Assembly (NCBI GenBank): GCA_021792955.1
Contig: JAJYTP010000003.1
Span: 18,037 to 82,036 of the forward strand
Direction of reading: 5' to 3'
Length of the DNA: 64,000 nt
Origin: an archaeon
Lineage (GTDB): Archaea > Thermoproteota > Nitrososphaeria > Conexivisphaerales > UBA164
The notes beneath the pieces were generated by a model. That model ran no database searches, was not told the DNA's origin, and worked only from the letters and a program-made list of their open reading frames with translations. Below are positions 1 to 64,000 of this stretch, one piece after another; within the stretch, counting starts at the first letter, position 1; every line of letters begins with the position of its first letter. Both the position numbers and the translations under genes were made by a program.

Positions 1-1373
1 ATCCAGAACATCCAGAAGACCGTATTTACAAGCGGCCAGAAGAGTGATGAATAGAACGGTGTCCTGTAAAGCTGTGTAATTGAATATGGAAGGGGCGCCA
101 GCCCTTCGAACGGCAGCACTATGAGCGCCAGTATCCCCTGTACGAACCCGTGCGCGTAGCCAAACGGGTTGCTCATTATCTGTGGTATGGAAGCTGCATC
201 GGCCGCGGCTATCCCCATGTACGCGGAAGCGATGCCCATGAATCCGGTCCCGTTAAAGGAGGGAGAGTTGGCTGATGGCTCATAGCTGGCGTAAAATTCG
301 TATTTATTCATAAGGGTCAGGGTCGCGTTCCTTTCAATTGCAGCCGATGATCCATCCATCCCTGGCTGAAGGTAGGACACGGTTATGTTCTGGCCCGCCC
401 GTGAAGCGTTCAGATAGGAGCCCAGGTCATCTTCATTGTATATGGTGGTCCCGTTGATGCCCGTTATCAGGTCGCCGGGCTTCAAGCCTGCCGTCGACGC
501 CGGCGTCCCATTGTACACTCCCGTTATTTCGATGCCAGGATACACTGAAACCCCCTCAGACTTACCGTGATAGAGGACGGCCGCCGCCGTGGCTACGCCT
601 GGCTGCATGGTCATGTTGTTCAGCAGACCTACGGAGACAGGCGTGCCAGCGATGGAGACTATTTCCATCCCGCTTCTCAACCCCTGATTTACGCCTGGAT
701 ATGTCTGCGTTATGACCACCCCTGGTGATATGGCGGTAACCCCGGCGAATGCGCTTAGAAACAAGATGAGCATTACACCCGCTATAACCAGGTTGGTTGT
801 GGCGCCGGCCGCCTGGACCCTTAACCTCTTGATCCTTTCGGTTCCCTGTAAATCCTTTTCATCCAGCTCCACAAAGGCCCCCACCGGCACTATCAGCAGG
901 AGCACCCCAACCGAGTTGATCTTCAGCTTCTGGCAAGCGGCCACAATGCCGTGCGAGAATTCGTGCAGGACGATGCCGATGATCATGGCGATGAGCCCGT
1001 AGGAAATGGGGATCAGGGGATTTATGCCCGGCAGCGCAAGCACCGTTTGAAGGTTGGGGCCGCTCCCCTTTGGGATAAGCGTCACCAGAGTGGCCTCCCA
1101 GGCCAGGAAGGCCGTAGTAATGATCATGGTTATGACGCCGGCCAGTATGGCGAAGTCCCCGTACCTCTTCCAGAAGGAAGTCCTTGAGACCCTTTCTATA
1201 AGTCCCCTGCTCCTTTCAGTCTTCAGCATTATTGCGGGTCCAAAGAGGGAAATGTGCTTTGACGGCTTGTATTTCCTGATGGCCAGTAACAGCGCCGCCC
1301 ACACGATTATCAGCAGCAGAAGTATAAGGTAGCCGTTCAATTCCCTTACACTAGAGGGGTGGAGGAGTGGCAT
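1..1373 (-). CDS. M50 (site-2 protease) family membrane metalloprotease with PDZ domain; 3' end runs off the window
   Basis: The minus-strand frame is open from ATG (1373-1371) to the window edge, so it is absent from the ORF track. My translation reads MPLLHPSSVRELNGYLILLLLIIVW...GIVLHEFSHGIVAACQKL (HExxH, plus-strand about 949-969), then PDZ-like ...TAGLKPGDLITGINGTTIY. Plus-strand ORFs 712-1332 are shadows of it. Confidence 0.7.
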   Translation of the reverse strand, partial: MPLLHPSSVRELNGYLILLLLIIVWAALLLAIRKYKPSKHISLFGPAIMLKTERSRGLIERVSRTSFWKRYGDFAILAGVITMIITTAFLAWEATLVTLIPKGSGPNLQTVLALPGINPLIPISYGLIAMIIGIVLHEFSHGIVAACQKLKINSVGVLLLIVPVGAFVELDEKDLQGTERIKRLRVQAAGATTNLVIAGVMLILFLSAFAGVTAISPGVVITQTYPGVNQGLRSGMEIVSIAGTPVSVGLLNNMTMQPGVATAAAVLYHGKSEGVSVYPGIEITGVYNGTPASTAGLKPGDLITGINGTTIYNEDDLGSYLNASRAGQNITVSYLQPGMDGSSAAIERNATLTLMNKYEFYASYEPSANSPSFNGTGFMGIASAYMGIAAADAASIPQIMSNPFGYAHGFVQGILALIVLPFEGLAPLPYSITQLYRTPFYSSLFWPLVNTVFWMFW

Positions 1374-1623
1374 ATTTAACCCCTTATAGAGAAAAGGTCA
1401 GCAGTGCCCCATCGGATTAACCCTTATTAGCAATTGATAGTGCCGGACAATAGCTGTATAGTGGATCCCGTCCTGATACCTTAAGGCTGTTCGGATTTGT
1501 GCCCGCCACGTTATTAAAGCCGCAGGTTAAAGGTGATCACTGTCCGGGGCGCTCAATTGGGTTTCGCCGTAACCGATAACCGGATAGCCTCAAGTATGGA
1601 ATTCACATTTGCATGGGACACGC

Positions 1624-2202
1624 CTATGGTTTTTGAACTATGGCCCAGTTTGTAGTCAGCGTAGAGCCGGCTTCAGTGATCAGAAAGGGGTTGAGCAGTT
1701 CGTAGAACTGGGCCTTGGTCAAGCCCAGCCTGTCCCTTCCGAACCTGTTTATGCCGATGAACCCCAGGGAGCCAGGCTTCATGCACCTTACCATTTCATT
1801 GACAGCATCATTATGATCCCTCATGCAGCAGAGCAGCCCGTTGGAAAATAGTGCGTCTATGGAGCCATCTGGCACGAACGGTATGCTGGCAGCTGAGGAT
1901 GCATATGGCTTAACATTATCGATGTGCATCCTGCTCAGCCTCTCCGTCAATTTCTTTATTGCCCTTCCATCGGCGTCCACAGAATATACAGTACCTTCAG
2001 TGCCAACGGCCCTGGATATGGCCTGCGTAAAGAAGCCCGGGCCACTGCCCAGGTCCAGAACGGACATTCCAGGCCTTATGGATGAGGTGATAAAGCGCAT
2101 CTGGATGCCCGATGCATATTTCCTGAGGGGGAAGAGCATAACCCCCGGCCTGAAGTATCTGTCATTATCCGCCATTTTTTGCCTCCGTATACCTGTGTTC
2201 AT
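1624..2202 (-). CDS. Class I SAM-dependent methyltransferase
   Basis: 192 aa. It has the motif I sequence VLDLGSGPGFF followed by VYSVDADG, a typical Rossmann methyltransferase layout. Confidence 0.65.
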   Translation of the reverse strand: MNTGIRRQKMADNDRYFRPGVMLFPLRKYASGIQMRFITSSIRPGMSVLDLGSGPGFFTQAISRAVGTEGTVYSVDADGRAIKKLTERLSRMHIDNVKPYASSAASIPFVPDGSIDALFSNGLLCCMRDHNDAVNEMVRCMKPGSLGFIGINRFGRDRLGLTKAQFYELLNPFLITEAGSTLTTNWAIVQKP

Positions 2203-2516
2203 ATGTAAGGGTAGATGGCCATCTGCGGCAGGGGATAACTAGTAGCACCGGGCCTCCCGCAGGGCCGGCGTCCTCCTTCCCCTCTTCTTTCAATGTTCCG
2301 TCTGTACCCGAATGATTCATGGATGACTATTCATAGCAAATGAAAGGAGTATTTAAAAGTGTTTGAAAAATTTAAGGGTATAATTGTCAGCGGCATATAT
2401 TGATCCCATTTAACGCCGTATTACAGTGCAGCTTCAGGAGGAGCTGTGAATCTTGAGATGGTGAATCAACCGATAACTATATTAATATATATCAGGCGCA
2501 TGTGTTTTGACTCATA

Positions 2517-3059
2517 TTGTCCGGTAATGGTGTTGATATACGAAAACAGGTCGATGACAACCGTGGCATAGCCAAAAAGCTTGAGCTTCTGGTGCCGGGA
2601 CTGAGGCAGTACAGGAAGACCGACGACCTCAGGGTGGCTGATGACCTCCTAAGGCATCAGGTGGCTGACAAGGTTGACCAGGCCAAAGCCAACCTTGAAG
2701 CCTACCGAAAGCAGATGGTCGTAGCCGGCGACTTTGCAAACCTTTCCTCTGTGGGATCCCTGATCTTCGAGCTTCAGGAACTGAGCGGAAAGGTGCGGTA
2801 CGCTCAGCAGGGTTACGCCCCCCTTGTTGCTGCGATAAGCATAAACGAGGACAAGCTTAACGCTCTTTACAATTATGATTACGAGTTCGTCAATTCTGCG
2901 CTGAGCCTGGTGGAAGCCACTTCAAAGCTCCAGTACGACCAGGCTGCGGCCCTTTCAAACAAGTCGTCACTTGATGCAGTTAGCTCGGCCATGGTTGACT
3001 TTAAAAGAAAGTGGTCGGTAAGGCTTGAAGCTATAGAAGGGGTATTGGTGACGGGGTGA
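2517..3059 (+). CDS. Hypothetical alpha-helical protein, first gene of the SPFH/Zn-ribbon module
   Basis: 180 aa with a TTG start. A TATA-like ttaatatatat lies about 25-30 nt upstream. There is no TM segment or recognisable motif. The stop is 9 nt before the next gene, which is preceded by GGTGA. Confidence 0.5.
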   Translation: MSGNGVDIRKQVDDNRGIAKKLELLVPGLRQYRKTDDLRVADDLLRHQVADKVDQAKANLEAYRKQMVVAGDFANLSSVGSLIFELQELSGKVRYAQQGYAPLVAAISINEDKLNALYNYDYEFVNSALSLVEATSKLQYDQAAALSNKSSLDAVSSAMVDFKRKWSVRLEAIEGVLVTG

Positions 3060-3068
3060 AATAGGTAG

Positions 3069-4235
3069 ATGGCAAACAAAAACGATATGTCAAAGGGTGG
3101 AAGCGTATTTGGCTCCACTACAATAAGCTGGGAGCCACAGTTCAAGGAGGGGAACGTCATGTGGAAGGTCCCCAGGCTGATCAGGCTAAACGACAATATA
3201 GTCGTGAGGGAGGACGAAATAGCGGTGTTCTATAGGGACGGAAAGGTCCTTACTTACTTCGATAAGCCTAACAGGTATGCGCTGAGCGATTTTAATGCGC
3301 CCATAGTCGGCAACCTTCTGAAGTTCTTCGTAGGGGTTCAGCAACAGGCTGAAGTATATTACCTGCAGAAGAGGTTCATGGACGGGAAGTTCGGAAGCAC
3401 AGAACCCTACCAGTTCGTGGATCAGATCTTTGGGATCATAAACCTCAGGGTTTTTGGAGAGTACAGGTGGAGGGTCTCCTCCCCCGAGAACTTCATAAAT
3501 CAGTTCGTGGGCACGTTCGCGGCTGAAACATCCGATGATGTGGAAAAGAGGCTTAAGGAGCAGATGGTCCTCCTGGTATATAATACGTTAGGAAAGATGA
3601 AACAGCAGGGGTTGAAGGTCACCGACCTTGCTTCCAGCCTAGCTACCATTGAGCAGGCGGTGCTTTCGGTTTCGCCGGACAACTTTGCCCAGTACGGGGT
3701 CGAGATCAATAAGGTATCCGGCCTTACGATAAGCCTCCCAGAGGAGGTGCAGAAGGCCGTGGATACACGCTCGGAGATGTCGGTACTCGGCGTCAATTAT
3801 CTCCAGTACCAGGCAGGTCAGGCAATGACCGACGCCGCCAAGAACCAGTCCGGAGGGGCAGGCGCCCTGGCCGGGATGGGGGTGGGCCTGGGTGCGGGGG
3901 CTGGAATAGGGTATGCGATGGGCGGCCAGGTGATGCAGGGCATGGGCCAGCAACAGCCAACCAAGACTTGCGTCAAATGTGGAAGCATAATACCGATGAC
4001 CGCCACTTTCTGTCCGAACTGCGGCGCCCCGCAGCCTCAGCCAGGCCAGCCACAGCAGACACAGGGGAACTGCCCAAAGTGCGGGTCCCCACTGCCCGCC
4101 GGCGTCAAGTTCTGTCCGAACTGCGGCGCCCCAGTAGGTCAGCCAGCGACGAAGGTGTGCCCGAACTGCGGTGCCATTGTGCCGGTCAATTCAAAGTTCT
4201 GCCCCAACTGCGGGAAGCCAATGGGGACCGGGTGA
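3069..4235 (+). CDS. SPFH/band-7 superfamily protein of the COG4260 (YdjI-like, 'virion core protein-like') type with glycine zipper and three C-terminal zinc ribbons
   Basis: 388 aa. The N-terminal roughly 250 aa look SPFH-like. They are followed by the Gly-zipper SGGAGALAGMGVGLGAGAGIGYAMGG. Three CxxC-x(9-11)-FCPNCG units come next (CVKCG..FCPNCG, CPKCG..FCPNCG, CPNCG..FCPNCG). Confidence 0.75.
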   Translation: MANKNDMSKGGSVFGSTTISWEPQFKEGNVMWKVPRLIRLNDNIVVREDEIAVFYRDGKVLTYFDKPNRYALSDFNAPIVGNLLKFFVGVQQQAEVYYLQKRFMDGKFGSTEPYQFVDQIFGIINLRVFGEYRWRVSSPENFINQFVGTFAAETSDDVEKRLKEQMVLLVYNTLGKMKQQGLKVTDLASSLATIEQAVLSVSPDNFAQYGVEINKVSGLTISLPEEVQKAVDTRSEMSVLGVNYLQYQAGQAMTDAAKNQSGGAGALAGMGVGLGAGAGIGYAMGGQVMQGMGQQQPTKTCVKCGSIIPMTATFCPNCGAPQPQPGQPQQTQGNCPKCGSPLPAGVKFCPNCGAPVGQPATKVCPNCGAIVPVNSKFCPNCGKPMGTG

Positions 4236-4255
4236 AGGGAGGGAGGTAGAGGAAG

Positions 4256-5275
4256 ATGATATATTGTGACAAGTGTGGAGCCGAACTGCCAGACGATGCA
4301 AAGTTCTGTTACAAGTGCGGGGCTCAGGTAGGAGCTCCAGCAACCGGGGCTCCTTCACAGGGGCAGAAGGGGCAGCCCAAGGCTCAGGAGAACATTCTGG
4401 CTCCGGCCGGCATAACTTCACTGAAGTGCCCCAGCTGCGGTGCACCAATTACACCGAAGTTCGGTGAAATGATCATTACGTGTGAGTACTGTGGAAGCAG
4501 CATAACCCTGGCAAACGATGGCTGGAAGAGCATCCAGAAGCATACTATGCTGCCCTTAAAGTTCGTCGATGAGGGCCAGGTGGAGGAAAGGGTGAAGAAG
4601 CTTATGGACAGGGGCCTGCTGCACAGGCATCTAGAGGAGAGCTCTGTAAAGGAGGAGTTCTCCCTGAGTTACATACCATACTGGGTTGTTACTGTATCAG
4701 CAAGGACAACCGTGACCAGCCAGAACGTGGCAGCGCAGGTGGGTCAGACCGCCACTGAAGCCGCTGTGTTCGGGATACTGCTGGGCGGAATGGGTGGAGG
4801 CTTCGGCGGAAGGAGGTTCATCTCTACGGGGAAGGGCTTCGGTCCCACCCTCTTTTTCATGGGTGGCTATGGTGGCGGCGGCAACGTCACGGTGAACACT
4901 ATCGACGCGAACTACAACTACCCTGTGATAGCGGTAAAATCGCTTATGGAGTATCAGCCGAAGAACTACGAATTTGCAATGAACGAAAGGGTGCTTTTCG
5001 ATGTTTCCAAGGTAAAGTCCATCAAGGTGTTAAACGGCGACTTGAGCGAAGATGCAGCCAAGGGCCAGGCAAGGACCCTGGTGGAGCAGCTGCAGAGCGA
5101 CAGGGCGCACAAGCAGTATCATATGATACAGAAGCTTCAAACGGAGGTCGAAGTATCAGAGGGTGAACTGCTGCACGCCCCGGTGTGGTTCGCGAGGTAT
5201 GACCACAAGGGGAAGAAGATAGTGTTGCTAATAGACGGCAACAGCGGGAACACCATAAATTCAATAGGCCTCTGA
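4256..5275 (+). CDS. Double zinc-ribbon protein with Gly-rich central segment (YdjG-like architecture)
   Basis: 339 aa. It has MIYCDKCGAELPDDAKFCYKCGA and CPSCGAPI..CEYCGSSI, a Gly-rich FGILLGGMGGGFGG...MGGYGGGG segment, and a C-terminal HAPVWFARYDHKGKKIVLLIDGNSGNTI. A strong purine-rich SD (GGAGGT) precedes the ATG. Confidence 0.65.
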   Translation: MIYCDKCGAELPDDAKFCYKCGAQVGAPATGAPSQGQKGQPKAQENILAPAGITSLKCPSCGAPITPKFGEMIITCEYCGSSITLANDGWKSIQKHTMLPLKFVDEGQVEERVKKLMDRGLLHRHLEESSVKEEFSLSYIPYWVVTVSARTTVTSQNVAAQVGQTATEAAVFGILLGGMGGGFGGRRFISTGKGFGPTLFFMGGYGGGGNVTVNTIDANYNYPVIAVKSLMEYQPKNYEFAMNERVLFDVSKVKSIKVLNGDLSEDAAKGQARTLVEQLQSDRAHKQYHMIQKLQTEVEVSEGELLHAPVWFARYDHKGKKIVLLIDGNSGNTINSIGL

Positions 5276-5293
5276 AGCAGCTCGTCCGTGCAG

Positions 5294-5881
5294 CTATAAT
5301 GACTCCGCGCCGTTTCTCATGGCTATTGACGTCGCAGCAAGCACATCCTTCTGATAACGCACCCTGCCGCGCGGGGTGGTGCTCCTTTCATTTACTACCT
5401 GCACGATGTCCTTGCTCCTGAGCATCGGAAGCAGCCGTTCTGCTAAGCGGGCGGTTATGTCAGGCCTTCCATCCCCTATCTTAACGTGGATCGGAGCGTC
5501 CAGGGCGCTTATCATGCCGGAGATCATGGGCAGCACCTGTTCAGGGTCCATCGATATGGTAGTCCACACGGTTCTACCGTTCATGAGGATAGCTATTCCG
5601 GTGTGAGAGCCTGGATCTATGCCAACCTCTATCTTCCTTACCCTTCTCTCATAGTTCAGTAACATCAGAAGGTCCAGCGGCTCCTCCCTGATTATATCCT
5701 CGTATAGCAGGGTCATCCTACCGTCCATCAAGGGGGCTTCCTCCCTTGTGGTCAAATATAGCTTGGACTCGTCTTCGGTTTCCCATGGTAGGCTGGCCTC
5801 AAGCTTCATCCCGGTTCGCTTGAGCAGGCTGGCAAAGTAATAGAAGGCTTGGCCATTCACAGTAGCTATGCAAGGTTTCAT
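5294..5881 (-). CDS. Hypothetical protein with possible RNase H-fold (RuvC/YqgF-like) nuclease domain
   Basis: 195 aa. The central KIEVGIDPGSHTGIAIL resembles the first catalytic strand of RuvC/YqgF-like nucleases. I did not recognise the rest. Confidence 0.35.
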   Translation of the reverse strand: MKPCIATVNGQAFYYFASLLKRTGMKLEASLPWETEDESKLYLTTREEAPLMDGRMTLLYEDIIREEPLDLLMLLNYERRVRKIEVGIDPGSHTGIAILMNGRTVWTTISMDPEQVLPMISGMISALDAPIHVKIGDGRPDITARLAERLLPMLRSKDIVQVVNERSTTPRGRVRYQKDVLAATSIAMRNGAESL

Positions 5882-6162
5882 CTATGGTTACCCGATGGTG
5901 CCTGTTGTTCCATCGCCGTCCTGAGCGCCCTTAATCCTAACCTCATAACTCATGAGGGATATACTTTACATTAAGGATAAAAAGCTTTTTGCACGATTTT
6001 CCGCCCCGTTGGGCCGCTCGCAAGTAGATCGACAGGACAAGCTGCCTGCACATTTGGCTGTAAAAGGGATAGCCCTTATATACCAAAAAAACATTTTATA
6101 CCTAGGCCATGATCCATTTGATACTGGTCGCATGCTGCGACACTTTGGCGGACCAGTTCATG

Positions 6163-6238
6163 GGGCCGGTGGTGTAGCTTGGTCTTGCACATCGCTCTGA
6201 CACGGCGGAGATCCCAGGTTCAAATCCTGGCCGGCCCA
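6163..6238 (+). tRNA. tRNA-Val (anticodon GAC)
   Basis: I folded the cloverleaf by hand. The acceptor GGGCCGG pairs with CCGGCCC and the D-stem GTGT pairs with GCAC. The anticodon stem TCGCT/GGCGG closes the loop CTGACAC. The T-arm is CCAGG-TTCAAAT-CCTGG and the discriminator is A. No CCA is encoded. Confidence 0.85.
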
Positions 6239-6511
6239 TTCCTGGTTATGCATGCCTTGATGACCCTGCTTGTACATACGCTTGGCGTGCTAGATTGGCA
6301 TAAGGGGTTAATTTTTTACCGCTTATCAGAACGCTTCAGGAAGAGCGGCCGTTAATTTACTAGTGGACCAAACCGTATACCGTACGGGCATCGTCTTTAA
6401 GGGCAGGTATTTTTTTACTAATTTTCTTTGGATGGTACAGTGATCAGGATTTCTTAGTAATATAGGTAATCATGGAAATCTATATATACATGGTAATCCG
6501 GTACTACCAGT

Positions 6512-6976
6512 ATGACTGAAGAAAAGTCGGTAGATAAAGATGAAAGCGTAGAGAAAAGATCGGTAACCATCAAGGGGATCAGGAATGACCTTTACAAGAG
6601 GATGAAGGAGTTAGCATATGATACCGGTAAGACGCTCGGTGACGTGACCAACGATGCGTACTTGGCCATGGAATCGACGGCCGACGGCCTGCTTGATATG
6701 TCGAGGAACTTCCAGATGGGGCTCACCAGCGGAGGCAGTAAGGTCATAGGCCACATGAGTGAGCTAGAACTTACAGGGAGGGAGATAGCCGATGCCAATA
6801 AGAGGATACTGATAAGGAACGTAAAGAAGCTGACACTAAAAGATATAGACAATCAAACCGCTACAAAATACATTTTTTCAATAAGGGACGTGGATGAACT
6901 GTTCATACCACAGGGTCTTTCGAAGGTGGAACTTCTGTCCCGGTGTGCTAACATAGGTAAAGTAATCCAGGAATGA
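6512..6976 (+). CDS. Hypothetical protein, possible N-terminal ribbon-helix-helix
   Basis: 154 aa. RSVTIKGIRNDLYKRMKELAYDTGKTLGDVTNDAY has a beta-strand plus two-helix pattern like the CopG/Arc fold. The C-terminal part is unrecognised. Confidence 0.35.
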   Translation: MTEEKSVDKDESVEKRSVTIKGIRNDLYKRMKELAYDTGKTLGDVTNDAYLAMESTADGLLDMSRNFQMGLTSGGSKVIGHMSELELTGREIADANKRILIRNVKKLTLKDIDNQTATKYIFSIRDVDELFIPQGLSKVELLSRCANIGKVIQE

Positions 6977-6984
6977 TGCGCCGG

Positions 6985-7656
6985 TCAGGCGGGCACAAGG
7001 TGGAGGATGGTACACGCCCCAAAGCTAACCCTGACGGTCTCCACCCGGTATGCCTTGCCTCTCGCATTCAATAGCATATCAGCAAGAAGCCGCTCCCATC
7101 CATCGTTTCTTCTTATATATCCCCAGAGGCGAGTTGACATATCCCTTGTATCAGGGTCAATATAGAGAAGAACCCTGAGCAGCTTTATCCACAGCTCCCA
7201 GAAAAGCCTGGCCGGCCAGCTGGGTATCGAGAAATCAAAGATGACCGCCTCGCCCCTTTCCCTGAGCACCCTATCTATGGTTGAAGCCAGCCGGTCAAGG
7301 GGGACGTATTTTGGAAGGTACCCTGATATAACTAGGTCAAATTTGTCGGGCGAAGGTTCAACGTCAAGGGCGTTCATGACATTTATTCGCACCCGAGCGT
7401 CCACGATTTCAGCCCTGTGCTTTGCCACCATGGATGGTGAGCTGTCGACCGCCATGATCGTGGCCGATGGAAAGAGTTTCAACAGCTCTCTGGTGATCAG
7501 GCCAGTACCGGAGGCCAGTTCAAGGATAGACGGGCTGCCGGGCTCATTGATCATGCTCAGCGCCTTCAGCCTCCACCTCCTGTCCTGATTCATGGTGGTA
7601 AGCTTGACTAGGGTGTCATACTTGGCGCCGACCCTCCTGAAGATCCCGTCGTCCAT
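6985..7656 (-). CDS. UbiE/COQ5-like class I SAM-dependent methyltransferase
   Basis: 223 aa. It has FRRVGAKYDTLVKLTTMNQDRRWR (a YD..N..RxWR-type N-terminus) and motif I ILELASGTGLITRELL. Confidence 0.6.
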   Translation of the reverse strand: MDDGIFRRVGAKYDTLVKLTTMNQDRRWRLKALSMINEPGSPSILELASGTGLITRELLKLFPSATIMAVDSSPSMVAKHRAEIVDARVRINVMNALDVEPSPDKFDLVISGYLPKYVPLDRLASTIDRVLRERGEAVIFDFSIPSWPARLFWELWIKLLRVLLYIDPDTRDMSTRLWGYIRRNDGWERLLADMLLNARGKAYRVETVRVSFGACTILHLVPA

Positions 7657-7671
7657 CGTCGCTCTCTTAAC

Positions 7672-8952
7672 CTACTGCCCTGTTTGGGCTTCCTGTTCAC
7701 CGGGATAGGGTTCAACCCGCAGCACGATGCCATTGACGGCCACCACCTTAACCCGCCTGCCCTTGCCAATTTTTCCTGATGAAGAAAACGCCCGCCACCT
7801 GACGCCATCAATGGATACTTCGCCGTTTGGATCAATGTCCGTTGTGGCCAACCCGTTAACACCGATCATTGATTCACTACCGGTAAATACCTTATTCATC
7901 CTTATGAATCTGAAGGCCCGCCTGATATAGAAGGAAATGAAAACGCCAGCTATCAGTATAATTATTATCGATACGATCAGGTCCCAGCCGCTTGGAGCCG
8001 GAGAATACCCTATCCCCTGGTTTAGAAAATAGATTCCGGCAGCGCCGGTTGCTATCGCCGCGAGGAACGCCACACCATGCCCGGTCTTAAGCTCAACAAT
8101 GAGGAATACCGCAGCCAGCACCAGTATTACGATCCCGAGCGCGGACGCGCTTATCACTTCCGCCCCTATGAGCCCAAGCACTATGGCGATAACCCCGCCG
8201 ATGCTCAGTAGCACCGTCGGATGCAGCAGGTCCAGTATGATAGCTATCATGCCGATAAGTATGAGCACTCCATCGAGGGTGGAGTTGCTCAATGCGCTCA
8301 GGAACTGGTCATAGTAACTTTCGCCTACGGTGACCGAAGGGAGGCCGCCTATTCCCAGTGAGGCCTCCGCCACGGTGATATTGCTTGCTTCCCCGTTTAT
8401 GACATTGTACTGGAGCGCCTGGTTAGCTGAGTATGCCGTATCATATAACACCATGTTGTAGGCGGCCGTTGAATTCCTCCCCCACTCATTGGCCAATCCC
8501 ACCATCAGCTTTAGCATGGCATCTTCGGTGTGGTTCTGTTCCAGTGCCGTCCCGCCCACCACTATCGGAGTAGAAGGGCCGATTTCTGTTCCAGGCGCCA
8601 TCAATATCCTGTTGGTTGCCATGGAGATATAGCTGGCTGCCGATGCCGCAATGCCGTTCTGCGGGACATAGGTGTAAACCGATATTCCGGATTGATTGGC
8701 TAGGGTAATTGAATTTATTATGTCAAGCATGTCAGAAAGGTAGCCCCCGGGTGAATTCATGACTATGAGTATGGCTACGGCATGATCGTTAATGGCCGTG
8801 CCGACAGCCTGGCTCATCATCGCCGATGCTCCAGGGTCGACCGTATAGTCGAAATTTACAACCACGACCTTGGCAGGAGCCTGACTCCTCACGGTGGAAA
8901 TTGGGATTAGAACCAGCGTGATGATGATGACGGCAAACAGTAGCCGGTTCAT
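7672..8952 (-). CDS. nfeD: NfeD-family membrane-bound ClpP-class serine protease (stomatin operon partner, STOPP-like)
   Basis: 426 aa. It has a signal/TM segment, a ClpP-like region (VMNSPGGYL, AASAASYISMA), several TM helices and a C-terminal OB-like NfeD domain. It lies 6 nt downstream of the stomatin gene. Confidence 0.8.
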   Translation of the reverse strand: MNRLLFAVIIITLVLIPISTVRSQAPAKVVVVNFDYTVDPGASAMMSQAVGTAINDHAVAILIVMNSPGGYLSDMLDIINSITLANQSGISVYTYVPQNGIAASAASYISMATNRILMAPGTEIGPSTPIVVGGTALEQNHTEDAMLKLMVGLANEWGRNSTAAYNMVLYDTAYSANQALQYNVINGEASNITVAEASLGIGGLPSVTVGESYYDQFLSALSNSTLDGVLILIGMIAIILDLLHPTVLLSIGGVIAIVLGLIGAEVISASALGIVILVLAAVFLIVELKTGHGVAFLAAIATGAAGIYFLNQGIGYSPAPSGWDLIVSIIIILIAGVFISFYIRRAFRFIRMNKVFTGSESMIGVNGLATTDIDPNGEVSIDGVRWRAFSSSGKIGKGRRVKVVAVNGIVLRVEPYPGEQEAQTGQ

Positions 8953-8958
8953 AACGAC

Positions 8959-9813
8959 TTACTGCTGTGCTCCCTTTTCCTCTTGCTCCTTCTTCTTACT
9001 TCCCTTAGCCATAAGGTCCTTTACATCGAAGAGCCCAAGTGGAGATAGCCCGGCTGTAGGGATATTGGAGGGTATCATTACTAGTGAGCTGTTGGACCTG
9101 AGGCCAAGCTCATATAACATGTTCATCCATCTCAACTGAAACGCCAGTTCATTATTTTTGTACTGGTCAGCTGCCTGGACCATCTTCTCAGCTGCCTGTG
9201 ATTCTGCCAATGCGAGTGTGACCCTGGCCCTCCTTTCCCTTTCGGCCTGTGCCTGCGCCGACATGGCAGCCTGTAGCGAAGATGGTATCTTCAGGTCCCT
9301 GACCTCCACTGCGGTGACCTTTATTCCCCAGGATTCGGTCTTTTCGTCTATTATCCCCCTTACTATCGTTCCGATCTTCTCACGCTCGGCAAGAAGCTCG
9401 TCAAATACGGTCTGGCCTACCACCTCTCTCAGCGTGGTCTGAGCCGCATATTCCGTAGCAGCGCGATAGTTTTCGACGCTCAGGACGCTCTTCTGCACAT
9501 CGGCAGGCATGAAGTACATCACGGCGTCAACGTCCACTGGCACGTTATCCTTCGTCAGCGTCTGTTCGGTGACGAATGAATATACCTGTAATCTGGTCGA
9601 AATTTTTATTGGCATCTTGCTTATGAACGGAAATACGTATACGAGGCCTGGCCCCTTGATACCCATGAACCTCCCGAGGGTCAGAACAGGTGCCCTTTCC
9701 CATTCCCGTAGAATATGTAACCCGCTCAAGAATACGCCTACTACAACTACTATTATGAATATTGAGAAATAAAGTAATATATCTGACATATAAAGTATTA
9801 ACCCGCGGTTCAC
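8959..9813 (-). CDS. Stomatin/prohibitin-type SPFH (band 7) protein
   Basis: 284 aa. It has an N-terminal TM segment, then REWERAPVLTLGRF...GPGLVYVFPFI, a typical stomatin core, and a coiled AQAQAERERRA region. Confidence 0.85.
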   Translation of the reverse strand: MNRGLILYMSDILLYFSIFIIVVVVGVFLSGLHILREWERAPVLTLGRFMGIKGPGLVYVFPFISKMPIKISTRLQVYSFVTEQTLTKDNVPVDVDAVMYFMPADVQKSVLSVENYRAATEYAAQTTLREVVGQTVFDELLAEREKIGTIVRGIIDEKTESWGIKVTAVEVRDLKIPSSLQAAMSAQAQAERERRARVTLALAESQAAEKMVQAADQYKNNELAFQLRWMNMLYELGLRSNSSLVMIPSNIPTAGLSPLGLFDVKDLMAKGSKKKEQEEKGAQQ

Positions 9814-9970
9814 TATAAAAGGCTTTCCTAAGATTAAGCCAGCATAGCAATGTTCAACGGGCCGACAGAATTTTAATGGAACGCGTCAGCTGTAGAAAAG
9901 CCTTTTAATTTCAGCTAAACGCTCTCCCCTTGCCGAATCCCTTGGATAACTTCACGCTGCTGCCCCGAAT

Positions 9971-10369
9971 TTAATCGCCCAAATTTTCCATCGGCTTCTT
10001 GGAGAACAGGTTTTCCCTCAATTCCCTTTCTAATTCAGGATCGTTTCTTCTGAGCCATTCCAGCAGCAGTGAAAAGTGCTCCTTCTCATCGTCCCTATTA
10101 TGTTTCATCACAGCCTTCAGTGTTTCATCCTTGGTCGCGCTCGCCCTTTCATCATAAAACATGATGGCCTCTATTTCTTCAAGAAGTGACTGTCTGGCCC
10201 TGCTCAATTCGGCGGTCCTTTGATCCACATGTAAAATGTCTTCATATCTTGGCATACTGTTTAGCTCGGGATCAGCTCTCTTAAACCTTTCCAACGGCGG
10301 CTCTGGCCCCTTTGATAGTCCAATATATGGATGATCAGTGACCGCCGCCAATTGACCCTGGACTACCAT
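9971..10369 (-). CDS. Encapsulated-ferritin (EncFtn)-like ferritin-like protein, no obvious cargo-loading peptide
   Basis: 132 aa. EEIEAIMFYDERASATKDETLKAVMKHNRDDEKEHFSLLLEWLRRNDPELERELRENLF matches my recollection of the EncFtn family core (ExxE...Y, HNRDEEKEH, LEWLRR). The protein ends ...KKPMENLGD. Confidence 0.6.
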   Translation of the reverse strand: MVVQGQLAAVTDHPYIGLSKGPEPPLERFKRADPELNSMPRYEDILHVDQRTAELSRARQSLLEEIEAIMFYDERASATKDETLKAVMKHNRDDEKEHFSLLLEWLRRNDPELERELRENLFSKKPMENLGD

Positions 10370-10445
10370 TTACAGCCGTACCCTTAATTCGCTGGCCCTT
10401 GCGAGTTCGATGATGAAAAACGGCCTGCTGTGGGATTAGTATTGC

Positions 10446-12503
10446 CTAAATGCCCAGCTGTTGAAACATTTCACCTAGGTCGCCGGTTGGACGTTTGCAA
10501 AGCGTATCGGTGCAGACCCTGGCAATCGGCTCCTCTCCCCCGCCCTCAATGACATCTGTAAACGGCGCAAATTCAAGCCTGCCCTCCCGCGGCTTGTACA
10601 GGAGCATCTTATTGGGAAGGTACCGTTTCCTTAATGCCTCGGCCACTGGGCCTACGCGTCTTCCAGAACCTGTCAGAACCACCCTGTAAAGCGGGCCCAG
10701 TTCGGCATCCACCGCCTGCAGGAATCCAGTGTAAGAGGCAGGGTCCATCGCCGCTATTGATTTAGCCCATGAAAACGTCGACTCAAGCGCCCCCAGGTGG
10801 CTTTCCCTGTCGGTCATCCTTGCAATGTGCACCAGGTTCAGAGCGTGGATTGAATTACCAGAAGGCACGGCTCCATCGTACAGCTCCTTCTTCATGAAAG
10901 CCCTATCGGCGCTGAAATCCGGGATATTATAGAACCCACCTCCCTCCCTATCTAAGAAGTGTTTGATCGAAAAGTCAAGCAGCCTGATCGCCTCATCCAT
11001 GTACCTTTTCTCAAATGTGGCCTCGTAAAGCTCCCTCAGTCCCCAGCACAAATAGGCGTAATCATCAAGCAGCCCATTGATGGTGGCCGTATTATCCGCG
11101 TAAACATGATAAAGAGCTCCATCTCCAGCGACCAGTTTTGCCAGCACGAAATCCGCGCAACCCCTCGCCGCTTGCGCGTACCTGAAGTCGCCTATGGCCG
11201 AGTAGGCCTTTGAAAGGAAGGCTATGGCCATTCCATTGATATCGGACAGCACCTTTGTATCCGTCCTAGGCCTTATCCTCTCGCTTCTGCTTGCCAGCAG
11301 CCTTTTGGTTATGTCCAGGATCGTCCTGTTTAGCGCATCAGTTGTGAGGTTTAACCTTCCAGCAATGGCCTCCGGTGAATCGGCCAAGTAAAGCACGCTA
11401 GCCGGTTTGCCACCTCTTACGGCCACCTCAGCCGTGCCGAAGGCAGCCTTCGCCGGAGCCAGCAGCTCCGTGGGCAGTACCCTTTCTAACTCGGACCTGT
11501 CCCAGAGGTAGAACCTCCCCTCCTCCCCTTCGCTGTCGGCATCTATTGCGGTGTAGAAAGCGCCGTCGGGGGACTTGATCTCAGTGGAAACAAAATTGAA
11601 AATTTCGTTTACAACGGTTGCATACAGCTCGTTACCGGTTGCCTGGTATGCCTCTGCATAAATATAGCCCAGCAGTGCTTGATCGTACATCATCTTTTCA
11701 AAATGAGGCAGGAACCATTCTCTGTCGACCGCATAACGATGAAAGCCCCCTCCAAGCTGGTCAAATACGCCTCCCTTCCTCATGGCCATCAGCGTAGTTT
11801 CAACCATTTGCAGGGCCTCCGGGCTGTTGAACCGCCTCCAGTACCTCAGCAGGAACCCGAGCCTTTGGGCTGCTGGGAACTTGGGACCGGATCCAAACCC
11901 CCCAAACTCCCTATCAAAGGAGGAGCTCAGACTTTCAAAGGCGCCCTTCATCAGGGCGACGCCCTCAACAGTGGAAGGGTTGGCATTGGCCACTTCATTG
12001 CCGTAATTGGGCGCCCCTCTGGCATCCATAAGTAATGGTGACCTATCGCGCCAGGCCTTGATCACCATAGGAAGGAGTTCCATTAACCCAATCATCCCTC
12101 CCCTAGAACTTTTCGGGATATAGGTGGCCGCGAAGACTACCACCTTGTCAGGGGTCATAATGATGGTCATGGGCCAGCCGCCCGACCCCGTTGATGAAAC
12201 ACATATGTCCATAAAGTGGCTGTCAAGGTCCGGCCTTTCCTCCCTGTCTATCAGTATGGCAATGAAGTGATCGTTGATCAGTCCGGCCACACCTTCATCC
12301 ATGAACGATTCCCTTTCCATGACATGGCACCAGTGGCAGGAAAGGTACCCTATGGATATGAATAGCAGCTTCCCCTCTGACCTAGCCTTCTCTAACGCTT
12401 CTTCGCCCCAAGGATACCAGCATACCAGGTCCTTCGTATGGTCCTGCAGGTAAGGGCTGTGCGACCCCTCCAAATGCGTGTTTCCCCCCGCGCCTGCCTT
12501 CAA
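10446..12503 (-). CDS. Thioredoxin-domain protein of the DUF255/YyaL (SPATA20-like) family
   Basis: 685 aa. It has N-terminal GYLSCHWCHVMERESF (thioredoxin-like CxxC) followed by a long alpha/alpha-toroid-like region, the typical architecture and length. Confidence 0.8.
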   Translation of the reverse strand: MKAGAGGNTHLEGSHSPYLQDHTKDLVCWYPWGEEALEKARSEGKLLFISIGYLSCHWCHVMERESFMDEGVAGLINDHFIAILIDREERPDLDSHFMDICVSSTGSGGWPMTIIMTPDKVVVFAATYIPKSSRGGMIGLMELLPMVIKAWRDRSPLLMDARGAPNYGNEVANANPSTVEGVALMKGAFESLSSSFDREFGGFGSGPKFPAAQRLGFLLRYWRRFNSPEALQMVETTLMAMRKGGVFDQLGGGFHRYAVDREWFLPHFEKMMYDQALLGYIYAEAYQATGNELYATVVNEIFNFVSTEIKSPDGAFYTAIDADSEGEEGRFYLWDRSELERVLPTELLAPAKAAFGTAEVAVRGGKPASVLYLADSPEAIAGRLNLTTDALNRTILDITKRLLASRSERIRPRTDTKVLSDINGMAIAFLSKAYSAIGDFRYAQAARGCADFVLAKLVAGDGALYHVYADNTATINGLLDDYAYLCWGLRELYEATFEKRYMDEAIRLLDFSIKHFLDREGGGFYNIPDFSADRAFMKKELYDGAVPSGNSIHALNLVHIARMTDRESHLGALESTFSWAKSIAAMDPASYTGFLQAVDAELGPLYRVVLTGSGRRVGPVAEALRKRYLPNKMLLYKPREGRLEFAPFTDVIEGGGEEPIARVCTDTLCKRPTGDLGEMFQQLGI

Positions 12504-12649
12504 TTTACCCTTAAATTTGCGCCTTTGTGCTTAAACGTTTCTCGAAAATCTGGGAAGCGCTACGTGGTGCTCGATGCGGAGGGACGTAATGGTTTAGGGG
12601 ATTGAGGTATCATCGTAACACTAAAATATCCACATGAGGTCATATATCC

Positions 12650-13312
12650 ATGCCCGTTGATACGAACGTAAGGACCACCTTTGCGTCCATAAGCGATAAG
12701 TATGACAGGATGAACAGGCTTCTGTCGCTATTTATGGACGACGCATGGAGAAGACATATGCTGGCAATGCTTCCTCATACGGGTACCATATTGGATGTGG
12801 GATGCGGCACCGGAAGGCTGGAATACCTTTTACATAAAGATGAGCGCTGGAGAGTGGTCGGGGTTGACCTGACTGCGGAGATGCTCAGGTTAAATGGATA
12901 CGCGGAAGGCGGGATAGTCCAGGGGTCTGCCACTCTCCTCCCTTTCAGGGACAACAGCTTTGCCGGGCTCATGAGCGCCTTTGTCCTCAGGAACCTTCCA
13001 TCTACCCGTGACTTCTTTGCTGAGGCATGGCGCGTGACCAGGAAGGACGGCCACCTTCTCACCCTGGATATACTTCCCACAAGGGGGCGCATCACGGGGA
13101 TACCATTTGAACTGTACTTTTACAGGATGGCCCCATTTATGGCCGACCGTATTTCGGGGACAACGGCGTACAGCTACCTGGCCAGGAGCGTCCAGGGCTT
13201 CAAATACATAGATGAGCTGCTGCTAGAAATTTCAGCTGCAGGCTTTGAGCAGAACGTTGTAAAGTCCTTCAGGGGAACGCATGTGTTCCTGATAGACTCA
13301 AAAAAGGCCTAA
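12650..13312 (+). CDS. ubiE: Demethylmenaquinone/ubiquinone-type methyltransferase (UbiE/MenG family)
   Basis: 220 aa. It has FASISDKYDRMNRLLSLFMDDAWRR and motif I ILDVGCGTGRL. Confidence 0.65.
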   Translation: MPVDTNVRTTFASISDKYDRMNRLLSLFMDDAWRRHMLAMLPHTGTILDVGCGTGRLEYLLHKDERWRVVGVDLTAEMLRLNGYAEGGIVQGSATLLPFRDNSFAGLMSAFVLRNLPSTRDFFAEAWRVTRKDGHLLTLDILPTRGRITGIPFELYFYRMAPFMADRISGTTAYSYLARSVQGFKYIDELLLEISAAGFEQNVVKSFRGTHVFLIDSKKA

Positions 13313-14037
13313 CCTCCAGCTTCATCCGCGCCCGGTTTTGTCATCCCGGTTGATGAACCCCGATAGCTGCCCAGGCCGGGGATATACCTGTTTACAAATT
13401 CAAATATGTCCAGCAGCAGCTTCCTGTCCTTCAGGCCAAATATAACTAAGGCTACGGCAAGGCCAAGAAGGCCACCCCCTATGACGTCGAGCGGCCAGTG
13501 GACTCCTACAAAGACCCTGGCTATCGACACCAGGAACGCCTCTACGCTGAGGGGAACATACCATCTTTTGCTCAGGGTTAGCAGGCTCATTCCGGCCCCA
13601 CTCCAGACTATAAGCGCATGTCCTGACGGATAGCTCGCGTCCAGGGGCCTGGCTATAAGCGGATTGATATTAAGATACAAGAAGGGCCTCTGCATCGCCA
13701 GAGCGTCCTTCATGATTGTTCCTATTATTATATCAGCTATGAACGCTACGGATATCATGAAGGCCGCGGTGCGATGCCTTTTATTTCCGAGGAACCATAA
13801 CGCTGCCACTACTGGTATCCAGAAGTACTCCCTTCCGTACAGGGCCATGATTATCATAAATGAGTTCAAGGTAGGACTTACCCCGCTCAGCCCGAATATC
13901 TCATAGAACAGGGAGACGTTGAACCAGTTATCTTCTCCGACAAGCACCAGGTAGATCGTGATAAGAAGTACAGCCAGAGCCAGTAACGCCCCCAGCAGCA
14001 TATAAGCTCTCGGCTTCATGCTATTGACAGGGGCCAT
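13309..14037 (-). CDS. PAP2-family membrane phosphatase
   Basis: 242 aa, polytopic. The PAP2 motifs KDALAMQRP, SYPSGHA and ARVFVGVHWPLDV are present. Confidence 0.7.
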   Translation of the reverse strand: MAPVNSMKPRAYMLLGALLALAVLLITIYLVLVGEDNWFNVSLFYEIFGLSGVSPTLNSFMIIMALYGREYFWIPVVAALWFLGNKRHRTAAFMISVAFIADIIIGTIMKDALAMQRPFLYLNINPLIARPLDASYPSGHALIVWSGAGMSLLTLSKRWYVPLSVEAFLVSIARVFVGVHWPLDVIGGGLLGLAVALVIFGLKDRKLLLDIFEFVNRYIPGLGSYRGSSTGMTKPGADEAGG

Positions 14038-14146
14038 GCCCTTTAAAACCTTTACAACGGATTATTTGTTGGCTCTAGCTGGAATTGCGATAACATGTGC
14101 GGATGGGCGGCGGCCCTCAGGGGCAAGGGCCAATAACCACGGTTGG

Positions 14147-15925
14147 TCAACCAACGAAGTAGTAATGACCTTCCATCTTCTGCTGTCTGTCAAGCTTGCT
14201 GTCCGGCTTGTTCACACGCGGCCTTCCAGTTGACGCGTCCCTTCGGTATGTTATCTTCATGTCCTTTAGGAATGCGTTCATGGCTGCGGCCTTCCCCATG
14301 GGCCCTATGACCTCCCCCTTTTCGTCTGGCGTGCCCTTAAGTATCATCATGGAATCCGATATTATATCAAGGAGCATCAGGTCATGGTCTATTACGAGGC
14401 CGGCCCTCCCATTTCTCTTGATGTAGTTTGCTAACACCTTTGCCAGCATTATCCTGTCCTCTATGTCGGTAAAGGCCGAGGGCTCATCCAGCGCGTACAC
14501 CTGTGAATCTCTCAGCATCGTCAGTGCTATGGCGACCTTCTGTAGCTCCCCTCCGCTCAGGTTTTCAACCCTCTTTGAAAGGAGGGCGTCTATCCGGAGC
14601 GGCCTGATGAGATATGTCATGTTCTCCTCTGAATTCCATTCGCTCGAACCGGAACTTATCAGCTGTTCCACGGTACCATCGAAATCGCTGCTCAGGTACT
14701 GCGGCTTATAGGATATCTTGATGTCCTTGCTGACGGTCCCTTCATCAGGCTCCTCAACCCCGGCCAGCAGCTTTAGAAACGTGGTCTTGCCCAGCCCGTT
14801 AGCCCCCATTATGCCAACTATTTCGCTTTCATTAAGAAAGCCCTCCGAAACGCTCAATTCGAATTTATGGTATTTCTTTTTCATAGCTCCATAGGAGAGC
14901 AGCTTAACCCCACCCCCTTCAGATTTTATATCGGTATGGGCGTTGAAGATAACAGGATTATCCCTGAAACGTACGTTCTCTTCGGGTATCGTGCCGTTCA
15001 GCAGGGCGTTTATGCCCGCCGTATTGGTCATCAGGTTCGAAACTATTCCATAGACGGATGGCTCTCCGTAAATTATATGCACGTAATCGCTTGCATAGTC
15101 CAGAAAAGTTAGGTCGTGCTCTATCAGCAGCACACCGCTCCCCTTCTCAGCAAGCCTTCGGATCAGCATCGCCACCCTTATCCTGTTATTCACATCTATG
15201 AATGAACTGGGTTCATCGAAGAAATAATAATCGCTTTTCCTGGAGGCGGCAACTATTAATGCGAGCTTCTGCAGCTGGCCGCCGCTCAGCTCGGAGGGAA
15301 GCTTATCCAGTTCGCCTGAAAATTCCAGCTCGCTAATCCAGCTGGCTGCCTCCCCTTCATCATATTTATCGATCATCTCCCTGACCGATTTGGGCCATAG
15401 GGCCGGGATCTGGTAAATTGCCTGTGGCTTAAGCGAAACCTTCAGGCTTCCGGACGAAAGCTCCTTGATATAGTTAAGCATGATGTTGCCCTTAAAGTGG
15501 GAAATCACATCGTTCCAGCTGACCGGGCTGTCATACGAGCCCAGATTGGGCACCATGTTGCCCGAAAGGATGTTTATCGCGGTAGTCTTTCCTATGCCGT
15601 TTTTCCCGGTTAATCCGACTATGTATCCGCGTTTCAGCTGTGGAAGCCTGTACAGCCTGAACGTATTAGGGCCGTACTGATGCATCCTCGCTTCGCCGAC
15701 CTCCGAGGGAAGGTTTATTATGTCTATGGCATCGAAGGGGCATTTCTTTACGCATATGCCGCATCCTATGCAGAGGCTCTCACTGATCACGGGGTAACTA
15801 TCGGCGCCGAATTCGATAACCTTCTCGCCTGATATCTGGGGTGGGCAGAACCGCTGGCACTCGTGATTGCATTTTGTAGGCTTGCATACGTCCCTGTCTA
15901 TCACCGCCACCCTGGTCGATTGCAT
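14147..15925 (-). CDS. abce1: ABCE1 / RNase L inhibitor-type ribosome recycling ATPase
   Basis: 592 aa. It has N-terminal 4Fe-4S motifs (CKPTKCNHECQRFCP, CIGCGICVKKCP), two ABC cassettes (GLTGKNGIGKTT, GIMGANGLGKTT) and LSGG signatures. Confidence 0.9.
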   Translation of the reverse strand: MQSTRVAVIDRDVCKPTKCNHECQRFCPPQISGEKVIEFGADSYPVISESLCIGCGICVKKCPFDAIDIINLPSEVGEARMHQYGPNTFRLYRLPQLKRGYIVGLTGKNGIGKTTAINILSGNMVPNLGSYDSPVSWNDVISHFKGNIMLNYIKELSSGSLKVSLKPQAIYQIPALWPKSVREMIDKYDEGEAASWISELEFSGELDKLPSELSGGQLQKLALIVAASRKSDYYFFDEPSSFIDVNNRIRVAMLIRRLAEKGSGVLLIEHDLTFLDYASDYVHIIYGEPSVYGIVSNLMTNTAGINALLNGTIPEENVRFRDNPVIFNAHTDIKSEGGGVKLLSYGAMKKKYHKFELSVSEGFLNESEIVGIMGANGLGKTTFLKLLAGVEEPDEGTVSKDIKISYKPQYLSSDFDGTVEQLISSGSSEWNSEENMTYLIRPLRIDALLSKRVENLSGGELQKVAIALTMLRDSQVYALDEPSAFTDIEDRIMLAKVLANYIKRNGRAGLVIDHDLMLLDIISDSMMILKGTPDEKGEVIGPMGKAAAMNAFLKDMKITYRRDASTGRPRVNKPDSKLDRQQKMEGHYYFVG

Positions 15926-16025
15926 GTAGTGACGGGGGGACGTCGGTTTTTAACTCTGTCGATAGTTCCCGGTGGCCCCCTTTCGCTATCCCCTCACGGT
16001 TTCCCAGGATAATAGACCATGGACC

Positions 16026-16511
16026 TCAAATTTCATCCTGTAGGTGTTTCCAGAAGCCATCGACTATAGTAAGATACTCCGGTCCTTCAGTAAGCCTGCG
16101 CTTGACGGCCAGCGAGCCGATGGGCTCCATCTCCAATGATTCAAGCGCCCTTAATGTAGCCCTTACGTACCTATCAGCGTCAAAACCGCCATAGGTCATG
16201 AAATACCCAACGCGTTTGCCCGCAGTTCCTCGTAGGCTCTTTAAAAGCCGGTTAAATGGCGGGCAACTAACGGTCCATTTTGGGCTGCCCACCAGAATCA
16301 GGTCATATTTACCGACATCAAGCAGCCCAAGGTCTATATCGACATAGCTTCCGGGAAAAAATGAAAGAATAAGCCATTGCCAGTATTCCCTGTCCTTTTT
16401 AGGGGAGGCCTGGAGGATAGTCACTTCGTGGCCGGCTGCATCATTCATAAGCCTGGCCGCCACTTTGGCGGTGGCTCCGCGCCAGCTGAAATATGCGATC
16501 AGTATTTTCAA
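16026..16511 (-). CDS. Flavodoxin-like fold protein
   Basis: 161 aa. MKILIAYFSWRGATAKVA has a flavodoxin-type N-terminus, and DLILVGSPKW is a second phosphate/isoalloxazine loop pattern. Confidence 0.5.
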   Translation of the reverse strand: MKILIAYFSWRGATAKVAARLMNDAAGHEVTILQASPKKDREYWQWLILSFFPGSYVDIDLGLLDVGKYDLILVGSPKWTVSCPPFNRLLKSLRGTAGKRVGYFMTYGGFDADRYVRATLRALESLEMEPIGSLAVKRRLTEGPEYLTIVDGFWKHLQDEI

Positions 16512-16580
16512 CGACCTTTTTGTTAAGCCACTGGTAAATATCGGTTGTGTTATGATCGAGGCCGCAATGGCGAACCTTGG

Positions 16581-17111
16581 TCAGACCCTAAAATGGGCCC
16601 TGCAGCGGGGTTCATACACGTCCTCTCCACCTATCAATATGCTCTTGTTGGAGCTGACCTTTCTGGCGGAAAAGGTGGCCGGTTCGCCGCAGATCATGCA
16701 GACCGCCGTCAATTTGATAACTTCGTCGGCTATGGCCAGCAGGCCGGGCATGGGCCCAAACGGCTCGCCCAGATAGTTCTTGTCCAGACCAGCGATGATC
16801 ACCCTCTTTCCGTCGTTCGCCAGGCCTCCTACGACATCTATGACGCCTTCATCGAAGAACTGGGCTTCGTCTATTCCGATGACTTCATAGCCCTTGGACT
16901 GGGGCACTATCTCGGCTGACCCGTTCACCGCTATGGCCGGCATATATCTGCCATCATGGCTTTTGACCATATCATTTAATCTAGTGTCTATAGAATGTTT
17001 GAAAAGGACTACCTTCTTGTTCGCAAAATTGTAACGCTTTAATTCTATGAGGAGCTCCTCCGTCTTCCTTGAGAACATGGGGCCTGAATAGACCTTAATC
17101 CAACCGCCCAT
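16581..17111 (-). CDS. tdk: Thymidine kinase
   Basis: 176 aa. It has the P-loop-like GPMFSRKTEELL, IGIDEAQFF, and the C-terminal zinc site CMICGEPA...RCRAHF. Confidence 0.85.
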   Translation of the reverse strand: MGGWIKVYSGPMFSRKTEELLIELKRYNFANKKVVLFKHSIDTRLNDMVKSHDGRYMPAIAVNGSAEIVPQSKGYEVIGIDEAQFFDEGVIDVVGGLANDGKRVIIAGLDKNYLGEPFGPMPGLLAIADEVIKLTAVCMICGEPATFSARKVSSNKSILIGGEDVYEPRCRAHFRV

Positions 17112-17278
17112 GGACAGCTTTTAAACCCTAGGCTTTTAAGCATTAAGGGGACTGTCTGAATGGAAACTTGGTTGAATAATAGTGTTAAGCGGATGGCGCA
17201 ACCCCACATCAATCAACGTTGACTTACGCCTTGACTTTTTAAATATATTTATTAACCTTATAACACAGTTTCCATACA

Positions 17279-18010
17279 ATGAGAGTACATCTTCCACTGC
17301 TCAATAACCTGGTGGCCATCGAGGTAGCTAAAAGACACGGGATGAGTGTGGAACTTAACTTTGATACAAGGAAGCTAGGCACCAGCAAGGAGGAGGTGCT
17401 GGCGGTAAGGGATGCGGGGAGGGGTATAGCTAAGAGCGTCCATGGTCCATTTATGGATCTAAACCCCGGGGCCCTTGACCAGGATGTCAGAAAACTCACG
17501 CTTGACAGGTTGGGATGGGCGATCGAAACAGCCACGCTCCTGGAGGTCGATGATTTGATTATCCATGACGGCTACATCCCCCTCATATACGGCTATCCAT
17601 CCCTGAAAGGCGGATGGCTCCAGAGGGCCAGTGAGCTCCTGGGGGAGATCTCAAAAATGGGAAGGGATAGGGGGATAAGGGTGCTCCTGGAGAACATGTT
17701 CACGGACGATCCCCTGATGATAAAGGCGCTGGCTGAAGAAGCCGGGCTGAACGTCTGTCTGGATGTAGGTCATATCTCCTTTTCATCAAATATCGCAGTG
17801 GAGGAGTGGGTGAACGTCCTTCATCCATTAATAAAGGAAGTGCATGTCCATGACAACGATGGGGCTTCAGATGAACATCTGGCGCTTGGAGCCGGCACCA
17901 TCAAATTTGATCCAGTCATTTCCTTAATTTCCATGTTCACCTTAGAACTGGGCAGCGAGGCTGACCTGGAAGCTTCAATCGATTATATGAGGGAAAGGGG
18001 ATGGATCTAG
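17279..18010 (+). CDS. Xylose isomerase-like TIM-barrel protein (sugar phosphate isomerase/epimerase or AP-endonuclease-2 superfamily)
   Basis: 243 aa. It has VLLENM, LDVGH and VHVHDNDGASDEHLALGAG, the metal-ligand pattern of this superfamily. Confidence 0.55.
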   Translation: MRVHLPLLNNLVAIEVAKRHGMSVELNFDTRKLGTSKEEVLAVRDAGRGIAKSVHGPFMDLNPGALDQDVRKLTLDRLGWAIETATLLEVDDLIIHDGYIPLIYGYPSLKGGWLQRASELLGEISKMGRDRGIRVLLENMFTDDPLMIKALAEEAGLNVCLDVGHISFSSNIAVEEWVNVLHPLIKEVHVHDNDGASDEHLALGAGTIKFDPVISLISMFTLELGSEADLEASIDYMRERGWI

Positions 18011-18786
18011 AGGAATTCAAAGCCGCGATAGAGGATACCAAGAGGCTGGTGACGGCGAGCGCGATAAGAGCGTTTCACCGGGATCTAATCAATGTCACGC
18101 TCATGGGAAGCACTGTTAACTCCGAATATAAGATCATAAATCAGGACCTGGATTTCCTGGTGGTTATTGGCAGGCTTAATGCGTACGATATAAGGGCATA
18201 TGCCATGGCTCTGGAGGATATCAAGGGGAAATCAAAACAGGTAAGGATAGAATGGACTATCAAGGACGGCCCATGGAAGCCATCTATAGACGGTAAACCG
18301 CTTATAGCTGTACATATGAACCTGGAAACGCAGCTGGCAGTATGGAGGAGGGCCACCCATCAGACCAATCTGGCGAGGAGCATGTTTCTCAACTGTGAAA
18401 CACTACACGGCTTACCTCTTAGGGACCTATTTCCGATTCTACCATATACCCCTCAGAAGGCGCTTTCGGACTGCTACGCCTTTCCCTGGCTCAAGGGGCT
18501 TCTGTTTGCCGCAGTTAAAATGAAGCCAGATTCTAGGTTCGAGCTGTTTCAGTATGCTACACTCAGCGCCGCCCTCAATTATAGGCTGCTTAAGGGAGGG
18601 AGCGAAGGTAGAATAGAAGCTGCAAAATCGATGATGAAGAACAGGCCCCGGTGGTCAGGGCTTCTGTCAAGTGTGCTAGAGGGCAGGATGGAGGTTAAAC
18701 CCAGGGCCGATCTACGGGACCTCAGGAGGGCAATCGAATTTATAGACGAGCTGGAGGAGGAAATAGTTGATAAGAAGAAGAATTGA
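18001..18786 (+). CDS. Putative nucleotidyltransferase-fold protein (Pol-beta superfamily) with helical C-terminal domain
   Basis: 261 aa. LMGSTVNSEYKIINQDLDFLVVIG fits the GS...DxD minimal NTase motif. It overlaps the upstream gene by 10 nt. Confidence 0.4.
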   Translation: MDLEEFKAAIEDTKRLVTASAIRAFHRDLINVTLMGSTVNSEYKIINQDLDFLVVIGRLNAYDIRAYAMALEDIKGKSKQVRIEWTIKDGPWKPSIDGKPLIAVHMNLETQLAVWRRATHQTNLARSMFLNCETLHGLPLRDLFPILPYTPQKALSDCYAFPWLKGLLFAAVKMKPDSRFELFQYATLSAALNYRLLKGGSEGRIEAAKSMMKNRPRWSGLLSSVLEGRMEVKPRADLRDLRRAIEFIDELEEEIVDKKKN

Positions 18787-18790
18787 TTGC

Positions 18791-19309
18791 ATGTGGGATG
18801 AGACGGAGGGGATGGAGCTGTCCCTTCTGACCGTGGATTCGATAGATGATGCAAGTGGCATCGGCGGGATACCTGCATTCGATATACTCAGGAATTACGC
18901 GTTCATGGATGAGCCGGACCCTCACTTCATTTATATCGTTGATGAAAGGGACCTGGCAAGGATGTCAAGCTCTAGTGATTTCGTAGTCCAGTTCAGCGGC
19001 CTGTTAAGAAGGGGGAAGTTCTCTACAGGGGGCCCATGGCAGATCAGGTCACCCACTCCATATGACCTTCTTGTGAGCACCGAAGTGGGGCTTGTAACCG
19101 CCCAGCAGGTCCTGGTGGAAATGGCTGCTCTGGGACGCGGCAACGCTACGAGGGTAATAAGGGAAGTAAATAGGGGATTCCTTGAAGTGTTTGGCGAAGA
19201 ACCTGAAGCGCTGAAGCCTGCCCTGAAGGAGGGCTCGAAGCTCAGCCCTTCAAAATCGCTCAAACTGCTAGAAAGGGTGATAAGGGAGCTGTACAGTCTA
19301 CCACTATAG
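18791..19309 (+). CDS. Hypothetical protein, third gene of the TIM-barrel/NTase trio
   Basis: 172 aa from the ATG 5 nt after the upstream stop (the ORF track starts at TTG 18767). I recognised no motif. Confidence 0.4.
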   Translation: MWDETEGMELSLLTVDSIDDASGIGGIPAFDILRNYAFMDEPDPHFIYIVDERDLARMSSSSDFVVQFSGLLRRGKFSTGGPWQIRSPTPYDLLVSTEVGLVTAQQVLVEMAALGRGNATRVIREVNRGFLEVFGEEPEALKPALKEGSKLSPSKSLKLLERVIRELYSLPL

Positions 19310-19637
19310 GGATTTGGAGGCAGCGGTAAAACATAAGCGTGCGGTACATATATTTCTCAACCGATGCAGGGCATCATTACGTGACTTAATAACAAAGGCA
19401 TTCCGCCTCTGAGATCGCGCCGATGCTTGATGTATAAAAGCGCGCTTTCCTAAATTTCATTTTTTATATGCCCATCGCGGTATAATTCCATGCGCGTCAA
19501 TTTAGTGAAGGTTAGATGAGATGAACAGGTACATAAAGGGGGAGTACTTCAAGGATCGCCCTAAGAAGGAACAATTTATCGAATCGGGAAGCAATCCCCC
19601 GACTGATGAATCCATTGATGTATAGCCCTCAGAGGGC

Positions 19638-20291
19638 TTATGCGCTTGGACCTTTCTTCTTGCGGGAGAAGAAGCCCAGCCAAAGAAGCAGTATACCGAT
19701 AAATTCCGCATAATAAAGGAATGCCGGGAATTGAACTATGTATAGCGTCCCTGCTATGCTTACAACCACCGTTCCAGCTATAATGGAAAGCATCTTCTTT
19801 GAATGAGTTCTCCAGTAGGTGACCGCGGCAACGGCCACGAGGACCACGGCAGCTGGGAATGTGATTATCGAGGATACCAGTGTAACCGATAATGGTAGCA
19901 GCCCGAAGACGACATAGCCAGTTATGATATCGCCTATATATGAAACGGCTACAAAGTAGAGAGCCGCCAAGGTCGAAAGTACGGTAAATATATAATACGA
20001 ATACCTTATCGCTCTGGAGCCGACTAGCTGGATAGAGCCAAGCGCTAGAAGTTCGACAAGCAAGGAGACCAAGAACAGATATGATTTTATCAACGGCTGG
20101 CTGTATATACCCAGGGCAAATACTATCTCCAGCATTACACTGATCGCAAATACCCACATCCCAGCGCTCCAGTACAAAAGGCTCCGTGTCTTCTTTGCAA
20201 CGTAATTCATCGTAAGATAGGCAGCCAGTATGGCGCTTAACACGAAGATCAGGCCTGTTGAAAACAGGACAAGAGACTGCTCAAACAGCAT
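19638..20291 (-). CDS. Polytopic membrane protein, unknown function
   Basis: 217 aa with about 7 hydrophobic segments. The overlapping ORF 19576-20157 is an alternative-frame shadow. Confidence 0.5.
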   Translation of the reverse strand: MLFEQSLVLFSTGLIFVLSAILAAYLTMNYVAKKTRSLLYWSAGMWVFAISVMLEIVFALGIYSQPLIKSYLFLVSLLVELLALGSIQLVGSRAIRYSYYIFTVLSTLAALYFVAVSYIGDIITGYVVFGLLPLSVTLVSSIITFPAAVVLVAVAAVTYWRTHSKKMLSIIAGTVVVSIAGTLYIVQFPAFLYYAEFIGILLLWLGFFSRKKKGPSA

Positions 20292-20348
20292 GTAATGAGC
20301 GTCCTATCGGCCATTAATATACTGTTTGATTATATTGCATGGTTTGAT

Positions 20349-21185
20349 TTATTTAATCACAAGCTCCTCGGCTGTTTTCTTCTCGTCGATATATTCGTGG
20401 TAATCTTGCACGGGCGTCTCCAGTATCATGGGCCTCTGCTGTATTATTCCGTTGTTAAGAAATACCCCGAACCCCTTCCTTCCTATGAACCCCCTCCCGA
20501 TCCTAGCATGTCTATCAAGGCCTGATCCAAGCCCTTTCATAGAATCGTTAAGGTGAATCAACCTGAACCGCTTTAACCCAATGAACCTATCGATATCCTC
20601 TATCATGCCTAAAAGCCCTTTTTCTAAGGCCAGATCGTAACCAGCAGCGTAAGCATGGCATGTATCCAGCACCAGCCCTACGCGCTCATCCCCAACCTCA
20701 TTGATTATCCACCCTATATCCTCGAACCTGGACCCCACGCTATTGGCCTGTCCGGCCATATTTTCAAGCAAAACCATCGTACCTCCCGTCATGGAGCCGA
20801 GCGCCTTCCTTAGACAGGTAACTACCCGACTTTTACCGTAGTCAATCCCCTTGCCTAGATGGCTGCCTACGTGCGCAACTATAAAGTCGAGCTGCAACTG
20901 CTCAGCCCGCCTGATCTCTTCGGATAGGGAAGCTATCGACTTCTCAAATACGTCATCCCTTGGTGAAGCCAGATTGGGCAGATAGGGCATGTGTGAATTT
21001 ATTGAAACAAATCGGTTCCCCCTCTTTCTTTTAAATTCATCAGCGCCGTTAATTGGCGGGTACCCCCATCCCCTAGGGGATCTGGTGAAGATCTGAAACG
21101 TTTTGAACCCTAATTCATCAGCCCTATCTATCGAACTGTCTATACCGCCAGCAATTGGAAGGTGCGCACCGATGGTAATCTTCAT
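20349..21185 (-). CDS. nfo: Endonuclease IV (AP endonuclease family 2)
   Basis: 278 aa. It has IGAHLPIAGG, FQIFTRSPRGW, AHVGSHLG, LLENMAGQ, DTCHAYAAGYD and LIHLNDS. Confidence 0.85.
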   Translation of the reverse strand: MKITIGAHLPIAGGIDSSIDRADELGFKTFQIFTRSPRGWGYPPINGADEFKRKRGNRFVSINSHMPYLPNLASPRDDVFEKSIASLSEEIRRAEQLQLDFIVAHVGSHLGKGIDYGKSRVVTCLRKALGSMTGGTMVLLENMAGQANSVGSRFEDIGWIINEVGDERVGLVLDTCHAYAAGYDLALEKGLLGMIEDIDRFIGLKRFRLIHLNDSMKGLGSGLDRHARIGRGFIGRKGFGVFLNNGIIQQRPMILETPVQDYHEYIDEKKTAEELVIK

Positions 21186-21248
21186 ATGCGACCAGGCACA
21201 TACGTTCCTGAAATATCTTTCCCCTGATCTGTGTTCGCCGGTTTAAAT

Positions 21249-21677
21249 CTAGCTTTCATCCTTTTGCTGCTGCGCCTTCTGTTTCCTTGAAGCACGCTGT
21301 TTTGGCGCAGCCGCCGCATTTTCAACCGGCTGGCTCGTTGTATTATTTGCAGGTGGAGCTGCCGTTGTGTTTGTCTGTTCTGGTGGGGTGGCGGTCGCGT
21401 TTGACTGTGTTTCAGGTGCGACAACGGTGGTGGCTGGACTGTCCTGTCCTGCGGCGTCGGCCGGTTTGGATGGTTCTTCCACAATAGGCTTTGGCGCTGG
21501 GGTGGTCATAAGAGTGTAACCTATCCATGCCAGAATCACCAGCACCGCTGCGATCGCTATGAAAGCGGTTATCTGAAGTACTATCAGCGGAAAGTAGATA
21601 TCAACAAACGCATAAAATATAATTACTATTATGCTTGCAATCATTATAAGGGCGCCTAAGGCTTGATCTTTACTCAA
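21249..21677 (-). CDS. Small membrane protein with Pro/Thr/Ala/Gln-rich low-complexity tail
   Basis: 142 aa with two N-terminal TM helices, then PAPKPIVEEPSKPADAAG...TTAAPPANNTTSQP. Confidence 0.4.
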   Translation of the reverse strand: MSKDQALGALIMIASIIVIIFYAFVDIYFPLIVLQITAFIAIAAVLVILAWIGYTLMTTPAPKPIVEEPSKPADAAGQDSPATTVVAPETQSNATATPPEQTNTTAAPPANNTTSQPVENAAAAPKQRASRKQKAQQQKDES

Positions 21678-21827
21678 ATTACATCGATGTATCCTTCTTT
21701 AAATTGGCTTAAATATCTTTCGTCGCTTCGGTTTATAATATCTTTTCATATGGTCATACCCATTATATCAATGAAACTCAGGCTGGTGCGGATAAGGATT
21801 TAAGAAGGTATATCTGTCCTTTTACAC

Positions 21828-22073
21828 GTGCGGCTGCGCCCCATCCTGCTGTTGTTTGGTTTCATGCTTATCATAGTTGGCATCATACTGGTCTTTATAG
21901 GTTCAATAAGTGGCGGCGCGAGCGTAGGGGGCGCGTTCTTTGTATTTCCAATTCCAATCATCATCGTCTTCGGTAAGGATAACGGATTGATCTATCCCAT
22001 TATAGTGCTGGCGTTGCTCTTCTTCCTGATAATGCTTGTGATCTCCATCTTAGGCTTCAGGCACGCGGATTGA
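21828..22073 (+). CDS. Small two/three-TM membrane protein (DUF131-like)
   Basis: 81 aa with a GTG start and strongly hydrophobic. It resembles the small archaeal membrane protein family as I recall it. Confidence 0.4.
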   Translation: MRLRPILLLFGFMLIIVGIILVFIGSISGGASVGGAFFVFPIPIIIVFGKDNGLIYPIIVLALLFFLIMLVISILGFRHAD

Positions 22074-22075
22074 TA

Positions 22076-23971
22076 TCAGATGCCGAGTTTCCTCCTTACC
22101 TCTTCGTTTACAATGCTACCGTCTATCTTCCCTCGAACGCGCTCCATGACCCTTCCCATCAGGATTCCATACGCCTTTTTATTGTCCGTTCCCTTAAGCT
22201 TTTCCAGCTCCTCGGATATGATGGCACGCAGGTCGTCGGTTGAGATACCGGTTAGCCCTAGCCTTTTGATGGATTCCTTAACCGACAGGCCATCCTTGAG
22301 AGAAATGCGTAGTATCTCGGCGATGGCCTCCTTTCCTATCGACCCCTTATTCAGCAGGTCAAATACCTCAAATACGCTATCCCTTTGAAGCTGGCCAAGC
22401 CCTTCACGTCTGAGCATTATGGCTACCTCCGTGAGCGTTGCGGCCACTATCGATGGAGGCATATCATACCTCTCCATCGCCTCGGTGAACCAGTTCAGAT
22501 AATCGGAATCAAGGATGTTCACTGCCAGATCCCTAGATAACTGATATTTCTCCATGAACTCCTTGACGGTCTGGTCCCAGTCCTTTATCTGCAGGCTGAA
22601 TTCCCGTTTCATAGCCTCTGAAACTACAGTTGTAGGTATGTCGGTCTCTGGATACATCCTGGAGGAGCCGGGCCTTGGCCTGAGGAACCGTGTCGAACCA
22701 TCGGCCATCGCCATTCTGGTTTCCGATGGAGGGCCCCTGAGTGCCATCATAAGCCTTGCCCTAAGGCTCTTAAGACAGCTGACTGCGGCCTCCCTTTCTC
22801 CCTTCAAAATGATATAAGCATCGCCGTCTCTTATGTTCATTGCTGCCGATATCCTCTCCATGGCGGCTTCGTCTATGTTATAGGCCGGTAGCTCATCAGA
22901 ATGAATGACGCCGTTGAACCCCATGAACCTTGAGATATCCGCCAAGTCCTTGCCAAGCCTTCCATCCTTAACCTTTTCCCTCTTCAGGAGGCCTGAGAAG
23001 CCGGGCGCCCTTAGGCAGAACGCCCTTAGGTTTCCCTTCAGCCCTTCCCCAAGCATATCGGTTATGTCAAGGGGCTCCCCCTCAAAGTCCTTCTCCGATA
23101 CCCCTCTCTGCTTGAGTATTTCTGCAAGCTCTACCAGCCACAGTTGCCTCCCTTGTTCATACGATATGACCTTGCTTATAGTTTCAAGCTTCTGCACACC
23201 TTTGACCTCTACAATGCCGCTTTCGCCCACAGAAACGTTAACGTCCTGCCTTATGGTTCCGAGGCCGCTTGCAAACAGCCCCGTCAGTTTAAGCGTCCGG
23301 CCCAGAGATTCAGCCATTGATTGTACATCCTCAGATTTCATTTCCACCGGCTCGAGCGCGATCTCCACCAGTGGGATGCCCAGCCTGTCAAGATCGTATT
23401 TTGGACCTGCAGCGGTCCTTTCGATCAGCCTTGCAGCATCCTCCTCAAGGCATATTGATTGGACGCCAACCGATGTGCCCTTATATCCGAACGCGCCTCC
23501 AAGGGCTACTACCGCAGTCCTCTGGAAGCCGGCCGTGTTGGAGCCATCTATAACCGTCTTGCGCATGACGTGAATTTCGTCCATGATATCGGACTGAAAG
23601 ATATTGGCGGTTATTATCGCCGTCCTCAGCGCCTCCTCATTGAGGGGGTGTGGCGGCTCTTCATCGGCCTCCACCAGACAGCTGGTTCCCTCTTCGCTTA
23701 CATAATCTATGACTACGTTCTTTCTCATTTCAAACTCTGCCGCCGGGTCCAAGGTTCCGAGTTCCCCAGCGGTAGCACGGAGCACCCTCCTGAATTCAAC
23801 CCTTCCCTGCCCTGCCTGCGGATCTGGGCAGTTGCAGAACAGCTTGTGTTGCGTGTTTAACTGAAGGTGTATTTCCAGCCCTACCCTAATCCTGCTCAAC
23901 CGACAACCACCTCCTTCCGGTGACCTCTCCTCGAAGGTCCAATGGCATTTGTCCTGTGGCGTTGAGCCCAT
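22076..23971 (-). CDS. gatE: Glutamyl-tRNA(Gln) amidotransferase subunit E
   Basis: 631 aa. It has VGLEIHLQLNT...KLFCNC and a GatB/E core plus C-terminal YqeY-like tail. The track start overlaps gatD by 86 nt. A TTG at 23899-23897 just before VGLEIH is an alternative start. Confidence 0.9.
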   Translation of the reverse strand: MGSTPQDKCHWTFEERSPEGGGCRLSRIRVGLEIHLQLNTQHKLFCNCPDPQAGQGRVEFRRVLRATAGELGTLDPAAEFEMRKNVVIDYVSEEGTSCLVEADEEPPHPLNEEALRTAIITANIFQSDIMDEIHVMRKTVIDGSNTAGFQRTAVVALGGAFGYKGTSVGVQSICLEEDAARLIERTAAGPKYDLDRLGIPLVEIALEPVEMKSEDVQSMAESLGRTLKLTGLFASGLGTIRQDVNVSVGESGIVEVKGVQKLETISKVISYEQGRQLWLVELAEILKQRGVSEKDFEGEPLDITDMLGEGLKGNLRAFCLRAPGFSGLLKREKVKDGRLGKDLADISRFMGFNGVIHSDELPAYNIDEAAMERISAAMNIRDGDAYIILKGEREAAVSCLKSLRARLMMALRGPPSETRMAMADGSTRFLRPRPGSSRMYPETDIPTTVVSEAMKREFSLQIKDWDQTVKEFMEKYQLSRDLAVNILDSDYLNWFTEAMERYDMPPSIVAATLTEVAIMLRREGLGQLQRDSVFEVFDLLNKGSIGKEAIAEILRISLKDGLSVKESIKRLGLTGISTDDLRAIISEELEKLKGTDNKKAYGILMGRVMERVRGKIDGSIVNEEVRRKLGI

Positions 23972-25157
23972 TGCCCAGCACCCACATGGATTTTGCCAGC
24001 GCTACTTCAGAAAGCATATCGCCCAGCGGAACTACACCGGCGGACAGCAGGTCACGCCCGGTTTCATAGACGTTCAAGTTCACCGACCCCCAGATACACT
24101 GGGATGTCATCCCAAAGAATACCCCCTTCTTGATCCCTTCCGTTATGGGCTGGATAAGGTCTTCAGAAACGTGGCCTAGCCCGCCGCCCTCAATTATTAT
24201 GGCCCTGACGCCCTCGTCCACCAGGAATTTAAAGTAACTCCCTTTCATGCCAGGGAAGAACTTCACCAGTGCTGCACGATCATCGAAGTTAGGCCTCACG
24301 ATGAATTCCCCCTTGCCCCCTATGACCGTGTTTTCGTTAAGGGCCAGGCCCTTGATATAGGCTACAGGCCGCCTATTGACCGAGTGAAATGCGTTTCTCC
24401 GGCTGGTATGGTTCTTTCTGACACGGACCCCCAAATGGATAGCGATGGAATCATCGCTCAGTCCAGAATGCATGGCAATGAACACCCCCCTTGACCGTGA
24501 AGATGAAGCGAATTTGAAGGCGCCAATAAGGTTGGTCGCAGCATCTGATGACGGGCGATCAGAGGACCTCTGTGAGCCCACCAGCACCACCGGCCCTGGC
24601 GGATTTTCAAGTGCGAAGGAAAGCGCCGCGGCGGTGTAGTGCATGGTATCCGTTCCGTGGGCTATAACCACGCCCCTGAACCCGGCTAGAAAGGCCTCCT
24701 GCACCGCTTTGGCGATCACAGTCCAGTCCGATGGCCTGATGTTCTCACTAAGAACGCTCATGAGCGACCTTATTGAAAAGGAAGCTATAGATCCAAGCTC
24801 CGGTATAAGCGCCGCTAACTCCTTAGAAGAAAACGCCGGCTTGACGGCCCCGGTCCTGTAATCAACCCTGCTTGCTATTGTCCCGCCGGTGCTTAGCAGT
24901 AGTATATCACCGTGAATTTGGCCGCCCTCACTGGGGATTACCGTGGCTTCGCTGCCCTTGGCTTCATCGCCGCGCTTGATTACACTGGATTCCAGTATCC
25001 TGTCCAGCGACAGGCCTATATTGTAGCCGTTCTTCAACTTGATTGTTATATGCTCCGGCCCTTCATACTGGGTCCTTGGCATGACCAGTCCTTCGTAAGA
25101 TTGGCTCTTTACCTTGATCCTGACAAGATCCCCCGGTTTAAAATCGATTGTATTCAA
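23886..25157 (-). CDS. gatD: Glutamyl-tRNA(Gln) amidotransferase subunit D (asparaginase-like)
   Basis: 423 aa. It has LLSTGGTIAS, VIAHGTDTMHYTAAALSF and the asparaginase fold motifs. It lies directly upstream of gatE. Confidence 0.9.
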   Translation of the reverse strand: MNTIDFKPGDLVRIKVKSQSYEGLVMPRTQYEGPEHITIKLKNGYNIGLSLDRILESSVIKRGDEAKGSEATVIPSEGGQIHGDILLLSTGGTIASRVDYRTGAVKPAFSSKELAALIPELGSIASFSIRSLMSVLSENIRPSDWTVIAKAVQEAFLAGFRGVVIAHGTDTMHYTAAALSFALENPPGPVVLVGSQRSSDRPSSDAATNLIGAFKFASSSRSRGVFIAMHSGLSDDSIAIHLGVRVRKNHTSRRNAFHSVNRRPVAYIKGLALNENTVIGGKGEFIVRPNFDDRAALVKFFPGMKGSYFKFLVDEGVRAIIIEGGGLGHVSEDLIQPITEGIKKGVFFGMTSQCIWGSVNLNVYETGRDLLSAGVVPLGDMLSEVALAKSMWVLGNGLNATGQMPLDLRGEVTGRRWLSVEQD

Positions 25158-25339
25158 TGACCCCGTTCTATGGGATATATCCTTTTAACCATATCGCTGT
25201 CCCGCCATCTTCTCCCTCACAGGTCCTTTTCTAGTGGATACGCGAGCCGATAACCACTGGTTAAGGCATCCTCCGGACCGTCATCCTTCAGCTGAGCCAC
25301 CGTAAAACGCTTATATATTAACTGGTTTCATTCAGGACT

Positions 25340-25873
25340 ATGCTGCCCGATCTGAGCGAGCTGAGGGAAATGCGTAATGAACTGGGGTTAAGCGTCCAGC
25401 AGCTTTCAAGGGCATTGAACATACCGGAAAGGACCATACTCATGATAGAAGGGGGAAAAACCTGCAGGTCCTATGCGACCATCAAGAAGATCTTCGATTT
25501 CCTTGAAGCCAGTAAGGCCGGTGACAGGAGGATAGTTCGAGAGATAGCAAATACCGGAATAGTCTGGGGCAATCCGACCATGAAGGTTAAGGAGGCGATG
25601 GGCGTCCTGCTGGAGAGGGGCTTCTCTCAGTTGCCTGTAAAGGATAAATTTGGAAGGGTGGTGGGTATAGTAGGCGAAAAGAAGCTCCTGGATGCAAAAA
25701 ACGGCGAGGAGCCCATAATGGACTTCCTGAGCGATGACTTCATCATAGTTGATGGCCAGATGCCTGCGCGCATAGCCAGGGACCTGCTTAAACATTTATC
25801 CGTCATCCTTGTCAATGATCGAGGGTCGATTTCAGGAATAGTAACGAGGTCGGACTACCTTAAGAGCCTGTGA
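25340..25873 (+). CDS. Transcriptional regulator, XRE-type HTH fused to CBS domain pair
   Basis: 177 aa. It has LGLSVQQLSRALNIPERTILMIEGG (HTH), then CBS-like SQLPVKDKFGRVVGIV and VNDRGSISGIVTRSD. Confidence 0.7.
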   Translation: MLPDLSELREMRNELGLSVQQLSRALNIPERTILMIEGGKTCRSYATIKKIFDFLEASKAGDRRIVREIANTGIVWGNPTMKVKEAMGVLLERGFSQLPVKDKFGRVVGIVGEKKLLDAKNGEEPIMDFLSDDFIIVDGQMPARIARDLLKHLSVILVNDRGSISGIVTRSDYLKSL

Positions 25874-25988
25874 TACAGCAAATGAGAAATTTCGTTTATT
25901 GTACGCCGCATGCCCTGCGGCATAAGTGGGGGTCGCCATCTGTCGCATCAATTGTTAATAAGGGGAACAACGTTGGGGGATTGAACAG

Positions 25989-26705
25989 TTGAAGGAATTC
26001 TGGTTCATGGGCCATAACGATTACATCAACCTGCTTTATCTTCCCTACACCGCGATAGTATTCAGTTTCATAATAGATGGGATGGTACTTTCCGGGGTCC
26101 CTGATATCATGGGCGATATCCTGCTGCTGGTGGCATATTTCTTCGGCCTGGGCATTTCGGCCCATTATCTCAACGAAGCATATTCCCACAGGCTGATGGA
26201 TAGGGGGAGGGCATCGGTTCTCAAGATCATAGGGACAGCGTCTCTTATAGTAGCGGCTGGCCTAGGAGGCTATCTGGTGGTAACGCTCTCAAACGTACCT
26301 CTGATAATAATAGGCATAATCGAAGTGCTGGCTGTAATATTATATAACCATCCCAGGTTTAACTCGGCCCATAATGACTTCTTCTTTTCAGTTGCCTGGG
26401 GAGGGCTTCCATCGCTCGCAGGATTTATGCTTGGCCACGAAGTGATTACGGTAAGCGCTCTAGCCCTGTTCGCAGTGACCTCCATCTTGGGCTCCCTGGA
26501 AATAACGCCTAGCAGGCATGTAAAATACTGGAGACGCAGGGATGCGGATATTGAGAAGGTGGTGTTTAAGGACGGAAAGGAAATGCAGTCAAGCATCGAA
26601 CTGATGATCAAAAGGCCTGAGAGGTCCATCAAGCTCCTGAGCGTGCTTTGCTACATCATGCCAGTCCTTCTCTATCTGGTTATTTATAGCCGCTTGACCA
26701 TATAA
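25989..26705 (+). CDS. Polytopic membrane protein, unknown function
   Basis: 238 aa from TTG (an alternative ATG is at 26007), with about 7 TM segments. There is no clear Asp-rich prenyltransferase motif. Confidence 0.45.
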   Translation: MKEFWFMGHNDYINLLYLPYTAIVFSFIIDGMVLSGVPDIMGDILLLVAYFFGLGISAHYLNEAYSHRLMDRGRASVLKIIGTASLIVAAGLGGYLVVTLSNVPLIIIGIIEVLAVILYNHPRFNSAHNDFFFSVAWGGLPSLAGFMLGHEVITVSALALFAVTSILGSLEITPSRHVKYWRRRDADIEKVVFKDGKEMQSSIELMIKRPERSIKLLSVLCYIMPVLLYLVIYSRLTI

Positions 26706-28267
26706 GGGCCCTCGAGGTAATACCCCAGGCGCTGGTAGTAAGCCCTAGTTCCCACTGCGCTTATAACTACCGCCTTCCTCCTGCCGAACTCCTCACGCGC
26801 GATCCGCTCGGCCTCCTCCATCAGATTTTTCCCTATTCCCCTGTGCTGCCACTGGTCCTCATCCCTCTCCCCAAAGCCCAGCTCTTTGCCGTACACCCTT
26901 AATTCCCTTATCAGCACAGCATCCTTTCCCCTGATCTCTTCCCTGTGCGCGCTGTCTGTGGGGATCCTGAGCCTGAGGAAGCCAGCTATATGGCTTTCTT
27001 CATCTTCCCACGAAAGGAAGACCTCCGACCCTCCAGATGCGGGGTAATCGATCCGTTTCATCCTGAAGGAATCAGGGTTAACAGCGCTTATTCCGTTTAG
27101 CCCGACCTCCCTGCACCGTATGCAATTACATCTCTTTCCGTCAGCCTTCAACCTTCTGTGAACCAGTTCCCTGAGGTTGCCGGCCGTGACCCCGCCCTCG
27201 ATCATATAAGCCGGTATATCCCTCTGAATTCTCATGATCCTTATCCAAGGCGGCACGATCTCCTTTACCTTGGCCAGAAGCTCTACCGCGCCCCCTTCAT
27301 CAAGCGGCCTGTAAAGGCCTTTGGAATACATATCATAGAGCTTAGCGGTCCTGATCACAAGCGTAGGATAGATTTTTAGCATGTCCGGCTTGAAGTCATC
27401 TTCAAAAAAGAGCCTCTTAAATGATACAAGATCCCGTTCGGGGCTTGTGAACGGAAGCCCAGGCATCATATGTGCTACGATCTTGAACCCCGCGTCCTTG
27501 GCTACCCTGAAAGCCTCTCTGATGTCCTTCACCGTATTGCCTCGATGCACCTTTAATAGCACTTCGTCATCTAGGATCTGGACGCCCAGCTCCACCCTTG
27601 TGGCGCCGTAATCCAGCATTAAATCCACGTGCCGCTCTCGGCAAAAATCCGGCCTGGTTTCAAACGTCAGGCCTACGCAACGCCGTGCCGCGTTAACGTT
27701 CCTCTCCATGGCGGCCTTCATACTTTCGCTGACATCACCGTTCAGCCCATCGTATATACCCTTGATAAACGACCTCTGGTAATCGTCTGGGAAGCTGAGA
27801 AACGTGCCTCCCATTACCACCACTTCGCTCTTCGAAGTCCTGTGCCCTAACGCCTCCAGTTGCCCTACCCTGCTCCTAACCTGCATGAACGGGTCATAGT
27901 TGTTCTGAGCGCCGCGCATTGCAGCCGGCTCCTTTCCCGTGTAGGATTTTGGGGAGTCGAAGTCTACACCACCCGGGCAGTATATGCACTGGGCCTGTGG
28001 CGGGCAGGGCATGGGCTTCGACATAACAGCTATAACGGAAATTCCGGATAGGTTGCGCACCTGCTTGATCTTCAGCGGGGTTAACATCAGCTTCCTGTCA
28101 TATCCTGATTGCTGTAATACTTCCGAGTTCTTTGGAACCCGTGTTAGCCCGTATTTTCTTGTTACGCTGAGCTTTATTCTCTCTATTTCATCTGCATCTA
28201 GATGCTCGTGTTTAAGGAGCATTTCTGATATTTCCAGCAACGCCTTCTGATAAGACACGGTTCTCAA
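26684..28267 (-). CDS. elp3: Elp3-type tRNA uridine(34) modification enzyme (radical SAM + GNAT acetyltransferase)
   Basis: 527 aa. It has the Cys cluster PCPPQAQCIYCPGG, a radical-SAM barrel and a C-terminal GNAT (HRGIGKNLMEEAERIA). Confidence 0.85.
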   Translation of the reverse strand: MRTVSYQKALLEISEMLLKHEHLDADEIERIKLSVTRKYGLTRVPKNSEVLQQSGYDRKLMLTPLKIKQVRNLSGISVIAVMSKPMPCPPQAQCIYCPGGVDFDSPKSYTGKEPAAMRGAQNNYDPFMQVRSRVGQLEALGHRTSKSEVVVMGGTFLSFPDDYQRSFIKGIYDGLNGDVSESMKAAMERNVNAARRCVGLTFETRPDFCRERHVDLMLDYGATRVELGVQILDDEVLLKVHRGNTVKDIREAFRVAKDAGFKIVAHMMPGLPFTSPERDLVSFKRLFFEDDFKPDMLKIYPTLVIRTAKLYDMYSKGLYRPLDEGGAVELLAKVKEIVPPWIRIMRIQRDIPAYMIEGGVTAGNLRELVHRRLKADGKRCNCIRCREVGLNGISAVNPDSFRMKRIDYPASGGSEVFLSWEDEESHIAGFLRLRIPTDSAHREEIRGKDAVLIRELRVYGKELGFGERDEDQWQHRGIGKNLMEEAERIAREEFGRRKAVVISAVGTRAYYQRLGYYLEGPYMVKRL

Positions 28268-28707
28268 AGCTTATTTTCAGTTAATTATTTAACTTTTGTG
28301 CGATATTTGACTTCAAGACCAAGTCTGCAGATGATTTATAGGCGCGGCAGCGTACGTGTGCAACCGGCCTGTCCGTGCCGCACACCTTTTACCTTATCGC
28401 TCCAAGAGCTTCTCCGGAGCCATCCTATCCACGATTTCTCCAGTCTTTTATCATAGGTGGTCAAGCGGCAGCGTATAAATTGGCTTGTATCAGCTCAGAA
28501 GTGGGTCACCATCCTTGATAGCCGGCTCGATAGCCGGCTCTAGAGCCGTCATAACATCTCACTATCGCTTTTTGCTAATTATATCCGTGGGCAGGGATGG
28601 GCATACCCGAGTTTGCGCCCTTGGAGATGCCTCTGGCGATATATCAGACAGATGTAGGTCATATCTGGGAAACGTTAATTAAAAGCCATGTCATGTAAAG
28701 TCAGAAT

Positions 28708-29142
28708 ATGAAGATGGTGGATATATCGGACAAAAGGGAGGTAAGCAGAAGGGCCACCGCGATCGGTGAAATCAAGTTGAAACAAGAAACTTGCACGCTG
28801 ATCAAGGCTGGGAAGATTGAGAAAGGGGACCCATTGACGGTTGCAGAAATTTCTGCAATAAATGGCGTAAAGGAGTCATCAAGGCTGCTGACCTTCTCGC
28901 ACCAGATACCCCTGGAGTCGGTTACGGCGCAGGCCAAGTTAACGGATTCTGGCGCAAGCCTAGTCGTTAGCGCGTCAGCCCATTACAGAACGGGGGTCGA
29001 AATGGATGCGCTGACAGGCGTCGCTATAGGGCTTTTGAACCTCTGGGATATGGTCAAGAAATATGAAAAGGATGAAGAAGGGCAATACCCCTCCACGGTA
29101 GTGCATAACCTCCGCGTGCTAGAGAAGGTCAAGGAAAAATGA
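28708..29142 (+). CDS. moaC: Cyclic pyranopterin monophosphate synthase accessory protein MoaC
   Basis: 144 aa. It has KGDPLTVAEISAINGVKESSRLLTFSHQIPL and TGVEMDALTGV. Confidence 0.8.
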   Translation: MKMVDISDKREVSRRATAIGEIKLKQETCTLIKAGKIEKGDPLTVAEISAINGVKESSRLLTFSHQIPLESVTAQAKLTDSGASLVVSASAHYRTGVEMDALTGVAIGLLNLWDMVKKYEKDEEGQYPSTVVHNLRVLEKVKEK

Positions 29143-29732
29143 GCAAGCACTTGTCAGGCAAAAATCAGGAACGCATGGAGCGGGCTGAACACCGGTCCAC
29201 TGCACAGTTGCGGTCGGAGCACGGTCATCACGATAAGGACGTATTTACCCATATTCACTGTTCCCTGATTACCGTAAGTACGTCCAGGTATGAGGGGCTG
29301 CAGAACGGAAAAAGGCTTAAGGATGAAAGCGGGGATATGCTGGAGAAGCTGCTTAAAGGAGCGGGGCACAAGGTGGCGTCTAGGACGCTGGTACCTGATT
29401 CTATAGCTCAAATAAGAAGCGCGGTACTATCGGCTGCGCGTCTGAGGGATGTAAAGCTGATCGTCCTAGTGGGTGGCACCGGTATGTCACGAACCGATGT
29501 CACCTATGATGCCATAAGGCCTCTGTTCCAACGTGAAATGTTCGGGTTCGGTGAAGCTTTCCGTTCAGCCAGCATCTTACAGGTGGGGCTGGACGGTATG
29601 TTCACTAGGGCGGCCCTCGGAATAACCGACGATGACAAGGTCTTGGTATCGCTGCCAGGGTCTATCAACGGCGTCCGGACCGGGTCGGAGCTTCTGGTTA
29701 AGATAATCCCGCATCTTATGTCATTTATATAG
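29139..29732 (+). CDS. moaB: Molybdenum cofactor biosynthesis protein MoaB/MogA family
   Basis: 197 aa. It has ITVSTSR, VLVGGTGMSRTDVT, GFGEAFR and LPGSINGV. An ATGA overlap links it to moaC. Confidence 0.75.
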   Translation: MSKHLSGKNQERMERAEHRSTAQLRSEHGHHDKDVFTHIHCSLITVSTSRYEGLQNGKRLKDESGDMLEKLLKGAGHKVASRTLVPDSIAQIRSAVLSAARLRDVKLIVLVGGTGMSRTDVTYDAIRPLFQREMFGFGEAFRSASILQVGLDGMFTRAALGITDDDKVLVSLPGSINGVRTGSELLVKIIPHLMSFI

Positions 29733-29812
29733 TAAACCCAAATAAGTTGGTGGCATCGAACCATTTGCGCAATTTGTTACATTTCTCCTCACAAAGGGCT
29801 TAGAAGCTAGGC

Positions 29813-30136
29813 ATGGAAGCAAAGTATTTTAATGGCGCTAAGGTTAGAATGATGATCTACTTGGCCAAAAGGACCTTTACTATAGAGATGAGCGATCAGA
29901 CTATACAGATCGATGGATATGACCATAGGAAGGTGCTTATCAAATATCTGATGAAAAGAAGGAGGAGCCTCCTGTCAACTAGGGATCCTAAGAAGGTAGA
30001 GCTCCTGTGGGAGAAATTGCCGAAGAAGGCCACCGTCAAAAGCGTCAGAGAATCCAAAACCTTTGACATAAATTGGAAGCTTAAGGGGGAAGGGGAATTG
30101 ACGGGCGCCAGATTTGTGTTTGACCTCGTACCTTAA
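29813..30136 (+). CDS. Hypothetical small basic protein
   Basis: 107 aa. I recognised no motif. It sits between moaB and the AT-rich nuo promoter region. Confidence 0.3.
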   Translation: MEAKYFNGAKVRMMIYLAKRTFTIEMSDQTIQIDGYDHRKVLIKYLMKRRRSLLSTRDPKKVELLWEKLPKKATVKSVRESKTFDINWKLKGEGELTGARFVFDLVP

Positions 30137-30295
30137 TCAGCACAAATTATATAATATATTCTGATCTAAGATTTTTTTATTAAAATATTTTGCAAATACA
30201 AGCTATAATATATTAATCCCTGAGATTTATCCATTCAGTGAGTTAATATAAATGATAAATAAAGTTAAATATGAACGCTAGATTCATATGATGAT

Positions 30296-30670
30296 ATGCT
30301 GCAGTGGGGCGGAGTCATAATCGACGTGGGGATCATCATGTTGATCGGCATCGCCGTTCCCATACTATCGTATCTTATAGGCAAGGCCCTCGCTTCCCCA
30401 GATTATCCATCAAAGACTCGCAGGTTCGAAAGCGGAAACGAACAGATCGGCAGGGCCAGGGGCATATTCCTTATGCAATATTACCCCTATGCGCTCCTTT
30501 TCATGACGGTGGAGCCATTTGTGGTATTCATATTTATACTGCTTCTAGTGCTCGGGGTGAGCACGACGATCGCCTTCGTTGTGGGCGTGGGGGTAATGGT
30601 TCCGTCTATGCTTTACGCTACGAAGAACGCAAAGGTGGCGGCGAGATGGGTGGTGGAGCAGACGGAGTAG
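30296..30670 (+). CDS. nuoA: NADH-quinone oxidoreductase subunit A
   Basis: 124 aa, 3 TM, with a FESGNE motif. It is the first gene after the AT-rich spacer 30140-30295. Confidence 0.75.
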   Translation: MLQWGGVIIDVGIIMLIGIAVPILSYLIGKALASPDYPSKTRRFESGNEQIGRARGIFLMQYYPYALLFMTVEPFVVFIFILLLVLGVSTTIAFVVGVGVMVPSMLYATKNAKVAARWVVEQTE

Positions 30671-31230
30671 CCTACTTTGGAAATTTGGAGACGGTCTCCA
30701 AGAAGGCGGTCTCCTTTCTGAAGAAGCAAGGATATGTAAAATCAATGATAAATTGGGGAGACAAGTTTTCCCTCTGGCCCGTGCATCTTATGACCTCCTG
30801 TTGTGGTACCGAGTTTGCAGCTGCTTCCGGGCCTCGTTTTGATCTTGAGAGGCTGGGCTTTCTTCCATTTGGGGGCCCACGTCAGACTAACCTCATAGTG
30901 ATCGAAGGCACAACCACGCTCAAGATGGCCCGAAGCGTAAGGATAGTCTGGGAGCAGATGCCGGCGCCAAAATGGGTCATAGCTATGGGGGCCTGCGCTA
31001 TGGATGGCGGTATATTCTATGATAGTTATAATACCGTTCCGGCCAAGGATATAGTTCCCATCGATATTTTTTTAGCCGGTTGTCCGCCTAGGCCCGAAGC
31101 GCTAGCCAGGGCTGTTGTTATGCTCCAGGAAAGCATAGTTAAGAATCGTCCTCCAGCGGCCGATATCCAGGTGACAGCAGCGCCCGCAACACCAGGTCCC
31201 AAGGATGTGGTCGAGGCGGTGTCCAAGTGA
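30646..31230 (+). CDS. nuoB: NADH-quinone oxidoreductase subunit B
   Basis: It has SCCGTEF, GACAMDGG and GCPPRPEAL (N2 cluster ligands). I set the start at ATG 30646. The track start 30304 would overlap nuoA out of frame with an Arg/His-rich nonsense N-terminus. Confidence 0.85.
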   Translation: MGGGADGVAYFGNLETVSKKAVSFLKKQGYVKSMINWGDKFSLWPVHLMTSCCGTEFAAASGPRFDLERLGFLPFGGPRQTNLIVIEGTTTLKMARSVRIVWEQMPAPKWVIAMGACAMDGGIFYDSYNTVPAKDIVPIDIFLAGCPPRPEALARAVVMLQESIVKNRPPAADIQVTAAPATPGPKDVVEAVSK

Positions 31231-31688
31231 CGGCCGCAAGCCGGGTCATCACGGGGATCACCTTTACCACCGATGAAGCCAAGGGAATATTCGAAGTTGA
31301 AGCGTCTGATGGCGCCCATCTGCTGGACCTTGCGACCCGGCTTAAGGCCGCTGGGTTTGACCACTGCCTTTCGGTGACCGCCGAGGACCTTGGTGATAGG
31401 CTGGCCGTGCTATGGCACATATCCAGTTACACTAACAGGGAGCTTTCCGGCATGAACGCCCAAATTAGGCTGGTCGTATCCAAATCAGATAATGTCGAAG
31501 TTCCAACGCTAACCGGCATCTGGGAGAGCGCCAATTTCCTGGAGAGAGAAACTTATGAAATGTTTGGAGTAGTGTTTAAGGGCCATCCCGATATGAGGCG
31601 TCTGTTACTTCCTGATGACTTCACTGGCAAGTGGCCTATGAGGAAGGATTTTCCATTGAAAAAAACTCCGTGGAGGGTGCAAAAATGA
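31227..31688 (+). CDS. nuoC: NADH-quinone oxidoreductase subunit C
   Basis: 153 aa. It has ERETYEMFGVVFKGHPDMRRLLLPDDF. The GTG start sits in a GTGA overlap with the nuoB stop. Confidence 0.8.
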   Translation: MTAASRVITGITFTTDEAKGIFEVEASDGAHLLDLATRLKAAGFDHCLSVTAEDLGDRLAVLWHISSYTNRELSGMNAQIRLVVSKSDNVEVPTLTGIWESANFLERETYEMFGVVFKGHPDMRRLLLPDDFTGKWPMRKDFPLKKTPWRVQK

Positions 31689-32911
31689 GCGCGCCCCAGG
31701 ACCGGACAGCTACGGCCAACCTGACTTACGATGAGCTGGCAGGACTGAAGGCTGACCGGGAACTGGTGCTGCTGATAGGCCCAGCTCACCCAGGCTCCGG
31801 GCATATGAAGATTAAGGTATGGATGGATGGCGATATAATCCAGAGGGTTGACCCCGACATCGGTTTCGTGCATCGTACCACGGAAAAGCTGAGCGAGAAC
31901 CGCCTATATATCAAGGCCATTCCCATTGTGGAACGGGTTATGCTGCCCGACACCATCAATGCCAATCTGGCGTATGTCATAGCCCTGGAAAGGCTGTTGG
32001 GAATAGAGCCGACCCCCCGTGCACAGTATCTCAGGACGCTGACGTCCGAAATCAACAGGATAACGAGCCATCTTTACGGAATAGGGCTGTACGGAATATT
32101 CCTCGGTTCATCGACGGTGTATATGTGGGCCTTTGCAGACAGGGAGCCCCTCATAGACTTGATCGAAGAGATCAGCGGCGCAAGGATAACCTATTCATAC
32201 ATAATTCCCGGCGGGGTCCGATGGGATCTGCCAGCAGGTTTCAAAGAAAGGGCGGAAACGGTGCTGCAGTACATGGAGGCCAGGCTGAAGGACTATGGAA
32301 AGATCTGGGTCAGGAATCCGGTTGTGATGGATAGGACCGAGGGGGTTGGCGTCGTAAGCAAATCAGACGCCATCCGCCTTGGGATAACCGGGCCAAACCT
32401 GAGGGCGTCTGGGGTTGATTACGATACAAGAAGGGCCAAACCATATGCTGCATACCCTAACCTCGACTTCGAAGTCCCTACATTCAGTGAGGGGGACTGC
32501 TATGCCAGGTTGCTTCAGAGGGTCGAGGAGATAGAGCAGAGCATCAGGATCATAAGGCAGGTGCTAAAGGATATCCCTGATGGCAGGATAATCAGCGACG
32601 ATATCTACTCAAAGATGAACCCGCTCCAGAAGAGGATGTATGAAATGAAACACCGGGTGATGTTTCCCGCGTATATGGCCAGCATGAGGCCTGCGGCCGG
32701 AAGGTCAACGGCGAGCGTGGAAGCCGGGCGGGGGGAGATCTTTTTCTACCTGGTAAGTAACGGGGATAAGGTGCCGTTCAGGTTCAGATGGGTGACCCCT
32801 TCGTTTCTCAACCTCCCGTTCTTCACACATGTGATGGTAGGGCAGCACCTTGCCGACCTGCCTGCGATATACGGCAGCTCCGACTACTTCCCTCCGGAGG
32901 CTGACAGGTAA
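31685..32911 (+). CDS. nuoD: NADH-quinone oxidoreductase subunit D
   Basis: It has GPAHPGSGHM, RITSHL, and a C-terminus ending ...FPPEADR. The ATG at 31685 forms an ATGA overlap with the nuoC stop (the track start GTG 31631 is the alternative). Confidence 0.85.
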   Translation: MSAPQDRTATANLTYDELAGLKADRELVLLIGPAHPGSGHMKIKVWMDGDIIQRVDPDIGFVHRTTEKLSENRLYIKAIPIVERVMLPDTINANLAYVIALERLLGIEPTPRAQYLRTLTSEINRITSHLYGIGLYGIFLGSSTVYMWAFADREPLIDLIEEISGARITYSYIIPGGVRWDLPAGFKERAETVLQYMEARLKDYGKIWVRNPVVMDRTEGVGVVSKSDAIRLGITGPNLRASGVDYDTRRAKPYAAYPNLDFEVPTFSEGDCYARLLQRVEEIEQSIRIIRQVLKDIPDGRIISDDIYSKMNPLQKRMYEMKHRVMFPAYMASMRPAAGRSTASVEAGRGEIFFYLVSNGDKVPFRFRWVTPSFLNLPFFTHVMVGQHLADLPAIYGSSDYFPPEADR

Positions 32912-33976
32912 ATGATTCAAATCCTCTCCCTGTTGATGTCGGTTTCATTGGTGTCGTTCATCGAATACATCCTGCCGCCGATCCTTTACATAATAGTCTT
33001 CCCTGGGCTTATAGTTGTCCTGCTGATGCTCTTCTTTATGATATGGCTGGAAAGGAAGGTTGCAGCAAAGACACAGCTGAGGTTTGGGCCCCTCTACGTT
33101 TCGAAGAGGTTTGGAGGCGTAATTCAAACCGTGGCGGACCTGATACGCTTTAGCTTCCAGGAATTCATAATTCCAGCCGGCGCCGACGTCTTCGCCTATA
33201 TTCAGGCTCCGGGCTTGCTCATGGCGTTCGGGCTTCTTCCTCTGATATTTATTCCGGTTGGCCCCTATTATGCGAACATCTTTCCGGCCAACTATTCACT
33301 GCTGATCGTAGTTCCTCTCATAATAATAACGCCAATTTACGTCATACTCCTGGGATGGGCCAGCGATAACAAGTTTTCATTTGTAGGTTCGATGAGGGAG
33401 GCATTCCTTGTCATATCCTATGAGATCCCATTAATCCTCTCCATCCTTTCTATGATACTTCTTTATGGAAGCGTCAACGCGATCAACGGAGTGAGCTTTC
33501 AGATAGGAAGGGGCATACCGGGAATCGTGCTAAACCCCATAGCCGCCTTCCTCTTCTTGGTGGTGATGATAAGGACCACCGGCCGATTTCCATTTGAAAT
33601 AAGCGAAGCTGAAAGCGAGGTTGTCATGGGCCCGTATACAGAGTACAGTGCGCTGTTCTTTGGGATAGGGATGAGCCTGCCGTACATCGAGCTCTATTCG
33701 TTCAGCCTGCTCTTTTCCGTGCTGTTCCTGGGAGGGTGGTGGCCTATTGTACCTTCTGCGGCAGCGGCCTCAGGGGTGGTGGGCGGGCTCCTGCTGCCGG
33801 GCCTGGTGGTCTTTATAAAGGCGCTGATCGTGATGGCTTTCCTTGTGTTTTTAAGGGCCGTATACCCAAGGTACAGGATAGATCAGGCGATAACGGTTGG
33901 CTGGGATCAGGCGGTGTACCTTGGATTTGCGGCTGTGGCACTTTCAATGGCGCTAGTTTGGAGTGGTCTGGTTTGA
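32912..33976 (+). CDS. nuoH: NADH-quinone oxidoreductase subunit H
   Basis: 354 aa, polytopic. It has WLERKVAAKTQLRFGP...GGVIQTVADLIRF. Confidence 0.85.
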   Translation: MIQILSLLMSVSLVSFIEYILPPILYIIVFPGLIVVLLMLFFMIWLERKVAAKTQLRFGPLYVSKRFGGVIQTVADLIRFSFQEFIIPAGADVFAYIQAPGLLMAFGLLPLIFIPVGPYYANIFPANYSLLIVVPLIIITPIYVILLGWASDNKFSFVGSMREAFLVISYEIPLILSILSMILLYGSVNAINGVSFQIGRGIPGIVLNPIAAFLFLVVMIRTTGRFPFEISEAESEVVMGPYTEYSALFFGIGMSLPYIELYSFSLLFSVLFLGGWWPIVPSAAAASGVVGGLLLPGLVVFIKALIVMAFLVFLRAVYPRYRIDQAITVGWDQAVYLGFAAVALSMALVWSGLV

Positions 33977-34527
33977 CTGGGCGAAAAAATAACCGTATAA
34001 AGGGACATGTCGACGCGTTAGCCACCGGCTTCAAATACCTGGCCGAGCCCAACAGGATGACGCTGAACTACCCGGACGAATCCATGAATCTCAAGGATAA
34101 CTACAGGGGGTTCTTCGCAGTTAAGGATAAAACGTGCATAGGGTGCAGCCTGTGTGAGATAGTCTGCCCACCGAAGGCCATCTCCATGCTTGACCTGACC
34201 GATGCCGGAGGAAAGAAGAAGAAGAGGCCGATGATCGACTGGGGTCTCTGCATATTCTGCTATTTCTGCGTAGACATATGTCCTACAGATGCCTTCCAGA
34301 CTTCGCAGGTTCATGATAAGGCCTTCTACTCGGAAACCGAATATCAAACGGTCCATGGCGAGCCGATGCAGTATCCTTATGACTACAGTAAGCGGCCTGA
34401 TTATAAGGAAATATATGAATCATTTCATGATGTAGCGCCGGACGATCCGTCGGCCGGCTCGAAAAAGGTGGTTCCAAAGTTCGACAAAAAGAGGGGGATA
34501 AAATATGAGCATCCTGGTCAGCCTTAG
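33973..34527 (+). CDS. nuoI: NADH-quinone oxidoreductase subunit I (2x[4Fe-4S])
   Basis: It has CIGCSLCEIVCP and CIFCYFCVDICP. I set the start at TTG 33973 (TTGA overlap with the nuoH stop), because the conserved ...TLNYPDE region needs an upstream start and the rest of track ORF 33736- overlaps nuoH. Confidence 0.8.
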   Translation: MTGRKNNRIKGHVDALATGFKYLAEPNRMTLNYPDESMNLKDNYRGFFAVKDKTCIGCSLCEIVCPPKAISMLDLTDAGGKKKKRPMIDWGLCIFCYFCVDICPTDAFQTSQVHDKAFYSETEYQTVHGEPMQYPYDYSKRPDYKEIYESFHDVAPDDPSAGSKKVVPKFDKKRGIKYEHPGQP

Positions 34528-34984
34528 CGTCATTGCCTCTTCAGTGGCCGCAGTAGCCTTCTCCTGGCTGACTGTAACCCACAGGTCTTTGATTTATTCG
34601 GCCCTGTTTCTTTCGCTGCTGGGCCTGGCCAATGCTGCCATCTTTTTCATCCTGGGCTTCATCCTGGTCGCCTTCATGCAGATAATAATCTATGTTGGCG
34701 CCGCCGTCCTGTTCATAATAATGTCGGTATCAATGATGAAGGAGCCTCCAAAGATGTACATGGGTGTCAAGTATGCGGCGTTTGGCGCTGCAGCCGCGCT
34801 GGCCATAGTTTTCTTTCTGGTGCTGTTCGCCGGCTCGCGCCTTTCACTGGCTCCCATCTCCGTGAGCATTACATCCATGGTCAACTACTTGGTCAGCTAT
34901 GGTTATGCCGGCCTGATCGTCCTATTTATCATGTTGAGCATAGCGCTTCTGGCTTCAATAGCCATAGTTAGGAGGGATGACTGA
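34505..34984 (+). CDS. nuoJ: NADH-quinone oxidoreductase subunit J
   Basis: 159 aa, 5 TM. Position and size are as expected in the operon. Confidence 0.7.
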   Translation: MSILVSLSVIASSVAAVAFSWLTVTHRSLIYSALFLSLLGLANAAIFFILGFILVAFMQIIIYVGAAVLFIIMSVSMMKEPPKMYMGVKYAAFGAAAALAIVFFLVLFAGSRLSLAPISVSITSMVNYLVSYGYAGLIVLFIMLSIALLASIAIVRRDD

Positions 34985-34989
34985 GCATC

Positions 34990-35307
34990 ATGAACCCTGT
35001 TTTCTATATCGTCCTTTTTACGTCTATATTCATGATCGGCATGGGTTTCGCAGGTTCTGTGGGAAACCGTAACCCGGTTAAGATGCTGCTATCCATAGAG
35101 GTTTCATTCAATGGGGTGCTGTTGCTGCTGCTGTATCTGGCTACGTCTTTGGATGCTGCGCTTCTGGGCGCCGACCTGTCCATACTGGCAATAGGCCTTT
35201 CAATAGGGGAAATAGCGATAATAATGAGCGTCATGATAGCGCTTTTCAGGGCAGGCATGATAAGGGAGCTAGATGAAAAGGAGTTCAGGGAGGAGGAGGC
35301 CGAATGA
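34990..35307 (+). CDS. nuoK: NADH-quinone oxidoreductase subunit K
   Basis: 105 aa, 3 TM, with conserved membrane Glu residues (SIEVSFN, GEIAII). Confidence 0.7.
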   Translation: MNPVFYIVLFTSIFMIGMGFAGSVGNRNPVKMLLSIEVSFNGVLLLLLYLATSLDAALLGADLSILAIGLSIGEIAIIMSVMIALFRAGMIRELDEKEFREEEAE

Positions 35308-36788
35308 CAGTTACAGCATTGCCCCTTGGCCTCAGCGTCCTGCTGGTCCCCTTCGTGGTATCCGTCCTGCTGCTGGTGATAGGGGGAAGGCTCAGGCCGC
35401 GGCTTCTTGCGTACATATCTGCTGCTTCGCTGGGGGTGCCCTTAGTATTCACGTCCGCCGTCATGGCGCTTTACCGATCCTATAGCGCTACCCTGCTCGC
35501 CGTAGGAGGGCTCGGGTCATTTATGGTGGTCATAAACGGGCTGAACTGGCCGGTCCTCTTGGGTATAATGGCCGTGACCATGGCCATTGCTATATATTCA
35601 GTCCCCTATATGAAGAGGAGATTCGAAGAGCTCGGGAAGGAACACTGGGGCACGTATTTCTTCCTCTATACGTTTTTCTCCGCTTCTATGGTTGGGATCG
35701 TGGAGTCAAACAATTTTATAATGTTCTATCTGTTTCTTGAGCTGAGCCTGATAAGCTCTTTCCTGCTCATAGCCTTCTATGGATATGGGGACAGGGGCAG
35801 GGTTTCCTTCATATACCTAATATGGACCCATCTGGGTGCCTTCCTTTTCCTCCTTGGCGGTTTCATATACGGAATGGTCCTGGGAACCTTCAACTTCTAT
35901 CCCGTTCCCCCCAACCTGAGTTCCATATTCCCCTATGTATACGTGGTCATAGCGCTTATACTTCTTGGGCTGTTTATCAAGATGGCAATCTTCGGGGTGC
36001 ACGTATGGCTCCCCTATGCTCACGCTGAAGCGCCGACCCCGATATCAGCGCTGCTGTCGCCAGCGCTCATCGGGATCGGTGGATACGCGATCATCAGGAT
36101 CCCTTATATTTTGTTCTTTTCGTATATGATCAAGCTTCAGTGGGCGCTCATAGTGCTGGCGCTGGTTACCATAATATACAGCGGGCTTCTGACTTTCCAT
36201 CAGAAGGATCTAAAGCGGCTTCTGGCATATTCCAGCATAGCACAGATGGGATATATGCTCCTAGGAATTGCATCGTTCAATCCTCTTGGCATAGTTGGAG
36301 CGATCCTGCAGTTCTATGCGCACGCCGTCGGCAAATCACTTCTCTTCTCCTCCTCCGGTGCCATTATAACCGAAAACAATGGGTTAAGGGATATAACGAA
36401 GATGGGCGGCATGGCCAAGGAAATGCCTATGACAACCTCCATGGCTATGTTGGGATTCATGGACATATCGGGCCTTCCCCCAACCGTGGGCTTCTTCAGC
36501 AAGCTGTTCATCCTGCTGGGCGTAGGCAGCTTCCTGGTTAATTCAGGCGTATACGGCTTCATCATGCTGATATTCCTCGTAGTGGGGTTCGGCATAACCC
36601 CTGCATATTCCTTCACGGCCATGAAAAGGGTCTTCTTCGGACCGTCGAGGAAGGGGTTCAAGGACGCGGGCCTGATGATGCTGGCTCCGCTTATCTTCAT
36701 AGCTATACTCGGCATAATCACCTTTATTTTTCCAGGATTGCTGATCACGCCGCTCTACCTTTATGTGCATTCTCTTATGGGGGGCTAA
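35304..36788 (+). CDS. nuoM: NADH-quinone oxidoreductase antiporter-like subunit, NuoM-type
   Basis: 494 aa, polytopic, Mrp-antiporter-like (LFLELSLISSFLLIAFYG, WLPYAHAEAPTP). An ATGA overlap links it to nuoK. Confidence 0.65.
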   Translation: MTVTALPLGLSVLLVPFVVSVLLLVIGGRLRPRLLAYISAASLGVPLVFTSAVMALYRSYSATLLAVGGLGSFMVVINGLNWPVLLGIMAVTMAIAIYSVPYMKRRFEELGKEHWGTYFFLYTFFSASMVGIVESNNFIMFYLFLELSLISSFLLIAFYGYGDRGRVSFIYLIWTHLGAFLFLLGGFIYGMVLGTFNFYPVPPNLSSIFPYVYVVIALILLGLFIKMAIFGVHVWLPYAHAEAPTPISALLSPALIGIGGYAIIRIPYILFFSYMIKLQWALIVLALVTIIYSGLLTFHQKDLKRLLAYSSIAQMGYMLLGIASFNPLGIVGAILQFYAHAVGKSLLFSSSGAIITENNGLRDITKMGGMAKEMPMTTSMAMLGFMDISGLPPTVGFFSKLFILLGVGSFLVNSGVYGFIMLIFLVVGFGITPAYSFTAMKRVFFGPSRKGFKDAGLMMLAPLIFIAILGIITFIFPGLLITPLYLYVHSLMGG

Positions 36789-36791
36789 AGC

Positions 36792-38789
36792 ATGAACTAT
36801 CTTCCTTACCTTATCTGGGCCTCGCCCTTTGTGGCTTCCGCCCTTGTGCTGGCGCTGCACAACAGGAAGGCTGCCGGGGGCATCTCCATTGGATCAATAG
36901 CCATAGCCACCCTTATATCAACCTATGAGCTGGCCGGCCTGAGCGGCCATCCGGTGGTTCTGAATATCAGCTGGTTCTCCCTGGGTGCCCTTCAGGTAAA
37001 CTTGGGCATGCTGATGGACGGGCTCTCCACCATCATGGCTCTGGTAGTGGCAGTGATATCCCTGCTGATATCGATATACAGCTACAGGTACATGGAAGAC
37101 GATGATGGAATAAACAGGTACTGGTTCTTCTTTACGTTCTTCGTAGGCTCCATGTTGCTCCTTGTCCTCAGTAATAACCTGCTGCTGCTGCTGATAGGCT
37201 GGGAGGGTACCACACTTTCTTCGTACGCGCTAATAGGGCACTGGTACACGGACGAGCCTGAAAGGTGGGTGGGTGATGCAGACAGGCACGCGCTAGGCGT
37301 GCCGGCCTGGTCAACACCAAGTGAGGCGGCCATAAGGGCCATTGTATTTACTTCCCTTGCTGACGTTGCGTTCATAACCGCCATAGGCATGCTTTATTCA
37401 GTATCGGGGACCTTCAGCATAAGCGTTCTTGCCTCTTCCATGCCGCATGTGCTGGCCGTGATGCAGAGCAGGGGGATACTGATCCCATTTCTGATAGCCT
37501 TCTCCCTCGGCGCATTTGCAAAATCGGCCCAGTTCCCATTCCATGAGTGGCTGGTAACTGCAATGACCGGGCCCAGCAGCATAAGCGCGCTCATACACGC
37601 TGCTACAATGGTTAACGCAGGCGTTTATCTGTTGCTCAGGTTCACCCCCATGTTCATAAGCGGTTCCCTGGCGGATGGCCTGTCGGCCCAGATCGAGCCT
37701 TTCTTCATCTACATGCTAATAATTGGAGCCCTTACGGCCTTCATGATGGCCAGCCAGGCAACTGTAGCAAAGGAGCTTAAGCTGATCCTTGCATATTCCA
37801 CCGCATCCCAGATCGGCTATATGTTCATGGCCATAGGGGCCTCCTTCTTCATCTTGCCAACGGTGGCACTGTTTGCCGCCTTCTCGCATATGATCAGCCA
37901 GGCTATATTTAAGGCGGCGCTCTTCCTTGTAGCTGGGGTTCTGATTCACCAGTTCGGATCCAGGTACATAGGGGATATGCGTGGGATCTGGAAATACATG
38001 AAGTACTCTTCAATAGCCTTCTTCCTGGCAGCGCTTTCCCTCTCGGGCATACCCCCATTTTCCGGCTTCTGGGATAAGGACCTTATCCTTGACCTGACAT
38101 CGTCAGCCGGACTCTGGGCCGCCTATGCGGTGGGAATGGTTGTGGCCTTCCTGACGGCCTTCTACATTTTCAGGGTGATAGTTATGACCTTCCAGGCTGG
38201 GCCAAGGGGGGAGGTGAAGGAGGCAAAAAGAAGCATGATGTGGCCATACCTGTTGCTTGGAGTGGCGGCACTGCTGTTCGGTATCCTTTGGCCCTATGCT
38301 CTGGGAAACATCTCTGGTCGGATCTACATCGCCATGACCTTCGATTCGATAATCAAGTGGGCCCCCGCTCAGGTGGTGTCTCAGATTCCGTTCAACTTGG
38401 TGATGTCAGTCCCATCGGTGGCAGTGAGCCTAACGGGGGTATTCCTTGCGTATTTCCTGTACAGGGGTGGAAAGCAGCCGTCTATTTCGAAGGGCAAGGC
38501 CGGAGGGATGTTCGGCGCGATATACGCCTTCTTCTATGACAGGTGGTTCATAAACGCCGTCTACTACAGGGTTTTTGTTAACGGCCTTTCGGAGCTGTCA
38601 ACCTTACTGGGGGTTTTCGTCGAGGCTAAGTTCTTTGATGGCATATATCATAATTATATCCCGAACGCGTTAGCCAGGGTGAGTGGAAGGTTCAGGAGGT
38701 TGCAGTCGGGCGATTTCGACCGTTTTATAGGGCTGATGTTCCTTGGCCTGCTGGCGTTAATCATAATATTTCTTATATTTTTGAGGTGA
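36792..38789 (+). CDS. nuoL: NADH-quinone oxidoreductase subunit L
   Basis: 665 aa, the longest antiporter-like subunit, with a C-terminal extension (lateral-helix region). It has GWEGTTLSSYALIGHWY and HEWLVTAMTGPSSISALIHAATMV. Confidence 0.75.
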   Translation: MNYLPYLIWASPFVASALVLALHNRKAAGGISIGSIAIATLISTYELAGLSGHPVVLNISWFSLGALQVNLGMLMDGLSTIMALVVAVISLLISIYSYRYMEDDDGINRYWFFFTFFVGSMLLLVLSNNLLLLLIGWEGTTLSSYALIGHWYTDEPERWVGDADRHALGVPAWSTPSEAAIRAIVFTSLADVAFITAIGMLYSVSGTFSISVLASSMPHVLAVMQSRGILIPFLIAFSLGAFAKSAQFPFHEWLVTAMTGPSSISALIHAATMVNAGVYLLLRFTPMFISGSLADGLSAQIEPFFIYMLIIGALTAFMMASQATVAKELKLILAYSTASQIGYMFMAIGASFFILPTVALFAAFSHMISQAIFKAALFLVAGVLIHQFGSRYIGDMRGIWKYMKYSSIAFFLAALSLSGIPPFSGFWDKDLILDLTSSAGLWAAYAVGMVVAFLTAFYIFRVIVMTFQAGPRGEVKEAKRSMMWPYLLLGVAALLFGILWPYALGNISGRIYIAMTFDSIIKWAPAQVVSQIPFNLVMSVPSVAVSLTGVFLAYFLYRGGKQPSISKGKAGGMFGAIYAFFYDRWFINAVYYRVFVNGLSELSTLLGVFVEAKFFDGIYHNYIPNALARVSGRFRRLQSGDFDRFIGLMFLGLLALIIIFLIFLR

Positions 38790-38790
38790 T

Positions 38791-40233
38791 ATGGAAATGC
38801 AAATAATTTTGTTCTACTCGATCGCCCCGCTCGTAATAGCAGGCCTGCTGATTCCACTGCTACGTAACAGGCAATACATCAAAATGAAGGGGATCATAGG
38901 GGCCGCGGCCTTGGTCATAACCCTCGGCATCTGGGCGTATGAGTATTTCTCAGGCGCCATTTCCAGCTGGTTGATCTCCAGTTCCCCCGTGAGCGAACTG
39001 GCGCGCTATTTCCTGCCTGACTGGCTATCCCTTTTGGTTGCCGTTGTAGCTGTTATGGGCGGGCTGTTAGCCCTGCCCCTGGCCAGAAGGCTCACCGGCA
39101 ACCAGACCGTATACATTTCCATCGTGCTGGTAGGCGTGGGCGGGACCATCGTGCTCGCATCAACACTGAACCCATTCCTCATAGTAGCATCGTGGGGACT
39201 GGTATCGGTGGCCAGCTACGCGCTGGCATCTATAGCTAAGGACAGGGATTCGCTTATCAACTCCGTGAAGTACGCCATTATGGGCGCAATCGCGTTTCAG
39301 TTCCTTGTAATAGCTGTCTTCCTGATCTATTCCTCCATTGGGAACCCTTCCGGAGCCCTCCTGTTAGACCTGGGGTTGCTCCTTTTGATGGCGGCCATAG
39401 GTTTCAAGATCGGAATCCCACCATTTCATATGTGGCTGCCGGACCTATACGGATATTCTGAACCTCTTTCGGTAGCCCCGCTGTCCGCCATAATGAAGCT
39501 GGGGCCGATTGCGCTGCTCCTGAGGCTTATGCTTGCCCAGGCGCCGTCCGGGCCTGAAATGGGAGCGCTCCTTGCGGTGTTGGTTGTCCTTTCGATCGTT
39601 GCCATGACGTTCGGCAACGTGACGGCGCTGGTACAGAAGAACATCCAGAGGATGATGGCTTATAGCAGCATGGCTCAGGTTGGATATATGCTGATGGCCA
39701 TCACGGTAGCCTTTGCGTCATTTTCCACCAGAGACTATACATCATTTTACTTTTCAGTGGGCGGACTGCTGATTTACCTGCTTGCCTATTCGGCGTCAAA
39801 AGCTGGGATATTTACGCTAATAAAGGGGGTAAGATCGGGCAGGGAGGTGACGTTAACGGATATCAGGGGACTTTCAGCTACCAATGGGGCGCAGTCAGCT
39901 TCATTTACCATTCTCCTTCTTAACCTGATAGGGCTTCCTCCACTTGTGGGCTTTTGGGGCAAGCTGCTGATCTTTGCATCGGCGGCGAACCCTGAATTGT
40001 CCTTCTTTTATATTGGCGGAGTTCCGTGGTTCGCCCTGATAGGCATAATAAACAGCGTCATATCGGTGTTCTATTATATGAAAATAGTCAGGTCCATGTA
40101 CGGTGATTCCAAGAAGGTGCCTGGCTACGATGCGCCAGTGCGCAGGTTTGAAGGCCTTAATTGGGTGATATTTGCATCCACCATAATAGTAGTTGTTGTA
40201 GGGATAATAGTACCAGTGTTGCTTGTAATTTGA
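38791..40233 (+). CDS. nuoN: NADH-quinone oxidoreductase antiporter-like subunit, NuoN-type
   Basis: 480 aa, polytopic. It has PPFHMWLPDLYGYSEPLSVAPLS and RMMAYSSMAQVGYML. It is the last gene of the cluster. Confidence 0.65.
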   Translation: MEMQIILFYSIAPLVIAGLLIPLLRNRQYIKMKGIIGAAALVITLGIWAYEYFSGAISSWLISSSPVSELARYFLPDWLSLLVAVVAVMGGLLALPLARRLTGNQTVYISIVLVGVGGTIVLASTLNPFLIVASWGLVSVASYALASIAKDRDSLINSVKYAIMGAIAFQFLVIAVFLIYSSIGNPSGALLLDLGLLLLMAAIGFKIGIPPFHMWLPDLYGYSEPLSVAPLSAIMKLGPIALLLRLMLAQAPSGPEMGALLAVLVVLSIVAMTFGNVTALVQKNIQRMMAYSSMAQVGYMLMAITVAFASFSTRDYTSFYFSVGGLLIYLLAYSASKAGIFTLIKGVRSGREVTLTDIRGLSATNGAQSASFTILLLNLIGLPPLVGFWGKLLIFASAANPELSFFYIGGVPWFALIGIINSVISVFYYMKIVRSMYGDSKKVPGYDAPVRRFEGLNWVIFASTIIVVVVGIIVPVLLVI

Positions 40234-40311
40234 TTAGACATTACTAGCAATATTCTAATAGGAATAATAAGATAGGTTTTTATACAATAATGGAATAAGG
40301 GGGGGCTGTAA

Positions 40312-41463
40312 ATGAGGGACAGCACGGAGGCCATTCATGGCCACGGATTTTTCGATGAATCAACTGGTACGTTTATACCACCCATTTTCATGTCAGCTAT
40401 GTTCGAACAGCCGGGGTGGACCAGGAGCACGGAACGCGGCGTTGACCTGAAGTATAGCAGGGAGGAGAACCCATCCGTCTCTTCTCTGGAAAGGATTATG
40501 ACAAAGCTGGAGGGGGCTGAGGACACGCTCGCCTTTTCCAGCGGAATGTCGGCCATCTCCAGCATATATATGTCCAAACTCAAAGCCGGCGCAGCCGCCG
40601 TTGTGATATCCGAAGCATATGCGACTTCTATCAAGCTACTGGAGGATTACAGGAAGTTCGGGGTAGACGTGAGGACGGTCTGGCCAAGCACAGAAGAAAT
40701 AATAGCATCAATCAAGAGGGATGTTGCATTTGTGCTCCTGGAGAGCATGACCAATCCATCCCTTAGGGTATTCAATATAGAAGAAATAGCAAAGGTGGCT
40801 CAAGAAGCTGGCACGGAGCTGATAGTTGATAACACCTTCCTGAGCCCGATCCTGTACAAGCCGCTAGCCCATGGTGCAAGGCTCGTCATAGAAAGCAGTA
40901 CCAAATACCTGAACGGCCATAATGACGCCATAGGCGGGATAGTCTCTGGCAAAAAGGATGAGATCAGAGGGCTCTGGGACTGGAGGCGAAAAATGGGCTC
41001 CATCATGTCACCGCTCACCGCTTACCTTACGAGCAGGGGGCTGAAGACGCTGGAGTTGAGGGTCAAGAGGGAATCCGATAGCGCGCTACGAATAGCCAGA
41101 TGGCTCTCAGAGAGCGGCATGGTAAAGGAGGTCATATATCCCGGGCTTGAAGATAACCCATATCATAAGCTGGCAAAGAAGCAGTTCACAGGATTTGGAG
41201 GGGTCCTTTGCTTTAGGGTCCGGGGTGGAGGAGCTGCTGCCAAGCTTTTGCTGAAGTCAATAAAGTTGATCAAGCCAGCGCCAAGCTTAGGTGGAACCGA
41301 GAGCCTGATAAGCTACCCAATCATTTCGGCCTCCTCCTCGCTGGATCAGGACAGCCGACAGAAGCTGGGGATAACCGACGACCTGCTCCGCCTTTCATTG
41401 GGGGTTGAAGATCCGGAGGACCTTATGGCGGACCTCAAGCAGGCACTGGGTAGGACCGGCTGA
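40312..41463 (+). CDS. PLP-dependent Cys/Met metabolism enzyme (cystathionine gamma-synthase/beta-lyase family)
   Basis: 383 aa. It has VVDNTFLSP and ESSTKYLNGHNDAIGG (the PLP-lysine motif SxTKYxxGH). Confidence 0.8.
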   Translation: MRDSTEAIHGHGFFDESTGTFIPPIFMSAMFEQPGWTRSTERGVDLKYSREENPSVSSLERIMTKLEGAEDTLAFSSGMSAISSIYMSKLKAGAAAVVISEAYATSIKLLEDYRKFGVDVRTVWPSTEEIIASIKRDVAFVLLESMTNPSLRVFNIEEIAKVAQEAGTELIVDNTFLSPILYKPLAHGARLVIESSTKYLNGHNDAIGGIVSGKKDEIRGLWDWRRKMGSIMSPLTAYLTSRGLKTLELRVKRESDSALRIARWLSESGMVKEVIYPGLEDNPYHKLAKKQFTGFGGVLCFRVRGGGAAAKLLLKSIKLIKPAPSLGGTESLISYPIISASSSLDQDSRQKLGITDDLLRLSLGVEDPEDLMADLKQALGRTG

Positions 41464-41689
41464 GCGCCACAGGACTTCCGAACTCCGCATTAAAACCATA
41501 TCATCCTATCTGACAGGACATCATCTTATGACCGAAGTGTACAAGCCTCTATGAGGCCATCCCCCTGTGGGTTCTCCAGCCAGCAGGGAACCTGTTTTGC
41601 GATTCAGCCATACGTTTATGGCGATGTTACATAACAGCGCCATCATTTCCCAAATAAGGGCAGTCGCTTTAATATTTCTTGTTCTATGG

Positions 41690-42127
41690 TCAGGAGCCCT
41701 TCAGGTAGCTGCCATCAATTGTCACCTGAAGCTGATAGCGTGTATCTAGCAGGCTTACAGTGGCCTCCTTCTTGTCCTTATCAAACCTTACTATCCGCGC
41801 TTTCATCCCCTTAAATGGGCCCGTTATGACCTCCACCACCTGCCCTTCGGCGAAGGACATTTCGACCTCCATGGGTTTGATTATGCTCTGAATATCGCTA
41901 ACCTTCATCAGCCCCGGAACGGTGGACCTGACGTTCTTGGTTCCGGTGGACAGGTCGGCGACTACATTTATCCTTTCGGCCTCTATAAGGAGGTATCCCT
42001 TCATTTTGCTTGCATATATTATGGAAAAGATAGGAAGTCCCTTTGTTTTTACCCTTTCAGCTATGCTTTCAGCTATGTTCTTCTCGTGCCCGCCGGCTAC
42101 CTTAAGAACGAATATCTTAGATGCCAT
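41690..42127 (-). CDS. spt5: Transcription elongation factor Spt5 (archaeal NusG)
   Basis: It has MASKIFVLKVAGGHEKNIAESIA (NGN domain) and the KOW GQVVEVITGPFKGMKARIVRFD. I set the start at ATG 42127, 1 nt after the upstream TGA (the track uses GTG 42139). Confidence 0.85.
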   Translation of the reverse strand: MASKIFVLKVAGGHEKNIAESIAERVKTKGLPIFSIIYASKMKGYLLIEAERINVVADLSTGTKNVRSTVPGLMKVSDIQSIIKPMEVEMSFAEGQVVEVITGPFKGMKARIVRFDKDKKEATVSLLDTRYQLQVTIDGSYLKGS

Positions 42128-42128
42128 A

Positions 42129-43091
42129 TCATGCTCCACCTAGTAGGGCTGCCACTAAATGGATAATAAACCCTATCCCGCCGGTCAGCGCTAATGCCAG
42201 GATGACCAGCTTAAGGTAGAGGTTATATTCCTTTTTTGTGGACTTCTTGCTATAAGAGAGGATAGTCATCATGCTCCTTCCCATTTCCTTAACGTTCTCT
42301 GTCCTCCGTATCATAAAGGCTGCGGTACCGCCTACGATCACGGCAACCAGCCCCAGACCGATGTATAATTCAATTGGGTTGCTGTATGCAAATGCGACGT
42401 CAACCGATGCGCCGGCCTGATCAACGGTTACTGAGCCCTTCGAAGGGGTTGGCACAAAATTCTTGTTTACCGATGATATAGTATAATTGTAGGCACCGTT
42501 AGCTTCATTTATGCTTATGGTGGCGTTGTCCGAATAGATGGTATTACCGTTGATGGTCACCGACCAGTTTCCACCGCTTACTAGCCCGGTCTCGCTAAAC
42601 ACTACGGCATATAATACAGGGGTAAATGTGATCGTCTCCTCTACTGGTGTGCCTGTTATGTTGATAGTACCAGATGATGGGGTCGCCGTATAACCTGGTA
42701 TGGAGAGGACGGTAAAGGCATAGGATCCGTTGGCCTCCTGTAATATCGTGCTATCGCTCGTTATGTTGATGATGTTCTCGTTGACGGTTATCTCCCAAGA
42801 AGTGTTAGGCGGTAGCCCAACTTCGGTAAAATTTACTGGGTAATTGGTTAATACGGTCGCAGCCGCAGCCAAATCGGCAGGCATCCCATTAGTCTGGGCA
42901 AGGGAAACGCCGCTAGGATTTCCGCTAAGGGTAAACGACCCCAGTAAGGGGTAAAGGCCTGCTTCAGCATGCTGCAGGCTGGGCCCGCCTGAGCTCTGTG
43001 CCATCATCTGTTGCCCGCCTGCAACGACGATGGCACTTAGCAGGATGAGCATTAGAAGCACTGTAAGCCTTTGGGTGTAATTCGGCTTCAT
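42129..43091 (-). CDS. secE: Secreted tandem-repeat glycoprotein-like domain fused in frame to a SecE/Sec61-gamma-like C-terminus
   Basis: 320 aa. It has an N-terminal anchor LTVLLMLILLSAIVVAGG and two roughly 76-aa repeats (YPVNFTEVGLPPNTSWEITVN... / YAVVFSETGLVSGGNWSVTIN...) rich in NxS/T. Next come the TM LYIGLGLVAVIVGGTAAFMI and SKKSTKKEYNLYLKLVILALALTGGIGFIIHLVAALLGGA, which matches the archaeal SecE pattern. The gene sits in the conserved position upstream of spt5. Confidence 0.6.
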   Translation of the reverse strand: MKPNYTQRLTVLLMLILLSAIVVAGGQQMMAQSSGGPSLQHAEAGLYPLLGSFTLSGNPSGVSLAQTNGMPADLAAAATVLTNYPVNFTEVGLPPNTSWEITVNENIINITSDSTILQEANGSYAFTVLSIPGYTATPSSGTINITGTPVEETITFTPVLYAVVFSETGLVSGGNWSVTINGNTIYSDNATISINEANGAYNYTISSVNKNFVPTPSKGSVTVDQAGASVDVAFAYSNPIELYIGLGLVAVIVGGTAAFMIRRTENVKEMGRSMMTILSYSKKSTKKEYNLYLKLVILALALTGGIGFIIHLVAALLGGA

Positions 43092-43276
43092 ACCACATCA
43101 CACATCCGATAAAGGTAGCGGTAACCCGTCGAGTAGCTGTTAACGTACAGGTTCCCTGTGCATACGGTAAATCTGCAGCCCAATATGGCACCGTTCATTT
43201 TATATCAGCTTATAAATATTCCGAGGAATAAATTTGCCCAATAGAATCTGGCCTTTTTCTCCCGTGCAATAGTGCT

Positions 43277-43966
43277 TCATCTCCCCTTTTCCTTTATCCG
43301 TAGTATACCATCGACTAACCCCTCTACTGCCTTTACCGGGTCAGTGCTCTTCATGACAGCCGATGCCATGGCCGCCCCATCGGCCCCCAACTCAATGGAC
43401 CTGTAGACGTCTTCGCCCGTGACTATACCGGCACCGGCTAGGAGGAACACCTTTCCACCTTGTCTGTTGGCATCCACGGCCCTGGTTATAACTTCGGGTT
43501 TTTCCCTGGATATTGCCCTTCCGGTGCCAATGAGTTCAGGCGGTTCGATCAGGAGCGCCGTTGGCTTGAGAAGCCCGACCGGAGCCACCAGTTCGTACCG
43601 GTCCACGCATACAACGCTTTCCAGCCCGGATTCCTTCATCATATTTATAGCATCCGAAAGTTCGGAGAGCTTCATACTTCTTTCGCTGTGGTTTAGGATT
43701 GATCCCTTGGCGCCGGCCTCCTTTATGAGCTCGGGGATTATGCTCCCCGTGGCAGCCCCGAGGGGCGACGCATCTACATGCTGAGCGAACACCGGTATCG
43801 ATATCTCGTCCGCCAGCCTGCTTATCATGGTCGCCGGCACGGAAATTATTATATCCACTGACCGCTCAAGGCTTATCCTCTCCAAGATGCGGGAGAACTC
43901 TATGGCTCCTTCTCCGTATGAATTTCTATACAGCTTAAAGTTTATCAAAAGTAATGGTGGCTTCAC
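43277..43966 (-). CDS. tpiA: Triosephosphate isomerase, archaeal type
   Basis: 229 aa. It has LLINFKLY, GSILNHSERSMKL, IEPPELIGTG and AGAGIVTGEDV. Confidence 0.85.
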   Translation of the reverse strand: MKPPLLLINFKLYRNSYGEGAIEFSRILERISLERSVDIIISVPATMISRLADEISIPVFAQHVDASPLGAATGSIIPELIKEAGAKGSILNHSERSMKLSELSDAINMMKESGLESVVCVDRYELVAPVGLLKPTALLIEPPELIGTGRAISREKPEVITRAVDANRQGGKVFLLAGAGIVTGEDVYRSIELGADGAAMASAVMKSTDPVKAVEGLVDGILRIKEKGR

Positions 43967-44144
43967 GCTATAGTATAGCTTCTATTGAAAATATGCTTTT
44001 CTGTGACGGGCCATTCATCCTCTCTGCCGACGACCGGCCGTCCTGTGCAGTTCCATGTTATTTTAGAATTCTTATATTTCTGCATAAAAATTAGCGAATA
44101 TCTTATATATATACAAATTAGTTCCGTTAGTAAGGTAAATTATA

Positions 44145-44696
44145 ATGGAAGAAAAGGTAACATTAGAATCCAAGCCCATAGTAAGCAGGTGGGCCAACAG
44201 GTTCATATGGGCATCGATAATACAGGGATTATTCGCAGTGGCATGGACAATTCCCATAGTGCTCCCAAATATCAGCCCCTCGGTAGCGCAGGTTATAGCA
44301 AGCGGTAGTGCGGGGACATGGTTCCTAGTAGGATACACCATGTACATAGTTGTCGGCGTATTCGGCGCCGCGGTTACAGCCCTCTTCTATCACCACCTTG
44401 AGGTTGAAATGAAGAAGACCATCAAGGGATTCTCGAACGCGTTAGCCTGGGTTCATCTTGTGGTGATGAACGTGGGGGCGGCGGCAGTGACATGGGCACT
44501 CATGTTTGCAGGGTATTTCGGTGAGGCCGATCTTATGCCGGTGAGCGAAGGTGGGAAGGGGCTAAATGCTGGTCAGGTTCATGTGATACTATTGTCACAC
44601 TTCATTGATCCTGTTGGAGTGCTTCTAATCATAACAGCACTGGGCGTCCTAGCGGGTGGACTGGTTTTTGTATTGACGTACTTCCGTAAAGAATAA
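44145..44696 (+). CDS. 4-TM membrane protein, paralog A
   Basis: 183 aa. GSAGTWFLVGYTMYIVVGVFGAAVTALFYHHLEVEMKK aligns with GGPGIWLILGYMLNLTVGVIGSGMLSSLIYTIEVHEKR of the next gene. Confidence 0.5.
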   Translation: MEEKVTLESKPIVSRWANRFIWASIIQGLFAVAWTIPIVLPNISPSVAQVIASGSAGTWFLVGYTMYIVVGVFGAAVTALFYHHLEVEMKKTIKGFSNALAWVHLVVMNVGAAAVTWALMFAGYFGEADLMPVSEGGKGLNAGQVHVILLSHFIDPVGVLLIITALGVLAGGLVFVLTYFRKE

Positions 44697-44740
44697 ATCA
44701 TCCACCTCTTTTTTATCAATTATATGCCGGTGTTAAACGG

Positions 44741-45232
44741 TTGACCATATGGTATAGCCTCTTTAGAAACGCCGCTTATTCTTACCTTGGAGGGTTTATA
44801 ATCTGGACGGCCCTATTTATATTACCCTTAAGTCCCTTCACATACCTTCTCCCGATACTGGTGCGCGGGGGGCCAGGGATTTGGTTAATTCTGGGCTATA
44901 TGCTTAACCTTACAGTAGGCGTGATCGGTTCAGGAATGCTGTCATCACTTATATACACCATAGAAGTACATGAAAAACGCGTTATAAATGGAAAGCTCAT
45001 GATTTCCGGATTTACGCTTCTGAACGTGGGCATAATCTCAAGTTGCGTGCTTCTAGCTACGGCCGGTGCGCTTGGGGGGTACGCCATCGATATAGGCGGC
45101 GCATCCGAGCTGGCGGCACAGGGGCTTCTTACGGCGTATGTTTATCCCATCACTATAACCGTCATCACGGCCATAGTGGGGGCAGTCTTAACTCTATCAA
45201 CTATGATCGGTGCAAAGGCGCCTGTAGCTTGA
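44741..45232 (+). CDS. 4-TM membrane protein, paralog B
   Basis: 163 aa with a TTG start (no in-frame ATG nearby). It has the same 4-TM layout and shared motif as 44145-44696. Confidence 0.5.
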   Translation: MTIWYSLFRNAAYSYLGGFIIWTALFILPLSPFTYLLPILVRGGPGIWLILGYMLNLTVGVIGSGMLSSLIYTIEVHEKRVINGKLMISGFTLLNVGIISSCVLLATAGALGGYAIDIGGASELAAQGLLTAYVYPITITVITAIVGAVLTLSTMIGAKAPVA

Positions 45233-46209
45233 TCGGACTGGGAGGGGCATGGCGGAGGAGAAAGGTTTGGCTAATCGCCCTTTTGATGATCCTAATCGTA
45301 TATGCGGCTACTTCGCGGATATCCATAGGGAATGCGAAGTCGCCGGAGCGTCTGGCTCCGTCATCAGGGGCAAATTATTATAGCGGCGGCGCTTCCTGGG
45401 GCGCTGGGCTCGTAGTGCCTGAAGGCTCACGGACAGCAAATGGTGGCAGGGTTGACTGGGCCGATGTGCAAAACGTTTCGGCCCTCTTCCGGCTTCCGGA
45501 CATCAATGAGACCGACGGCACGATTTATATGATAATGTCCCTGATGACTTCAAACGGTTCAATTATCCAAGCTGCAGCAGGCCTGTATCAAAATTCGAGC
45601 TACTGGGGCACTTACGCCATGTACGTAGCCAATCCAGCAAGGCAGGTATACGCGCCGATAATTTCAACCGAAGCCCCCTACATGGTGCCTGGCGACATCA
45701 TATTCATGTCCATATATTTCCTCCCTGATAGCGGTTGGAACCTTCTTCTCCTGGATCTTACAAATGGACTATCGGCCAGTGCATCGTTTGGACCTGGGCT
45801 GCCAGCATCACTAAAGGTAGGGGACCAGTTCGTGTTCGCGCTGGAATCATATACTTCTACCCCTTCCGTATTTGAAAATATGGGCAATGTTACGCTTTAT
45901 GCGCTTCTGATCAATGGGGAGGCGGTTGTGAACGGCAGCTACCTCTACAGCGGGTGGAATAACCTCCGCTATCCGCTGTTCATAGTTGGAGGAGCCAGTG
46001 TGCCGAACTTCATGGCCATGAACCTGACTGCGTCCAGTGGGGTAGTCTGGAGCTACGGGAGCCAGTGGGGTTCCCCATCTTCAGGCCCACCCGCAGGGCT
46101 AGATCTAATTTTCTTGGCACTGGCCGCTGCCGCCGCAGTCAACGTGGTGATATTGGTTCTGCTCATATGGAGCAGGGGTAAGGCTAAAGAGAGGCTTAGC
46201 GTGCGATAA
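45229..46209 (+). CDS. Membrane-anchored extracellular protein, possibly eqolisin (G1) glutamic-peptidase-like beta-sandwich
   Basis: The start is TTG 45229, in a TTGA overlap with the upstream stop. It has an N-terminal anchor WRRRKVWLIALLMILIVYAA and a C-terminal TM LIFLALAAAAAVNVVILVLLIW. The blocks SIIQAAAG, YWGTYAMYVANP, PGDIIFMSIYF, LDLTNGLSAS, QFVFALESY and MGNVTLYAL parallel the G1 family blocks as I recall them. Confidence 0.35.
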   Translation: MIGLGGAWRRRKVWLIALLMILIVYAATSRISIGNAKSPERLAPSSGANYYSGGASWGAGLVVPEGSRTANGGRVDWADVQNVSALFRLPDINETDGTIYMIMSLMTSNGSIIQAAAGLYQNSSYWGTYAMYVANPARQVYAPIISTEAPYMVPGDIIFMSIYFLPDSGWNLLLLDLTNGLSASASFGPGLPASLKVGDQFVFALESYTSTPSVFENMGNVTLYALLINGEAVVNGSYLYSGWNNLRYPLFIVGGASVPNFMAMNLTASSGVVWSYGSQWGSPSSGPPAGLDLIFLALAAAAAVNVVILVLLIWSRGKAKERLSVR

Positions 46210-46245
46210 GGATAAACAAATTAACCGCCTTTCCTGACCAGTGGC

Positions 46246-47415
46246 ATGTCAGTAAGGCGGGCCTACCTGATCAACGCCTTCGCCAATGTATACTTCGCAA
46301 TGATGCTATTCATCCTTGGCATATACGTCATTGCGCTGGGGGGCTCGTCCGTAGCTGTCGGAATCGCCTATGCAGTCTACAATTTGATGATCTTTATTTC
46401 TGGATTGCTGGCCGGCCCAATAATAGACCGTAATATGCTGAAGGCCATCATGTACATCGGGGTTGCAACAATGTTCTCAGGCCTGGTAGGCATGGCCATT
46501 GTCACCTCCATATCCGGCGTATATGTTTCAATAATCCTAATAGGGTTTGGCGCAGGCTTCATAGCCACAGGCCTTCTTGTTTTTGCTAGCCACGCAGGTG
46601 GGCAGGCGGACGCGAACGTTTATGGTAAGCTCATCTCCTATTCTGCCATCGGTTCGGCCATAGGCGGAGGGATAGGGTACCTTATCCTCATATTTGGCGA
46701 GCTCCTATCAAGAGAGCTATTAGGGGTGCGAATGATATTTCTGGCTTATGCGTTCCTTTCGATGATCCCCAATGTCTACCTGATTTGGCGGACCGATATG
46801 GCCTATTCGAAAAGGGAGGAAAAGGGACCTGCAGGAAGGCTGAACCTTAAAGCCATAGGCGGCGCGCTAATGGCTACATCGTTTCAGGCATTGGCCCAGG
46901 GGATAACGTACCCGATGATATTTCCGTTCCTAACTGAGAGATTCCACGCTTCCTTTCTAATCGTAGCTTTAGCTTATGCCCCTTCTGGAGCAGCCTGGCT
47001 GCTGTTCAGCAGGAGGGCAGGATCGCTTCTGAACCGCTATGGAATACACCGCAGGTTTGCCCTCGCTACTATAGTCAGCGCGGTTATAGTGATGATCATA
47101 CCGTTCTCAAACAGTCTGATACTTCTGAGCGCCCTCTGGGCTATTGAGGGGCTTGGGCTTGTCCTGTGGAATGTCGTCATAAATGCGCTCATATCAACGA
47201 TCACCCCGAAGGACGTCTGGGGCAAGTCATACGGCCTGGAGAACGCCACGTATTACCTGCCTTATGCGCTTGGCGCTGTAGTGGGCGGGGTCGTGTTCCT
47301 CTACTATGGCGTTGTAGCTGCATTCTACCTGGGAGCGCTGTTCTTTTTCCTGGCCCCTATTCCGTTCGTACTGAGTTACAATAGGAGGAAGAAGGCCCCT
47401 GCAGTCAATGCATAA
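46246..47415 (+). CDS. Major facilitator superfamily transporter
   Basis: 389 aa with about 12 TM segments in two halves separated by the cytoplasmic loop YSKREEKGPAGRLNLK. Confidence 0.7.
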   Translation: MSVRRAYLINAFANVYFAMMLFILGIYVIALGGSSVAVGIAYAVYNLMIFISGLLAGPIIDRNMLKAIMYIGVATMFSGLVGMAIVTSISGVYVSIILIGFGAGFIATGLLVFASHAGGQADANVYGKLISYSAIGSAIGGGIGYLILIFGELLSRELLGVRMIFLAYAFLSMIPNVYLIWRTDMAYSKREEKGPAGRLNLKAIGGALMATSFQALAQGITYPMIFPFLTERFHASFLIVALAYAPSGAAWLLFSRRAGSLLNRYGIHRRFALATIVSAVIVMIIPFSNSLILLSALWAIEGLGLVLWNVVINALISTITPKDVWGKSYGLENATYYLPYALGAVVGGVVFLYYGVVAAFYLGALFFFLAPIPFVLSYNRRKKAPAVNA

Positions 47416-47449
47416 AGTAAATATCCATAGCCTGGGTAAGCCGGAGCAG

Positions 47450-47809
47450 ATGAGCTTCAGATTTAAGCAGGTTATAGTGGTCAGGACCGATATAGGGATG
47501 GGGAAAGGAAAGGTGGCGGCTCAGGCCGCCCACGCGTCCCTTGGGGCTGCGCTCAAGGTCATGAAAAATAAGAAGGAGTGGTTTGAATCATGGGAGGAGG
47601 AAGGACAGGCAAAGGTTGTCCTGAAAGTGACCGACCTGGATTCCCTGTTTGAACTGAAGGATCGCGCGCTCAAGGACGGGCTACCGGTTCAGGTTGTAGA
47701 GGACAGGGGGCTTACGCAGGTACCCGAGGGCACGGTGACGTGCATCGCTATTGGTCCTGCGCCTTCAGAAAGGATAGATATAATCACCGGGGGCCTTAAG
47801 CTTCTCTAG
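47450..47809 (+). CDS. pth2: Peptidyl-tRNA hydrolase, archaeal Pth2 type
   Basis: It has MSFRFKQVIVVRTDIGMGKGKVAAQAAHAS...VEDRGLTQVPEGTVTCIAIGP. I set the start at the internal ATG, giving the usual length of about 119 aa (the track start is 47408). Confidence 0.85.
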   Translation: MSFRFKQVIVVRTDIGMGKGKVAAQAAHASLGAALKVMKNKKEWFESWEEEGQAKVVLKVTDLDSLFELKDRALKDGLPVQVVEDRGLTQVPEGTVTCIAIGPAPSERIDIITGGLKLL

Positions 47810-47817
47810 TTGGAAAC

Positions 47818-48828
47818 ATGGCGGCTTTTGAAGATTACGGCATCACTCAAAGAAGGATCAATTACAGGCTGACCAGCGGGATCATAAAGGAATATTATGA
47901 AGACTTTATCGTCTGTGAGATACTAAAGAAGGGGATCAAGTTCTCCGCCCACGGCCATCCGCTGTTAAGGATAAAAAAAAGGGGGGTCGGCCATGTTGAA
48001 CTGGTCAGGTCACTCCCTAATGCTAACCTATTCGGTATCAAGGACAAGATATCAATAGCGTATCAGTTCGCATCCATGAAATCTAGAAGGCCGCCTATAG
48101 ATTTTAGCAGAGATGGGCTTGAGGTCTCGACGGTGGGGTTTACGGCTGAGGCCCTAGGAAGGGGTCAGCTTCTGGGGAACGCCTTCGGGATAAGGATAAG
48201 GCAATGGAAGGGGGATGATGAAGCCGTTCGGGAATGGGAGAGGTTACTGTTGAAGGGTTTGATGCCGAATTACTTTGGTCCCCAGAGGTTTGGCGGCAAC
48301 AACATCAGGATAGGTATGGATATAGTAAGGAGGAACTTCAAAGCGGCCGAGGACAGCCTTAACGATGACGGTTACCGGAACATAAGGGATGTGCCGTTAT
48401 GGCTACGCCGGCTTCTAGTTCAATCATATCAATCTTACCTCTTTAACAGGAGCCTATCAAAGGTCGTTGATGAAGGTATTAAGGGAAAGGTCATCAATGT
48501 AGCCATGGATGAAGGTCCGTTCAAAGGATACATCAGCATGGCTCCACTGGTCGGTTACTCGTTCAGGGCCAAGGATGACATCTACTCAAAGGCCCTGGTT
48601 GCCGAGTTGGAAAAGGAAGGGCTCAGGGCCAGGGATTTCTATATAGATGAATACCCTGAACTGAGCGTGGAAGGGGGTTATAGGCCTGCAGCCATCATCT
48701 CGGCCAAAGCATACCATGTAACAGAGGAGGATTCCCTTTTGGTCGGCTTCCTTCTTCACAGGGGGAGCTATGCTACATCGGCGCTCCAGGAGCTACTTGA
48801 TCATCAGCGCACGCTGGAATCGCGTTGA
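47818..48828 (+). CDS. truD: tRNA pseudouridine synthase TruD/Pus7 family
   Basis: 336 aa. It has YEDFIVCE and NYFGPQRFG. Pth2-TruD adjacency is common in archaea. Confidence 0.85.
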   Translation: MAAFEDYGITQRRINYRLTSGIIKEYYEDFIVCEILKKGIKFSAHGHPLLRIKKRGVGHVELVRSLPNANLFGIKDKISIAYQFASMKSRRPPIDFSRDGLEVSTVGFTAEALGRGQLLGNAFGIRIRQWKGDDEAVREWERLLLKGLMPNYFGPQRFGGNNIRIGMDIVRRNFKAAEDSLNDDGYRNIRDVPLWLRRLLVQSYQSYLFNRSLSKVVDEGIKGKVINVAMDEGPFKGYISMAPLVGYSFRAKDDIYSKALVAELEKEGLRARDFYIDEYPELSVEGGYRPAAIISAKAYHVTEEDSLLVGFLLHRGSYATSALQELLDHQRTLESR

Positions 48829-48841
48829 AACACGGCCTTTA

Positions 48842-49801
48842 TCAGCCCCTGGTCAGGGCGTACGATTTTATTCGGTCCTCTTCTAGGTCAAGGATCAACC
48901 CTCTTAATACCCCGCTTGCGCATTCGCTTCCTGGATTGAAGCATGTAGTTCGGCCAATCTTGACTACCCCCCTGGCTTCGTGTATGTGACCATGCAGGCC
49001 CACCAGAGGCTGGTATCGCTCTATGCTCTCCCTGACCGCTGTGCTACCGGCTGGTGCCATTACAACATTTCCACCGGTTATTACAGGTTTAAGGTCCTCA
49101 TCCAGCTTGGGTGCCTGGTCTATCAGTGAATTGATCGGCGGTGCATGAAAGTTAAAAATGGCGTTGCTCATGCCTTTAACCTGCTGTGCCAGCTTCTCTA
49201 TCATTTCTCCAAGCGCCTTTTCATCAAGCTCCCGGGGGGTGTGCCAGGGCGTGTAGTTGGCATAACCCACCGTTATCATTTCGTGGTGGCCGTCTATGTT
49301 AACCACCTTTCCTTCAGGGTTGACCACATAATCACTGGAGTTCAGGGTTTCATCTATTTCAAGAGGGTCATCATTTCCAGGCGATATATAACACTTGATT
49401 TCAGAACCTCCTAATCTTTCCTCCGCTAGCTTTATCCAATTACCGATGCTATCCTTGGCCAGCTTCTTGAATAGGGTTTCAATCATTTCTGGCTTTGCGG
49501 AAAGCTCCTCAACCTCCTTTTCATCCGTTATATATGGATAATAGCCGGAGTCCCTTATTGATTTCGACATACCCTCCACTTCTTCATGATTTTTCATGAT
49601 GTGCTCTTTTCCTGCATAAACGCATTTCCAGGTACTATCTGGCATCCTTAAAATTGGTATAGCAGTCTTACCGCTTATGTCGCCTCCGAGTATCAGGATG
49701 TCAGCGCTATAGAACGTGCCACCGTTTATGAACTTCCTGAAGCATCTATCGGACCCGTGTAAGTCAGATACGAAGAATATCCTCGTCTTCAAATGATTCA
49801 A
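48842..49801 (-). CDS. Calcineurin-like metallophosphoesterase
   Basis: 319 aa. It has IFFVSDLHGSD, ILGGDISGK, SPGNDD, FHAPP and LHGHIHEARG. Confidence 0.7.
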   Translation of the reverse strand: MNHLKTRIFFVSDLHGSDRCFRKFINGGTFYSADILILGGDISGKTAIPILRMPDSTWKCVYAGKEHIMKNHEEVEGMSKSIRDSGYYPYITDEKEVEELSAKPEMIETLFKKLAKDSIGNWIKLAEERLGGSEIKCYISPGNDDPLEIDETLNSSDYVVNPEGKVVNIDGHHEMITVGYANYTPWHTPRELDEKALGEMIEKLAQQVKGMSNAIFNFHAPPINSLIDQAPKLDEDLKPVITGGNVVMAPAGSTAVRESIERYQPLVGLHGHIHEARGVVKIGRTTCFNPGSECASGVLRGLILDLEEDRIKSYALTRG

Positions 49802-49837
49802 GTCTGTATAAGTGCTTATTAAAGCGTTTATGATGTC

Positions 49838-50623
49838 CTACGAAGAGTTCGGCCTGTCAGCTGAATAATCGATGATTTGATTTTCCGGCTCAGGGAGCTC
49901 GTACCACCTTCTTTTGTCGCCTATGAACGCTCTGATCTTCCACCTCAGGCTCTTCGGCACATCCTCGATCAATTGAAGGAGCCGAGCAATTCTGGCCCTT
50001 ACCAGCTCCTTTTTTTCGCGTTCTATATTCATTCGGGTTAAGGCATCATCAACTGTGGCGAGCGTCAATTTAAAGGTCCTGTAGATGCCCCAATTATCAC
50101 GACAAAGCCCAGCTATGTAACCACCGTTAATCATTTCATCATCAATGTCGCCTACGTCATAATCGATCAGAAGGCTGATTATATCTTTGACGTCCTTCTC
50201 ATTTATCTCGACTATCTGAAGTTTTGTAACAAGCATATCGGCCAGGGAAATTGTGTACCTATCAATTTCCAGCCTTTCCATGAAATTGAACCTGTGACAC
50301 ATCTCCAAACTGTCCAGGAAGACGTCGACCCGCCGCCTATTAGCCGCATCCTTGAATAGAAGCCGCTTTAAACCATATATGGCGTTAAACCTCTCCTCTG
50401 GGATATAACCCATATCAATAAATAGCTGCAAAAGCTTCTTGGCCTGTACTGCATGCGCCATAAAGTCCAGGTCGGTATAGTTCCTCTGCAGGCTCCCCTG
50501 TTTTGCGGACGGACAACGAAGCAAGAATGAAACTCCACCCATGAGCCTTAGAATGACCTCCCTTGACTCGGCAGCATCGATGATCCTCTTTGCTTCATCA
50601 GCTGGGTCCGATAGAGGTCGCAT
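49838..50623 (-). CDS. Hypothetical protein, possible nucleotidyltransferase fold
   Basis: 261 aa. LRLMGGVSFLL...YTDLDFMAH...RVDVF is reminiscent of a GG/GS...DxD NTase core. The C-terminal part is helical. Confidence 0.35.
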   Translation of the reverse strand: MRPLSDPADEAKRIIDAAESREVILRLMGGVSFLLRCPSAKQGSLQRNYTDLDFMAHAVQAKKLLQLFIDMGYIPEERFNAIYGLKRLLFKDAANRRRVDVFLDSLEMCHRFNFMERLEIDRYTISLADMLVTKLQIVEINEKDVKDIISLLIDYDVGDIDDEMINGGYIAGLCRDNWGIYRTFKLTLATVDDALTRMNIEREKKELVRARIARLLQLIEDVPKSLRWKIRAFIGDKRRWYELPEPENQIIDYSADRPNSS

Positions 50624-50890
50624 TCATCGCTTCTGGACCGTATTTGTATTTAACCATTGCTACCCATCCGGACAGCTCATTCGTATAAATGGCATGGGAT
50701 CCGAATTTTTCAAATAACGCGCTGGGCCTACGGCGCCGGCCGTAAGGACTCAGCTGCAAATGACAATTGTTTATATCGGACGCTCTGGGCTTGCGGTTAG
50801 GCCATCTCGATTTTCCTACGGCTTAGGGGTTGAGTAAAGTCCAAGGCTGGACGCCTAATAACGTTTTTATATGCAGTGCTCCTGTAATCG

Positions 50891-51409
50891 ATGAGGAATC
50901 AATTGAGTGAACTGGCCAAAGTAGAGGCGGCCCTATATGCATCCGGGAGGCCCCTTTCGTTGGATGAACTGATAAGGATCACCGGAGTTCCAAAGACCAG
51001 AATTAAACCCCTTTTAACCGAGCTTGAGAGTAATGTTAAGGCCTACTCTCAGGCCCTGGAGCTGGTTCAGGTTAGAGGTGACCTTTATGCGCTCAGGCTT
51101 AAACAGGACTTCGTGTATATAGCCAAAAGGTCATCACTAAGGCCTGTAATATCCAAGGCTGTATTGAGAACGCTGACCATGGTAGCATACTACCAGCCTA
51201 TATCGTCGCTGGACCTCTCCCTCAGGAGGGGCACTCAGGTTTATGGGCACCTGAAGCTTTTGGAATCTCTGGGTTATCTCAGGCATGAAGTAAAAGATAG
51301 GAGACGATATTTCTATACAACGCCATACTTTTCTTCTTACTTTGGCGTGCCGGATGATACGGATGGTATAAAAAAGAAACTTTCAAGCCTATTCAAAGCT
51401 ACGCACTAG
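50891..51409 (+). CDS. scpB: Segregation and condensation protein B (ScpB)
   Basis: 172 aa. It has VEAALYASGRPLSLDELIRITG and a second winged-helix ISKAVLRTLTMVAYYQPIS. Confidence 0.75.
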   Translation: MRNQLSELAKVEAALYASGRPLSLDELIRITGVPKTRIKPLLTELESNVKAYSQALELVQVRGDLYALRLKQDFVYIAKRSSLRPVISKAVLRTLTMVAYYQPISSLDLSLRRGTQVYGHLKLLESLGYLRHEVKDRRRYFYTTPYFSSYFGVPDDTDGIKKKLSSLFKATH

Positions 51410-51597
51410 TCAGCTGTCGGGGGCACCATGGAATCTGCCCTGATTGGCTAACAACCTGCTAACGCTGTCAAAAATAGAAAGCGGGCAAAAAGGAGCCCCT
51501 GAAAATGTTGGAGAGTGCTGGCCTGCGCGTTCAGGCCTCAGGTGATAGAACCGGAGTCCAACTAGCTTTAATTTAACATCAGATCATAACGATCTCC

Positions 51598-52509
51598 TTG
51601 GACAAATCCGTTGTAAAAATGCTTTTAACTTCCATCTTCCGGACTAGATCGTTGTTAAGCCACATTTATCAGGGGCTAGCCTTTGGAACGTTTGCGCTGG
51701 TATTTTACACGGTCGCGGACTTGCTTGTTAAATATCCTGCCGCCAAGATTGGAAATAGGGCGGTCTCGATCATAACCCTTGGAGTATCAAATGTACCCAT
51801 AGTTATTGCCCTGGTGCTGACAGCTAACGGCGCTCATTTTAGCTATATGATGGTGGTGCTATCAGCTATAAGCGGCATATGCCTTGGGGGCGGTACGCTG
51901 ATGGTACTAAAGAGCCTTGAAAGTCAGCAGGTCACTAATACAATGGCCTTAATCGAACTTGGGCTCGTGCTTACGGTCGTATATGGCATATTTATCCTGC
52001 ACGAATCGGAGCGCATTCTCGGCTACGTGGGGGTGGCGGGCATATTTATAGGATCTTTGTTGGTATCAACGAAGGGCTTGAGCATAAATACTAAACTCAT
52101 ACCGGCCATGGTGGGAAACGTCATATGGGGAGGCCAGTTCATAGCAATATATTACGCCATCAATTATACTGATAATATTTTATTCCCAGCGTTGATCTCT
52201 TCGGTCACCGCAGTGATTACAGTAGAGCTATATGTCCTGCTCTCTGGTGGTCATCATTTTCCCTTCAGGCCCGGCATGAGGAGGCCACTTTTTGTTGGCA
52301 TTATTTCCGGTGCGTTCCTGGGGCTGGGCCTCATCGCTGTGATGTTCATAATGGAATTCCACGTCCTCCCTACGGGCATGTCCATGATGGCTGTCGAGCC
52401 CGTATTCATAACCGTATTAGGCGTAGTCTTCTACAAGGATTCCATAACCAAGGTGCAGGCCCTGGGCATACTTCTGGCTACATTAGGTGCTATACTGCTT
52501 GCCGGATAA
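51598..52509 (+). CDS. EamA/DMT-superfamily transporter
   Basis: 303 aa from TTG (an alternative ATG is at 51619), with about 10 TM segments in two EamA-like halves. Confidence 0.6.
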   Translation: MDKSVVKMLLTSIFRTRSLLSHIYQGLAFGTFALVFYTVADLLVKYPAAKIGNRAVSIITLGVSNVPIVIALVLTANGAHFSYMMVVLSAISGICLGGGTLMVLKSLESQQVTNTMALIELGLVLTVVYGIFILHESERILGYVGVAGIFIGSLLVSTKGLSINTKLIPAMVGNVIWGGQFIAIYYAINYTDNILFPALISSVTAVITVELYVLLSGGHHFPFRPGMRRPLFVGIISGAFLGLGLIAVMFIMEFHVLPTGMSMMAVEPVFITVLGVVFYKDSITKVQALGILLATLGAILLAG

Positions 52510-52703
52510 ACGGTAGGCAATAGCGGCCAAGATGAACTGTCACCAGTTAACCCGGAAGCAAATTCTAACCTTCAATTTGGGCGCTCAGGAACGATCAATA
52601 TATTGAAGGCTGAAACGTGCATTAAAAGTGTTTGGCTAAGGAACTAGCCGTAGCCTCCCCTTGCTCGCCGTGCATAATCGGCTCTGCTAAATCCACACAT
52701 TTC

Positions 52704-54947
52704 TTAATTAAAAAATGTGAACGTATTACCAAGGCTAGTTACCAGTTTGACTTCGTAGACGCCATTTTCAAAGAAGGGGGAAAGATCATATATGCTTCCG
52801 CTGGGTATGATTATGGAAACGTTTTCGTGGGTTGCGGATGCGTTTGAAATAAGCCATGCGCTAATTACGGTTATCGTCTGAGGGCCCTCGTTCTCTATCA
52901 GGACGGCTGATTCATTAGCCAGAAATGTGGCCTGATCCACCTCGGTTATAGCCGTGGGTTGAATCGAAATGATCGTCGAATTGCTTATGACAGGTACAGG
53001 AATGAGCAATTGAGTTTCCTGTCCGGCCGAAACTTTCACACTTTCTAGCAGGTCCATATGGTTGGTTGATATGCTATGCATGGAAATGCTTATGGTATCG
53101 GCGGATACGGATCCAAGGGTAATGAGGGCTGTTAAAGACGTGGAACTTGATGGAATAGTAAAAGATATGTTAGTAAAAGAACTACCAGGTAGCATAAATG
53201 ATTGTCCATCTCTTAAAAAGAGATCCTGTATCTGCATGGGAATAGATTCAGGAAGGCCGAAACTGATAGAAGGCATTATTCCATTGGGAGGGTAAGCACG
53301 AATTACAAAACCATTCCAGTATGTTATGTAGCTGCTTCCCAAGGCATCTCCAACCAGCCCCAGATATTTACCATCTGCAGATACAGTTAAACTATTGGCA
53401 GTGCTGCCAAATGTAGCCAGATTGTTAGATGCTGCTCCTATATAGGCGGTAGCGCTGGAGCCTGATACTACTATATCGTATTGATACCATGTATCCGGTT
53501 TCTCATCTAATCCAGACGATGGCGCTGTCCAACTAGTCCAGGAATTAGTTGTGGCCAGTCCGGAGTAATCGGCTCCCCCTCTGCTATCGAGCCTTGCCAT
53601 TTGCCCTGCACCATTGGCATTCGCAAGAAAGTAAACATTGCCGAGGCCTGTGGTATAAACGTCGAAACTTATTATCTCATTTGTTGCTAATAACGGCACA
53701 TATGTGTACATATAATCCCCGCTTGCGGAATTTGCATAAAACGCGTTACCTGTGGAGTAATGGCTGCCGGATGGCGCGGTGGCCGTAATCCCCGCTTTTC
53801 CAGAGATATTCCAGTCGGTAACAGAAGTCGGATTCACGGCATAATAATCGAACACGTTCTGGCCATTATCGTATTGGCCATAAACAGACGAAAGCTCGGG
53901 TGCCTCGCCCAGATATACGCCATTAAAGTTTACCGAAGAGTTTTCCACTGCCATCCACAGTGTTATCTGTGAATTGCCAGCTATCCCCCCTGGAATTTTA
54001 ACCCAATAAGTAGCTACACCACCGCTTATGCCCTCAAGCCATGCATAGAGTTCTGAATTAAATGATAATGATGCAGAAGAGAAGAACCTTACGTTAGACC
54101 CGTTTGTATTTATAGTATTGAAACCATCATATAGCAGGATCGCGTTTTCATTACTTATATTAACGGTGATCATCTCTTGGAAAGGAGAAGGGGTAGGTGA
54201 TGCCTGCCCATTATCTATTGTAATCGGTATAGCCTCAAATTCGGAGTAGTTGACAGCGGATGGGTTTATGGGGGCGATTTTAAATTCAGCAGCGGCCGTA
54301 GAGGCCGTAATATATACATCCGTCAAATTTAAGTAACTTAGGCTGAGGTTCAGGGGCTTTGATTCTAGAGAGGAAAGGTAAGTGCCGTTTAGCAATATGG
54401 AAGTGTCATAAGCCGATACATATGTGCTAGGTAGATCGATCAAGAAGTTGAAGTTTTCATTTGGTTGGAGGCTGAAGGAAAATATAGCTTCCCATTTGCC
54501 ATTTATATGGTTAAAGGAGTAAACGTTGATAAACGATTCGTTAGGATCATTGATGTATTTTCCGCTTATCGCTAGCTTATAGGTTTGATATCCCGAACCT
54601 GTGTTGAAATTGAAAATACACTGATATGTAGACAAAGAGAGGCCGTTATGGCCATCGAATTCGTACAGATATGGAGGTGTATTGGTGTAATTGGAAAACT
54701 GCCCGTTATCGTTGGCTACTTCAATGTAAGAGACGTTATATTGCTGTGTTACTAGCGTATTCGAATTCGGAAGTTGGATCAAGTTTTCTTCGGATTTAGC
54801 TACTTGATTATTGAATATCTGATTCTGAGTATTAAAGAAGCTGAAGTTAGCGTCCATTATTTCATACATAGAAACTATCGCTATAACTATGATCAGGATT
54901 ACAAATATTGCAGCTATTATCCCGGCCTGCCCGCGCCTATTTTTCAA
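52704..54947 (-). CDS. Large secreted protein with type IV pilin-like (class III) signal, DUF2341-like and LamG/ConA-like regions
   Basis: 747 aa with a TTG start preceded by GGTGAT. The N-terminus is MKNRRGQAGIIAAIFVILIIVIAIV. The central EAIPITIDNGQASPTP...NGSNVRFFSS...LYAWLEGISGGVATYWVKIPGGIAGNSQITLWMAVEN resembles DUF2341. There are many NxS/T sequons, and the coding GC looks lower by eye. Confidence 0.6.
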   Translation of the reverse strand: MKNRRGQAGIIAAIFVILIIVIAIVSMYEIMDANFSFFNTQNQIFNNQVAKSEENLIQLPNSNTLVTQQYNVSYIEVANDNGQFSNYTNTPPYLYEFDGHNGLSLSTYQCIFNFNTGSGYQTYKLAISGKYINDPNESFINVYSFNHINGKWEAIFSFSLQPNENFNFLIDLPSTYVSAYDTSILLNGTYLSSLESKPLNLSLSYLNLTDVYITASTAAAEFKIAPINPSAVNYSEFEAIPITIDNGQASPTPSPFQEMITVNISNENAILLYDGFNTINTNGSNVRFFSSASLSFNSELYAWLEGISGGVATYWVKIPGGIAGNSQITLWMAVENSSVNFNGVYLGEAPELSSVYGQYDNGQNVFDYYAVNPTSVTDWNISGKAGITATAPSGSHYSTGNAFYANSASGDYMYTYVPLLATNEIISFDVYTTGLGNVYFLANANGAGQMARLDSRGGADYSGLATTNSWTSWTAPSSGLDEKPDTWYQYDIVVSGSSATAYIGAASNNLATFGSTANSLTVSADGKYLGLVGDALGSSYITYWNGFVIRAYPPNGIMPSISFGLPESIPMQIQDLFLRDGQSFMLPGSSFTNISFTIPSSSTSLTALITLGSVSADTISISMHSISTNHMDLLESVKVSAGQETQLLIPVPVISNSTIISIQPTAITEVDQATFLANESAVLIENEGPQTITVISAWLISNASATHENVSIIIPSGSIYDLSPFFENGVYEVKLVTSLGNTFTFFN

Positions 54948-55585
54948 TCATATCACCATTATGTAGATATTTCTTCCAGATTATATCTGGTCCCTTCCAA
55001 GTGTAAACATATAATTTGTCATTATTTCCCAGTTCGTTTATAGAAAAGGATGCGGGTAATCTATTTTTATTATGCAACCAATGCCACTTGAACATCCTGT
55101 TAATTGCTATTCCTTTTTATATAAGTATTACGTTGAACCTGTCATTAGTTTCGTTCCAAAATTACCCTTTTTCATAATAGAATAGGCCAATCGATATTTC
55201 CTTCATAATTTTCCTAGCCCAATATATTAGTGCCTGCGTTTTATAATTATTAACGACGCCATCAGATTTAATGTAGCTATAATATTACATGAGTGTTTCA
55301 GAGTTGGTATTGTTCTACCATTATCACTTGATAACTCTGACACTCATTTGGTCCATGCCCTCCGTAAGCTCGTATGGGAAAAAATTCGGAACATAGAGCA
55401 TCTTACAAATAAAGCAGATTAGGATAATTAGTTTGGTTGGGGATTTGGATTAGTGGATACAGATATGCGCTGGTAATTGTAATCTAATTTCATACAGCAT
55501 TAGCCGGCATTCAGGCCTTGGTCCGAATGGCCCTCATTCAGACACGAATTGCTCCTGCCGGCCCACCCGCCGGTTGGCCTGCCCT

Positions 55586-56791
55586 TTAAAGTGAGCCGCC
55601 ACCAAGTTTTTCTGTCCTATGAAATGTTCCCCCGTCAAAAAGCATCCCTCTAAAGGTGGCGTATATGATAAATGGGATGAGAATAAAATACATTATTTCC
55701 GATAGGATTGCAGTTACGGGGCTCATCCCCAGTTTGGCAGATGAAACCAGCATTGTAACCAAGCCTGCGATCAGGCTGAACGCTCCGACGGCGATAACTA
55801 TGTAATCGAAGTGAGGTATGTAGAACGCAAGCAACGCTCCTATAGCTGTGGAACATACGAACAATATTCCGACGAAGGGAGATAGCCCGGTCATTACGAT
55901 ATCGAGTTTGGACTTTAACCGCATTTTCCCTGTAGCTATCTGTCCTAAATATCTGAGTGTTGCTCTGACCATTCCCTCACTCCATCTTATCTGCTGTCTT
56001 ATCGCTTCCTCCATGGTAAAGGGCACCTCACATCTGACCACTATCTCCGGTGCATAGGCTATCTTCATTCCATCACTCAATAACCTGATTGTCAGGTCCC
56101 AATCCTCCCCTATATCCTCAACGAATGAATATTTTCTCAGGAGGTTCGTTTTGATCATAAAATTGTTCCCTGTGATCGTTACAGGTAGGCCGATTGTCCC
56201 CTTGGAAGGCTGTTCTATAAGCTGATAATAGCTCTGCATTACTGAAGTTGCTCCGGCCACCTTGCTGTAGCCTGAATCCAGGTCGGTCAACTGTACTCCT
56301 TGAACCGCATCAAATCCTTCGCCCATCTTCATAACAAACCTCTGCAAGAGGTCCTTGTCGAACAGGCTATCGGCATCGAGTATAAGGCAATATTCGGAAG
56401 TTAGGTCGCATCGCTTGACCGCTTCGTTGAGAGCCCCCCCTTTCCACCCACTTCTATTTGGCCTGTGTATCACCTTGATCCTCGGGTCAGAAGACCATCT
56501 GGCCAGTCTTTCCGATGTCCCATCATCAGAATCATCAACAACTATTATCTCATAATTGTCATAATTGAGAGAGCTACAGCTGGCAAGGGCCCTATCAACA
56601 ACCCTGCTTTCATTGTAGAGCGGCAGCAGGACAGAAACCTTAGGTCTGCGCCTGTAAGTTCCTTCTGCGTAAGTGGAAGGCCTGAACAGCTGTACTGCAG
56701 AAAAGAAATATGGCCTGACCGTGTATGCCAGGAAAGCCGTTGCCGTGATCACGTATGCGGCTATGGCGACTGATGACCATGATAATGGCAT
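55586..56791 (-). CDS. Membrane-embedded family 2 glycosyltransferase with processive-type motif set
   Basis: 401 aa. It has VLLPLYNES, VVDDSDDGT, LDADSL, GEDWDL and QQIRWSEG (QxxRW), with an N-terminal TM and several C-terminal TM helices. Confidence 0.75.
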   Translation of the reverse strand: MPLSWSSVAIAAYVITATAFLAYTVRPYFFSAVQLFRPSTYAEGTYRRRPKVSVLLPLYNESRVVDRALASCSSLNYDNYEIIVVDDSDDGTSERLARWSSDPRIKVIHRPNRSGWKGGALNEAVKRCDLTSEYCLILDADSLFDKDLLQRFVMKMGEGFDAVQGVQLTDLDSGYSKVAGATSVMQSYYQLIEQPSKGTIGLPVTITGNNFMIKTNLLRKYSFVEDIGEDWDLTIRLLSDGMKIAYAPEIVVRCEVPFTMEEAIRQQIRWSEGMVRATLRYLGQIATGKMRLKSKLDIVMTGLSPFVGILFVCSTAIGALLAFYIPHFDYIVIAVGAFSLIAGLVTMLVSSAKLGMSPVTAILSEIMYFILIPFIIYATFRGMLFDGGTFHRTEKLGGGSL

Positions 56792-56952
56792 TGGTTATAT
56801 AGGCAATTACCGCCCGTTAATAAACACGCTGAGCTTTGTAGTGTCCCTATAAGTGTGAGGGATGGGCTTTAGAGGTTTAGCCAAAATCGGTTTTCTGTGT
56901 TAGCCCGCACGATTACCTTTAAAATATTCTAAAATTATATATTAAAACTTGC

Positions 56953-57159
56953 TTACTGGTAACAGCATAATTTACTCATGTTCATTTATTAGTGACAATG
57001 GGTTTGTCGTGTAAAACGATGCAAGGGTTTCGGGCCTTTCCTCTGATGCCTTTAAATCCATACAATTATATAGATTGTTTGGCTTATTCAAATAGCAGTA
57101 ACATATTTCCTAGGCATGATTGTCAAAAATATATGAATAATTTATACCGTTATCAGTAA
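56953..57159 (+). repeat. MITE-like intergenic repeat, copy A (207 bp, imperfect 25-bp terminal inverted repeats)
   Basis: The left end TTACTGGTAACAGCATAATTTACTC matches the reverse complement of the right end TTACTGATAACGGTATAAATTATTC at 20/25 positions by hand. It is homologous to 59147-59322. Confidence 0.6.
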
Positions 57160-57846
57160 GTATGTTTATACTCCGAATTGATGTAGCTCTGAGATCATAA
57201 AAGGATATGAAAGATTTGAGGTATGAAATCTATTTGGTAAAAATTGTTTTATAGGATTGATGCCAAGATATACCTCGGCTTCAGCTATTCTGGAGTCAAC
57301 CTTTCATTTCTTTTTCCTTCTTTTTAGAAAATTGAGAGTACTTGTCGAGCTTGTTGTGTTTATCCGGGAATCGTTTTCTGCCCATACTAACTTTTTACGA
57401 CCGCGCCTTATAAAGATATTGAGGGTTTGGATGAAGCGACAAAACTCTGAAACCTGGGTGTGGAAAGTTAAGCTGATTTCAACAACGATAATGGTCTTTA
57501 GATAGCGCTCACGATGATGTGTTATGGGGATGACCATGCCCGAACTTATACCGCAGACTGGGCATAAGGCCGATGTTAGTCAAATATCGTTTAATCAAGA
57601 AAGGAGTTCCCCGCCGGTTGACTAGTCCGCAAGGGGATAGCCCTCAGGGAAGCTCACGCGCTTCAGCGTGCTAGAACGCCACGAACTTTCCTAGAGAATG
57701 TGCATTCAATAAAAGGATCACCATTTGGGATGGCGGTTATAATGTATGCGATCGGTTAAAGTTATAGTTATATGCTAGGCCCACAATGCACAAAACCATG
57801 TGCTACAGGAGGGAATGGCCATAATGGTATGGTTGGGGTCCTGATT

Positions 57847-58731
57847 ATGAAAGTACAGGATGTCAGAAGGCCCGGCCGCGCCCGCGTGATTTTGGGTTCA
57901 CTCCACCTCATCAGGCCGATAAACTGTACAATGATGGGGTTGGCCGTCATCGTGGGGGCCATCCTCGCGAACCCAACCCTGTCGTACTTCTATTCCCTTA
58001 GGATCCCGTTCGGGTTTTTGGCCGGGTTTACGCTGACCGCTGCCGCCATGACTATCAATGACTATCATGACAGGGATATAGATGCTATCAATGAACCAGC
58101 TCGTCCGATCCCGAGTGGCGCTGTGTCGCTCAAAGCCGCTTTATTTTTAACCGGCCTTCTTTCAGTGGTCGGTTTACTCTTCGCCTACCTGACGAATGTC
58201 TTTTGCCTCATAGCTGCTGCACTTGCTTGGGTTGGTATGATGGTGTACTCGACCGTAGGAAAACGGAGCGGGTTGGCTGGAAACTTCCTTGTAAGCGCGT
58301 GCGTGGCCACACCATTTCTGTACGGGAGCCTTGCTGTGGTGAATATGATACAGCCAAACGTACTTCTATTTGCATCTATGGCCTTCTTTTCAAATACTGG
58401 AAGGGAGGTAACAAAGGGCATAGTGGACGTCAAGGGAGATATGAGCAGGAACATAAAGACGCTTGCGGTGCGGCTTGGGGAGCGGAAGGCGGCTATCGGG
58501 GCGGCAGCATTATATGTACTAGCTGTTTGCCTATCTCCTATACCGCTCCTTCTGAACCTAGTTTCTATTTTATTCGTTCCTTTTGTATTAATCACGGATC
58601 TTGGCCTTCTATGGAGCTCTTTCCTCTTGGTCAGAGATCCATCGCGCGAGAGTGCCAGACGAATAAAGAGGATCGTGCTTTACCTATTTCTAATTGGCTT
58701 GCTCGCGTTCGTATTTGGTATGTTTAGATAA
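57847..58731 (+). CDS. UbiA-family prenyltransferase, most likely digeranylgeranylglyceryl phosphate synthase
   Basis: It has LIRPINCTMMG, the first Asp-rich motif NDYHDRDIDAINEPARPIPSG and the second motif REVTKGIVDVKGD...KTLAVRLG. I set the start at ATG 57847 (the track start is 57772). Confidence 0.6.
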   Translation: MKVQDVRRPGRARVILGSLHLIRPINCTMMGLAVIVGAILANPTLSYFYSLRIPFGFLAGFTLTAAAMTINDYHDRDIDAINEPARPIPSGAVSLKAALFLTGLLSVVGLLFAYLTNVFCLIAAALAWVGMMVYSTVGKRSGLAGNFLVSACVATPFLYGSLAVVNMIQPNVLLFASMAFFSNTGREVTKGIVDVKGDMSRNIKTLAVRLGERKAAIGAAALYVLAVCLSPIPLLLNLVSILFVPFVLITDLGLLWSSFLLVRDPSRESARRIKRIVLYLFLIGLLAFVFGMFR

Positions 58732-59146
58732 CGGGCCTCGTCCTCTGCCAAGGGAGACGTCAAACCAGCACTGCCCAGCAGTCCATTTAAATGCCTTCTC
58801 GGATCATTCTTTAGATCTGATGCCTAGTCGAACTCCTATCTTCCATGTTCGGCCTTTATGTCATCGCCACCGGCGAACCTTTTATCGCCTATTCCCTTTA
58901 CCATCTCCAAGCCTGATACCATGCTCCTTCAGGTAATCCATCCGAGTAAGGTTAATCCCATGCCCCTTTTCCAGCACGCTACATTTGATATTTCCGAAAA
59001 TTTAACCAGTATCATAAGAATAGTTAGTTTTCTATCGTAGGACCCGGTTAGATAATTATCTTTTCATTATCAATTCAGATAGGATAACCCCGGGGTCTAT
59101 TTCTGGTAATAGGTGCTATTCGAAAATCCTTTCTATCTATATGTAA

Positions 59147-59322
59147 TTACTGGTAACATTATAATTTACTCATTATTATCTATAAGTAGCAATGATTATG
59201 CCGTATAAAGCCAGGCAAGAATTTCAGGCCCTTTGATACAATTATAGGGATTGTGAGGTTTATTGAATCATATTTTTAGGTATGGTTATCAAAAATATAT
59301 GAATAAATTATATCATTGTCAA
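59147..59322 (+). repeat. MITE-like intergenic repeat, copy B (about 176 bp), same orientation as copy A
   Basis: The first 84 nt align ungapped to copy A at 64/84 by hand. The shared blocks are ATACAATTATA and the 18-nt identical TCAAAAATATATGAATAA. Copy B lacks two short segments present in A, and its right end is degenerate. Confidence 0.6.
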
Positions 59323-59388
59323 AAAGGCCGTAGCTTAATGAATAAATACAATTATAAGCATAAAATGCCAAGGCCAGAGCGATGGCTA

Positions 59389-59946
59389 ATGCTGTACGAA
59401 ATTAGGATTCATGGACGGGGTGGCCAGGGAGCGGTTAGCGCTGGTCGGCTTCTTGGGGAGGCCGCATCGGGAGCTGGATTTTACGTTCAGTCATTTCCGG
59501 AATTCGGAGCAGAAAGGTCTGGGGCGCCGGTCACAGCTTATGCAAGGCTGGCCGATGAGCCAATCGAAACTAGGAGCCCTGTTAACAGGCCCGATTTCAT
59601 CCTTATTATAGATCCATATCTCGCCGTCAATGCGAAATCCGTGATGGGGCTTAAGGAGGAGGGTATGGTGATTTCTAATTCAGACCGGTCACCTGAAAGC
59701 GTTAGGAATTCTCTGGGAGTAAAGGCGGCTCAAAAGGTCGCTTCGGTAAACGCTACTAAAATAGCTGTAGAGGCCATAGGAAGGAATAACCCCAATACCC
59801 CCATACTGGGAGCTTGGGCAGCCGTTTCCAGAGTTATCCCAGTCAGTCTAATAATCGAAGCTGTCAAGAAGTCCTTTCCCGGGAATATGGGAGAAGCAAA
59901 TGCGGAAGCCGTAAGAAGGGGCGCAGCGGAGGTGATCGCCAATTGA
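59389..59946 (+). CDS. 2-oxoacid:ferredoxin oxidoreductase, gamma subunit (POR/VOR-type four-subunit enzyme)
   Basis: It has MLYEIRIHGRGGQGAVSAGRLLGEA. The track start 59263 lies inside repeat copy B, so I use ATG 59389 (ATG 59365 is the alternative). Confidence 0.8.
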   Translation: MLYEIRIHGRGGQGAVSAGRLLGEAASGAGFYVQSFPEFGAERSGAPVTAYARLADEPIETRSPVNRPDFILIIDPYLAVNAKSVMGLKEEGMVISNSDRSPESVRNSLGVKAAQKVASVNATKIAVEAIGRNNPNTPILGAWAAVSRVIPVSLIIEAVKKSFPGNMGEANAEAVRRGAAEVIAN

Positions 59947-60275
59947 GCGATCCACGCGTTAGGCCCGTCGGGCCATATCCGATAAGCCAGGGCGGATGGC
60001 ATGAAGGTGGTTCAAGCAAGGCATACGTAACCAATGACTGGAGGCTGGAGAAGCCCGTAGTTGACCTTGAAAAGTGCGTCGGTTGTCTGTACTGCTGGGT
60101 ATACTGCCCGGAACCGGCTATAGATCTGCTTGACAGGGCGGGGAAAGGTCCCAGCAAGGTGAGAATAGATTACGATCATTGTAAGGGGTGTGGAATTTGC
60201 CAACAGGTCTGCCCGCCGAAGGCAATAAAAATGGTCCCCGAAGAGGAGGAGGTAGCTAACAATGGCTCAATTTGA
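59943..60275 (+). CDS. 2-oxoacid:ferredoxin oxidoreductase, delta (ferredoxin-like) subunit
   Basis: It has CVGCLYCWVYCP and CKGCGICQQVCP. There is no in-frame ATG after the gamma stop. TTG 59943 forms a TTGA overlap with it. Confidence 0.75.
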   Translation: MSDPRVRPVGPYPISQGGWHEGGSSKAYVTNDWRLEKPVVDLEKCVGCLYCWVYCPEPAIDLLDRAGKGPSKVRIDYDHCKGCGICQQVCPPKAIKMVPEEEEVANNGSI

Positions 60276-61440
60276 ATCGGTGCAGACTAGGAAGTCGCTC
60301 CTAACTGGCGACGAAGCTGTGGCTCATGCTGTGAGGCAGTCCAACGTTGATCTGGTAGCGGCATACCCAATCACGCCTCAGACCATTATTGTAGAAAGGA
60401 TAGCTGATTTCGCTGCAAGCGGGGCCTTCACCGGCCAATTCGTTCCGGTTGAGTCGGAGCATAGCGCTATGAGCGCATGTATAGGCGGAGCGCTAGCCGG
60501 CGCAAGGGCCTTTACAGCCACAGCCAGCCAAGGGCTCGCCCTGATGCACGAAATGCTCTATGCTGCAAGCGGCCTTAGGCTGCCGATATCTATGGCCATT
60601 GCGAACAGGGCGCTCAATTCCCCCCTTAACATACACAACGATCATACGGACGTTATGGGTTCTATTGATAGTGGATGGATACAGCTTTTTGCTGAAAACG
60701 CTGAAGAGGCCTACGATCGCGTGATCCAGTCCTTCCGCATAGCAGAGGCGGTCAACCTCCCCGTAGCGGTAAATCTGGACGGATTCACTTTGACTCATTC
60801 AACCGAGCCGGTTGAAATGCTCAGTGATGAGGCTGTGAGAGGCTTTGTAGGGAGGCCGCCAAAAAGGGATTCGCTTATGGATGAGGCTCCAAAGAGCTTT
60901 GGGCTAATGTCATTGCCGGATTCCTACCAGTTCTTCAAGGAGGATCAATCTAGGGCTACCACAGGATCAGGCGTTACCATTTCACAGGTGGAAGGCGAAT
61001 ACGTTAAACTATCCGGGAGGGACCATGGGGCATTGAAGATCTTTGGATCCGGCTCAAAGGTTATGATGGTGATGCTGGGCAGCTATGCCGGCACTGCAAG
61101 GACGACGGCAAGGCAGATGAAAAATGGTGGGGAGCAGGTAGGTGTAATCAGCCTCGGATGGCTCAGGCCCTTCCCTGAGAGACAATTCCTTGACGCGTTG
61201 GAAGGTGTGGAGACCTTAATGATAATGGACAGATCGGTTAGCTATGGTGCACCGGCTGGGCCCTTGGCCTCTGACGTGATGTCGCTTCTCTACCGGTATG
61301 GGATTAAGAGGAAGGTGATAGCCGTTACCTATGGCCTTGGGGGCAGAGGGTTCCTAGAGGAGGACGCGATGAGGCTCTTCAGATACGCAGAGAAGTCAGG
61401 ACCATCATTTGAGAGCTTTTTCTTCTATGGAGGGGAATAG
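60262..61440 (+). CDS. 2-oxoacid:ferredoxin oxidoreductase, alpha subunit
   Basis: 392 aa. It has LLTGDEAVAHAVRQSNVDLVAAYPITPQT and SEHSAMSACIGGALAGARAFTATASQGL. Confidence 0.85.
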   Translation: MAQFESVQTRKSLLTGDEAVAHAVRQSNVDLVAAYPITPQTIIVERIADFAASGAFTGQFVPVESEHSAMSACIGGALAGARAFTATASQGLALMHEMLYAASGLRLPISMAIANRALNSPLNIHNDHTDVMGSIDSGWIQLFAENAEEAYDRVIQSFRIAEAVNLPVAVNLDGFTLTHSTEPVEMLSDEAVRGFVGRPPKRDSLMDEAPKSFGLMSLPDSYQFFKEDQSRATTGSGVTISQVEGEYVKLSGRDHGALKIFGSGSKVMMVMLGSYAGTARTTARQMKNGGEQVGVISLGWLRPFPERQFLDALEGVETLMIMDRSVSYGAPAGPLASDVMSLLYRYGIKRKVIAVTYGLGGRGFLEEDAMRLFRYAEKSGPSFESFFFYGGE

Positions 61441-62392
61441 TAAATTGAGCCAGTTCCAACCGGTAAAGAGCATCTTTGAAATAAATAGGGAGGAAAGGAT
61501 GGCCCCTGGTCACAGGGCGTGCGCAGGGTGCGGTCCGATGATAGCTGTGAGGCAGATACTCCAGTCTTTGGATGTGAAACCGGTGGTGATAAGCGCTACG
61601 GGATGCGTCGAAGTCACGACTAGTACTTACCCGGACAGCGCTTGGCTAGTCCCTTGGGCGCACGTAGCATTCGAGAACTCGGCGGCCGTAGCCTCAGGGG
61701 TGGAGGCTGCAATGCATGCCCTAAAGGTGAGGGGGGAGCTGAAAGAGGAAAGGCCGGTGATCGCGCTGGCCGGCGATGGAGGAACCTTTGATATAGGTCT
61801 GCAGGCGCTCTCCGGTGCTCTAGAAAGAGGACATAGGATGTTGTACGTCTGTTATGACAATGAAGCTTATATGAATACGGGGATTCAGAGGAGCAGTGCT
61901 ACTCCCTTTGGGGCATGGACCACTACAAGTCCAGTAGGTAAGGAATGGCCCGGCAAGGCGGAAATAAAAAAGGATATAATGGGCATTGTAGTCGCGCATG
62001 GGACCCCCTACGCGGCCACTGCATCTATATCACATTGGAAGGACCTGATGACCAAGGTCAGGAAGGCCGTCAGCCAGAATGGGCCCACTTTCCTCCATGT
62101 TTACGCCCCTTGTAACAGGGGCTGGAGGTTCGAGCCAAAGGATACGGTCGAGGTGGCAAAGAGGGCTGTTGAAACAAGATTCTTCCCGCTTTACGAGGTG
62201 GAGAACGGGAGGTACAGGATCACGGTGCCGGTCGCGAAGCCAAGGCCGCTTGAGGACTTCCTTTCATTGCAGGGACGGTTCTCTCATCTTCTTAAGCCAG
62301 AAAATTCAGAAACTCTAAAAGAACTGAAGAGCATTGTAGAGGAACGCTGGTCAAAAATAAACGCGGCCGCTTCGGTACAGGCGCAGGTGTGA
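61427..62392 (+). CDS. 2-oxoacid:ferredoxin oxidoreductase, beta (TPP-binding) subunit
   Basis: It has PGHRACAGCG and GDGGTFDIGLQALSGA...YDNEAYMNTG. The start is uncertain (ATG 61409 or 61427). Confidence 0.85.
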   Translation: MEGNSKLSQFQPVKSIFEINREERMAPGHRACAGCGPMIAVRQILQSLDVKPVVISATGCVEVTTSTYPDSAWLVPWAHVAFENSAAVASGVEAAMHALKVRGELKEERPVIALAGDGGTFDIGLQALSGALERGHRMLYVCYDNEAYMNTGIQRSSATPFGAWTTTSPVGKEWPGKAEIKKDIMGIVVAHGTPYAATASISHWKDLMTKVRKAVSQNGPTFLHVYAPCNRGWRFEPKDTVEVAKRAVETRFFPLYEVENGRYRITVPVAKPRPLEDFLSLQGRFSHLLKPENSETLKELKSIVEERWSKINAAASVQAQV

Positions 62393-62451
62393 CGGACTTA
62401 TAACGGTGGTAACTGTAACGGCGACGGAGTTACCATCACTTTTTGCTTGGT

Positions 62452-62790
62452 CTAAAAGGATATCACCGTATAACCAGAGTTCACATAAAACGCTATCCTT
62501 TCGCCAGCGTGGCCTAACACTACCCCCTTATTCTTCAACTTTTCTTCAACATTATAACGCTGTGCTTCAGCTATACATGCTGAGTCTATGGCTCCGGCTT
62601 TGAAAAGCGATTCAAAATTCTGAAGATCCTCGTCCTTGAGCTCCCCTATCAGCTCCTCGCTCGGCCCGAAGAAGACGATCTTCAGGTCATCATATCTCTT
62701 CGCTGCAACGGACCTGGCGGCTGCCCTTAAGCCTATACGGAATTTTTCCGGACTTTCCTTTCCGCTCAACAGAAGAAATAGCGCCTTCAT
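62452..62790 (-). CDS. DsrE/DsrF-like family protein
   Basis: 112 aa with an MKALFLLLSG start. The small alpha/beta layout and length are typical of DsrE-like proteins. The assignment is weak. Confidence 0.4.
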   Translation of the reverse strand: MKALFLLLSGKESPEKFRIGLRAAARSVAAKRYDDLKIVFFGPSEELIGELKDEDLQNFESLFKAGAIDSACIAEAQRYNVEEKLKNKGVVLGHAGERIAFYVNSGYTVISF

Positions 62791-62992
62791 AAAATTTATT
62801 GAATGGATGAATTAATAAGCGTTATTGTTGCTTTAAGTGAAGGTGACACATCCGCCGGGCTTAATAGTGTAATCACTTTAAATCAAAATAGTGGATTTTT
62901 TGTTCATTAAGAGACCTGTGATAATATAATTAAAAATGTTTAAAGGAAAAATGATTAAAACGTTATATGATTATCGGCAAATTTGCACTTCC

Positions 62993-63042
62993 ATAAGCAT
63001 TATGCTTATATAATGTATATATTAAAAAGCATTATGCTTATA
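62993..63042 (+). promoter_or_regulatory. Candidate promoter/operator: duplicated palindrome AAGCAT-T-ATGCTT flanking a TATA-like box, with the second copy covering the etfB-like start codon
   Basis: ATAAGCATTATGCTTAT lies at 62993-63009 (8+1+8 palindrome). AAGCATTATGCTTATA is repeated exactly at 62995-63010 and 63027-63042. TTATATAATGTATATATTAAAAA lies between the copies. The ATG at 63034 is inside copy 2. Confidence 0.5.
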
Positions 63043-64000
63043 ATAACCCTCTTGAAAGGCGTTCCTTCAAAAACCACACAGAGCGCATCCCTCACCGGGA
63101 TCCTGAATAGGGAGTCAATGGAAATCGTACTGAACCCTCATGACCTAAAGGCCGTCGAAGCGGCGGATTACATAAAGAGAAGGGTGGGCGGTAAGACAAT
63201 AGCGCTAACTATGGGCCCTGAGGGAAAGCTTTCCCCTATAGTTAGGAGCCTGTATACTGCCGAAGTTTATGGTGTTGATGAGTCGATCATACTCAGCGAC
63301 AGGAAGATGGCTGGCGCAGATACGCTTGCCACCGCATATGCGGTGGCCAATGGGGTCAAGACCGCCGTTGAAAGGCACTTGAACGCTGTAGATGAAATCC
63401 TGAATACAGTTGACAGTGGAAAGGATGCGCTATTGGCCAAGGCCGATGAACTTTACAAGCAGAACCTGCTGCCGAATTCGATCTATTCTAACCTGCCTGC
63501 TGTGAAGGATTCTATCGTGAACAGGCTTGTCAATGGAGAGCTTCAGTCCGATGCTGCAAAGGGGTTGCTGGAGGCTATCAAGCTCGAACTCGGGCGCTTT
63601 ATAGTTGTAGCTGGCATCAAAACAACCGATGGAGAGACAGGCAGCGTCGGGCCACAGGTAGCTGAAGGCCTTTCCGAGCTGTATGGAAGGGTTCTGCCTC
63701 ATGCTACATATGTAGAGCATTTTGAAATTGAAGCTGACCTGGAACACCTTGTTGCGGACAGGGTCCTCGGACAGGTCTCCCAGAGGCTGAGGATGGCCAT
63801 ACCCTGTCTGCTCACCATATCTGATGAATATGAGCCGGCACTGCCGAATCCATTAGAACAGTATCTGGTAAGAAGAAATAACTATATGGGCAAGACCTCT
63901 GCCCCCATCGTGTGGACGGCTAACGATATACATGCCGACCCGTTAAGGTTGGGGCTTGGAGGGTCGCCCACAATAGTGGGCCCCGGTATCGATGTAGGAA
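63034..64000 (+). CDS. Electron transfer flavoprotein beta-subunit (FixA/EtfB)-like protein with internal insertion; 3' end runs off the window
   Basis: The frame is open from ATG 63034 to the window end, so it is absent from the ORF track. My translation reads MLIITLLKGVPSKTT...VLNPHDLKAVEAA...LSDRKMAGADTLATAYAVA...VVAGIKTTDGETGSVGPQVAEGL...GLGGSPTIV. The listed antisense ORF 63430-63747 is a shadow. Confidence 0.7.
   Translation, partial: MLIITLLKGVPSKTTQSASLTGILNRESMEIVLNPHDLKAVEAADYIKRRVGGKTIALTMGPEGKLSPIVRSLYTAEVYGVDESIILSDRKMAGADTLATAYAVANGVKTAVERHLNAVDEILNTVDSGKDALLAKADELYKQNLLPNSIYSNLPAVKDSIVNRLVNGELQSDAAKGLLEAIKLELGRFIVVAGIKTTDGETGSVGPQVAEGLSELYGRVLPHATYVEHFEIEADLEHLVADRVLGQVSQRLRMAIPCLLTISDEYEPALPNPLEQYLVRRNNYMGKTSAPIVWTANDIHADPLRLGLGGSPTIVGPGIDVG

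Follow-up and report, generated by a model that had tools for sequence, protein, structure and literature searches.

Three adjacent genes in a 64-kb stretch of archaeal DNA (the whole stretch analyzed, hereafter the window) code for a small helical protein (P1), an SPFH protein (P2) and a protein with two Zn ribbons (P3), and their operon is probably an archaeal version of the YdjI/YdjG (SamI/SamG) SPFH membrane module that lacks both PspA and YdjH. The P1-P2-P3 module is not a new kind of system and resembles the YdjI/YdjG type. Its conserved core is the P1-P2 pair, and P1 belongs to a large, uncharacterized family of helical proteins whose genes, in archaea as in bacteria, directly precede those for Band_7_1/Zn-ribbon SPFH proteins.

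The three genes are on the same strand with gaps of 9 nt (P1/P2) and 20 nt (P2/P3), and this compact unit has a TATA-like box of its own (Table 1). An earlier note made from the sequence had placed these open reading frames and gaps exactly, and the SD-like motifs that it assigned to the second and third genes are present. The TATA-like box, read directly from the sequence, is the probable promoter of the operon, whose leader would then be very short or absent; AT content before the P1 start peaks at 0.7-0.8 between -41 and -32 in 80 related loci, against a background of ~0.45. The same gene order and spacing recur in 80 species-level genomes at 50-65% identity, with median gaps of 10.5 and 10 nt, so that the arrangement exceeds chance and its initial description as a tight module holds. 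The genes flanking the related Nitrososphaerota loci are unrelated and differ between genomes; a conserved methyltransferase or DUF460 neighbor was considered and rejected, since the window has these neighbors in common only with one further locus and with the two genomes of 97% identity. The nearest relatives (97-99% identity) are Nitrososphaerota metagenome-assembled genomes; the host is thus a Nitrososphaerota archaeon and not a Thermoplasma-like organism, and the earlier guess of a wall-less acidophile has to be abandoned. The window also contains a second SPFH system, a stomatin/NfeD pair that had been noticed from the start and is real.

Table 1. Positions of the genes, signals and protein segments of the module and of the second SPFH system, numbered along the window
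Feature	Positions (nt)	Strand	Residues	Remarks
TATA-like AT-rich box	2478..2492	+		TATATTAATATATAT; ~25-39 nt 5′ of P1 start; sequence read directly
P1 ORF	2517-3059	+		180 aa, TTG start
SD-like purine-rich motif before P2	3053-3059			GGGGTGA
P2 ORF	3069-4235	+		388 aa
P2 SPFH domain	3180-3782	+	38-238	Pfam Band_7_1
P2 glycine-zipper linker	3855-3926	+	263-286
P2 Zn ribbon 1	3969-4022	+	301-318	CxxC...CxxC; Zn_Ribbon_1
P2 Zn ribbon 2	4071-4124	+	335-352	CxxC...CxxC; Zn_Ribbon_1
P2 Zn ribbon 3	4158-4211	+	364-381	CxxC...CxxC; Zn_Ribbon_1
SD-like purine-rich motif before P3	4237-4247			GGGAGGGAGGT
P3 ORF	4256-5275	+		339 aa
P3 ZnR1	4265-4318	+	4-21
P3 ZnR2	4427-4492	+	58-79
P3 Gly-rich hydrophobic insertion	4742-4876	+	163-207	splits globular alpha/beta domain
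P3 Gly-rich segment			172-185	FGILLGGMGGGFGG
NfeD	7672-8952	-		second SPFH system in window
Band_7 (stomatin)	8959-9813	-		second SPFH system in window

The SPFH protein P2 and the Zn-ribbon protein P3

Judged by its sequence, P2 is a cytoplasmic SPFH protein of the YdjI type, in which a glycine-zipper linker is followed by Zn ribbons at the C-terminal end. Its score for Pfam Band_7_1 (PF13421) is 114.8 bits, the cut-off being 24 (E 5.5e-33), and the match spans positions 11-210 of the 211 in the model. Its alignment with B. subtilis YdjI takes in nearly the full length (residues 16-319 vs. 9-319; BLASTP 6e-10, 20% identity). This is the architecture that the earlier note had read from the letters, and which we take to be that of COG4260. 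No classical transmembrane helix is predicted in P2, its highest 19-residue Kyte-Doolittle mean being 1.32, compared with the usual threshold of 1.6. P1 and P3 likewise lack a confidently predicted transmembrane helix (highest means for the three proteins 1.25-1.32), so that membrane association is itself something that we infer; the Gly-rich segments of P2 and P3 were considered as bona fide transmembrane helices and rejected because their hydropathy is too low.

P3, in turn, is a YdjG homologue on the strength of sequence comparisons, as had been proposed. Pfam detects only its Zn ribbons, which are collinear with YdjG residues 7-30 and 55-78; together with the Gly-rich segment, both had been recognized beforehand. 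With the ribbons included, P3 and YdjG align (BLASTP 3e-8; hhalign probability 97.5%, E 8e-12), whereas the direct signal without them is weak (hmmsearch E 1.6e-6 in a one-sequence search; hhalign 13.6%). Homology of the globular domain, which in the YdjG/SamG family is of the YpeB/NTF2-like kind, therefore rests on a bridge protein of 273 aa encoded in a distant locus (L094, 2517-3335, minus strand), which aligns from ZnR2 to the C-terminus with both P3 (2e-23) and YdjG (3e-14). The AlphaFold2 model of P3 has a pLDDT of 80.7, with residues 163-207 below 50. P3 ends directly after its last beta strands, without a C-terminal transmembrane segment, and its only hydrophobic stretch is the internal insertion, with a Kyte-Doolittle mean of 1.25 compared with 1.56 for the C-terminal segment of YdjG. 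PDB sequence searches with P2 and P3 returned chance or Zn-ribbon matches only, and a Foldseek search of the P3 model against the PDB returned nothing at E≤0.001.

P1 and the gene neighborhood of its family

P1 is predicted to be a soluble protein of five helices (residues 8-25, 35-69, 76-94, 111-136, and 145-176; AlphaFold2 pLDDT 82.8, pTM 0.78), which agrees with its first description as all-helical, and it belongs to no recognized Pfam family (no match at E≤1), let alone a well-characterized unrelated one. PDB searches with the sequence and with its profile yielded chance or Zn-ribbon matches only. Foldseek found nothing at E≤0.001 for the model in the PDB or in BFVD, and no solved structure in the PDB is similar to it. 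All named members among the 197 close homologues are Nitrososphaerota; a profile search widened the family to 1084 clusters at 50% identity, from bacteria as well as archaea, and a third search with a family-wide profile again retrieved Nitrososphaerota almost solely. The only curated model matched by any member of the family is NCBIfam NF047596 (LIMLP_15305, a Leptospira hypothetical protein), to which P1 aligns with 30.4 bits (E 3.2e-7, 33-165 of 175 positions) and bacterial members at nearly full length with E-values from 1e-9 to 1e-15. As the scores of the family (30-56 bits) are far under the equivalog cut-off of 210 bits, P1 is a distant relative of NF047596 and not a member. The LIMLP_15305 family has no described function, the one paper found to mention the Leptospira locus lists it only as the neighbor of a small RNA, and a P1 partner is described nowhere in the literature searched on COG4260, Band_7_1, and PF13421.

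Seven polar residues located on three helices and a loop are invariant across the family (R39, D42, R46, Y100, Y118, D121, and R169). In seven representatives the N-terminus bears a Zn ribbon of the type seen in P2 and P3, and P0319 and P0377 are fusions of P1 with DUF4178.

The gene neighborhood ties P1 to SPFH proteins. In a genome scan based on an alignment of Nitrososphaerota P1 homologues, the P1 gene was directly followed by a Band_7_1 SPFH gene in 80 out of 80 Nitrososphaerota loci, each from a different species. The wider family was sampled at eight informative distant loci, seven of which (L087, L090, L091, L092, L094, L096, and L097) have the same pair, with P1 identities of 22-45%; L092, for instance, belongs to a Caldisericota bacterium. 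Altogether, 87 of the 88 loci examined have the P1 gene immediately 5′ of the SPFH gene. The eighth distant locus, L089, presents in a row genes for a P1-DUF4178 fusion, a PspA_IM30 protein, and a Band_7_1/Zn-ribbon protein. A DUF4178/DUF350/spermine-synthase cluster ends with the P1-SPFH pair in L096, and it is in operons of this type that a CesT/Tir-PspA pair has been described (PMC11237479).

The association of P3 is looser. The P3 gene comes directly after that of P2 in about 54-56 of the 80 loci (~70%) and in L097, and a P3-like gene adjoins the pair on the opposite strand in L094. The three genes are hence co-conserved to different degrees, the P1-P2 pair being constant. Since P3 is missing beside the pair in about 21 of the 80 loci (about a quarter), it cannot be an obligatory anchor.

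Comparison with known systems and proposed working of the module

In B. subtilis, the operon has the order pspA-ydjG-ydjH-ydjI (PMC8581546, PMC11237479), as the earlier note stated and as the sequence of the B. subtilis operon confirms. YdjG and YdjH recruit YdjI and are needed for its membrane foci, while YdjI recruits PspA, these dependences being established in B. subtilis only (PMC8581546); moreover, SamI regulates SamGH (bioRxiv 10.64898/2026.02.06.704340). The archaeal module shares with the PspA-YdjGHI (PspA-SamGHI) system a Band_7_1 SPFH protein that lacks an intrinsic transmembrane helix and carries one or more C-terminal Zn ribbons after a low-complexity linker, a protein of ~340 aa with two N-terminal Zn ribbons and a globular domain homologous to that of YdjG, and the grouping of SPFH and YdjG-type genes in one operon. 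However, the archaeal operon lacks PspA and YdjH/TPM: PspA is not recognizable in the operon or in the whole 64-kb window, in agreement with what had been noted at the outset, and the window contains no YdjH gene. The gene order is P1-SPFH-YdjG-like instead of pspA-ydjG-ydjH-ydjI; P2 bears three ribbons and a Gly zipper, whereas YdjI bears one ribbon and a Met/Asn/Gln-rich linker; P3 has its internal Gly-rich insertion, YdjG a C-terminal transmembrane helix; and P1 is an extra conserved partner that is absent from the B. subtilis operon.

Two other systems offer partial parallels. On the one hand, P1-P2, like the CesT/Tir-PspA pair (YjfI-YjfJ; Ravi et al., 2024, PMC11237479), is a two-gene unit combining a small dedicated partner with a membrane-scaffolding oligomer, and the L096 cluster is of the same kind as that of CesT/Tir-PspA, a parallel drawn from genome context alone; unlike in that pair, the scaffold here is an SPFH protein and not PspA, and P1 is predicted to be all-helical, with no match to any Pfam family including those of CesT/Tir. 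On the other hand, stomatin-NfeD also couples an SPFH protein to a dedicated operon partner governing its membrane complex, but there a Band_7 protein with an N-terminal membrane hairpin is served by the protease/OB-fold membrane protein NfeD, and here a Band_7_1 protein without hairpin is accompanied by the helical P1 and the Zn-ribbon P3.

We infer the function of P1, along with the contacts between P1 and P2 and between P2 and P3. Like other SPFH proteins, P2 would oligomerize and build a scaffold at the inner face of the membrane, and P3 would tether or position it there by analogy with YdjG/YdjH, using its Gly-rich hydrophobic insertion in place of a transmembrane helix. P1 would bind P2 as an obligate adaptor, an assembly regulator or a chaperone-like subunit, a relation perhaps comparable to the one between the CesT/Tir-like protein and PspA in the YjfI-YjfJ pair. 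A CPxCG...FCxxCG Zn ribbon is common to P2, P3, and some relatives of P1, and probably gathers the components together or to a shared target. The likely role of the module would be the surveillance or stabilization of a stressed membrane.

Alternative readings of P1 and of the module

P1 could instead be a sensor of a small ligand or metal, TerB-like or polyamine-responsive, that couples a chemical signal to the SPFH scaffold and is not a structural adaptor. This reading is unlikely. The invariant residues could mark a small-ligand site, but would equally fit an internal network of salt bridges or a protein interface. Fusions or gene clusters join the family to DUF4178, DUF350, and spermine synthase, but the polyamine-gene context comes from a single locus. 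One homologue in a JGI record is labeled "tellurite resistance protein B-like," but this is an unverified automatic name. P1 has no Pfam match to TerB (E≤1) or another ligand-binding family, nor does TerB figure in the 25 Pfam families that 72 family members match most often, so that the TerB-like assignment was dropped.

A bolder reading, which we hold to be just as doubtful, makes the P1 family an ancient, unrecognized co-factor of Band_7_1 SPFH proteins in archaea and bacteria. Where the operon has no PspA, as in this Nitrososphaerota archaeon, the P1-SPFH pair, with a YdjG-like protein for its anchor, would by itself suffice as a machine for membrane repair or remodeling. P1 would be its effector, opening onto the damaged membrane, capping it, or passing the site on to the archaeal ESCRT-III (CdvB) machinery.

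It is improbable that P1 is a highly divergent remodeler of the PspA/ESCRT-III type, which would act in the role of PspA and which the SPFH protein would bring to damaged membrane. The weak Foldseek neighbors of P1 are helical bundles, some of which (the vinculin tail, apolipophorin-III and the talin rod) are lipid- or membrane-associated. P1 is predicted to be all-helical, and its gene comes first in the operon, as pspA does in B. subtilis; the window lacks PspA; and L096 has a P1-SPFH pair in place of the CesT/Tir-PspA pair (PMC11237479). However, the profile of 72 family members aligns with B. subtilis PspA with an hhalign probability of 0.1%, neither P1 nor any of these 72 members matches the PspA_IM30 or Snf7 Pfam families at E≤1, and PspA, Vipp1 and ESCRT-III are not found among the best 50 Foldseek matches in the PDB, none of which reaches E≤0.001. 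The single confident fold predicted for P1 (pTM 0.78) would agree more readily with a compact helical protein than with an extended hairpin. Furthermore, a P1-family domain coexists with a genuine PspA in L089, which argues that P1 is a partner of the SPFH protein and not a PspA in disguise. The suggestion that P1 occupies the position of PspA thus finds no kinship behind it, and a partner dedicated to the SPFH protein is the better description of P1; of the idea of a novel or divergent membrane-remodeling partner, the new family of SPFH partners stands, and a relation to PspA/ESCRT-III finds no support.

Finally, it is highly improbable that the module is an anti-virus defense system or the cargo of a mobile element merely reusing an SPFH scaffold: flanking genes do vary among genomes, patatin and N6/N4 DNA methylase genes lie upstream in one locus (L003), and some candidate defense systems contain SPFH proteins, but PADLOC matched none of the three proteins, 2.9 million viral contigs held no relative, a bacterial family member matched nothing in 72,556 plasmids, and the genes, single-copy and conserved at 50-65% identity, occur in the genomes of at least 117 species within one phylum (80 of the loci were examined), a pattern to be expected if a housekeeping or stress function is passed on vertically.

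Membrane organizers of the SPFH type are universal, and their function is mostly set by dedicated partners, such as NfeD, FtsH, or YdjG/YdjH with PspA. The YdjI/YdjG system is currently under dissection in B. subtilis, and an archaeal system of this type without PspA and without a TPM protein helps define its minimal conserved core. P1 adds a new family of partners, with ~1000 clusters at 50% identity and no Pfam model, that awaits definition by Pfam and COG curators. Fusions and gene clusters tie this partner to DUF4178, PspA, and polyamine-associated envelope-stress operons, and P1 gives experimenters a concrete candidate to test for the way in which SPFH scaffolds of the YdjI type are regulated.

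Layout and conservation of the operon

The ORF call gave coordinates and intergenic gaps (9 nt between P1 and P2, 20 nt between P2 and P3) identical to those of the earlier note, and the purine-rich SD-like motifs claimed there for the second and third genes are present. AT content reaches its maximum 32-41 nt before the P1 start across related loci, which is consistent with an archaeal promoter there, and a convergent gene terminates 18 nt past P3, implying a unit of exactly three genes. The neighbouring DUF460-like and methyltransferase genes were dropped as module members because they are kept only in two 97%-identical genomes, plus, for the methyltransferase, a more distant locus (L094). 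Further downstream, 2.4 kb from P3, starts an operon of stomatin (Band_7, 1.1e-32) and NfeD (NfeD1b_N, NfeD_membrane and NfeD C-terminal domains) genes 6 nt apart, a classical second SPFH system unrelated to the P1-P2-P3 module.

Positions of the module's genes, signals, protein segments and neighbours
Feature	Position	Strand	Remark
P1 ORF	2517-3059	+	180 aa, TTG start
P2 ORF	3069-4235	+	388 aa
P3 ORF	4256-5275	+	339 aa
TATA-like AT-rich box	2478-2492	+	~25-39 nt upstream of P1 start
SD-like motif before P2 gene	3053-3059	+	GGGGTGA
SD-like motif before P3 gene	4237-4247	+	GGGAGGGAGGT
P2 glycine zipper	residues 263-286		
P2 Zn ribbons	residues 301-318, 335-352, 364-381		
Class I SAM methyltransferase	1624-2202	-	upstream of module, opposite strand
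195-aa protein, weak DUF460 match	5294-5881	-	convergent with P3
Stomatin-NfeD operon	7672-9813	-	

A scan with one genome per species found P1 relatives in 117 stretches, from which 80 loci were kept, their ORFs called and scored with P1, P2 and P3 profiles. P2 directly follows P1 in all 80 (median gap 10.5 nt) and P3 directly follows P2 in about 54-56 (median gap 10 nt); in some 21 loci only the P1-P2 pair is present and unrelated genes come next, and the few others are contig ends or frameshifts. The tight module described in the earlier note is conserved, with flanking genes that vary between genomes and the P1-SPFH pair as its invariant core. Among distant P1-family members (22-45% identity), all eight informative loci have a Band_7_1/Zn-ribbon gene next door, directly downstream of P1 in L087, L090, L091, L092/L093 (Caldisericota), L094/L095, L096 and L097, the last being another archaeal lineage with the full triad.

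Two variations of this layout were observed. In the L085 MAG, the P3 homologue (L085:37-1186), apparently split over two ORFs by a frameshift, lies ~5 kb upstream of the P1-P2 pair (L085:5995-7633) and not after it, so that genomes seemingly without P3 may encode it elsewhere. In three distant loci the P1-like gene is immediately preceded by an additional same-strand small ORF of 115-173 aa (L087:3908-4429, with weak PCI-domain and C-terminal Zn-ribbon matches; L091:1148-1495; L097:3213-3587), which may be a further lineage-specific component.

Close homologues and nearest genomes point to Nitrososphaerota and not to a Thermoplasma-like host. The closest P3 homologue (99% identity) is annotated as such, the organism-named close P1 homologues are all from Nitrososphaerales, Conexivisphaerales or Thaumarchaeota, and the nearest genomes, both at 97%, are "Nitrososphaerota archaeon FK4_bin.88" and the unclassified archaeal MAG "TL1-5.bin24".

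Relationships of P2 and P3 to YdjI and YdjG

The reference pspA-ydjGHI operon of B. subtilis was taken from a metagenome contig, where it was located with a published ydjG primer (PMC8581546) as an exact DNA pattern. P2 matches Pfam Band_7_1 over residues 38-238 (5.5e-33; 114.8 bits vs a cut-off of 24), carries three Zn_Ribbon_1/DZR stretches, and is identified as a YdjI homologue by a nearly full-length BLASTP alignment (6e-10; residues 16-319 vs 9-319). Both proteins consist of an SPFH domain, a low-complexity linker and Zn ribbon, without a transmembrane helix (Kyte-Doolittle maxima of 1.32 for P2 and 0.70 for YdjI).

In P3, Pfam recognizes two N-terminal Zn ribbons only. BLASTP aligned it with YdjG (341 aa) at 3e-8 over residues 4-156 vs 7-154, with a second collinear segment at the C-terminus (PVWFARYDHKGKKIVLLIDGNSG in P3, PVWMVSYDYERAEHIFAMNGQTG in YdjG), and a 57-sequence P3 alignment reached an hhalign probability of 97.5% (E 8e-12); deprived of its ribbons, P3 gave a weak direct signal (E 1.6e-6 in a single-sequence hmmsearch; hhalign 13.6%). 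The two are bridged by a 273-aa protein whose gene (L094:2517-3335, - strand) neighbours a distant P1-SPFH pair; it aligns with YdjG from the second Zn ribbon to the C-terminus (3e-14; residues 18-271 vs 55-327) and with P3 (2e-23; residues 12-248 vs 52-334). Because this intermediate aligns with both, the YdjG relationship suspected in the earlier note is confirmed at the sequence level: P3 is a YdjG homologue without YdjG's C-terminal transmembrane helix. In its stead, P3 has a Gly-rich loop inside the protein (residues 163-207) that is weakly hydrophobic, with a Kyte-Doolittle mean of 1.25; a 44-residue stretch within this region is an insertion in the bridging-protein alignment. The AlphaFold2 model is good except in this insertion (pLDDT 80.7, pTM 0.70), and Foldseek against the PDB gave no match to establish its fold class. 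The homology fits YdjG as published, a protein with a pair of Zn ribbons, an NTF2-like domain related to YpeB and a transmembrane segment (PMC11237479).

One P3 homologue, of 702 aa, from a Thaumarchaeota MAG (L044:7659-9767, the same gene as L004:7659-9767), contains a ~365-residue insert within the second Zn ribbon, between Ser and the second Cys of the CPSC knuckle (...KCPS/C VKPGTLILGD...N/CGAPI...). Given its LAGLIDADG_3 domain, a weak Intein_splicing match and this position, the insert is apparently an intein in the Zn-binding motif of a non-enzymatic protein.

The P1 family

P1 matched no Pfam family at E<=1 and had no meaningful match among PDB sequences; a match to NCBIfam NF047596 ("LIMLP_15305 family") spans almost the whole length but is sub-threshold (30 bits vs a cut-off of 210). 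AlphaFold2, with a 53-sequence alignment, confidently predicts a five-helix protein (pLDDT 82.8, pTM 0.78) that has no match in BFVD and resembles only generic helical bundles in the PDB (talin rod, vinculin tail etc.; Foldseek E at least 0.035). Of the earlier suggestion that P1 is a divergent membrane remodeller in PspA's place, the all-helical nature stands in the model, but not a similarity to PspA or ESCRT-III: PspA, Vipp1 and ESCRT-III are absent among the best 50 Foldseek matches, hhalign of a 72-member family alignment with B. subtilis PspA gave 0.1%, and none of the 72 members matches PspA_IM30, Snf7 or TerB in Pfam. A role as PspA stand-in is also argued against by locus L089, where a P1-DUF4178 fusion, PspA_IM30 and a Band_7_1/Zn-ribbon gene follow one another, the P1 family thus co-occurring with true PspA.

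Among 1.84 billion representatives searched by profile, 1084 clusters match at E<=1e-3, of which 511 reach E<=1e-10. The family extends to bacteria, e.g., Caldisericota, with P27, G28, G31, Y32, E36, R39, D42, R46, G99, Y100, L114, Y118, D121 and R169 conserved family-wide. Two members, P0319 and P0377 (L089:654-1721), have DUF4178, a beta-rich domain that occurs in PspA/polyamine operons, fused to their C-terminus, and seven representatives (P0250, P0251, P0258, P0271, P0281, P0284 and P0293) bear an N-terminal Zn ribbon of the CPxCG...FCxxCG type found in P2 and P3; its occurrence in each of the three components suggests a shared role in docking. In L096:562-7737, genes on one strand encode DUF4178 (694 aa), a small ORF, DUF350, a spermine-synthase-like protein (521 aa), two small ORFs (one with a Zn ribbon), a P1-like protein and, last, a Band_7_1/Zn-ribbon protein. 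The P1-SPFH pair here takes the position of the CesT/Tir-PspA pair described by Ravi et al. in this type of operon (PMC11237479), which suggests that the two pairs have parallel roles. This polyamine-gene context, together with an invariant polar cluster in the family, would also suit a ligand or metal sensor, a rather improbable function for P1 that no domain match supports.

A probable membrane module by analogy with B. subtilis

The module is a conserved operon in which the second gene is homologous to ydjI and the third to ydjG. That it is a defence or mobile system is highly improbable, PADLOC, viral contigs and plasmids being all negative and its phylum-wide conservation in differing genomic contexts pointing to vertical inheritance. 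Searched by tblastn against the whole window, PspA and YdjH (the TPM protein) gave nothing better than E 0.6, in agreement with the initial view that the module has no recognisable PspA.

In B. subtilis, soluble YdjI is brought to the membrane by YdjG and YdjH, and PspA by YdjI (PMC8581546); signalling by SamGH (YdjGH) is restrained by SamI (YdjI) (bioRxiv 10.64898/2026.02.06.704340). By analogy, P2 would form the SPFH scaffold at the inner side of the membrane, tethered or positioned there with the help of P3 and its Gly-rich insertion, and P1 would serve P2 as its dedicated adaptor, regulator or chaperone-like subunit. Publications already cover the YdjI/YdjG/PspA system with its domain architectures; the literature searched contains no description of an archaeal variant without PspA and TPM, nor of the P1 family as constant partner of Band_7_1/Zn-ribbon SPFH proteins. 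Confidence is high in the identities of the parts and the conserved P1-P2 pairing, and low in the specific role of P1. As a whole, the operon probably encodes an archaeal membrane module of the YdjI/YdjG type that would work without PspA and YdjH, with P1 as the partner of the SPFH protein.

Follow-up and report, generated by a model that had tools for sequence, protein, structure and literature searches.

The 64-kb window considered here (the whole stretch of DNA analysed) belongs to a Nitrososphaerota MAG and carries on its minus strand a small gene for a protein related to encapsulated ferritin (EncFtn), with a gene for a DUF255/thioredoxin-domain protein upstream and genes for a stomatin/SPFH protein and an NfeD1b protein downstream (Table 1). 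The initial annotation had named these neighbours correctly, as the Pfam matches confirm, and had placed the DNA in Thermoplasmata, which was a mistake, even though Thermoplasmata do carry orthologues of the gene. Its figure of 157 nt between the EncFtn-like gene and the stomatin gene holds if the latter is read as the longest ORF, from the GTG at 9813, but the database calls use the ATG at 9789, from which the gap is 181 nt.

Table 1. Features of the EncFtn-like locus and of other parts of the window (positions in the 64-kb window)
Feature	Position	Strand	Description and evidence
Third UbiE/COQ5-type methyltransferase	near 1.6-2.2 kb		annotation of the equivalent contig
Unannotated ORF	2517..3059		180 aa; precedes the second SPFH gene
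Second SPFH protein	3069..4235	+	388 aa; Band_7_1 domain, then three zinc ribbons
Double-zinc-ribbon protein	4256..5275	+	339 aa; directly after the second SPFH gene
tRNA-Val (GAC)	6163..6238	+	sole RNA gene found in the window
UbiE/COQ5-type methyltransferase	6985..7656	-	paralogue of the gene at 12650..13312
NfeD1b	7672..8952	-	ClpP-like N-domain, membrane domain, C-terminal NfeD OB domain; Pfam NfeD1b_N, NfeD_membrane, NfeD
Stomatin/SPFH	8959..9789	-	276-aa gene call; longest ORF to GTG 9813; Pfam Band_7, E=1e-32
TATA-like TTTATA	9814..9819	-	30 nt upstream of the stomatin ATG 9789; read from sequence
132-aa ORF	9971..10369	-	EncFtn-like gene as first called
EncFtn-like s-FLP CDS	9971..10255	-	94 aa, stop included; MPRYEDILHVDQ...LFSKKPMENLGD; Pfam, PDB, homologue lengths, NCBI call, AF2/Foldseek
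C-terminal LGD	9974..9982	-	conserved tail of the archaeal clade
38-codon 'N-terminal extension'	10256..10369	-	noncoding; 5' flank and promoter region; DNA comparison with relatives
TATA-like box TTTAAG	10280..10285	-	begins 30 nt upstream of ATG 10255; read from sequence
Purine-rich GAAAGG	10286..10291	-	precedes TTTAAG; read from sequence
DUF255/thioredoxin-domain protein	10446..12503	-	685 aa; upstream; Pfam Thioredox_DsbH, E=5.7e-59
UbiE/COQ5-type methyltransferase	12650..13312	+	paralogue of the gene at 6985..7656
Triosephosphate isomerase	43277..43966		window copy

The EncFtn-like gene was first described as encoding a product of 132 residues. That ORF is present, as are the motifs quoted from it (EEIEA..FY, HNRDDEKEH and LEWLRRNDP) and its C-terminal end LFSKKPMENLGD, but its first 38 residues do not belong to the gene. 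Judged from homologue lengths and DNA comparisons, the true product is a protein of 94 residues that starts at Met39 of the ORF, with its ATG at 10255. Exactly this length is found in 99 of the 120 homologue clusters listed as best matches, where the 94-residue proteins start with MP[RKMI][YF]E and finish with [ED]LGD, and the identical 94-residue protein is annotated by NCBI as 'ferritin' in three assemblies. Against the two nearest relatives the 285-nt coding sequence is 96.5–98% identical, while the 114 nt of the extension are 84–88% identical at the DNA level and contain in-frame stops and indels; among the matches listed, the 38 residues are missing from nearly all homologues (about 100). 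Because of the stops and indels in close relatives and the absence from homologues, we regard the 38 codons as noncoding, and this also rules out the idea that the extension (…HPYIGLSKGPEP…) acts as an N-terminal targeting peptide.

The stretch so removed from the coding sequence holds a candidate promoter. The TATA-like TTTAAG and the purine-rich GAAAGG that precedes it both lie inside the claimed extension, and a TTTAA[AGT] element occurs at an equal distance from the start in the related Nitrososphaeria loci L004–L016. As the spacing is the usual one between TATA box and start in archaea, we infer that TTTAAG serves as an archaeal promoter giving a leaderless or near-leaderless mRNA.

The assignment of the protein to the EncFtn family, proposed in the initial annotation from motifs, is right, because the profile and PDB matches lie far beyond chance. 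Pfam PF22277 (EncFtn-like) matches residues 44–123 of the 132-residue ORF over 80 of its 85 profile positions (E=1.7e-29; 101.9 bits against a cutoff of 27). EncFtn structures in the PDB match at E=1e-22 to 1e-18, the best by sequence being the 95-residue protein NE0167 of Nitrosomonas europaea (3k6c; E=1.2e-22); for encapsulated ferritin of R. rubrum (5da5) the match is at E=7e-19. The AF2 model of the 94-residue monomer (pLDDT 92; helices 12–40, 44–71 and 73–82) aligns in Foldseek with 3k6c, 5da5 and 5n5f at TM 0.85–0.87, with the value of 0.87 for 3k6c, and with an rmsd of 1.3–1.5 Å. As these superpositions cover 86–90 of the 94 residues, there is no room for a disordered tag.

The metal ligands are equally well preserved. 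Eight residues (E26, E27, Y34, H52, D56, E57, E59 and H60) are invariant in the 33 clade members aligned and correspond in the alignment to E31, E32, Y39, H57, E61, E62, E64 and H65, respectively, of the R. rubrum protein. Among them, Glu27, Glu57 and His60, the last two forming the ExxH motif, match the ferroxidase ligands, with Tyr34 in the place of Tyr39; E26 matches the entry site, and H52, D56 and E59 match the secondary site. Two further positions, those of R. rubrum Trp38 and Glu34, are known to throttle iron flow in that protein (10.1101/785121). The former is Phe in 33 of the 33 aligned members and Trp or Tyr in Micrarchaeota-type loci; the latter is Glu or Gln in the clade. The 94-residue protein also has a weak resemblance to the Rubrerythrin and COQ7 profiles.

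No loading peptide had been seen at the C-terminus, and this observation stands. Like its archaeal homologues, the protein stops nine residues beyond the core's conserved LF, and it contains no match to the targeting motif [LF]x[VI]xx[LI] (e.g. SLGIGSLK). The motif is likewise absent from all archaeal proteins compared (0 of 47), whereas it is found in 23 of the 25 bacterial proteins with an adjacent shell gene; these shell-linked bacterial proteins have tails of 27–64 residues ending in GSLGIGSL[KR]. Nor is the protein fused to a shell protein, since its reading frame ends after residue 94 and the gene that follows encodes stomatin.

The claim that no HK97-fold shell gene lies within the 64 kb was likewise upheld. 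For the comparison across genomes, a scan of a genome collection yielded 80 loci, each with flanks of at most 10 kb. An encapsulin HMM was built from the products of 13 genes that lie just downstream of bacterial homologues, and one of these products was confirmed as Linocin_M18 (E=1.9e-81). In 25 bacterial loci this HMM detects an encapsulin gene immediately after the EncFtn gene (E<1e-100), and it has no match in the six-frame translations of the 47 archaeal loci (within 10 kb) or of the 64-kb window. Across the window, Pfam also reports no Linocin_M18, HK97, ferritin or Dps family; this coverage combines the precomputed annotation of equivalent contigs (window 0–59 kb) with direct Pfam searches of ORFs lacking annotation and of the final 5 kb. 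Several ORFs in the window have no Pfam match.

Among the bacterial loci, four from Acidimicrobiia (L056, L061, L064 and L074) encode an EncFtn protein with a clear targeting peptide of the GSLGIGSLRS type and have no encapsulin gene within 10 kb, so that the shell is either encoded elsewhere or lost. In L056 and L074 the EncFtn match lies at about 10001..10340, and L056 also contains a 50-aa fragment with a marginal match to the encapsulin HMM (E=0.056).

The initial annotation implied that an EncFtn-like gene with neither tag nor shell falls outside the known arrangements, but short forms of this kind are a described class. A 2024 review distinguishes four EncFtn classes, of which the s-FLPs are short, lack a long C-terminus and have no apparent targeting peptide, with NE0167/3k6c as the type; they are described there as predominantly bacterial and decameric, and an undefined short tail is the route by which they 'can theoretically be encapsulated'. 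The 3k6c structure itself stems from unpublished structural-genomics work. The window protein resembles NE0167 in length (about 95 aa), in fold and in lacking both a long disordered tail and a targeting peptide, although the two are only about 45% identical, and its archaeal tail KxxxxLGD differs from the bacterial putative consensus given in the review, LFT(D/E/N)KPIAHE. With the targeting-peptide-bearing (FLP-TP) proteins of R. rubrum (Rru_A0973, 5da5) and Haliangium ochraceum (5n5f) it shares the fold, the di-iron ligands and the secondary metal-site residues; unlike them it has no tail of 30–45 residues ending in GSLGIGSL[KR] and no downstream Linocin_M18 gene, and it scores 93.3 bits against NCBIfam TIGR04535 ('encapsulin-associated ferritin-like protein'), below the cutoff of 125. 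The archaeal Flp-fusion encapsulins (Pyrococcus furiosus PfV, 2e0z/5n5e; Sulfolobales) also contain an archaeal EncFtn domain, but theirs is fused to an HK97-fold shell, and their sequence match to the window protein is weak (E=0.002–0.02). Dps and Dps-like mini-ferritins are comparable in that a small ferritin-superfamily protein is proposed to detoxify iron and peroxide; their 12-mers close into a cage that has a cavity for storage, whereas the EncFtn fold gives an open ring without a cavity, and they have no family-level sequence relationship to the 94-residue protein.

In a profile search of 1.84 billion representatives the whole archaeal clade falls into one 50% cluster at 163 bits, and the next matches, at 108 bits or less, are bacterial s-FLPs ending ...LFTDKPIAHE/G/D, which are thus the nearest relatives outside the clade. 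A neighbour-joining tree without bootstrap sets the archaeal clade apart both from NE0167 and from the bacterial group that bears targeting peptides. Taking the 50% cluster, the rank of the bacterial s-FLPs and the tree together, the window gene is, on these comparisons, an archaeal, LGD-tailed member of the known s-FLP class. A non-encapsulated Flp class with NE0167 was reportedly recognised by Giessen and Silver as early as 2017. Many of the bacterial s-FLPs among the representative hits (P0121–P0132) carry N-terminal extensions of 35–150 residues ahead of the conserved start M(A/S)NEGYHEP, and these look like over-called ORFs similar to the 132-residue call in the window.

Identical or near-identical proteins occur in Nitrososphaerota MAGs (e.g. 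isolate FK4_bin.88), the next relatives (70–76% identity) in Nitrososphaeria and Conexivisphaerales MAGs, and the Thermoplasmata orthologues are 64–70% identical. Overall the clade spans Nitrososphaeria, Thermoproteales, Marsarchaeota, Thermoplasmata, Micrarchaeota and Parvarchaeota, and named acidophiles with the gene include Ferroplasma, Acidiplasma, Picrophilus, Thermoplasma volcanium, Thermocladium, Marsarchaeota and Acidifodinimicrobium; the names of organisms and isolates indicate acidic, iron-rich habitats. The tail of the archaeal proteins has the consensus LFSKKxLxxLGD, and its final LGD is conserved like the catalytic core, in about 110 of the 120 clusters listed as best matches, with LWD in its place in Micrarchaeota-type sequences and no such tail in the Parvarchaeota members (Acidifodinimicrobium; 86–87 aa). 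So conserved an xxLGD terminus hints at a binding partner. Our search of the literature on Ferroplasma and Thermoplasma ferritin and on stand-alone or orphan EncFtn returned no characterisation of the archaeal proteins, and a tight, LGD-ended archaeal clade in acidophiles of several lineages may be new.

The neighbourhood of the gene changes from lineage to lineage. Adjacent stomatin, NfeD and DUF255 genes are confined to loci at 96% identity or more (L001–L003; tblastn and phmmer), and the loci L082–L084, which encode the identical 94-residue protein, show the same gene order as the window. At thresholds of E<=1e-5 (tblastn) and E<=0.01 (phmmer), none of the three is found within 10 kb of the gene in the other 44 archaeal and 34 bacterial loci (78 in total). 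The initial annotation had named conservation of the adjacency to stomatin and NfeD, and co-occurrence of tag-less EncFtn-like genes with stomatin/NfeD or DUF255 genes, as tests of the link; neither holds outside the close lineage. In related Nitrososphaeria the EncFtn-like gene is followed by the gene for triosephosphate isomerase, which in the window lies more than 30 kb away (Table 1), and in other lineages the neighbours, among them RadA, PCNA, TrpRS and ABC transporters, are mostly housekeeping genes. Over 81 loci, a clustering of every ORF lying within 10 kb of the gene gave no recurrent clusters other than promiscuous ABC ATPases, housekeeping genes specific to a lineage, a sugar-type MFS transporter (six loci) and a superoxide dismutase (SOD; three Parvarchaeota loci), so that no partner gene common to the lineages emerged within that distance, and no rubredoxin or reductase partner was found near the gene. 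The SOD, a divergent neighbour of the Fe/Mn type, was located in L031 (217..828, minus strand), L034 and L036.

Within the close lineage, too, the sequence points to two transcription units. The TTTATA upstream of the stomatin ATG suggests a separate unit for stomatin, and the stomatin and EncFtn-like genes thus appear to have separate promoters. In L003, the 96% relative (region 3896..4595), homology to the window ends about 150 nt past the EncFtn-like stop, shortly before the stomatin TATA box, and a transposase-like ORF runs from the break to the contig end; the break probably reflects either the insertion of an IS or a repeat at which the assembly broke off. Stomatin and NfeD genes form a widespread two-gene operon. 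Since the adjacency is kept only in the close lineage, stomatin has its own TATA box and homology in L003 breaks off between the genes, the proposed link fails, and we conclude from these genomic comparisons that stomatin and NfeD1b are not functionally linked to the EncFtn-like gene.

We propose that the protein is probably a free cytoplasmic ferroxidase, decameric and expressed from its own promoter, that detoxifies Fe(II) and oxidants without a shell. Its two-helix hairpins would pair into four-helix dimers, each holding a symmetric di-iron ferroxidase centre formed by Glu27, Glu57 and His60 with Tyr34 nearby, and five dimers would close into an open ring with five di-iron centres, as in the homologous crystal structures 3k6c and 5da5. 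The predicted promoter would yield a single-gene, probably leaderless transcript. Free in the cytoplasm, the protein would use O2 or peroxide to oxidise Fe(II) and thereby lessen Fenton chemistry, in archaea whose habitats are acidic and rich in metals. With no protein shell and no cavity, it would act as a detoxifying ferroxidase and not as a storage organelle. Such a role would suit the report that Dps and Dps-like proteins are not widespread in acidophilic Euryarchaeota, where another protein may replace them (PMC8773360), and we count the SOD neighbour in Parvarchaeota as a link to oxidative stress. Isolated EncFtn keeps its ferroxidase activity (10.1101/431494; 10.1101/785121). It cannot, however, keep oxidised iron soluble (10.1101/431494; PMC8346489), and for this reason a ferroxidase that has no shell does not account for the Fe(III) sink. 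The question of where the mineral goes, raised in the initial annotation, is therefore a legitimate one, and it applies to the whole s-FLP class; here the Fe(III) product might pass to soluble chelators, to polyphosphate or to export.

Other readings meet obstacles in the comparisons above. It is very unlikely that the protein is cargo for an encapsulin encoded elsewhere in the genome, with the KxxxxLGD tail as a non-canonical docking peptide displayed ten per ring. The strong conservation of the terminal LGD or LWD would fit, the 2024 review allows for the theoretical encapsulation of s-FLP decamers through the short tail, and, as the tagged Acidimicrobiia proteins have no shell gene within 10 kb, distant shells do occur; yet no encapsulin lies within 10 kb in any of the 47 archaeal loci, the hydrophobic targeting motif is not matched, the Parvarchaeota members do entirely without the tail, and the score of 93 bits falls short of the cutoff for encapsulin-associated FLPs. 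Moreover, the Tardisphaera isolates (formerly Marsarchaeota) have FLP genes and no encapsulin shell gene (PMC12542729), and the Family 1 systems that have so far been described from archaea are Flp fusions (PMC8346489). We think it similarly improbable that the 94-residue clade supplies the cargo or a structural unit for a non-HK97 protein compartment, as yet unrecognised, in acidophilic archaea, that is, the iron-oxidising component of a non-encapsulin nanocompartment, with LGD set around the decameric ring; such a nanocompartment might correspond to the intracellular particles of 35–40 nm seen in Tardisphaera, where ferritin-like genes occur without an encapsulin (PMC12542729). Marsarchaeota MAGs of the same order as Tardisphaera carry the 94-residue family, the conserved LGD is without an explanation, and the window contains several ORFs without a Pfam match, but no gene co-occurs with it across lineages within 10 kb, the Tardisphaera FLPs may not belong to the 94-residue family, and the particles are uncharacterised.

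The idea that a stomatin/NfeD membrane cage serves as the iron sink and works with the EncFtn-like protein started from the adjacency of the genes on the same strand, where a gap of 157–181 nt separates them both in the window and in loci of 98% identity or more. We consider it almost certainly wrong, given the 78 loci outside the close lineage in which no stomatin, NfeD or DUF255 gene lies within 10 kb, the place of the gene before triosephosphate isomerase in related Nitrososphaeria, the TATA box of stomatin itself, the break in L003 and the general occurrence of stomatin and NfeD as a two-gene operon. Less remote, though still unlikely, is a different di-iron chemistry, such as rubrerythrin-like peroxide reduction, iron sensing or iron chaperoning, in place of bulk Fe(II) oxidation. 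The weak resemblance to Rubrerythrin and COQ7 profiles points in this direction, as do the altered entry-site positions (W38 to F; E34 as E or Q) and the presence of the gene in relatives of strictly anaerobic fermenters; against it, the ligands of the ferroxidase centre and the secondary site all match those of characterised EncFtn ferroxidases, and no rubredoxin or reductase partner is encoded nearby.

The working rule of the field is that EncFtn needs an encapsulin shell for iron storage, and the short, shell-less forms are a recognised class that is biochemically uncharacterised. Should the archaeal protein be the main ferroxidase in the cytoplasm of these organisms, it would close a gap in models of how acidophiles handle iron and oxidative stress, and it would offer a convenient small model of EncFtn chemistry without a shell. 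For the window itself, the analysis corrects the gene model and the taxon and removes the stomatin/NfeD hypothesis.

Other features of the window deserve brief mention. About 5 kb from the stomatin/NfeD pair, and distinct from it, lies a Band_7_1 SPFH module, in which a second SPFH gene is preceded by an unannotated ORF and followed by a gene for a double-zinc-ribbon protein. The small ORFs called at 5952..6355 are spurious, as they overlap the tRNA-Val gene. Finally, the block of DUF255, EncFtn-like, stomatin and NfeD genes is flanked by two UbiE/COQ5-type methyltransferase paralogues, and a third lies towards the start of the window.

Follow-up and report, generated by a model that had tools for sequence, protein, structure and literature searches.

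Archaeal and eukaryotic SecE proteins are small and stand-alone, about 55-80 aa long, with a single transmembrane (TM) helix and a cytoplasmic N-terminus. To our knowledge, SecE/Sec61-gamma is among the most uniform archaeal and eukaryotic proteins, a tail-anchored clamp of ~60 residues without an extracytoplasmic part. The archaeal SecE/Sec61-gamma family (TIGR00327, PF00584; 1RH5/1RHZ chain B, 3MP7_B) shows an amphipathic helix, a KK-x-T/S-xxEY hinge, a TM helix with a G..IGF/YIIH pattern and a gene directly upstream of spt5. In all cases examined here, its members are stand-alone proteins of 54-119 aa with one TM helix and a cytoplasmic N-terminus.

Two other Sec translocons carry additions to this arrangement. 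In the E. coli-type SecE with three TM helices, extra and non-conserved helices precede the essential amphipathic helix and the last TM helix. These accessory N-terminal helices (TM1-2) lie beside the C-terminal half of SecY and, on the periplasmic side, are in contact with the gate (PMC6776908). Further, TRAP and NOMO, the latter of the BOS complex, place TM-anchored Ig-like beta-sandwiches at the trans side of the Sec channel, as separate subunits that are not fused to Sec61-gamma. The Ig-like domains of TRAP contact the translocon from the far side and have been proposed to act like chaperones on emerging chains (PMC10279528).

Here, the SecE module is found as the in-frame C-terminus of a 320-codon open reading frame (ORF) that begins like a secreted repeat protein, as an earlier reading of the sequence had claimed; the unbroken frame, its domains, its conservation and the selection acting on it all bear this out. 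In contrast to archaeal SecE, the ORF places the module at its C-terminus and has a second TM helix and a predicted extracellular part of 200 residues. The host is a Nitrososphaerota archaeon from an acid-mine lineage related to Conexivisphaerales; the sequence-only reading had looked to Thermoplasmata for relatives, and the right comparison is instead with Conexivisphaerales and other Nitrososphaerota. Our main reading, with a probability of roughly 55%, is a lineage-specific fusion that yields a two-TM SecE with an extracellular tandem Ig-like module. Judged from the sequence, this one acid-mine archaeal group probably produces SecE joined to two extracellular domains.

Domain layout of the fusion ORF

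The ORF listing gives one unbroken frame of 320 codons, whose TGA (42131-42129) lies 1 nt upstream of the spt5 ATG at 42127 (Table 1). The ORF had been noticed for occupying the slot of secE, and the downstream gene is identified as Spt5 by both TIGR00405 and Pfam; the L11/L1/L10 genes, reported missing downstream of spt5, are indeed absent there. Hydropathy analysis finds three hydrophobic segments (residues ~5-31, 239-262 and 290-320). The product of ATG 43091 has a calculated mass of ~33 kDa before glycosylation, and its last 56 residues make up a complete SecE.

Table 1. Features of the fusion ORF and its surroundings. Positions are those of the window, the whole 64-kb stretch of DNA that was analysed.
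Feature	Position	Strand	Remarks
Conserved upstream block with TATA TTTATAAG (43216-43209)	43162-43226	-	likely promoter and leader start of the fusion gene
Fusion ORF	42129-43091	-	320 codons and TGA; identical protein (P0001) in several assemblies
N-terminal basic and hydrophobic segment MKPNYTQRLTVLLMLILLSAIVVAGGQQMMAQS, residues 1-33	42993-43091	-	predicted signal peptide or N-terminal anchor
Linker, residues 34-82	42846-42992	-	low-complexity, little conserved; AF2 pLDDT < 50
Beta-sandwich repeat 1 (PVNFTEVGLPPNTSWEITVN...), residues 83-158	42618-42845	-	repeat profile i-E 2.4e-27; AF2 pLDDT > 90
Beta-sandwich repeat 2 (YAVVFSETGLVSGGNWSVTIN...), residues 159-237	42381-42617	-	repeat profile i-E 2.5e-27; AF2 pLDDT > 90
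TM anchor of the surface-protein part PIELYIGLGLVAVIVGGTAAF, residues 239-259	42315-42377	-	hydropathy peak, followed by stop-transfer MIRR
TATA-like site CTTTATGA	42311-42318	-	34 nt upstream of ATG 42284; candidate internal promoter of a leaderless nested secE
Internal ATG, M260	42312-42314	-	potential start of a nested 61-aa ORF; lies where the anchor TM ends on the cytoplasmic side; kept in all variants
SecE/Sec61-gamma module, residues 265-320	42132-42299	-	matches to TIGR00327, custom HMM and PDB SecE; AF2 helices
Internal ATG, M270	42282-42284	-	starts a nested 51-aa ORF, the NCBI SecE (P0154, MDG7035565.1 and others); kept in L001
spt5	41690-42127	-	TIGR00405, 99.7 bits; Pfam Spt5-NGN and KOW

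The claim that the C-terminus fits archaeal SecE holds across several searches, in which residues 265-320 align over the whole family model. In particular, the SecE profile search that had been proposed gives a positive answer for TIGR00327, which scores the 61-aa fragment from ATG 42314 at 38.4 bits (cut-off 36.2; model positions 3-58 of 61) and the full ORF at 33.5 bits, slightly under the cut-off, but a negative one for Pfam SecE PF00584, whose 17.3 bits fall below the gathering score of 22.7; many of the listed stand-alone SecE relatives likewise have no precomputed PF00584 match. A custom HMM of the nearest stand-alone SecEs matches the module with 76 bits (E=7e-23). Moreover, phmmer against the PDB retrieves M. 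jannaschii SecE (1RH5_B, 3DKN_B) from the single sequence at E=1e-4, and a profile search reaches the PDB SecE at E=1.5e-10. The module consists of an amphipathic helix (residues ~265-283), the hinge SKKSTKKEY and a TM helix (~286-319), and AF2 with a 78-row alignment predicts the same parts: a helix at 265-283, a break at 284-285 and a helix at 286-319, with a pLDDT of up to ~92 in the TM helix and low confidence for the anchor TM and the linker at 253-264. The hydrophobic moment is maximal at residues 264-284. The N-termini of stand-alone SecEs align with residues 263-265 of the fusion ORF, where Glu265 stands in place of the ancestral initiator Met.

Upstream of the module, the two beta-rich and sequon-rich repeats described earlier are upheld as units of 76-78 aa, each with an i-E of ~2.5e-27 against a profile of 55 homologue repeats. 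The ectodomain contains eight NxS/T sequons (mean of 4.2 in shuffles, P=0.03), all of which are kept in a 79%-identical orthologue. Foldseek matches the repeats to Ig folds of the CnaB/pilin type (6fwv, E=3.5e-8), and no consistent Pfam family covers the repeat in the fusion ORF or in the repeat-family proteins. At the N-terminus, the hydrophobic segment that had been called an anchor is present (hydropathy peak at residues 5-31, AF2 helix at 5-22) and conserved, with MRSNYAPRLMVLLTVILL... as its counterpart in L001, but its predicted features resemble those of a cleavable signal peptide just as much.

The repeat unit relates the ectodomain, at 30-42% identity, to a set of surface proteins with the motif FxETGLPxGTxWxV...NGxYxY (P0003-P0014, mostly from Thermoplasmatota MAGs) that also share its layout, in which repeats follow a signal peptide and precede a C-terminal TM anchor with a basic tail. 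P0004, P0005, P0006 and P0012 share their kind of anchor and basic tail with the fusion ORF; the tail of P0006, for example, reads ...YIMIRRDNRS. These proteins differ from the fusion ORF in that they have three to seven repeats instead of two, end 11-80 residues past the anchor and never carry SecE. The ectodomain contains two K and no R (pI ~4) versus eight K/R in the 31-residue loop at 259-289. This distribution of charges obeys the positive-inside rule, which supports the predicted topology that had been described as self-consistent.

Conservation of the frame and comparison with other secE loci

None of the 17 related loci (L001-L009 and L104-L111) interrupts the frame. These loci come from independent NCBI, JGI and Logan assemblies and comprise at least seven different DNA variants, split between two lineages with a DNA identity of 78.5%. 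The absence of a stop codon between the domains, as first reported from a single sequence, thus extends to the L001 lineage, and the comparison of orthologues suggested at that time reveals neither a stop nor a frame change. About one neutral stop-gain is expected over this divergence and none is seen (P roughly 0.3, an estimate), so the missing stop is by itself no evidence of selection. Selection is visible in the substitutions: dN/dS is 0.03-0.10 across the ectodomain, the anchor and SecE, and 0.09 overall against the L001 orthologue at a dS of ~1.4. By part, the same comparison yields 0.39 for the linker at residues 34-82, the highest value in the ORF, 0.03 for repeat 1, 0.07 for repeat 2 and 0.044 for SecE, and in the anchor there are 16 synonymous and two non-synonymous differences. 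Conservation at synonymous sites, examined for embedded signals, shows its longest identical-codon run at 304-314 (P=0.086), and no significant run is found at the junction.

Conservation and purifying selection extend over the full length of the fusion, which is therefore no sequencing error and no recent pseudogene. A sequencing or assembly error that erased a stop, or shifted the frame between two genes, would be suggested only by the oddity of a 320-aa SecE, and no support for it was found; it is refuted by the 17 open loci, from different samples and assemblers, and by the L001 lineage, which at a dS of ~1.4 carries two small in-frame indels elsewhere in the ORF and still keeps the frame open. 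We consider such an artefact very nearly impossible.

Stand-alone genes are the rule elsewhere. In about 100 other secE-spt5 loci, and in every listed SecE homologue, secE is stand-alone, encodes 54-119 aa and has a TATA box of its own, and in the ~100 loci an in-frame stop occurs within a few codons before the SecE start (median < 10 aa). In a few of these loci the open frame is longer and contains no detectable domain; at most it reaches 118 codons (L011), where it overlaps an antisense gene. The fusion of SecE to a surface protein appears in none of the ~100 comparable loci and in none of several hundred SecE relatives whose length could be examined, which agrees with the initial impression that a translocon subunit bearing an ectodomain would be unusual. 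A metagenome scan with an Spt5 profile returned, among the matches listed, only Spt5 proteins at 38-55% identity and no lineage midway between fused and unfused; the order of the fusion events is an inference.

These surveys also bear on the idea that the fused copy is not the housekeeping SecE, but an accessory, specialised or decaying paralogue of a canonical secE located elsewhere in the genome. A scan with the custom HMM covered the 64 kb of the window and found no further SecE, and the surroundings of secE-spt5 are rearranged on both sides in the fusion lineage, both of which leave some room for a second gene. However, the module sits in the orthologous slot beside the sole spt5 seen, and it is under strong purifying selection (omega 0.044). 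Moreover, an exhaustive phmmer search of 1.84 billion representatives, used together with the profile search after a word-indexed search with the 61-aa segment gave no match, turned up no stand-alone SecE that is closer. Each of the five nearest stand-alone proteins looked up (P0017, P0019, P0020, P0062 and P0151) adjoins its own spt5 in another organism. A separate housekeeping secE is, on balance, improbable.

Promoters and internal start codons

The fusion gene has its own conserved upstream block, which is near-identical in the window, in L008 and in L001, with flanks that diverge and contain indels. In relatives, secE has a conserved TATA of its own (AACGCTTAAAAT) ~30 nt upstream of the ATG; at the same position, the fusion ORF has GC-rich anchor codons, and the initiator Met of the relatives corresponds to Glu265. 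Within the region 41400-43500, Rfam reports just an insignificant C/D-box match (E=0.43), and the 104-nt leader folds into no more structure than shuffles do (z = +0.3). A small upstream ORF (MNGAILG..., 43198 onward) was considered as a leader peptide and rejected, since the lineages agree neither in its frame nor in its length.

As first noted, ATGs occur inside the ORF at 42314 and 42284, and two further ones lie at 42272 and 42269 (M274 and M275). The accompanying remark on the lack of a promoter-like sequence before the first two is correct for 42314 (M260), which on reading the sequence has neither a TATA-like site nor a well-spaced Shine-Dalgarno (SD) motif before it, but not for 42284 (M270), which follows the TATA-like CTTTATGA. 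The nested 51-aa ORF from M270 has the N-terminus (M)GRSMMTILSYSK.

These starts allow an arrangement of nested genes, where the working SecE is a protein of 51 aa (from M270) or 46-61 aa (from M260, M274 or M275) made from an internal promoter or ribosome-binding site, while the surface-protein gene has lost its stop and its SecE tail is a tolerated by-product. The spacing of 34 nt between CTTTATGA and ATG 42284 is the same as in the secE promoter of relatives and in the promoters of the window. The site scores 5.1 bits with a position weight matrix (PWM), in the top 0.63% of window positions, and is identical in L001. An equally good site at -38 to -29 occurs at 11 of 472 internal in-frame ATGs (2.3%), compared to 13 of 55 annotated starts; the PWM behind these counts, built from 13 hand-curated sites, involves some circularity, and the internal site was tested post hoc; correction for the four candidate ATGs brings P to ~0.1. 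The PWM replaced an automatic EM motif search of 55 upstream regions, which was too noisy. Further, M260, M270, M274 and M275, the TATA-like site and the AGGAG/GGAGG motifs before M274/M275 are all kept in L001, SD motifs are widely used in the host genome, and PGAP labels the 51-aa ORF as SecE.

Several features speak against nested genes. CTTTATGA reaches no more than 5.1 bits and has a G in its core, and its sequence is mostly set, indeed nearly forced, by the codons F-M-I; the anchor of a distant family member ends in a similar IMIRR. SecE helices usually have a hydrophobic residue where M270 lies, so no start-codon explanation is needed for this Met. The 51-aa product would have the shortest N-terminal helix of the group, with 11 residues before SKKS as opposed to at least 14 in reliably called relatives, and the residues excluded from it (265-269, ENVKE) still look like the N-termini of SecE. 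In addition, both the ancestral ATG and the ancestral TATA are gone.

In sum, the orthologous slot, selection over the whole length, the lost ancestral Met and TATA, the conserved promoter block and the charge distribution argue for the fusion, while the NCBI call of a 51-aa protein, the TATA-like site at M270 and the AGGAG/GGAGG motifs before M274/M275 in both lineages argue against it. A nested 51-aa SecE from M270 may also be made, and could then supply SecE and leave the fused tail incidental; as the main source of SecE it is less likely, and the nested arrangement as a whole is a tentative alternative.

Proposed arrangement at the translocon

According to the fusion reading, the 3′ end of a surface-protein gene would have been joined in frame to the orthologous secE within the acid-mine Nitrososphaerota clade. 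The surface protein, which comprises a putative signal peptide, a linker, two CnaB/Ig-like repeats, a TM anchor and a basic stop-transfer segment, would be secreted and N-glycosylated. The ectodomain would then lie outside, the anchor TM would run from outside to inside and the SecE TM from inside to outside, with the amphipathic helix of SecE serving as the 30-residue basic cytoplasmic loop between them. The SecE module would clamp SecY as usual and the extra N-terminal TM would sit at the periphery of the channel, similar to the accessory TM1-2 of E. coli SecE. The two glycosylated beta-sandwich domains would thereby be tethered to the outer face of the translocon. A possible task for them there is that of a holdase or scaffold for surface proteins, mostly glycosylated ones, as these emerge, in the manner of eukaryotic TRAP with its lumenal Ig-like cradle.

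Both precedents are analogies. The extension of E. coli SecE is not homologous to that of the fusion ORF: it has two extra TM helices, a cytoplasmic N-terminus and no folded extracytoplasmic domain, whereas the fusion ORF has one extra TM, an N-terminal part predicted to lie outside and a folded, glycosylatable tandem domain. A TM hairpin homologous to E. coli TM1-2 is absent from the fusion ORF, whose extra TM is the anchor of the surface-protein family (compare P0006). Likewise, the Ig-like domains of NOMO are among the Foldseek matches (9c7u_B), but TRAP and NOMO have no detectable sequence homology with the fusion ectodomain, and the fold match is of a kind common to Ig-like and prealbumin-like sandwiches in general.

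If the fusion reading is true, an extra TM is tolerated at the periphery of the archaeal channel, SecE need not be inserted as a tail-anchored protein but can enter the membrane co-translationally as part of a type-I protein, and fusion is a way to bring accessory domains to the trans side of the channel, which would make the locus a simple natural model for the origin of translocon-associated lumenal factors such as TRAP. A bolder version, which we regard as rather unlikely, is that these archaea have no SecE other than the fused 320-aa protein, and that every SecYE-beta translocon carries a glycosylated tandem Ig-like module on its outside. The module may then act on emerging substrates as a holdase, a scaffold for glycosylation or the S-layer, or an acid-side shield, and would correspond, in a prokaryote and within a single chain, to the cradle of eukaryotic TRAP.

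The two public annotations of the locus conflict. NCBI records a 51-aa SecE and leaves ~990 nt unannotated, whereas JGI records the 320-aa ORF as Sss1; as a result of this mismatch, the surface domain is invisible in some databases.

The SecE module and the surface protein ahead of it

The ORF listing gives 320 codons without interruption (42129-43091, minus strand), whose TGA at 42131-42129 is separated by 1 nt from the spt5 ATG at 42127. Both TIGR00405 (99.7 bits) and Pfam (NGN and KOW) identify the downstream gene as Spt5, which upholds the sequence-only reading that the ORF ends in the usual secE slot. The profile searches also bear out its SecE-like C-terminus. In particular, the ~56 C-terminal residues make up a SecE/Sec61-gamma module: starting at ATG 42314, a 61-aa fragment reaches 38.4 bits against TIGR00327 (model positions 3-58 of 61; cut-off 36.2 bits), an HMM from the 19 nearest stand-alone SecEs scores the module at 76 bits, and the fragment alone retrieves M. 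jannaschii SecE from the PDB (1RH5_B and 3DKN_B, E=1e-4), to which a profile search adds P. furiosus SecE, yeast Sss1 and mammalian Sec61-gamma. Scored inside the full ORF, the region reaches 33.5 bits, below the TIGR00327 cut-off, and the ORF's Pfam SecE score is below the gathering score. AlphaFold2 with a deeper alignment predicts helices at residues 239-252 (low confidence), 265-283 and 286-319 (pLDDT up to ~92); in this model the latter two are the canonical SecE pair, directly behind the anchor. In sequence, architecture and synteny the module is that of the SecE/Sec61-gamma family, whereas the whole gene departs from the family's small, stand-alone, single-TM protein.

Features of the fusion gene, by window position or by residue of the 320-aa product
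Feature	Position	Strand	Remark
Conserved upstream block, ~65 nt	43162-43226	-	near-identical in two lineages with coding dS ~1.4
Signal-like segment, basic and hydrophobic	residues 1-33	-	
Variable linker	residues 34-82	-	disordered in model
Repeat copy 1	residues 83-158	-	i-E ~2.5e-27
Repeat copy 2	residues 159-237	-	i-E ~2.5e-27
TM anchor, then MIRR	residues 239-259	-	
Internal in-frame ATGs	M260 = 42314, M270 = 42284, M274 = 42272, M275 = 42269	-	

Two ~76-aa, NxS/T-rich beta repeats followed by a TM had likewise been proposed, and a profile of 55 repeats taken from homologues detects both copies. AlphaFold2 predicts each as a beta-sandwich (pLDDT >90), and the ectodomain carries 8 sequons (shuffle mean 4.2, P=0.03), 8/8 of which are kept in the 79%-identical orthologue. 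In Foldseek the repeats resemble sandwiches of the CnaB/pilin type and others that are Ig-like or prealbumin-like; among the matches are 6fwv (TIE protein of B. anthracis, E=3.5e-8), the ectodomain of PepT1 and NOMO, a subunit of the BOS complex. A Pfam scan of the ORF and the repeat family found no family covering the repeat, and the profile found no further copy in the 64-kb window. The closest non-fused homologues (P0003-P0014) are multi-repeat surface proteins of 30-42% identity, which match residues 83-259 and have the same type of C-terminal anchor and basic tail (e.g. ...YIMIRRDNRS... in P0006), but none of them carries SecE. With a signal-like segment, repeats and anchor like those of this family, the ORF is therefore a complete family member with a complete SecE appended. 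The closest relatives of the repeat come from uncultured archaea, and the two that are organism-named belong to Thermoplasmata and Thermoplasmatota MAGs. Horizontal transfer from co-resident archaea may have brought in the surface-protein part, which would also explain the earlier assignment of the window to Thermoplasmata. Another predicted surface protein rich in sequons is encoded 2 kb away (45043-46209, plus strand). It too has a TM anchor at its C-terminus and a basic tail (...LVLLIWSRGKAKERLSVR), and is unrelated to the repeat family.

Conservation of the open frame

The Thermoplasmata assignment itself does not survive: a search with Spt5 gives 99% identity to MAGs labelled 'Nitrososphaerota archaeon' and 54-55% to those of Conexivisphaerales, so the window is not from Thermoplasmata. 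A plausible source is the acid-mine family of Conexivisphaerales reported in bioRxiv 10.1101/2025.10.01.679748. Members of Conexivisphaerales have the canonical gene order (eIF6, prefoldin, FtsY, (OTCase), secE, spt5, L11, L1, L10), with secE standing alone at ~68-79 aa. In ~100 secE-spt5 loci of genomic and metagenomic origin, the frame ahead of SecE shuts within a few codons (median <10); the longest, 118 codons at the unfused locus L011, overlaps an antisense OTCase gene. Further, phmmer, run exhaustively over 1.84 billion cluster representatives, gave 21 matches at E up to 1e-3. Of these, the sole long genuine one is the fusion's sister cluster, a 524-aa match (P0016) was dismissed as a low-complexity repeat, and the remainder are 54-119 aa. 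The best 120 of 3198 SecE profile matches are 55-91 aa. A second secE elsewhere in the genome is considered unlikely; the custom SecE HMM has no second match in the six-frame translation of the 64-kb window, and the five closest stand-alone SecEs looked up all adjoin their own spt5, in other organisms.

The identical fusion protein occurs in several NCBI and ENA assemblies, and variants with 0-16 amino-acid differences occupy full-length loci in 8 more PGAP-annotated MAGs (JAFLX series) and 2 GTDB species representatives. Identity to a second lineage (protein P0002; loci L001-L005, from 3 JGI metagenomes and 2 SRA runs) is 79% for the protein and, over 7.4 kb, 78.5% for the DNA, and dS between the window and its orthologue L001 is ~1.4. 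The frame is open in 17/17 fused loci (16 span the whole ORF, in 7 distinct DNA sequences; L009 is cut at a contig end), as expected from the claim that no stop separates the two parts. The two repeats have dN/dS values of 0.03 and 0.07 between the window and L001, and SecE has 0.044; in the anchor region 16 changes are synonymous and 2 non-synonymous, and the linker (0.39) is the sole relaxed part. The low dN/dS across the frame indicates that the whole of it is translated and constrained, and, together with the 17 open loci in two lineages, rules out a sequencing or assembly artefact. A ribosome initiating at 43091 must continue into SecE. Overall, the reading that the fused protein works as SecE, whether or not a nested product is made as well, is somewhat favoured (probability about 0.55).

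Ancestral and internal starts

The N-termini of stand-alone SecEs line up with residues 263-265, and the relatives' initiator Met corresponds to Glu265, after which NVKE still resembles SecE N-termini (GVKD, NVRE, NPKE). In Conexivisphaerales secE, a AACGCTTAAAAT box is strongly conserved ~30 nt ahead of the ATG, suggesting a leaderless or near-leaderless transcript; here the site of that TATA box consists of GC-rich anchor codons, and the ancestral start codon and promoter have therefore both been lost. The conserved upstream block, whose flanks diverge with indels, holds TTTATAAG (43216-43209), GATATAAAA and an ATG at 43198-43196; it has no Rfam match or unusual folding, and is probably the promoter and leader start of the fusion gene. 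A short ORF from 43198 was rejected as a leader peptide, as its frame and length differ between lineages.

Translation from an internal ATG may yield a nested SecE in addition; that this product is the real SecE we consider less likely. The sequence-only reading saw no promoter-like sequence before these ATGs, which has to be amended for 42284 (M270), where a TATA-like CTTTATGA (42318-42311) lies 34 nt upstream, the spacing found in the relatives' secE promoter and in window promoters. It scores 5.1 bits, in the top 0.63% of positions, with a PWM from 13 hand-picked local TATA boxes, and an equally good site at -38..-29 precedes 11/472 internal in-frame ATGs versus 13/55 annotated starts. However, the match is weak, its sequence is almost fixed by the codons F-M-I, a distant homologue's anchor ends in a similar IMIRR, and the site test was post hoc over four candidate ATGs. 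AGGAG/GGAGG precedes M274/M275 in both lineages, and SD motifs are used in this genome; yet synonymous conservation at the junction shows no significant excess, and the position of M270 is commonly hydrophobic in SecE helices. NCBI PGAP calls precisely the 51-aa ORF from M270 (42132-42284) 'preprotein translocase subunit SecE' (MDG7035565.1 and others), a product whose N-terminal helix would be shorter than in any of the reliably called relatives.

PGAP names only this nested ORF, leaving ~990 nt (42285-43276) between it and the TIM gene unannotated in at least 8 MAGs (loci L104-L111), so that some public proteomes lack the ectodomain. JGI names the 320-aa ORF 'Sss1'; the databases contain the fusion solely as conflicting automatic annotations, and a literature search found no description of an archaeal SecE fusion. 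The case is moderately interesting now, and would be highly so if the fused form were the sole SecE.

Predicted topology and neighbouring genes

In the proposed topology, which had been judged self-consistent, the ectodomain would lie outside, the anchor TM would run out to in, the basic loop would be cytoplasmic and the SecE TM would run in to out. This obeys the positive-inside rule: the ectodomain has 2 Lys and 0 Arg (pI ~4) and the loop (residues 259-289) 8 Lys/Arg. E. coli SecE also has extra TMs ahead of the amphipathic helix, two rather than one, and its accessory TM1-2 adjoin the C-terminal half of SecY and, on the periplasmic side, make contact with the gate (PMC6776908). With a single extra TM, the N-terminal part must be outside. 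The two glycosylated sandwiches would thus be held at the channel's outer face, where, by analogy only, they might act as a holdase or scaffold paralleling the lumenal cradle of TRAP, which is Ig-like, contacts Sec61 and has a proposed chaperone-like role (PMC10279528).

Within the SecE TM codons, GTTTATTA (42164-42171, minus strand) lies 44 nt before the spt5 ATG and may be an embedded spt5 promoter; GGTGGAG lies 8 nt before that ATG. The window and L001 agree in all 11 codons around GTTTATTA (residues 304-314; shuffle P=0.086). Downstream of spt5, L11/L1/L10 are absent, as first noticed in the window, from both the window and L001 lineages, unlike in Conexivisphaerales. Between spt5 and the metB-like gene, which converge, an intergenic C/D-box snoRNA-like Rfam match (41474-41537, minus strand; SNORD15, 18 bits, E=0.43) is insignificant. 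A ~13-kb block (MoaC, MoCF, nuo operon, metB-like gene; window 28665-41690) is inverted relative to L001 (7483-12935), and its breakpoint falls immediately behind the spt5 stop; in L001, MoaC-MoCF-nuo come next after spt5, on the same strand.
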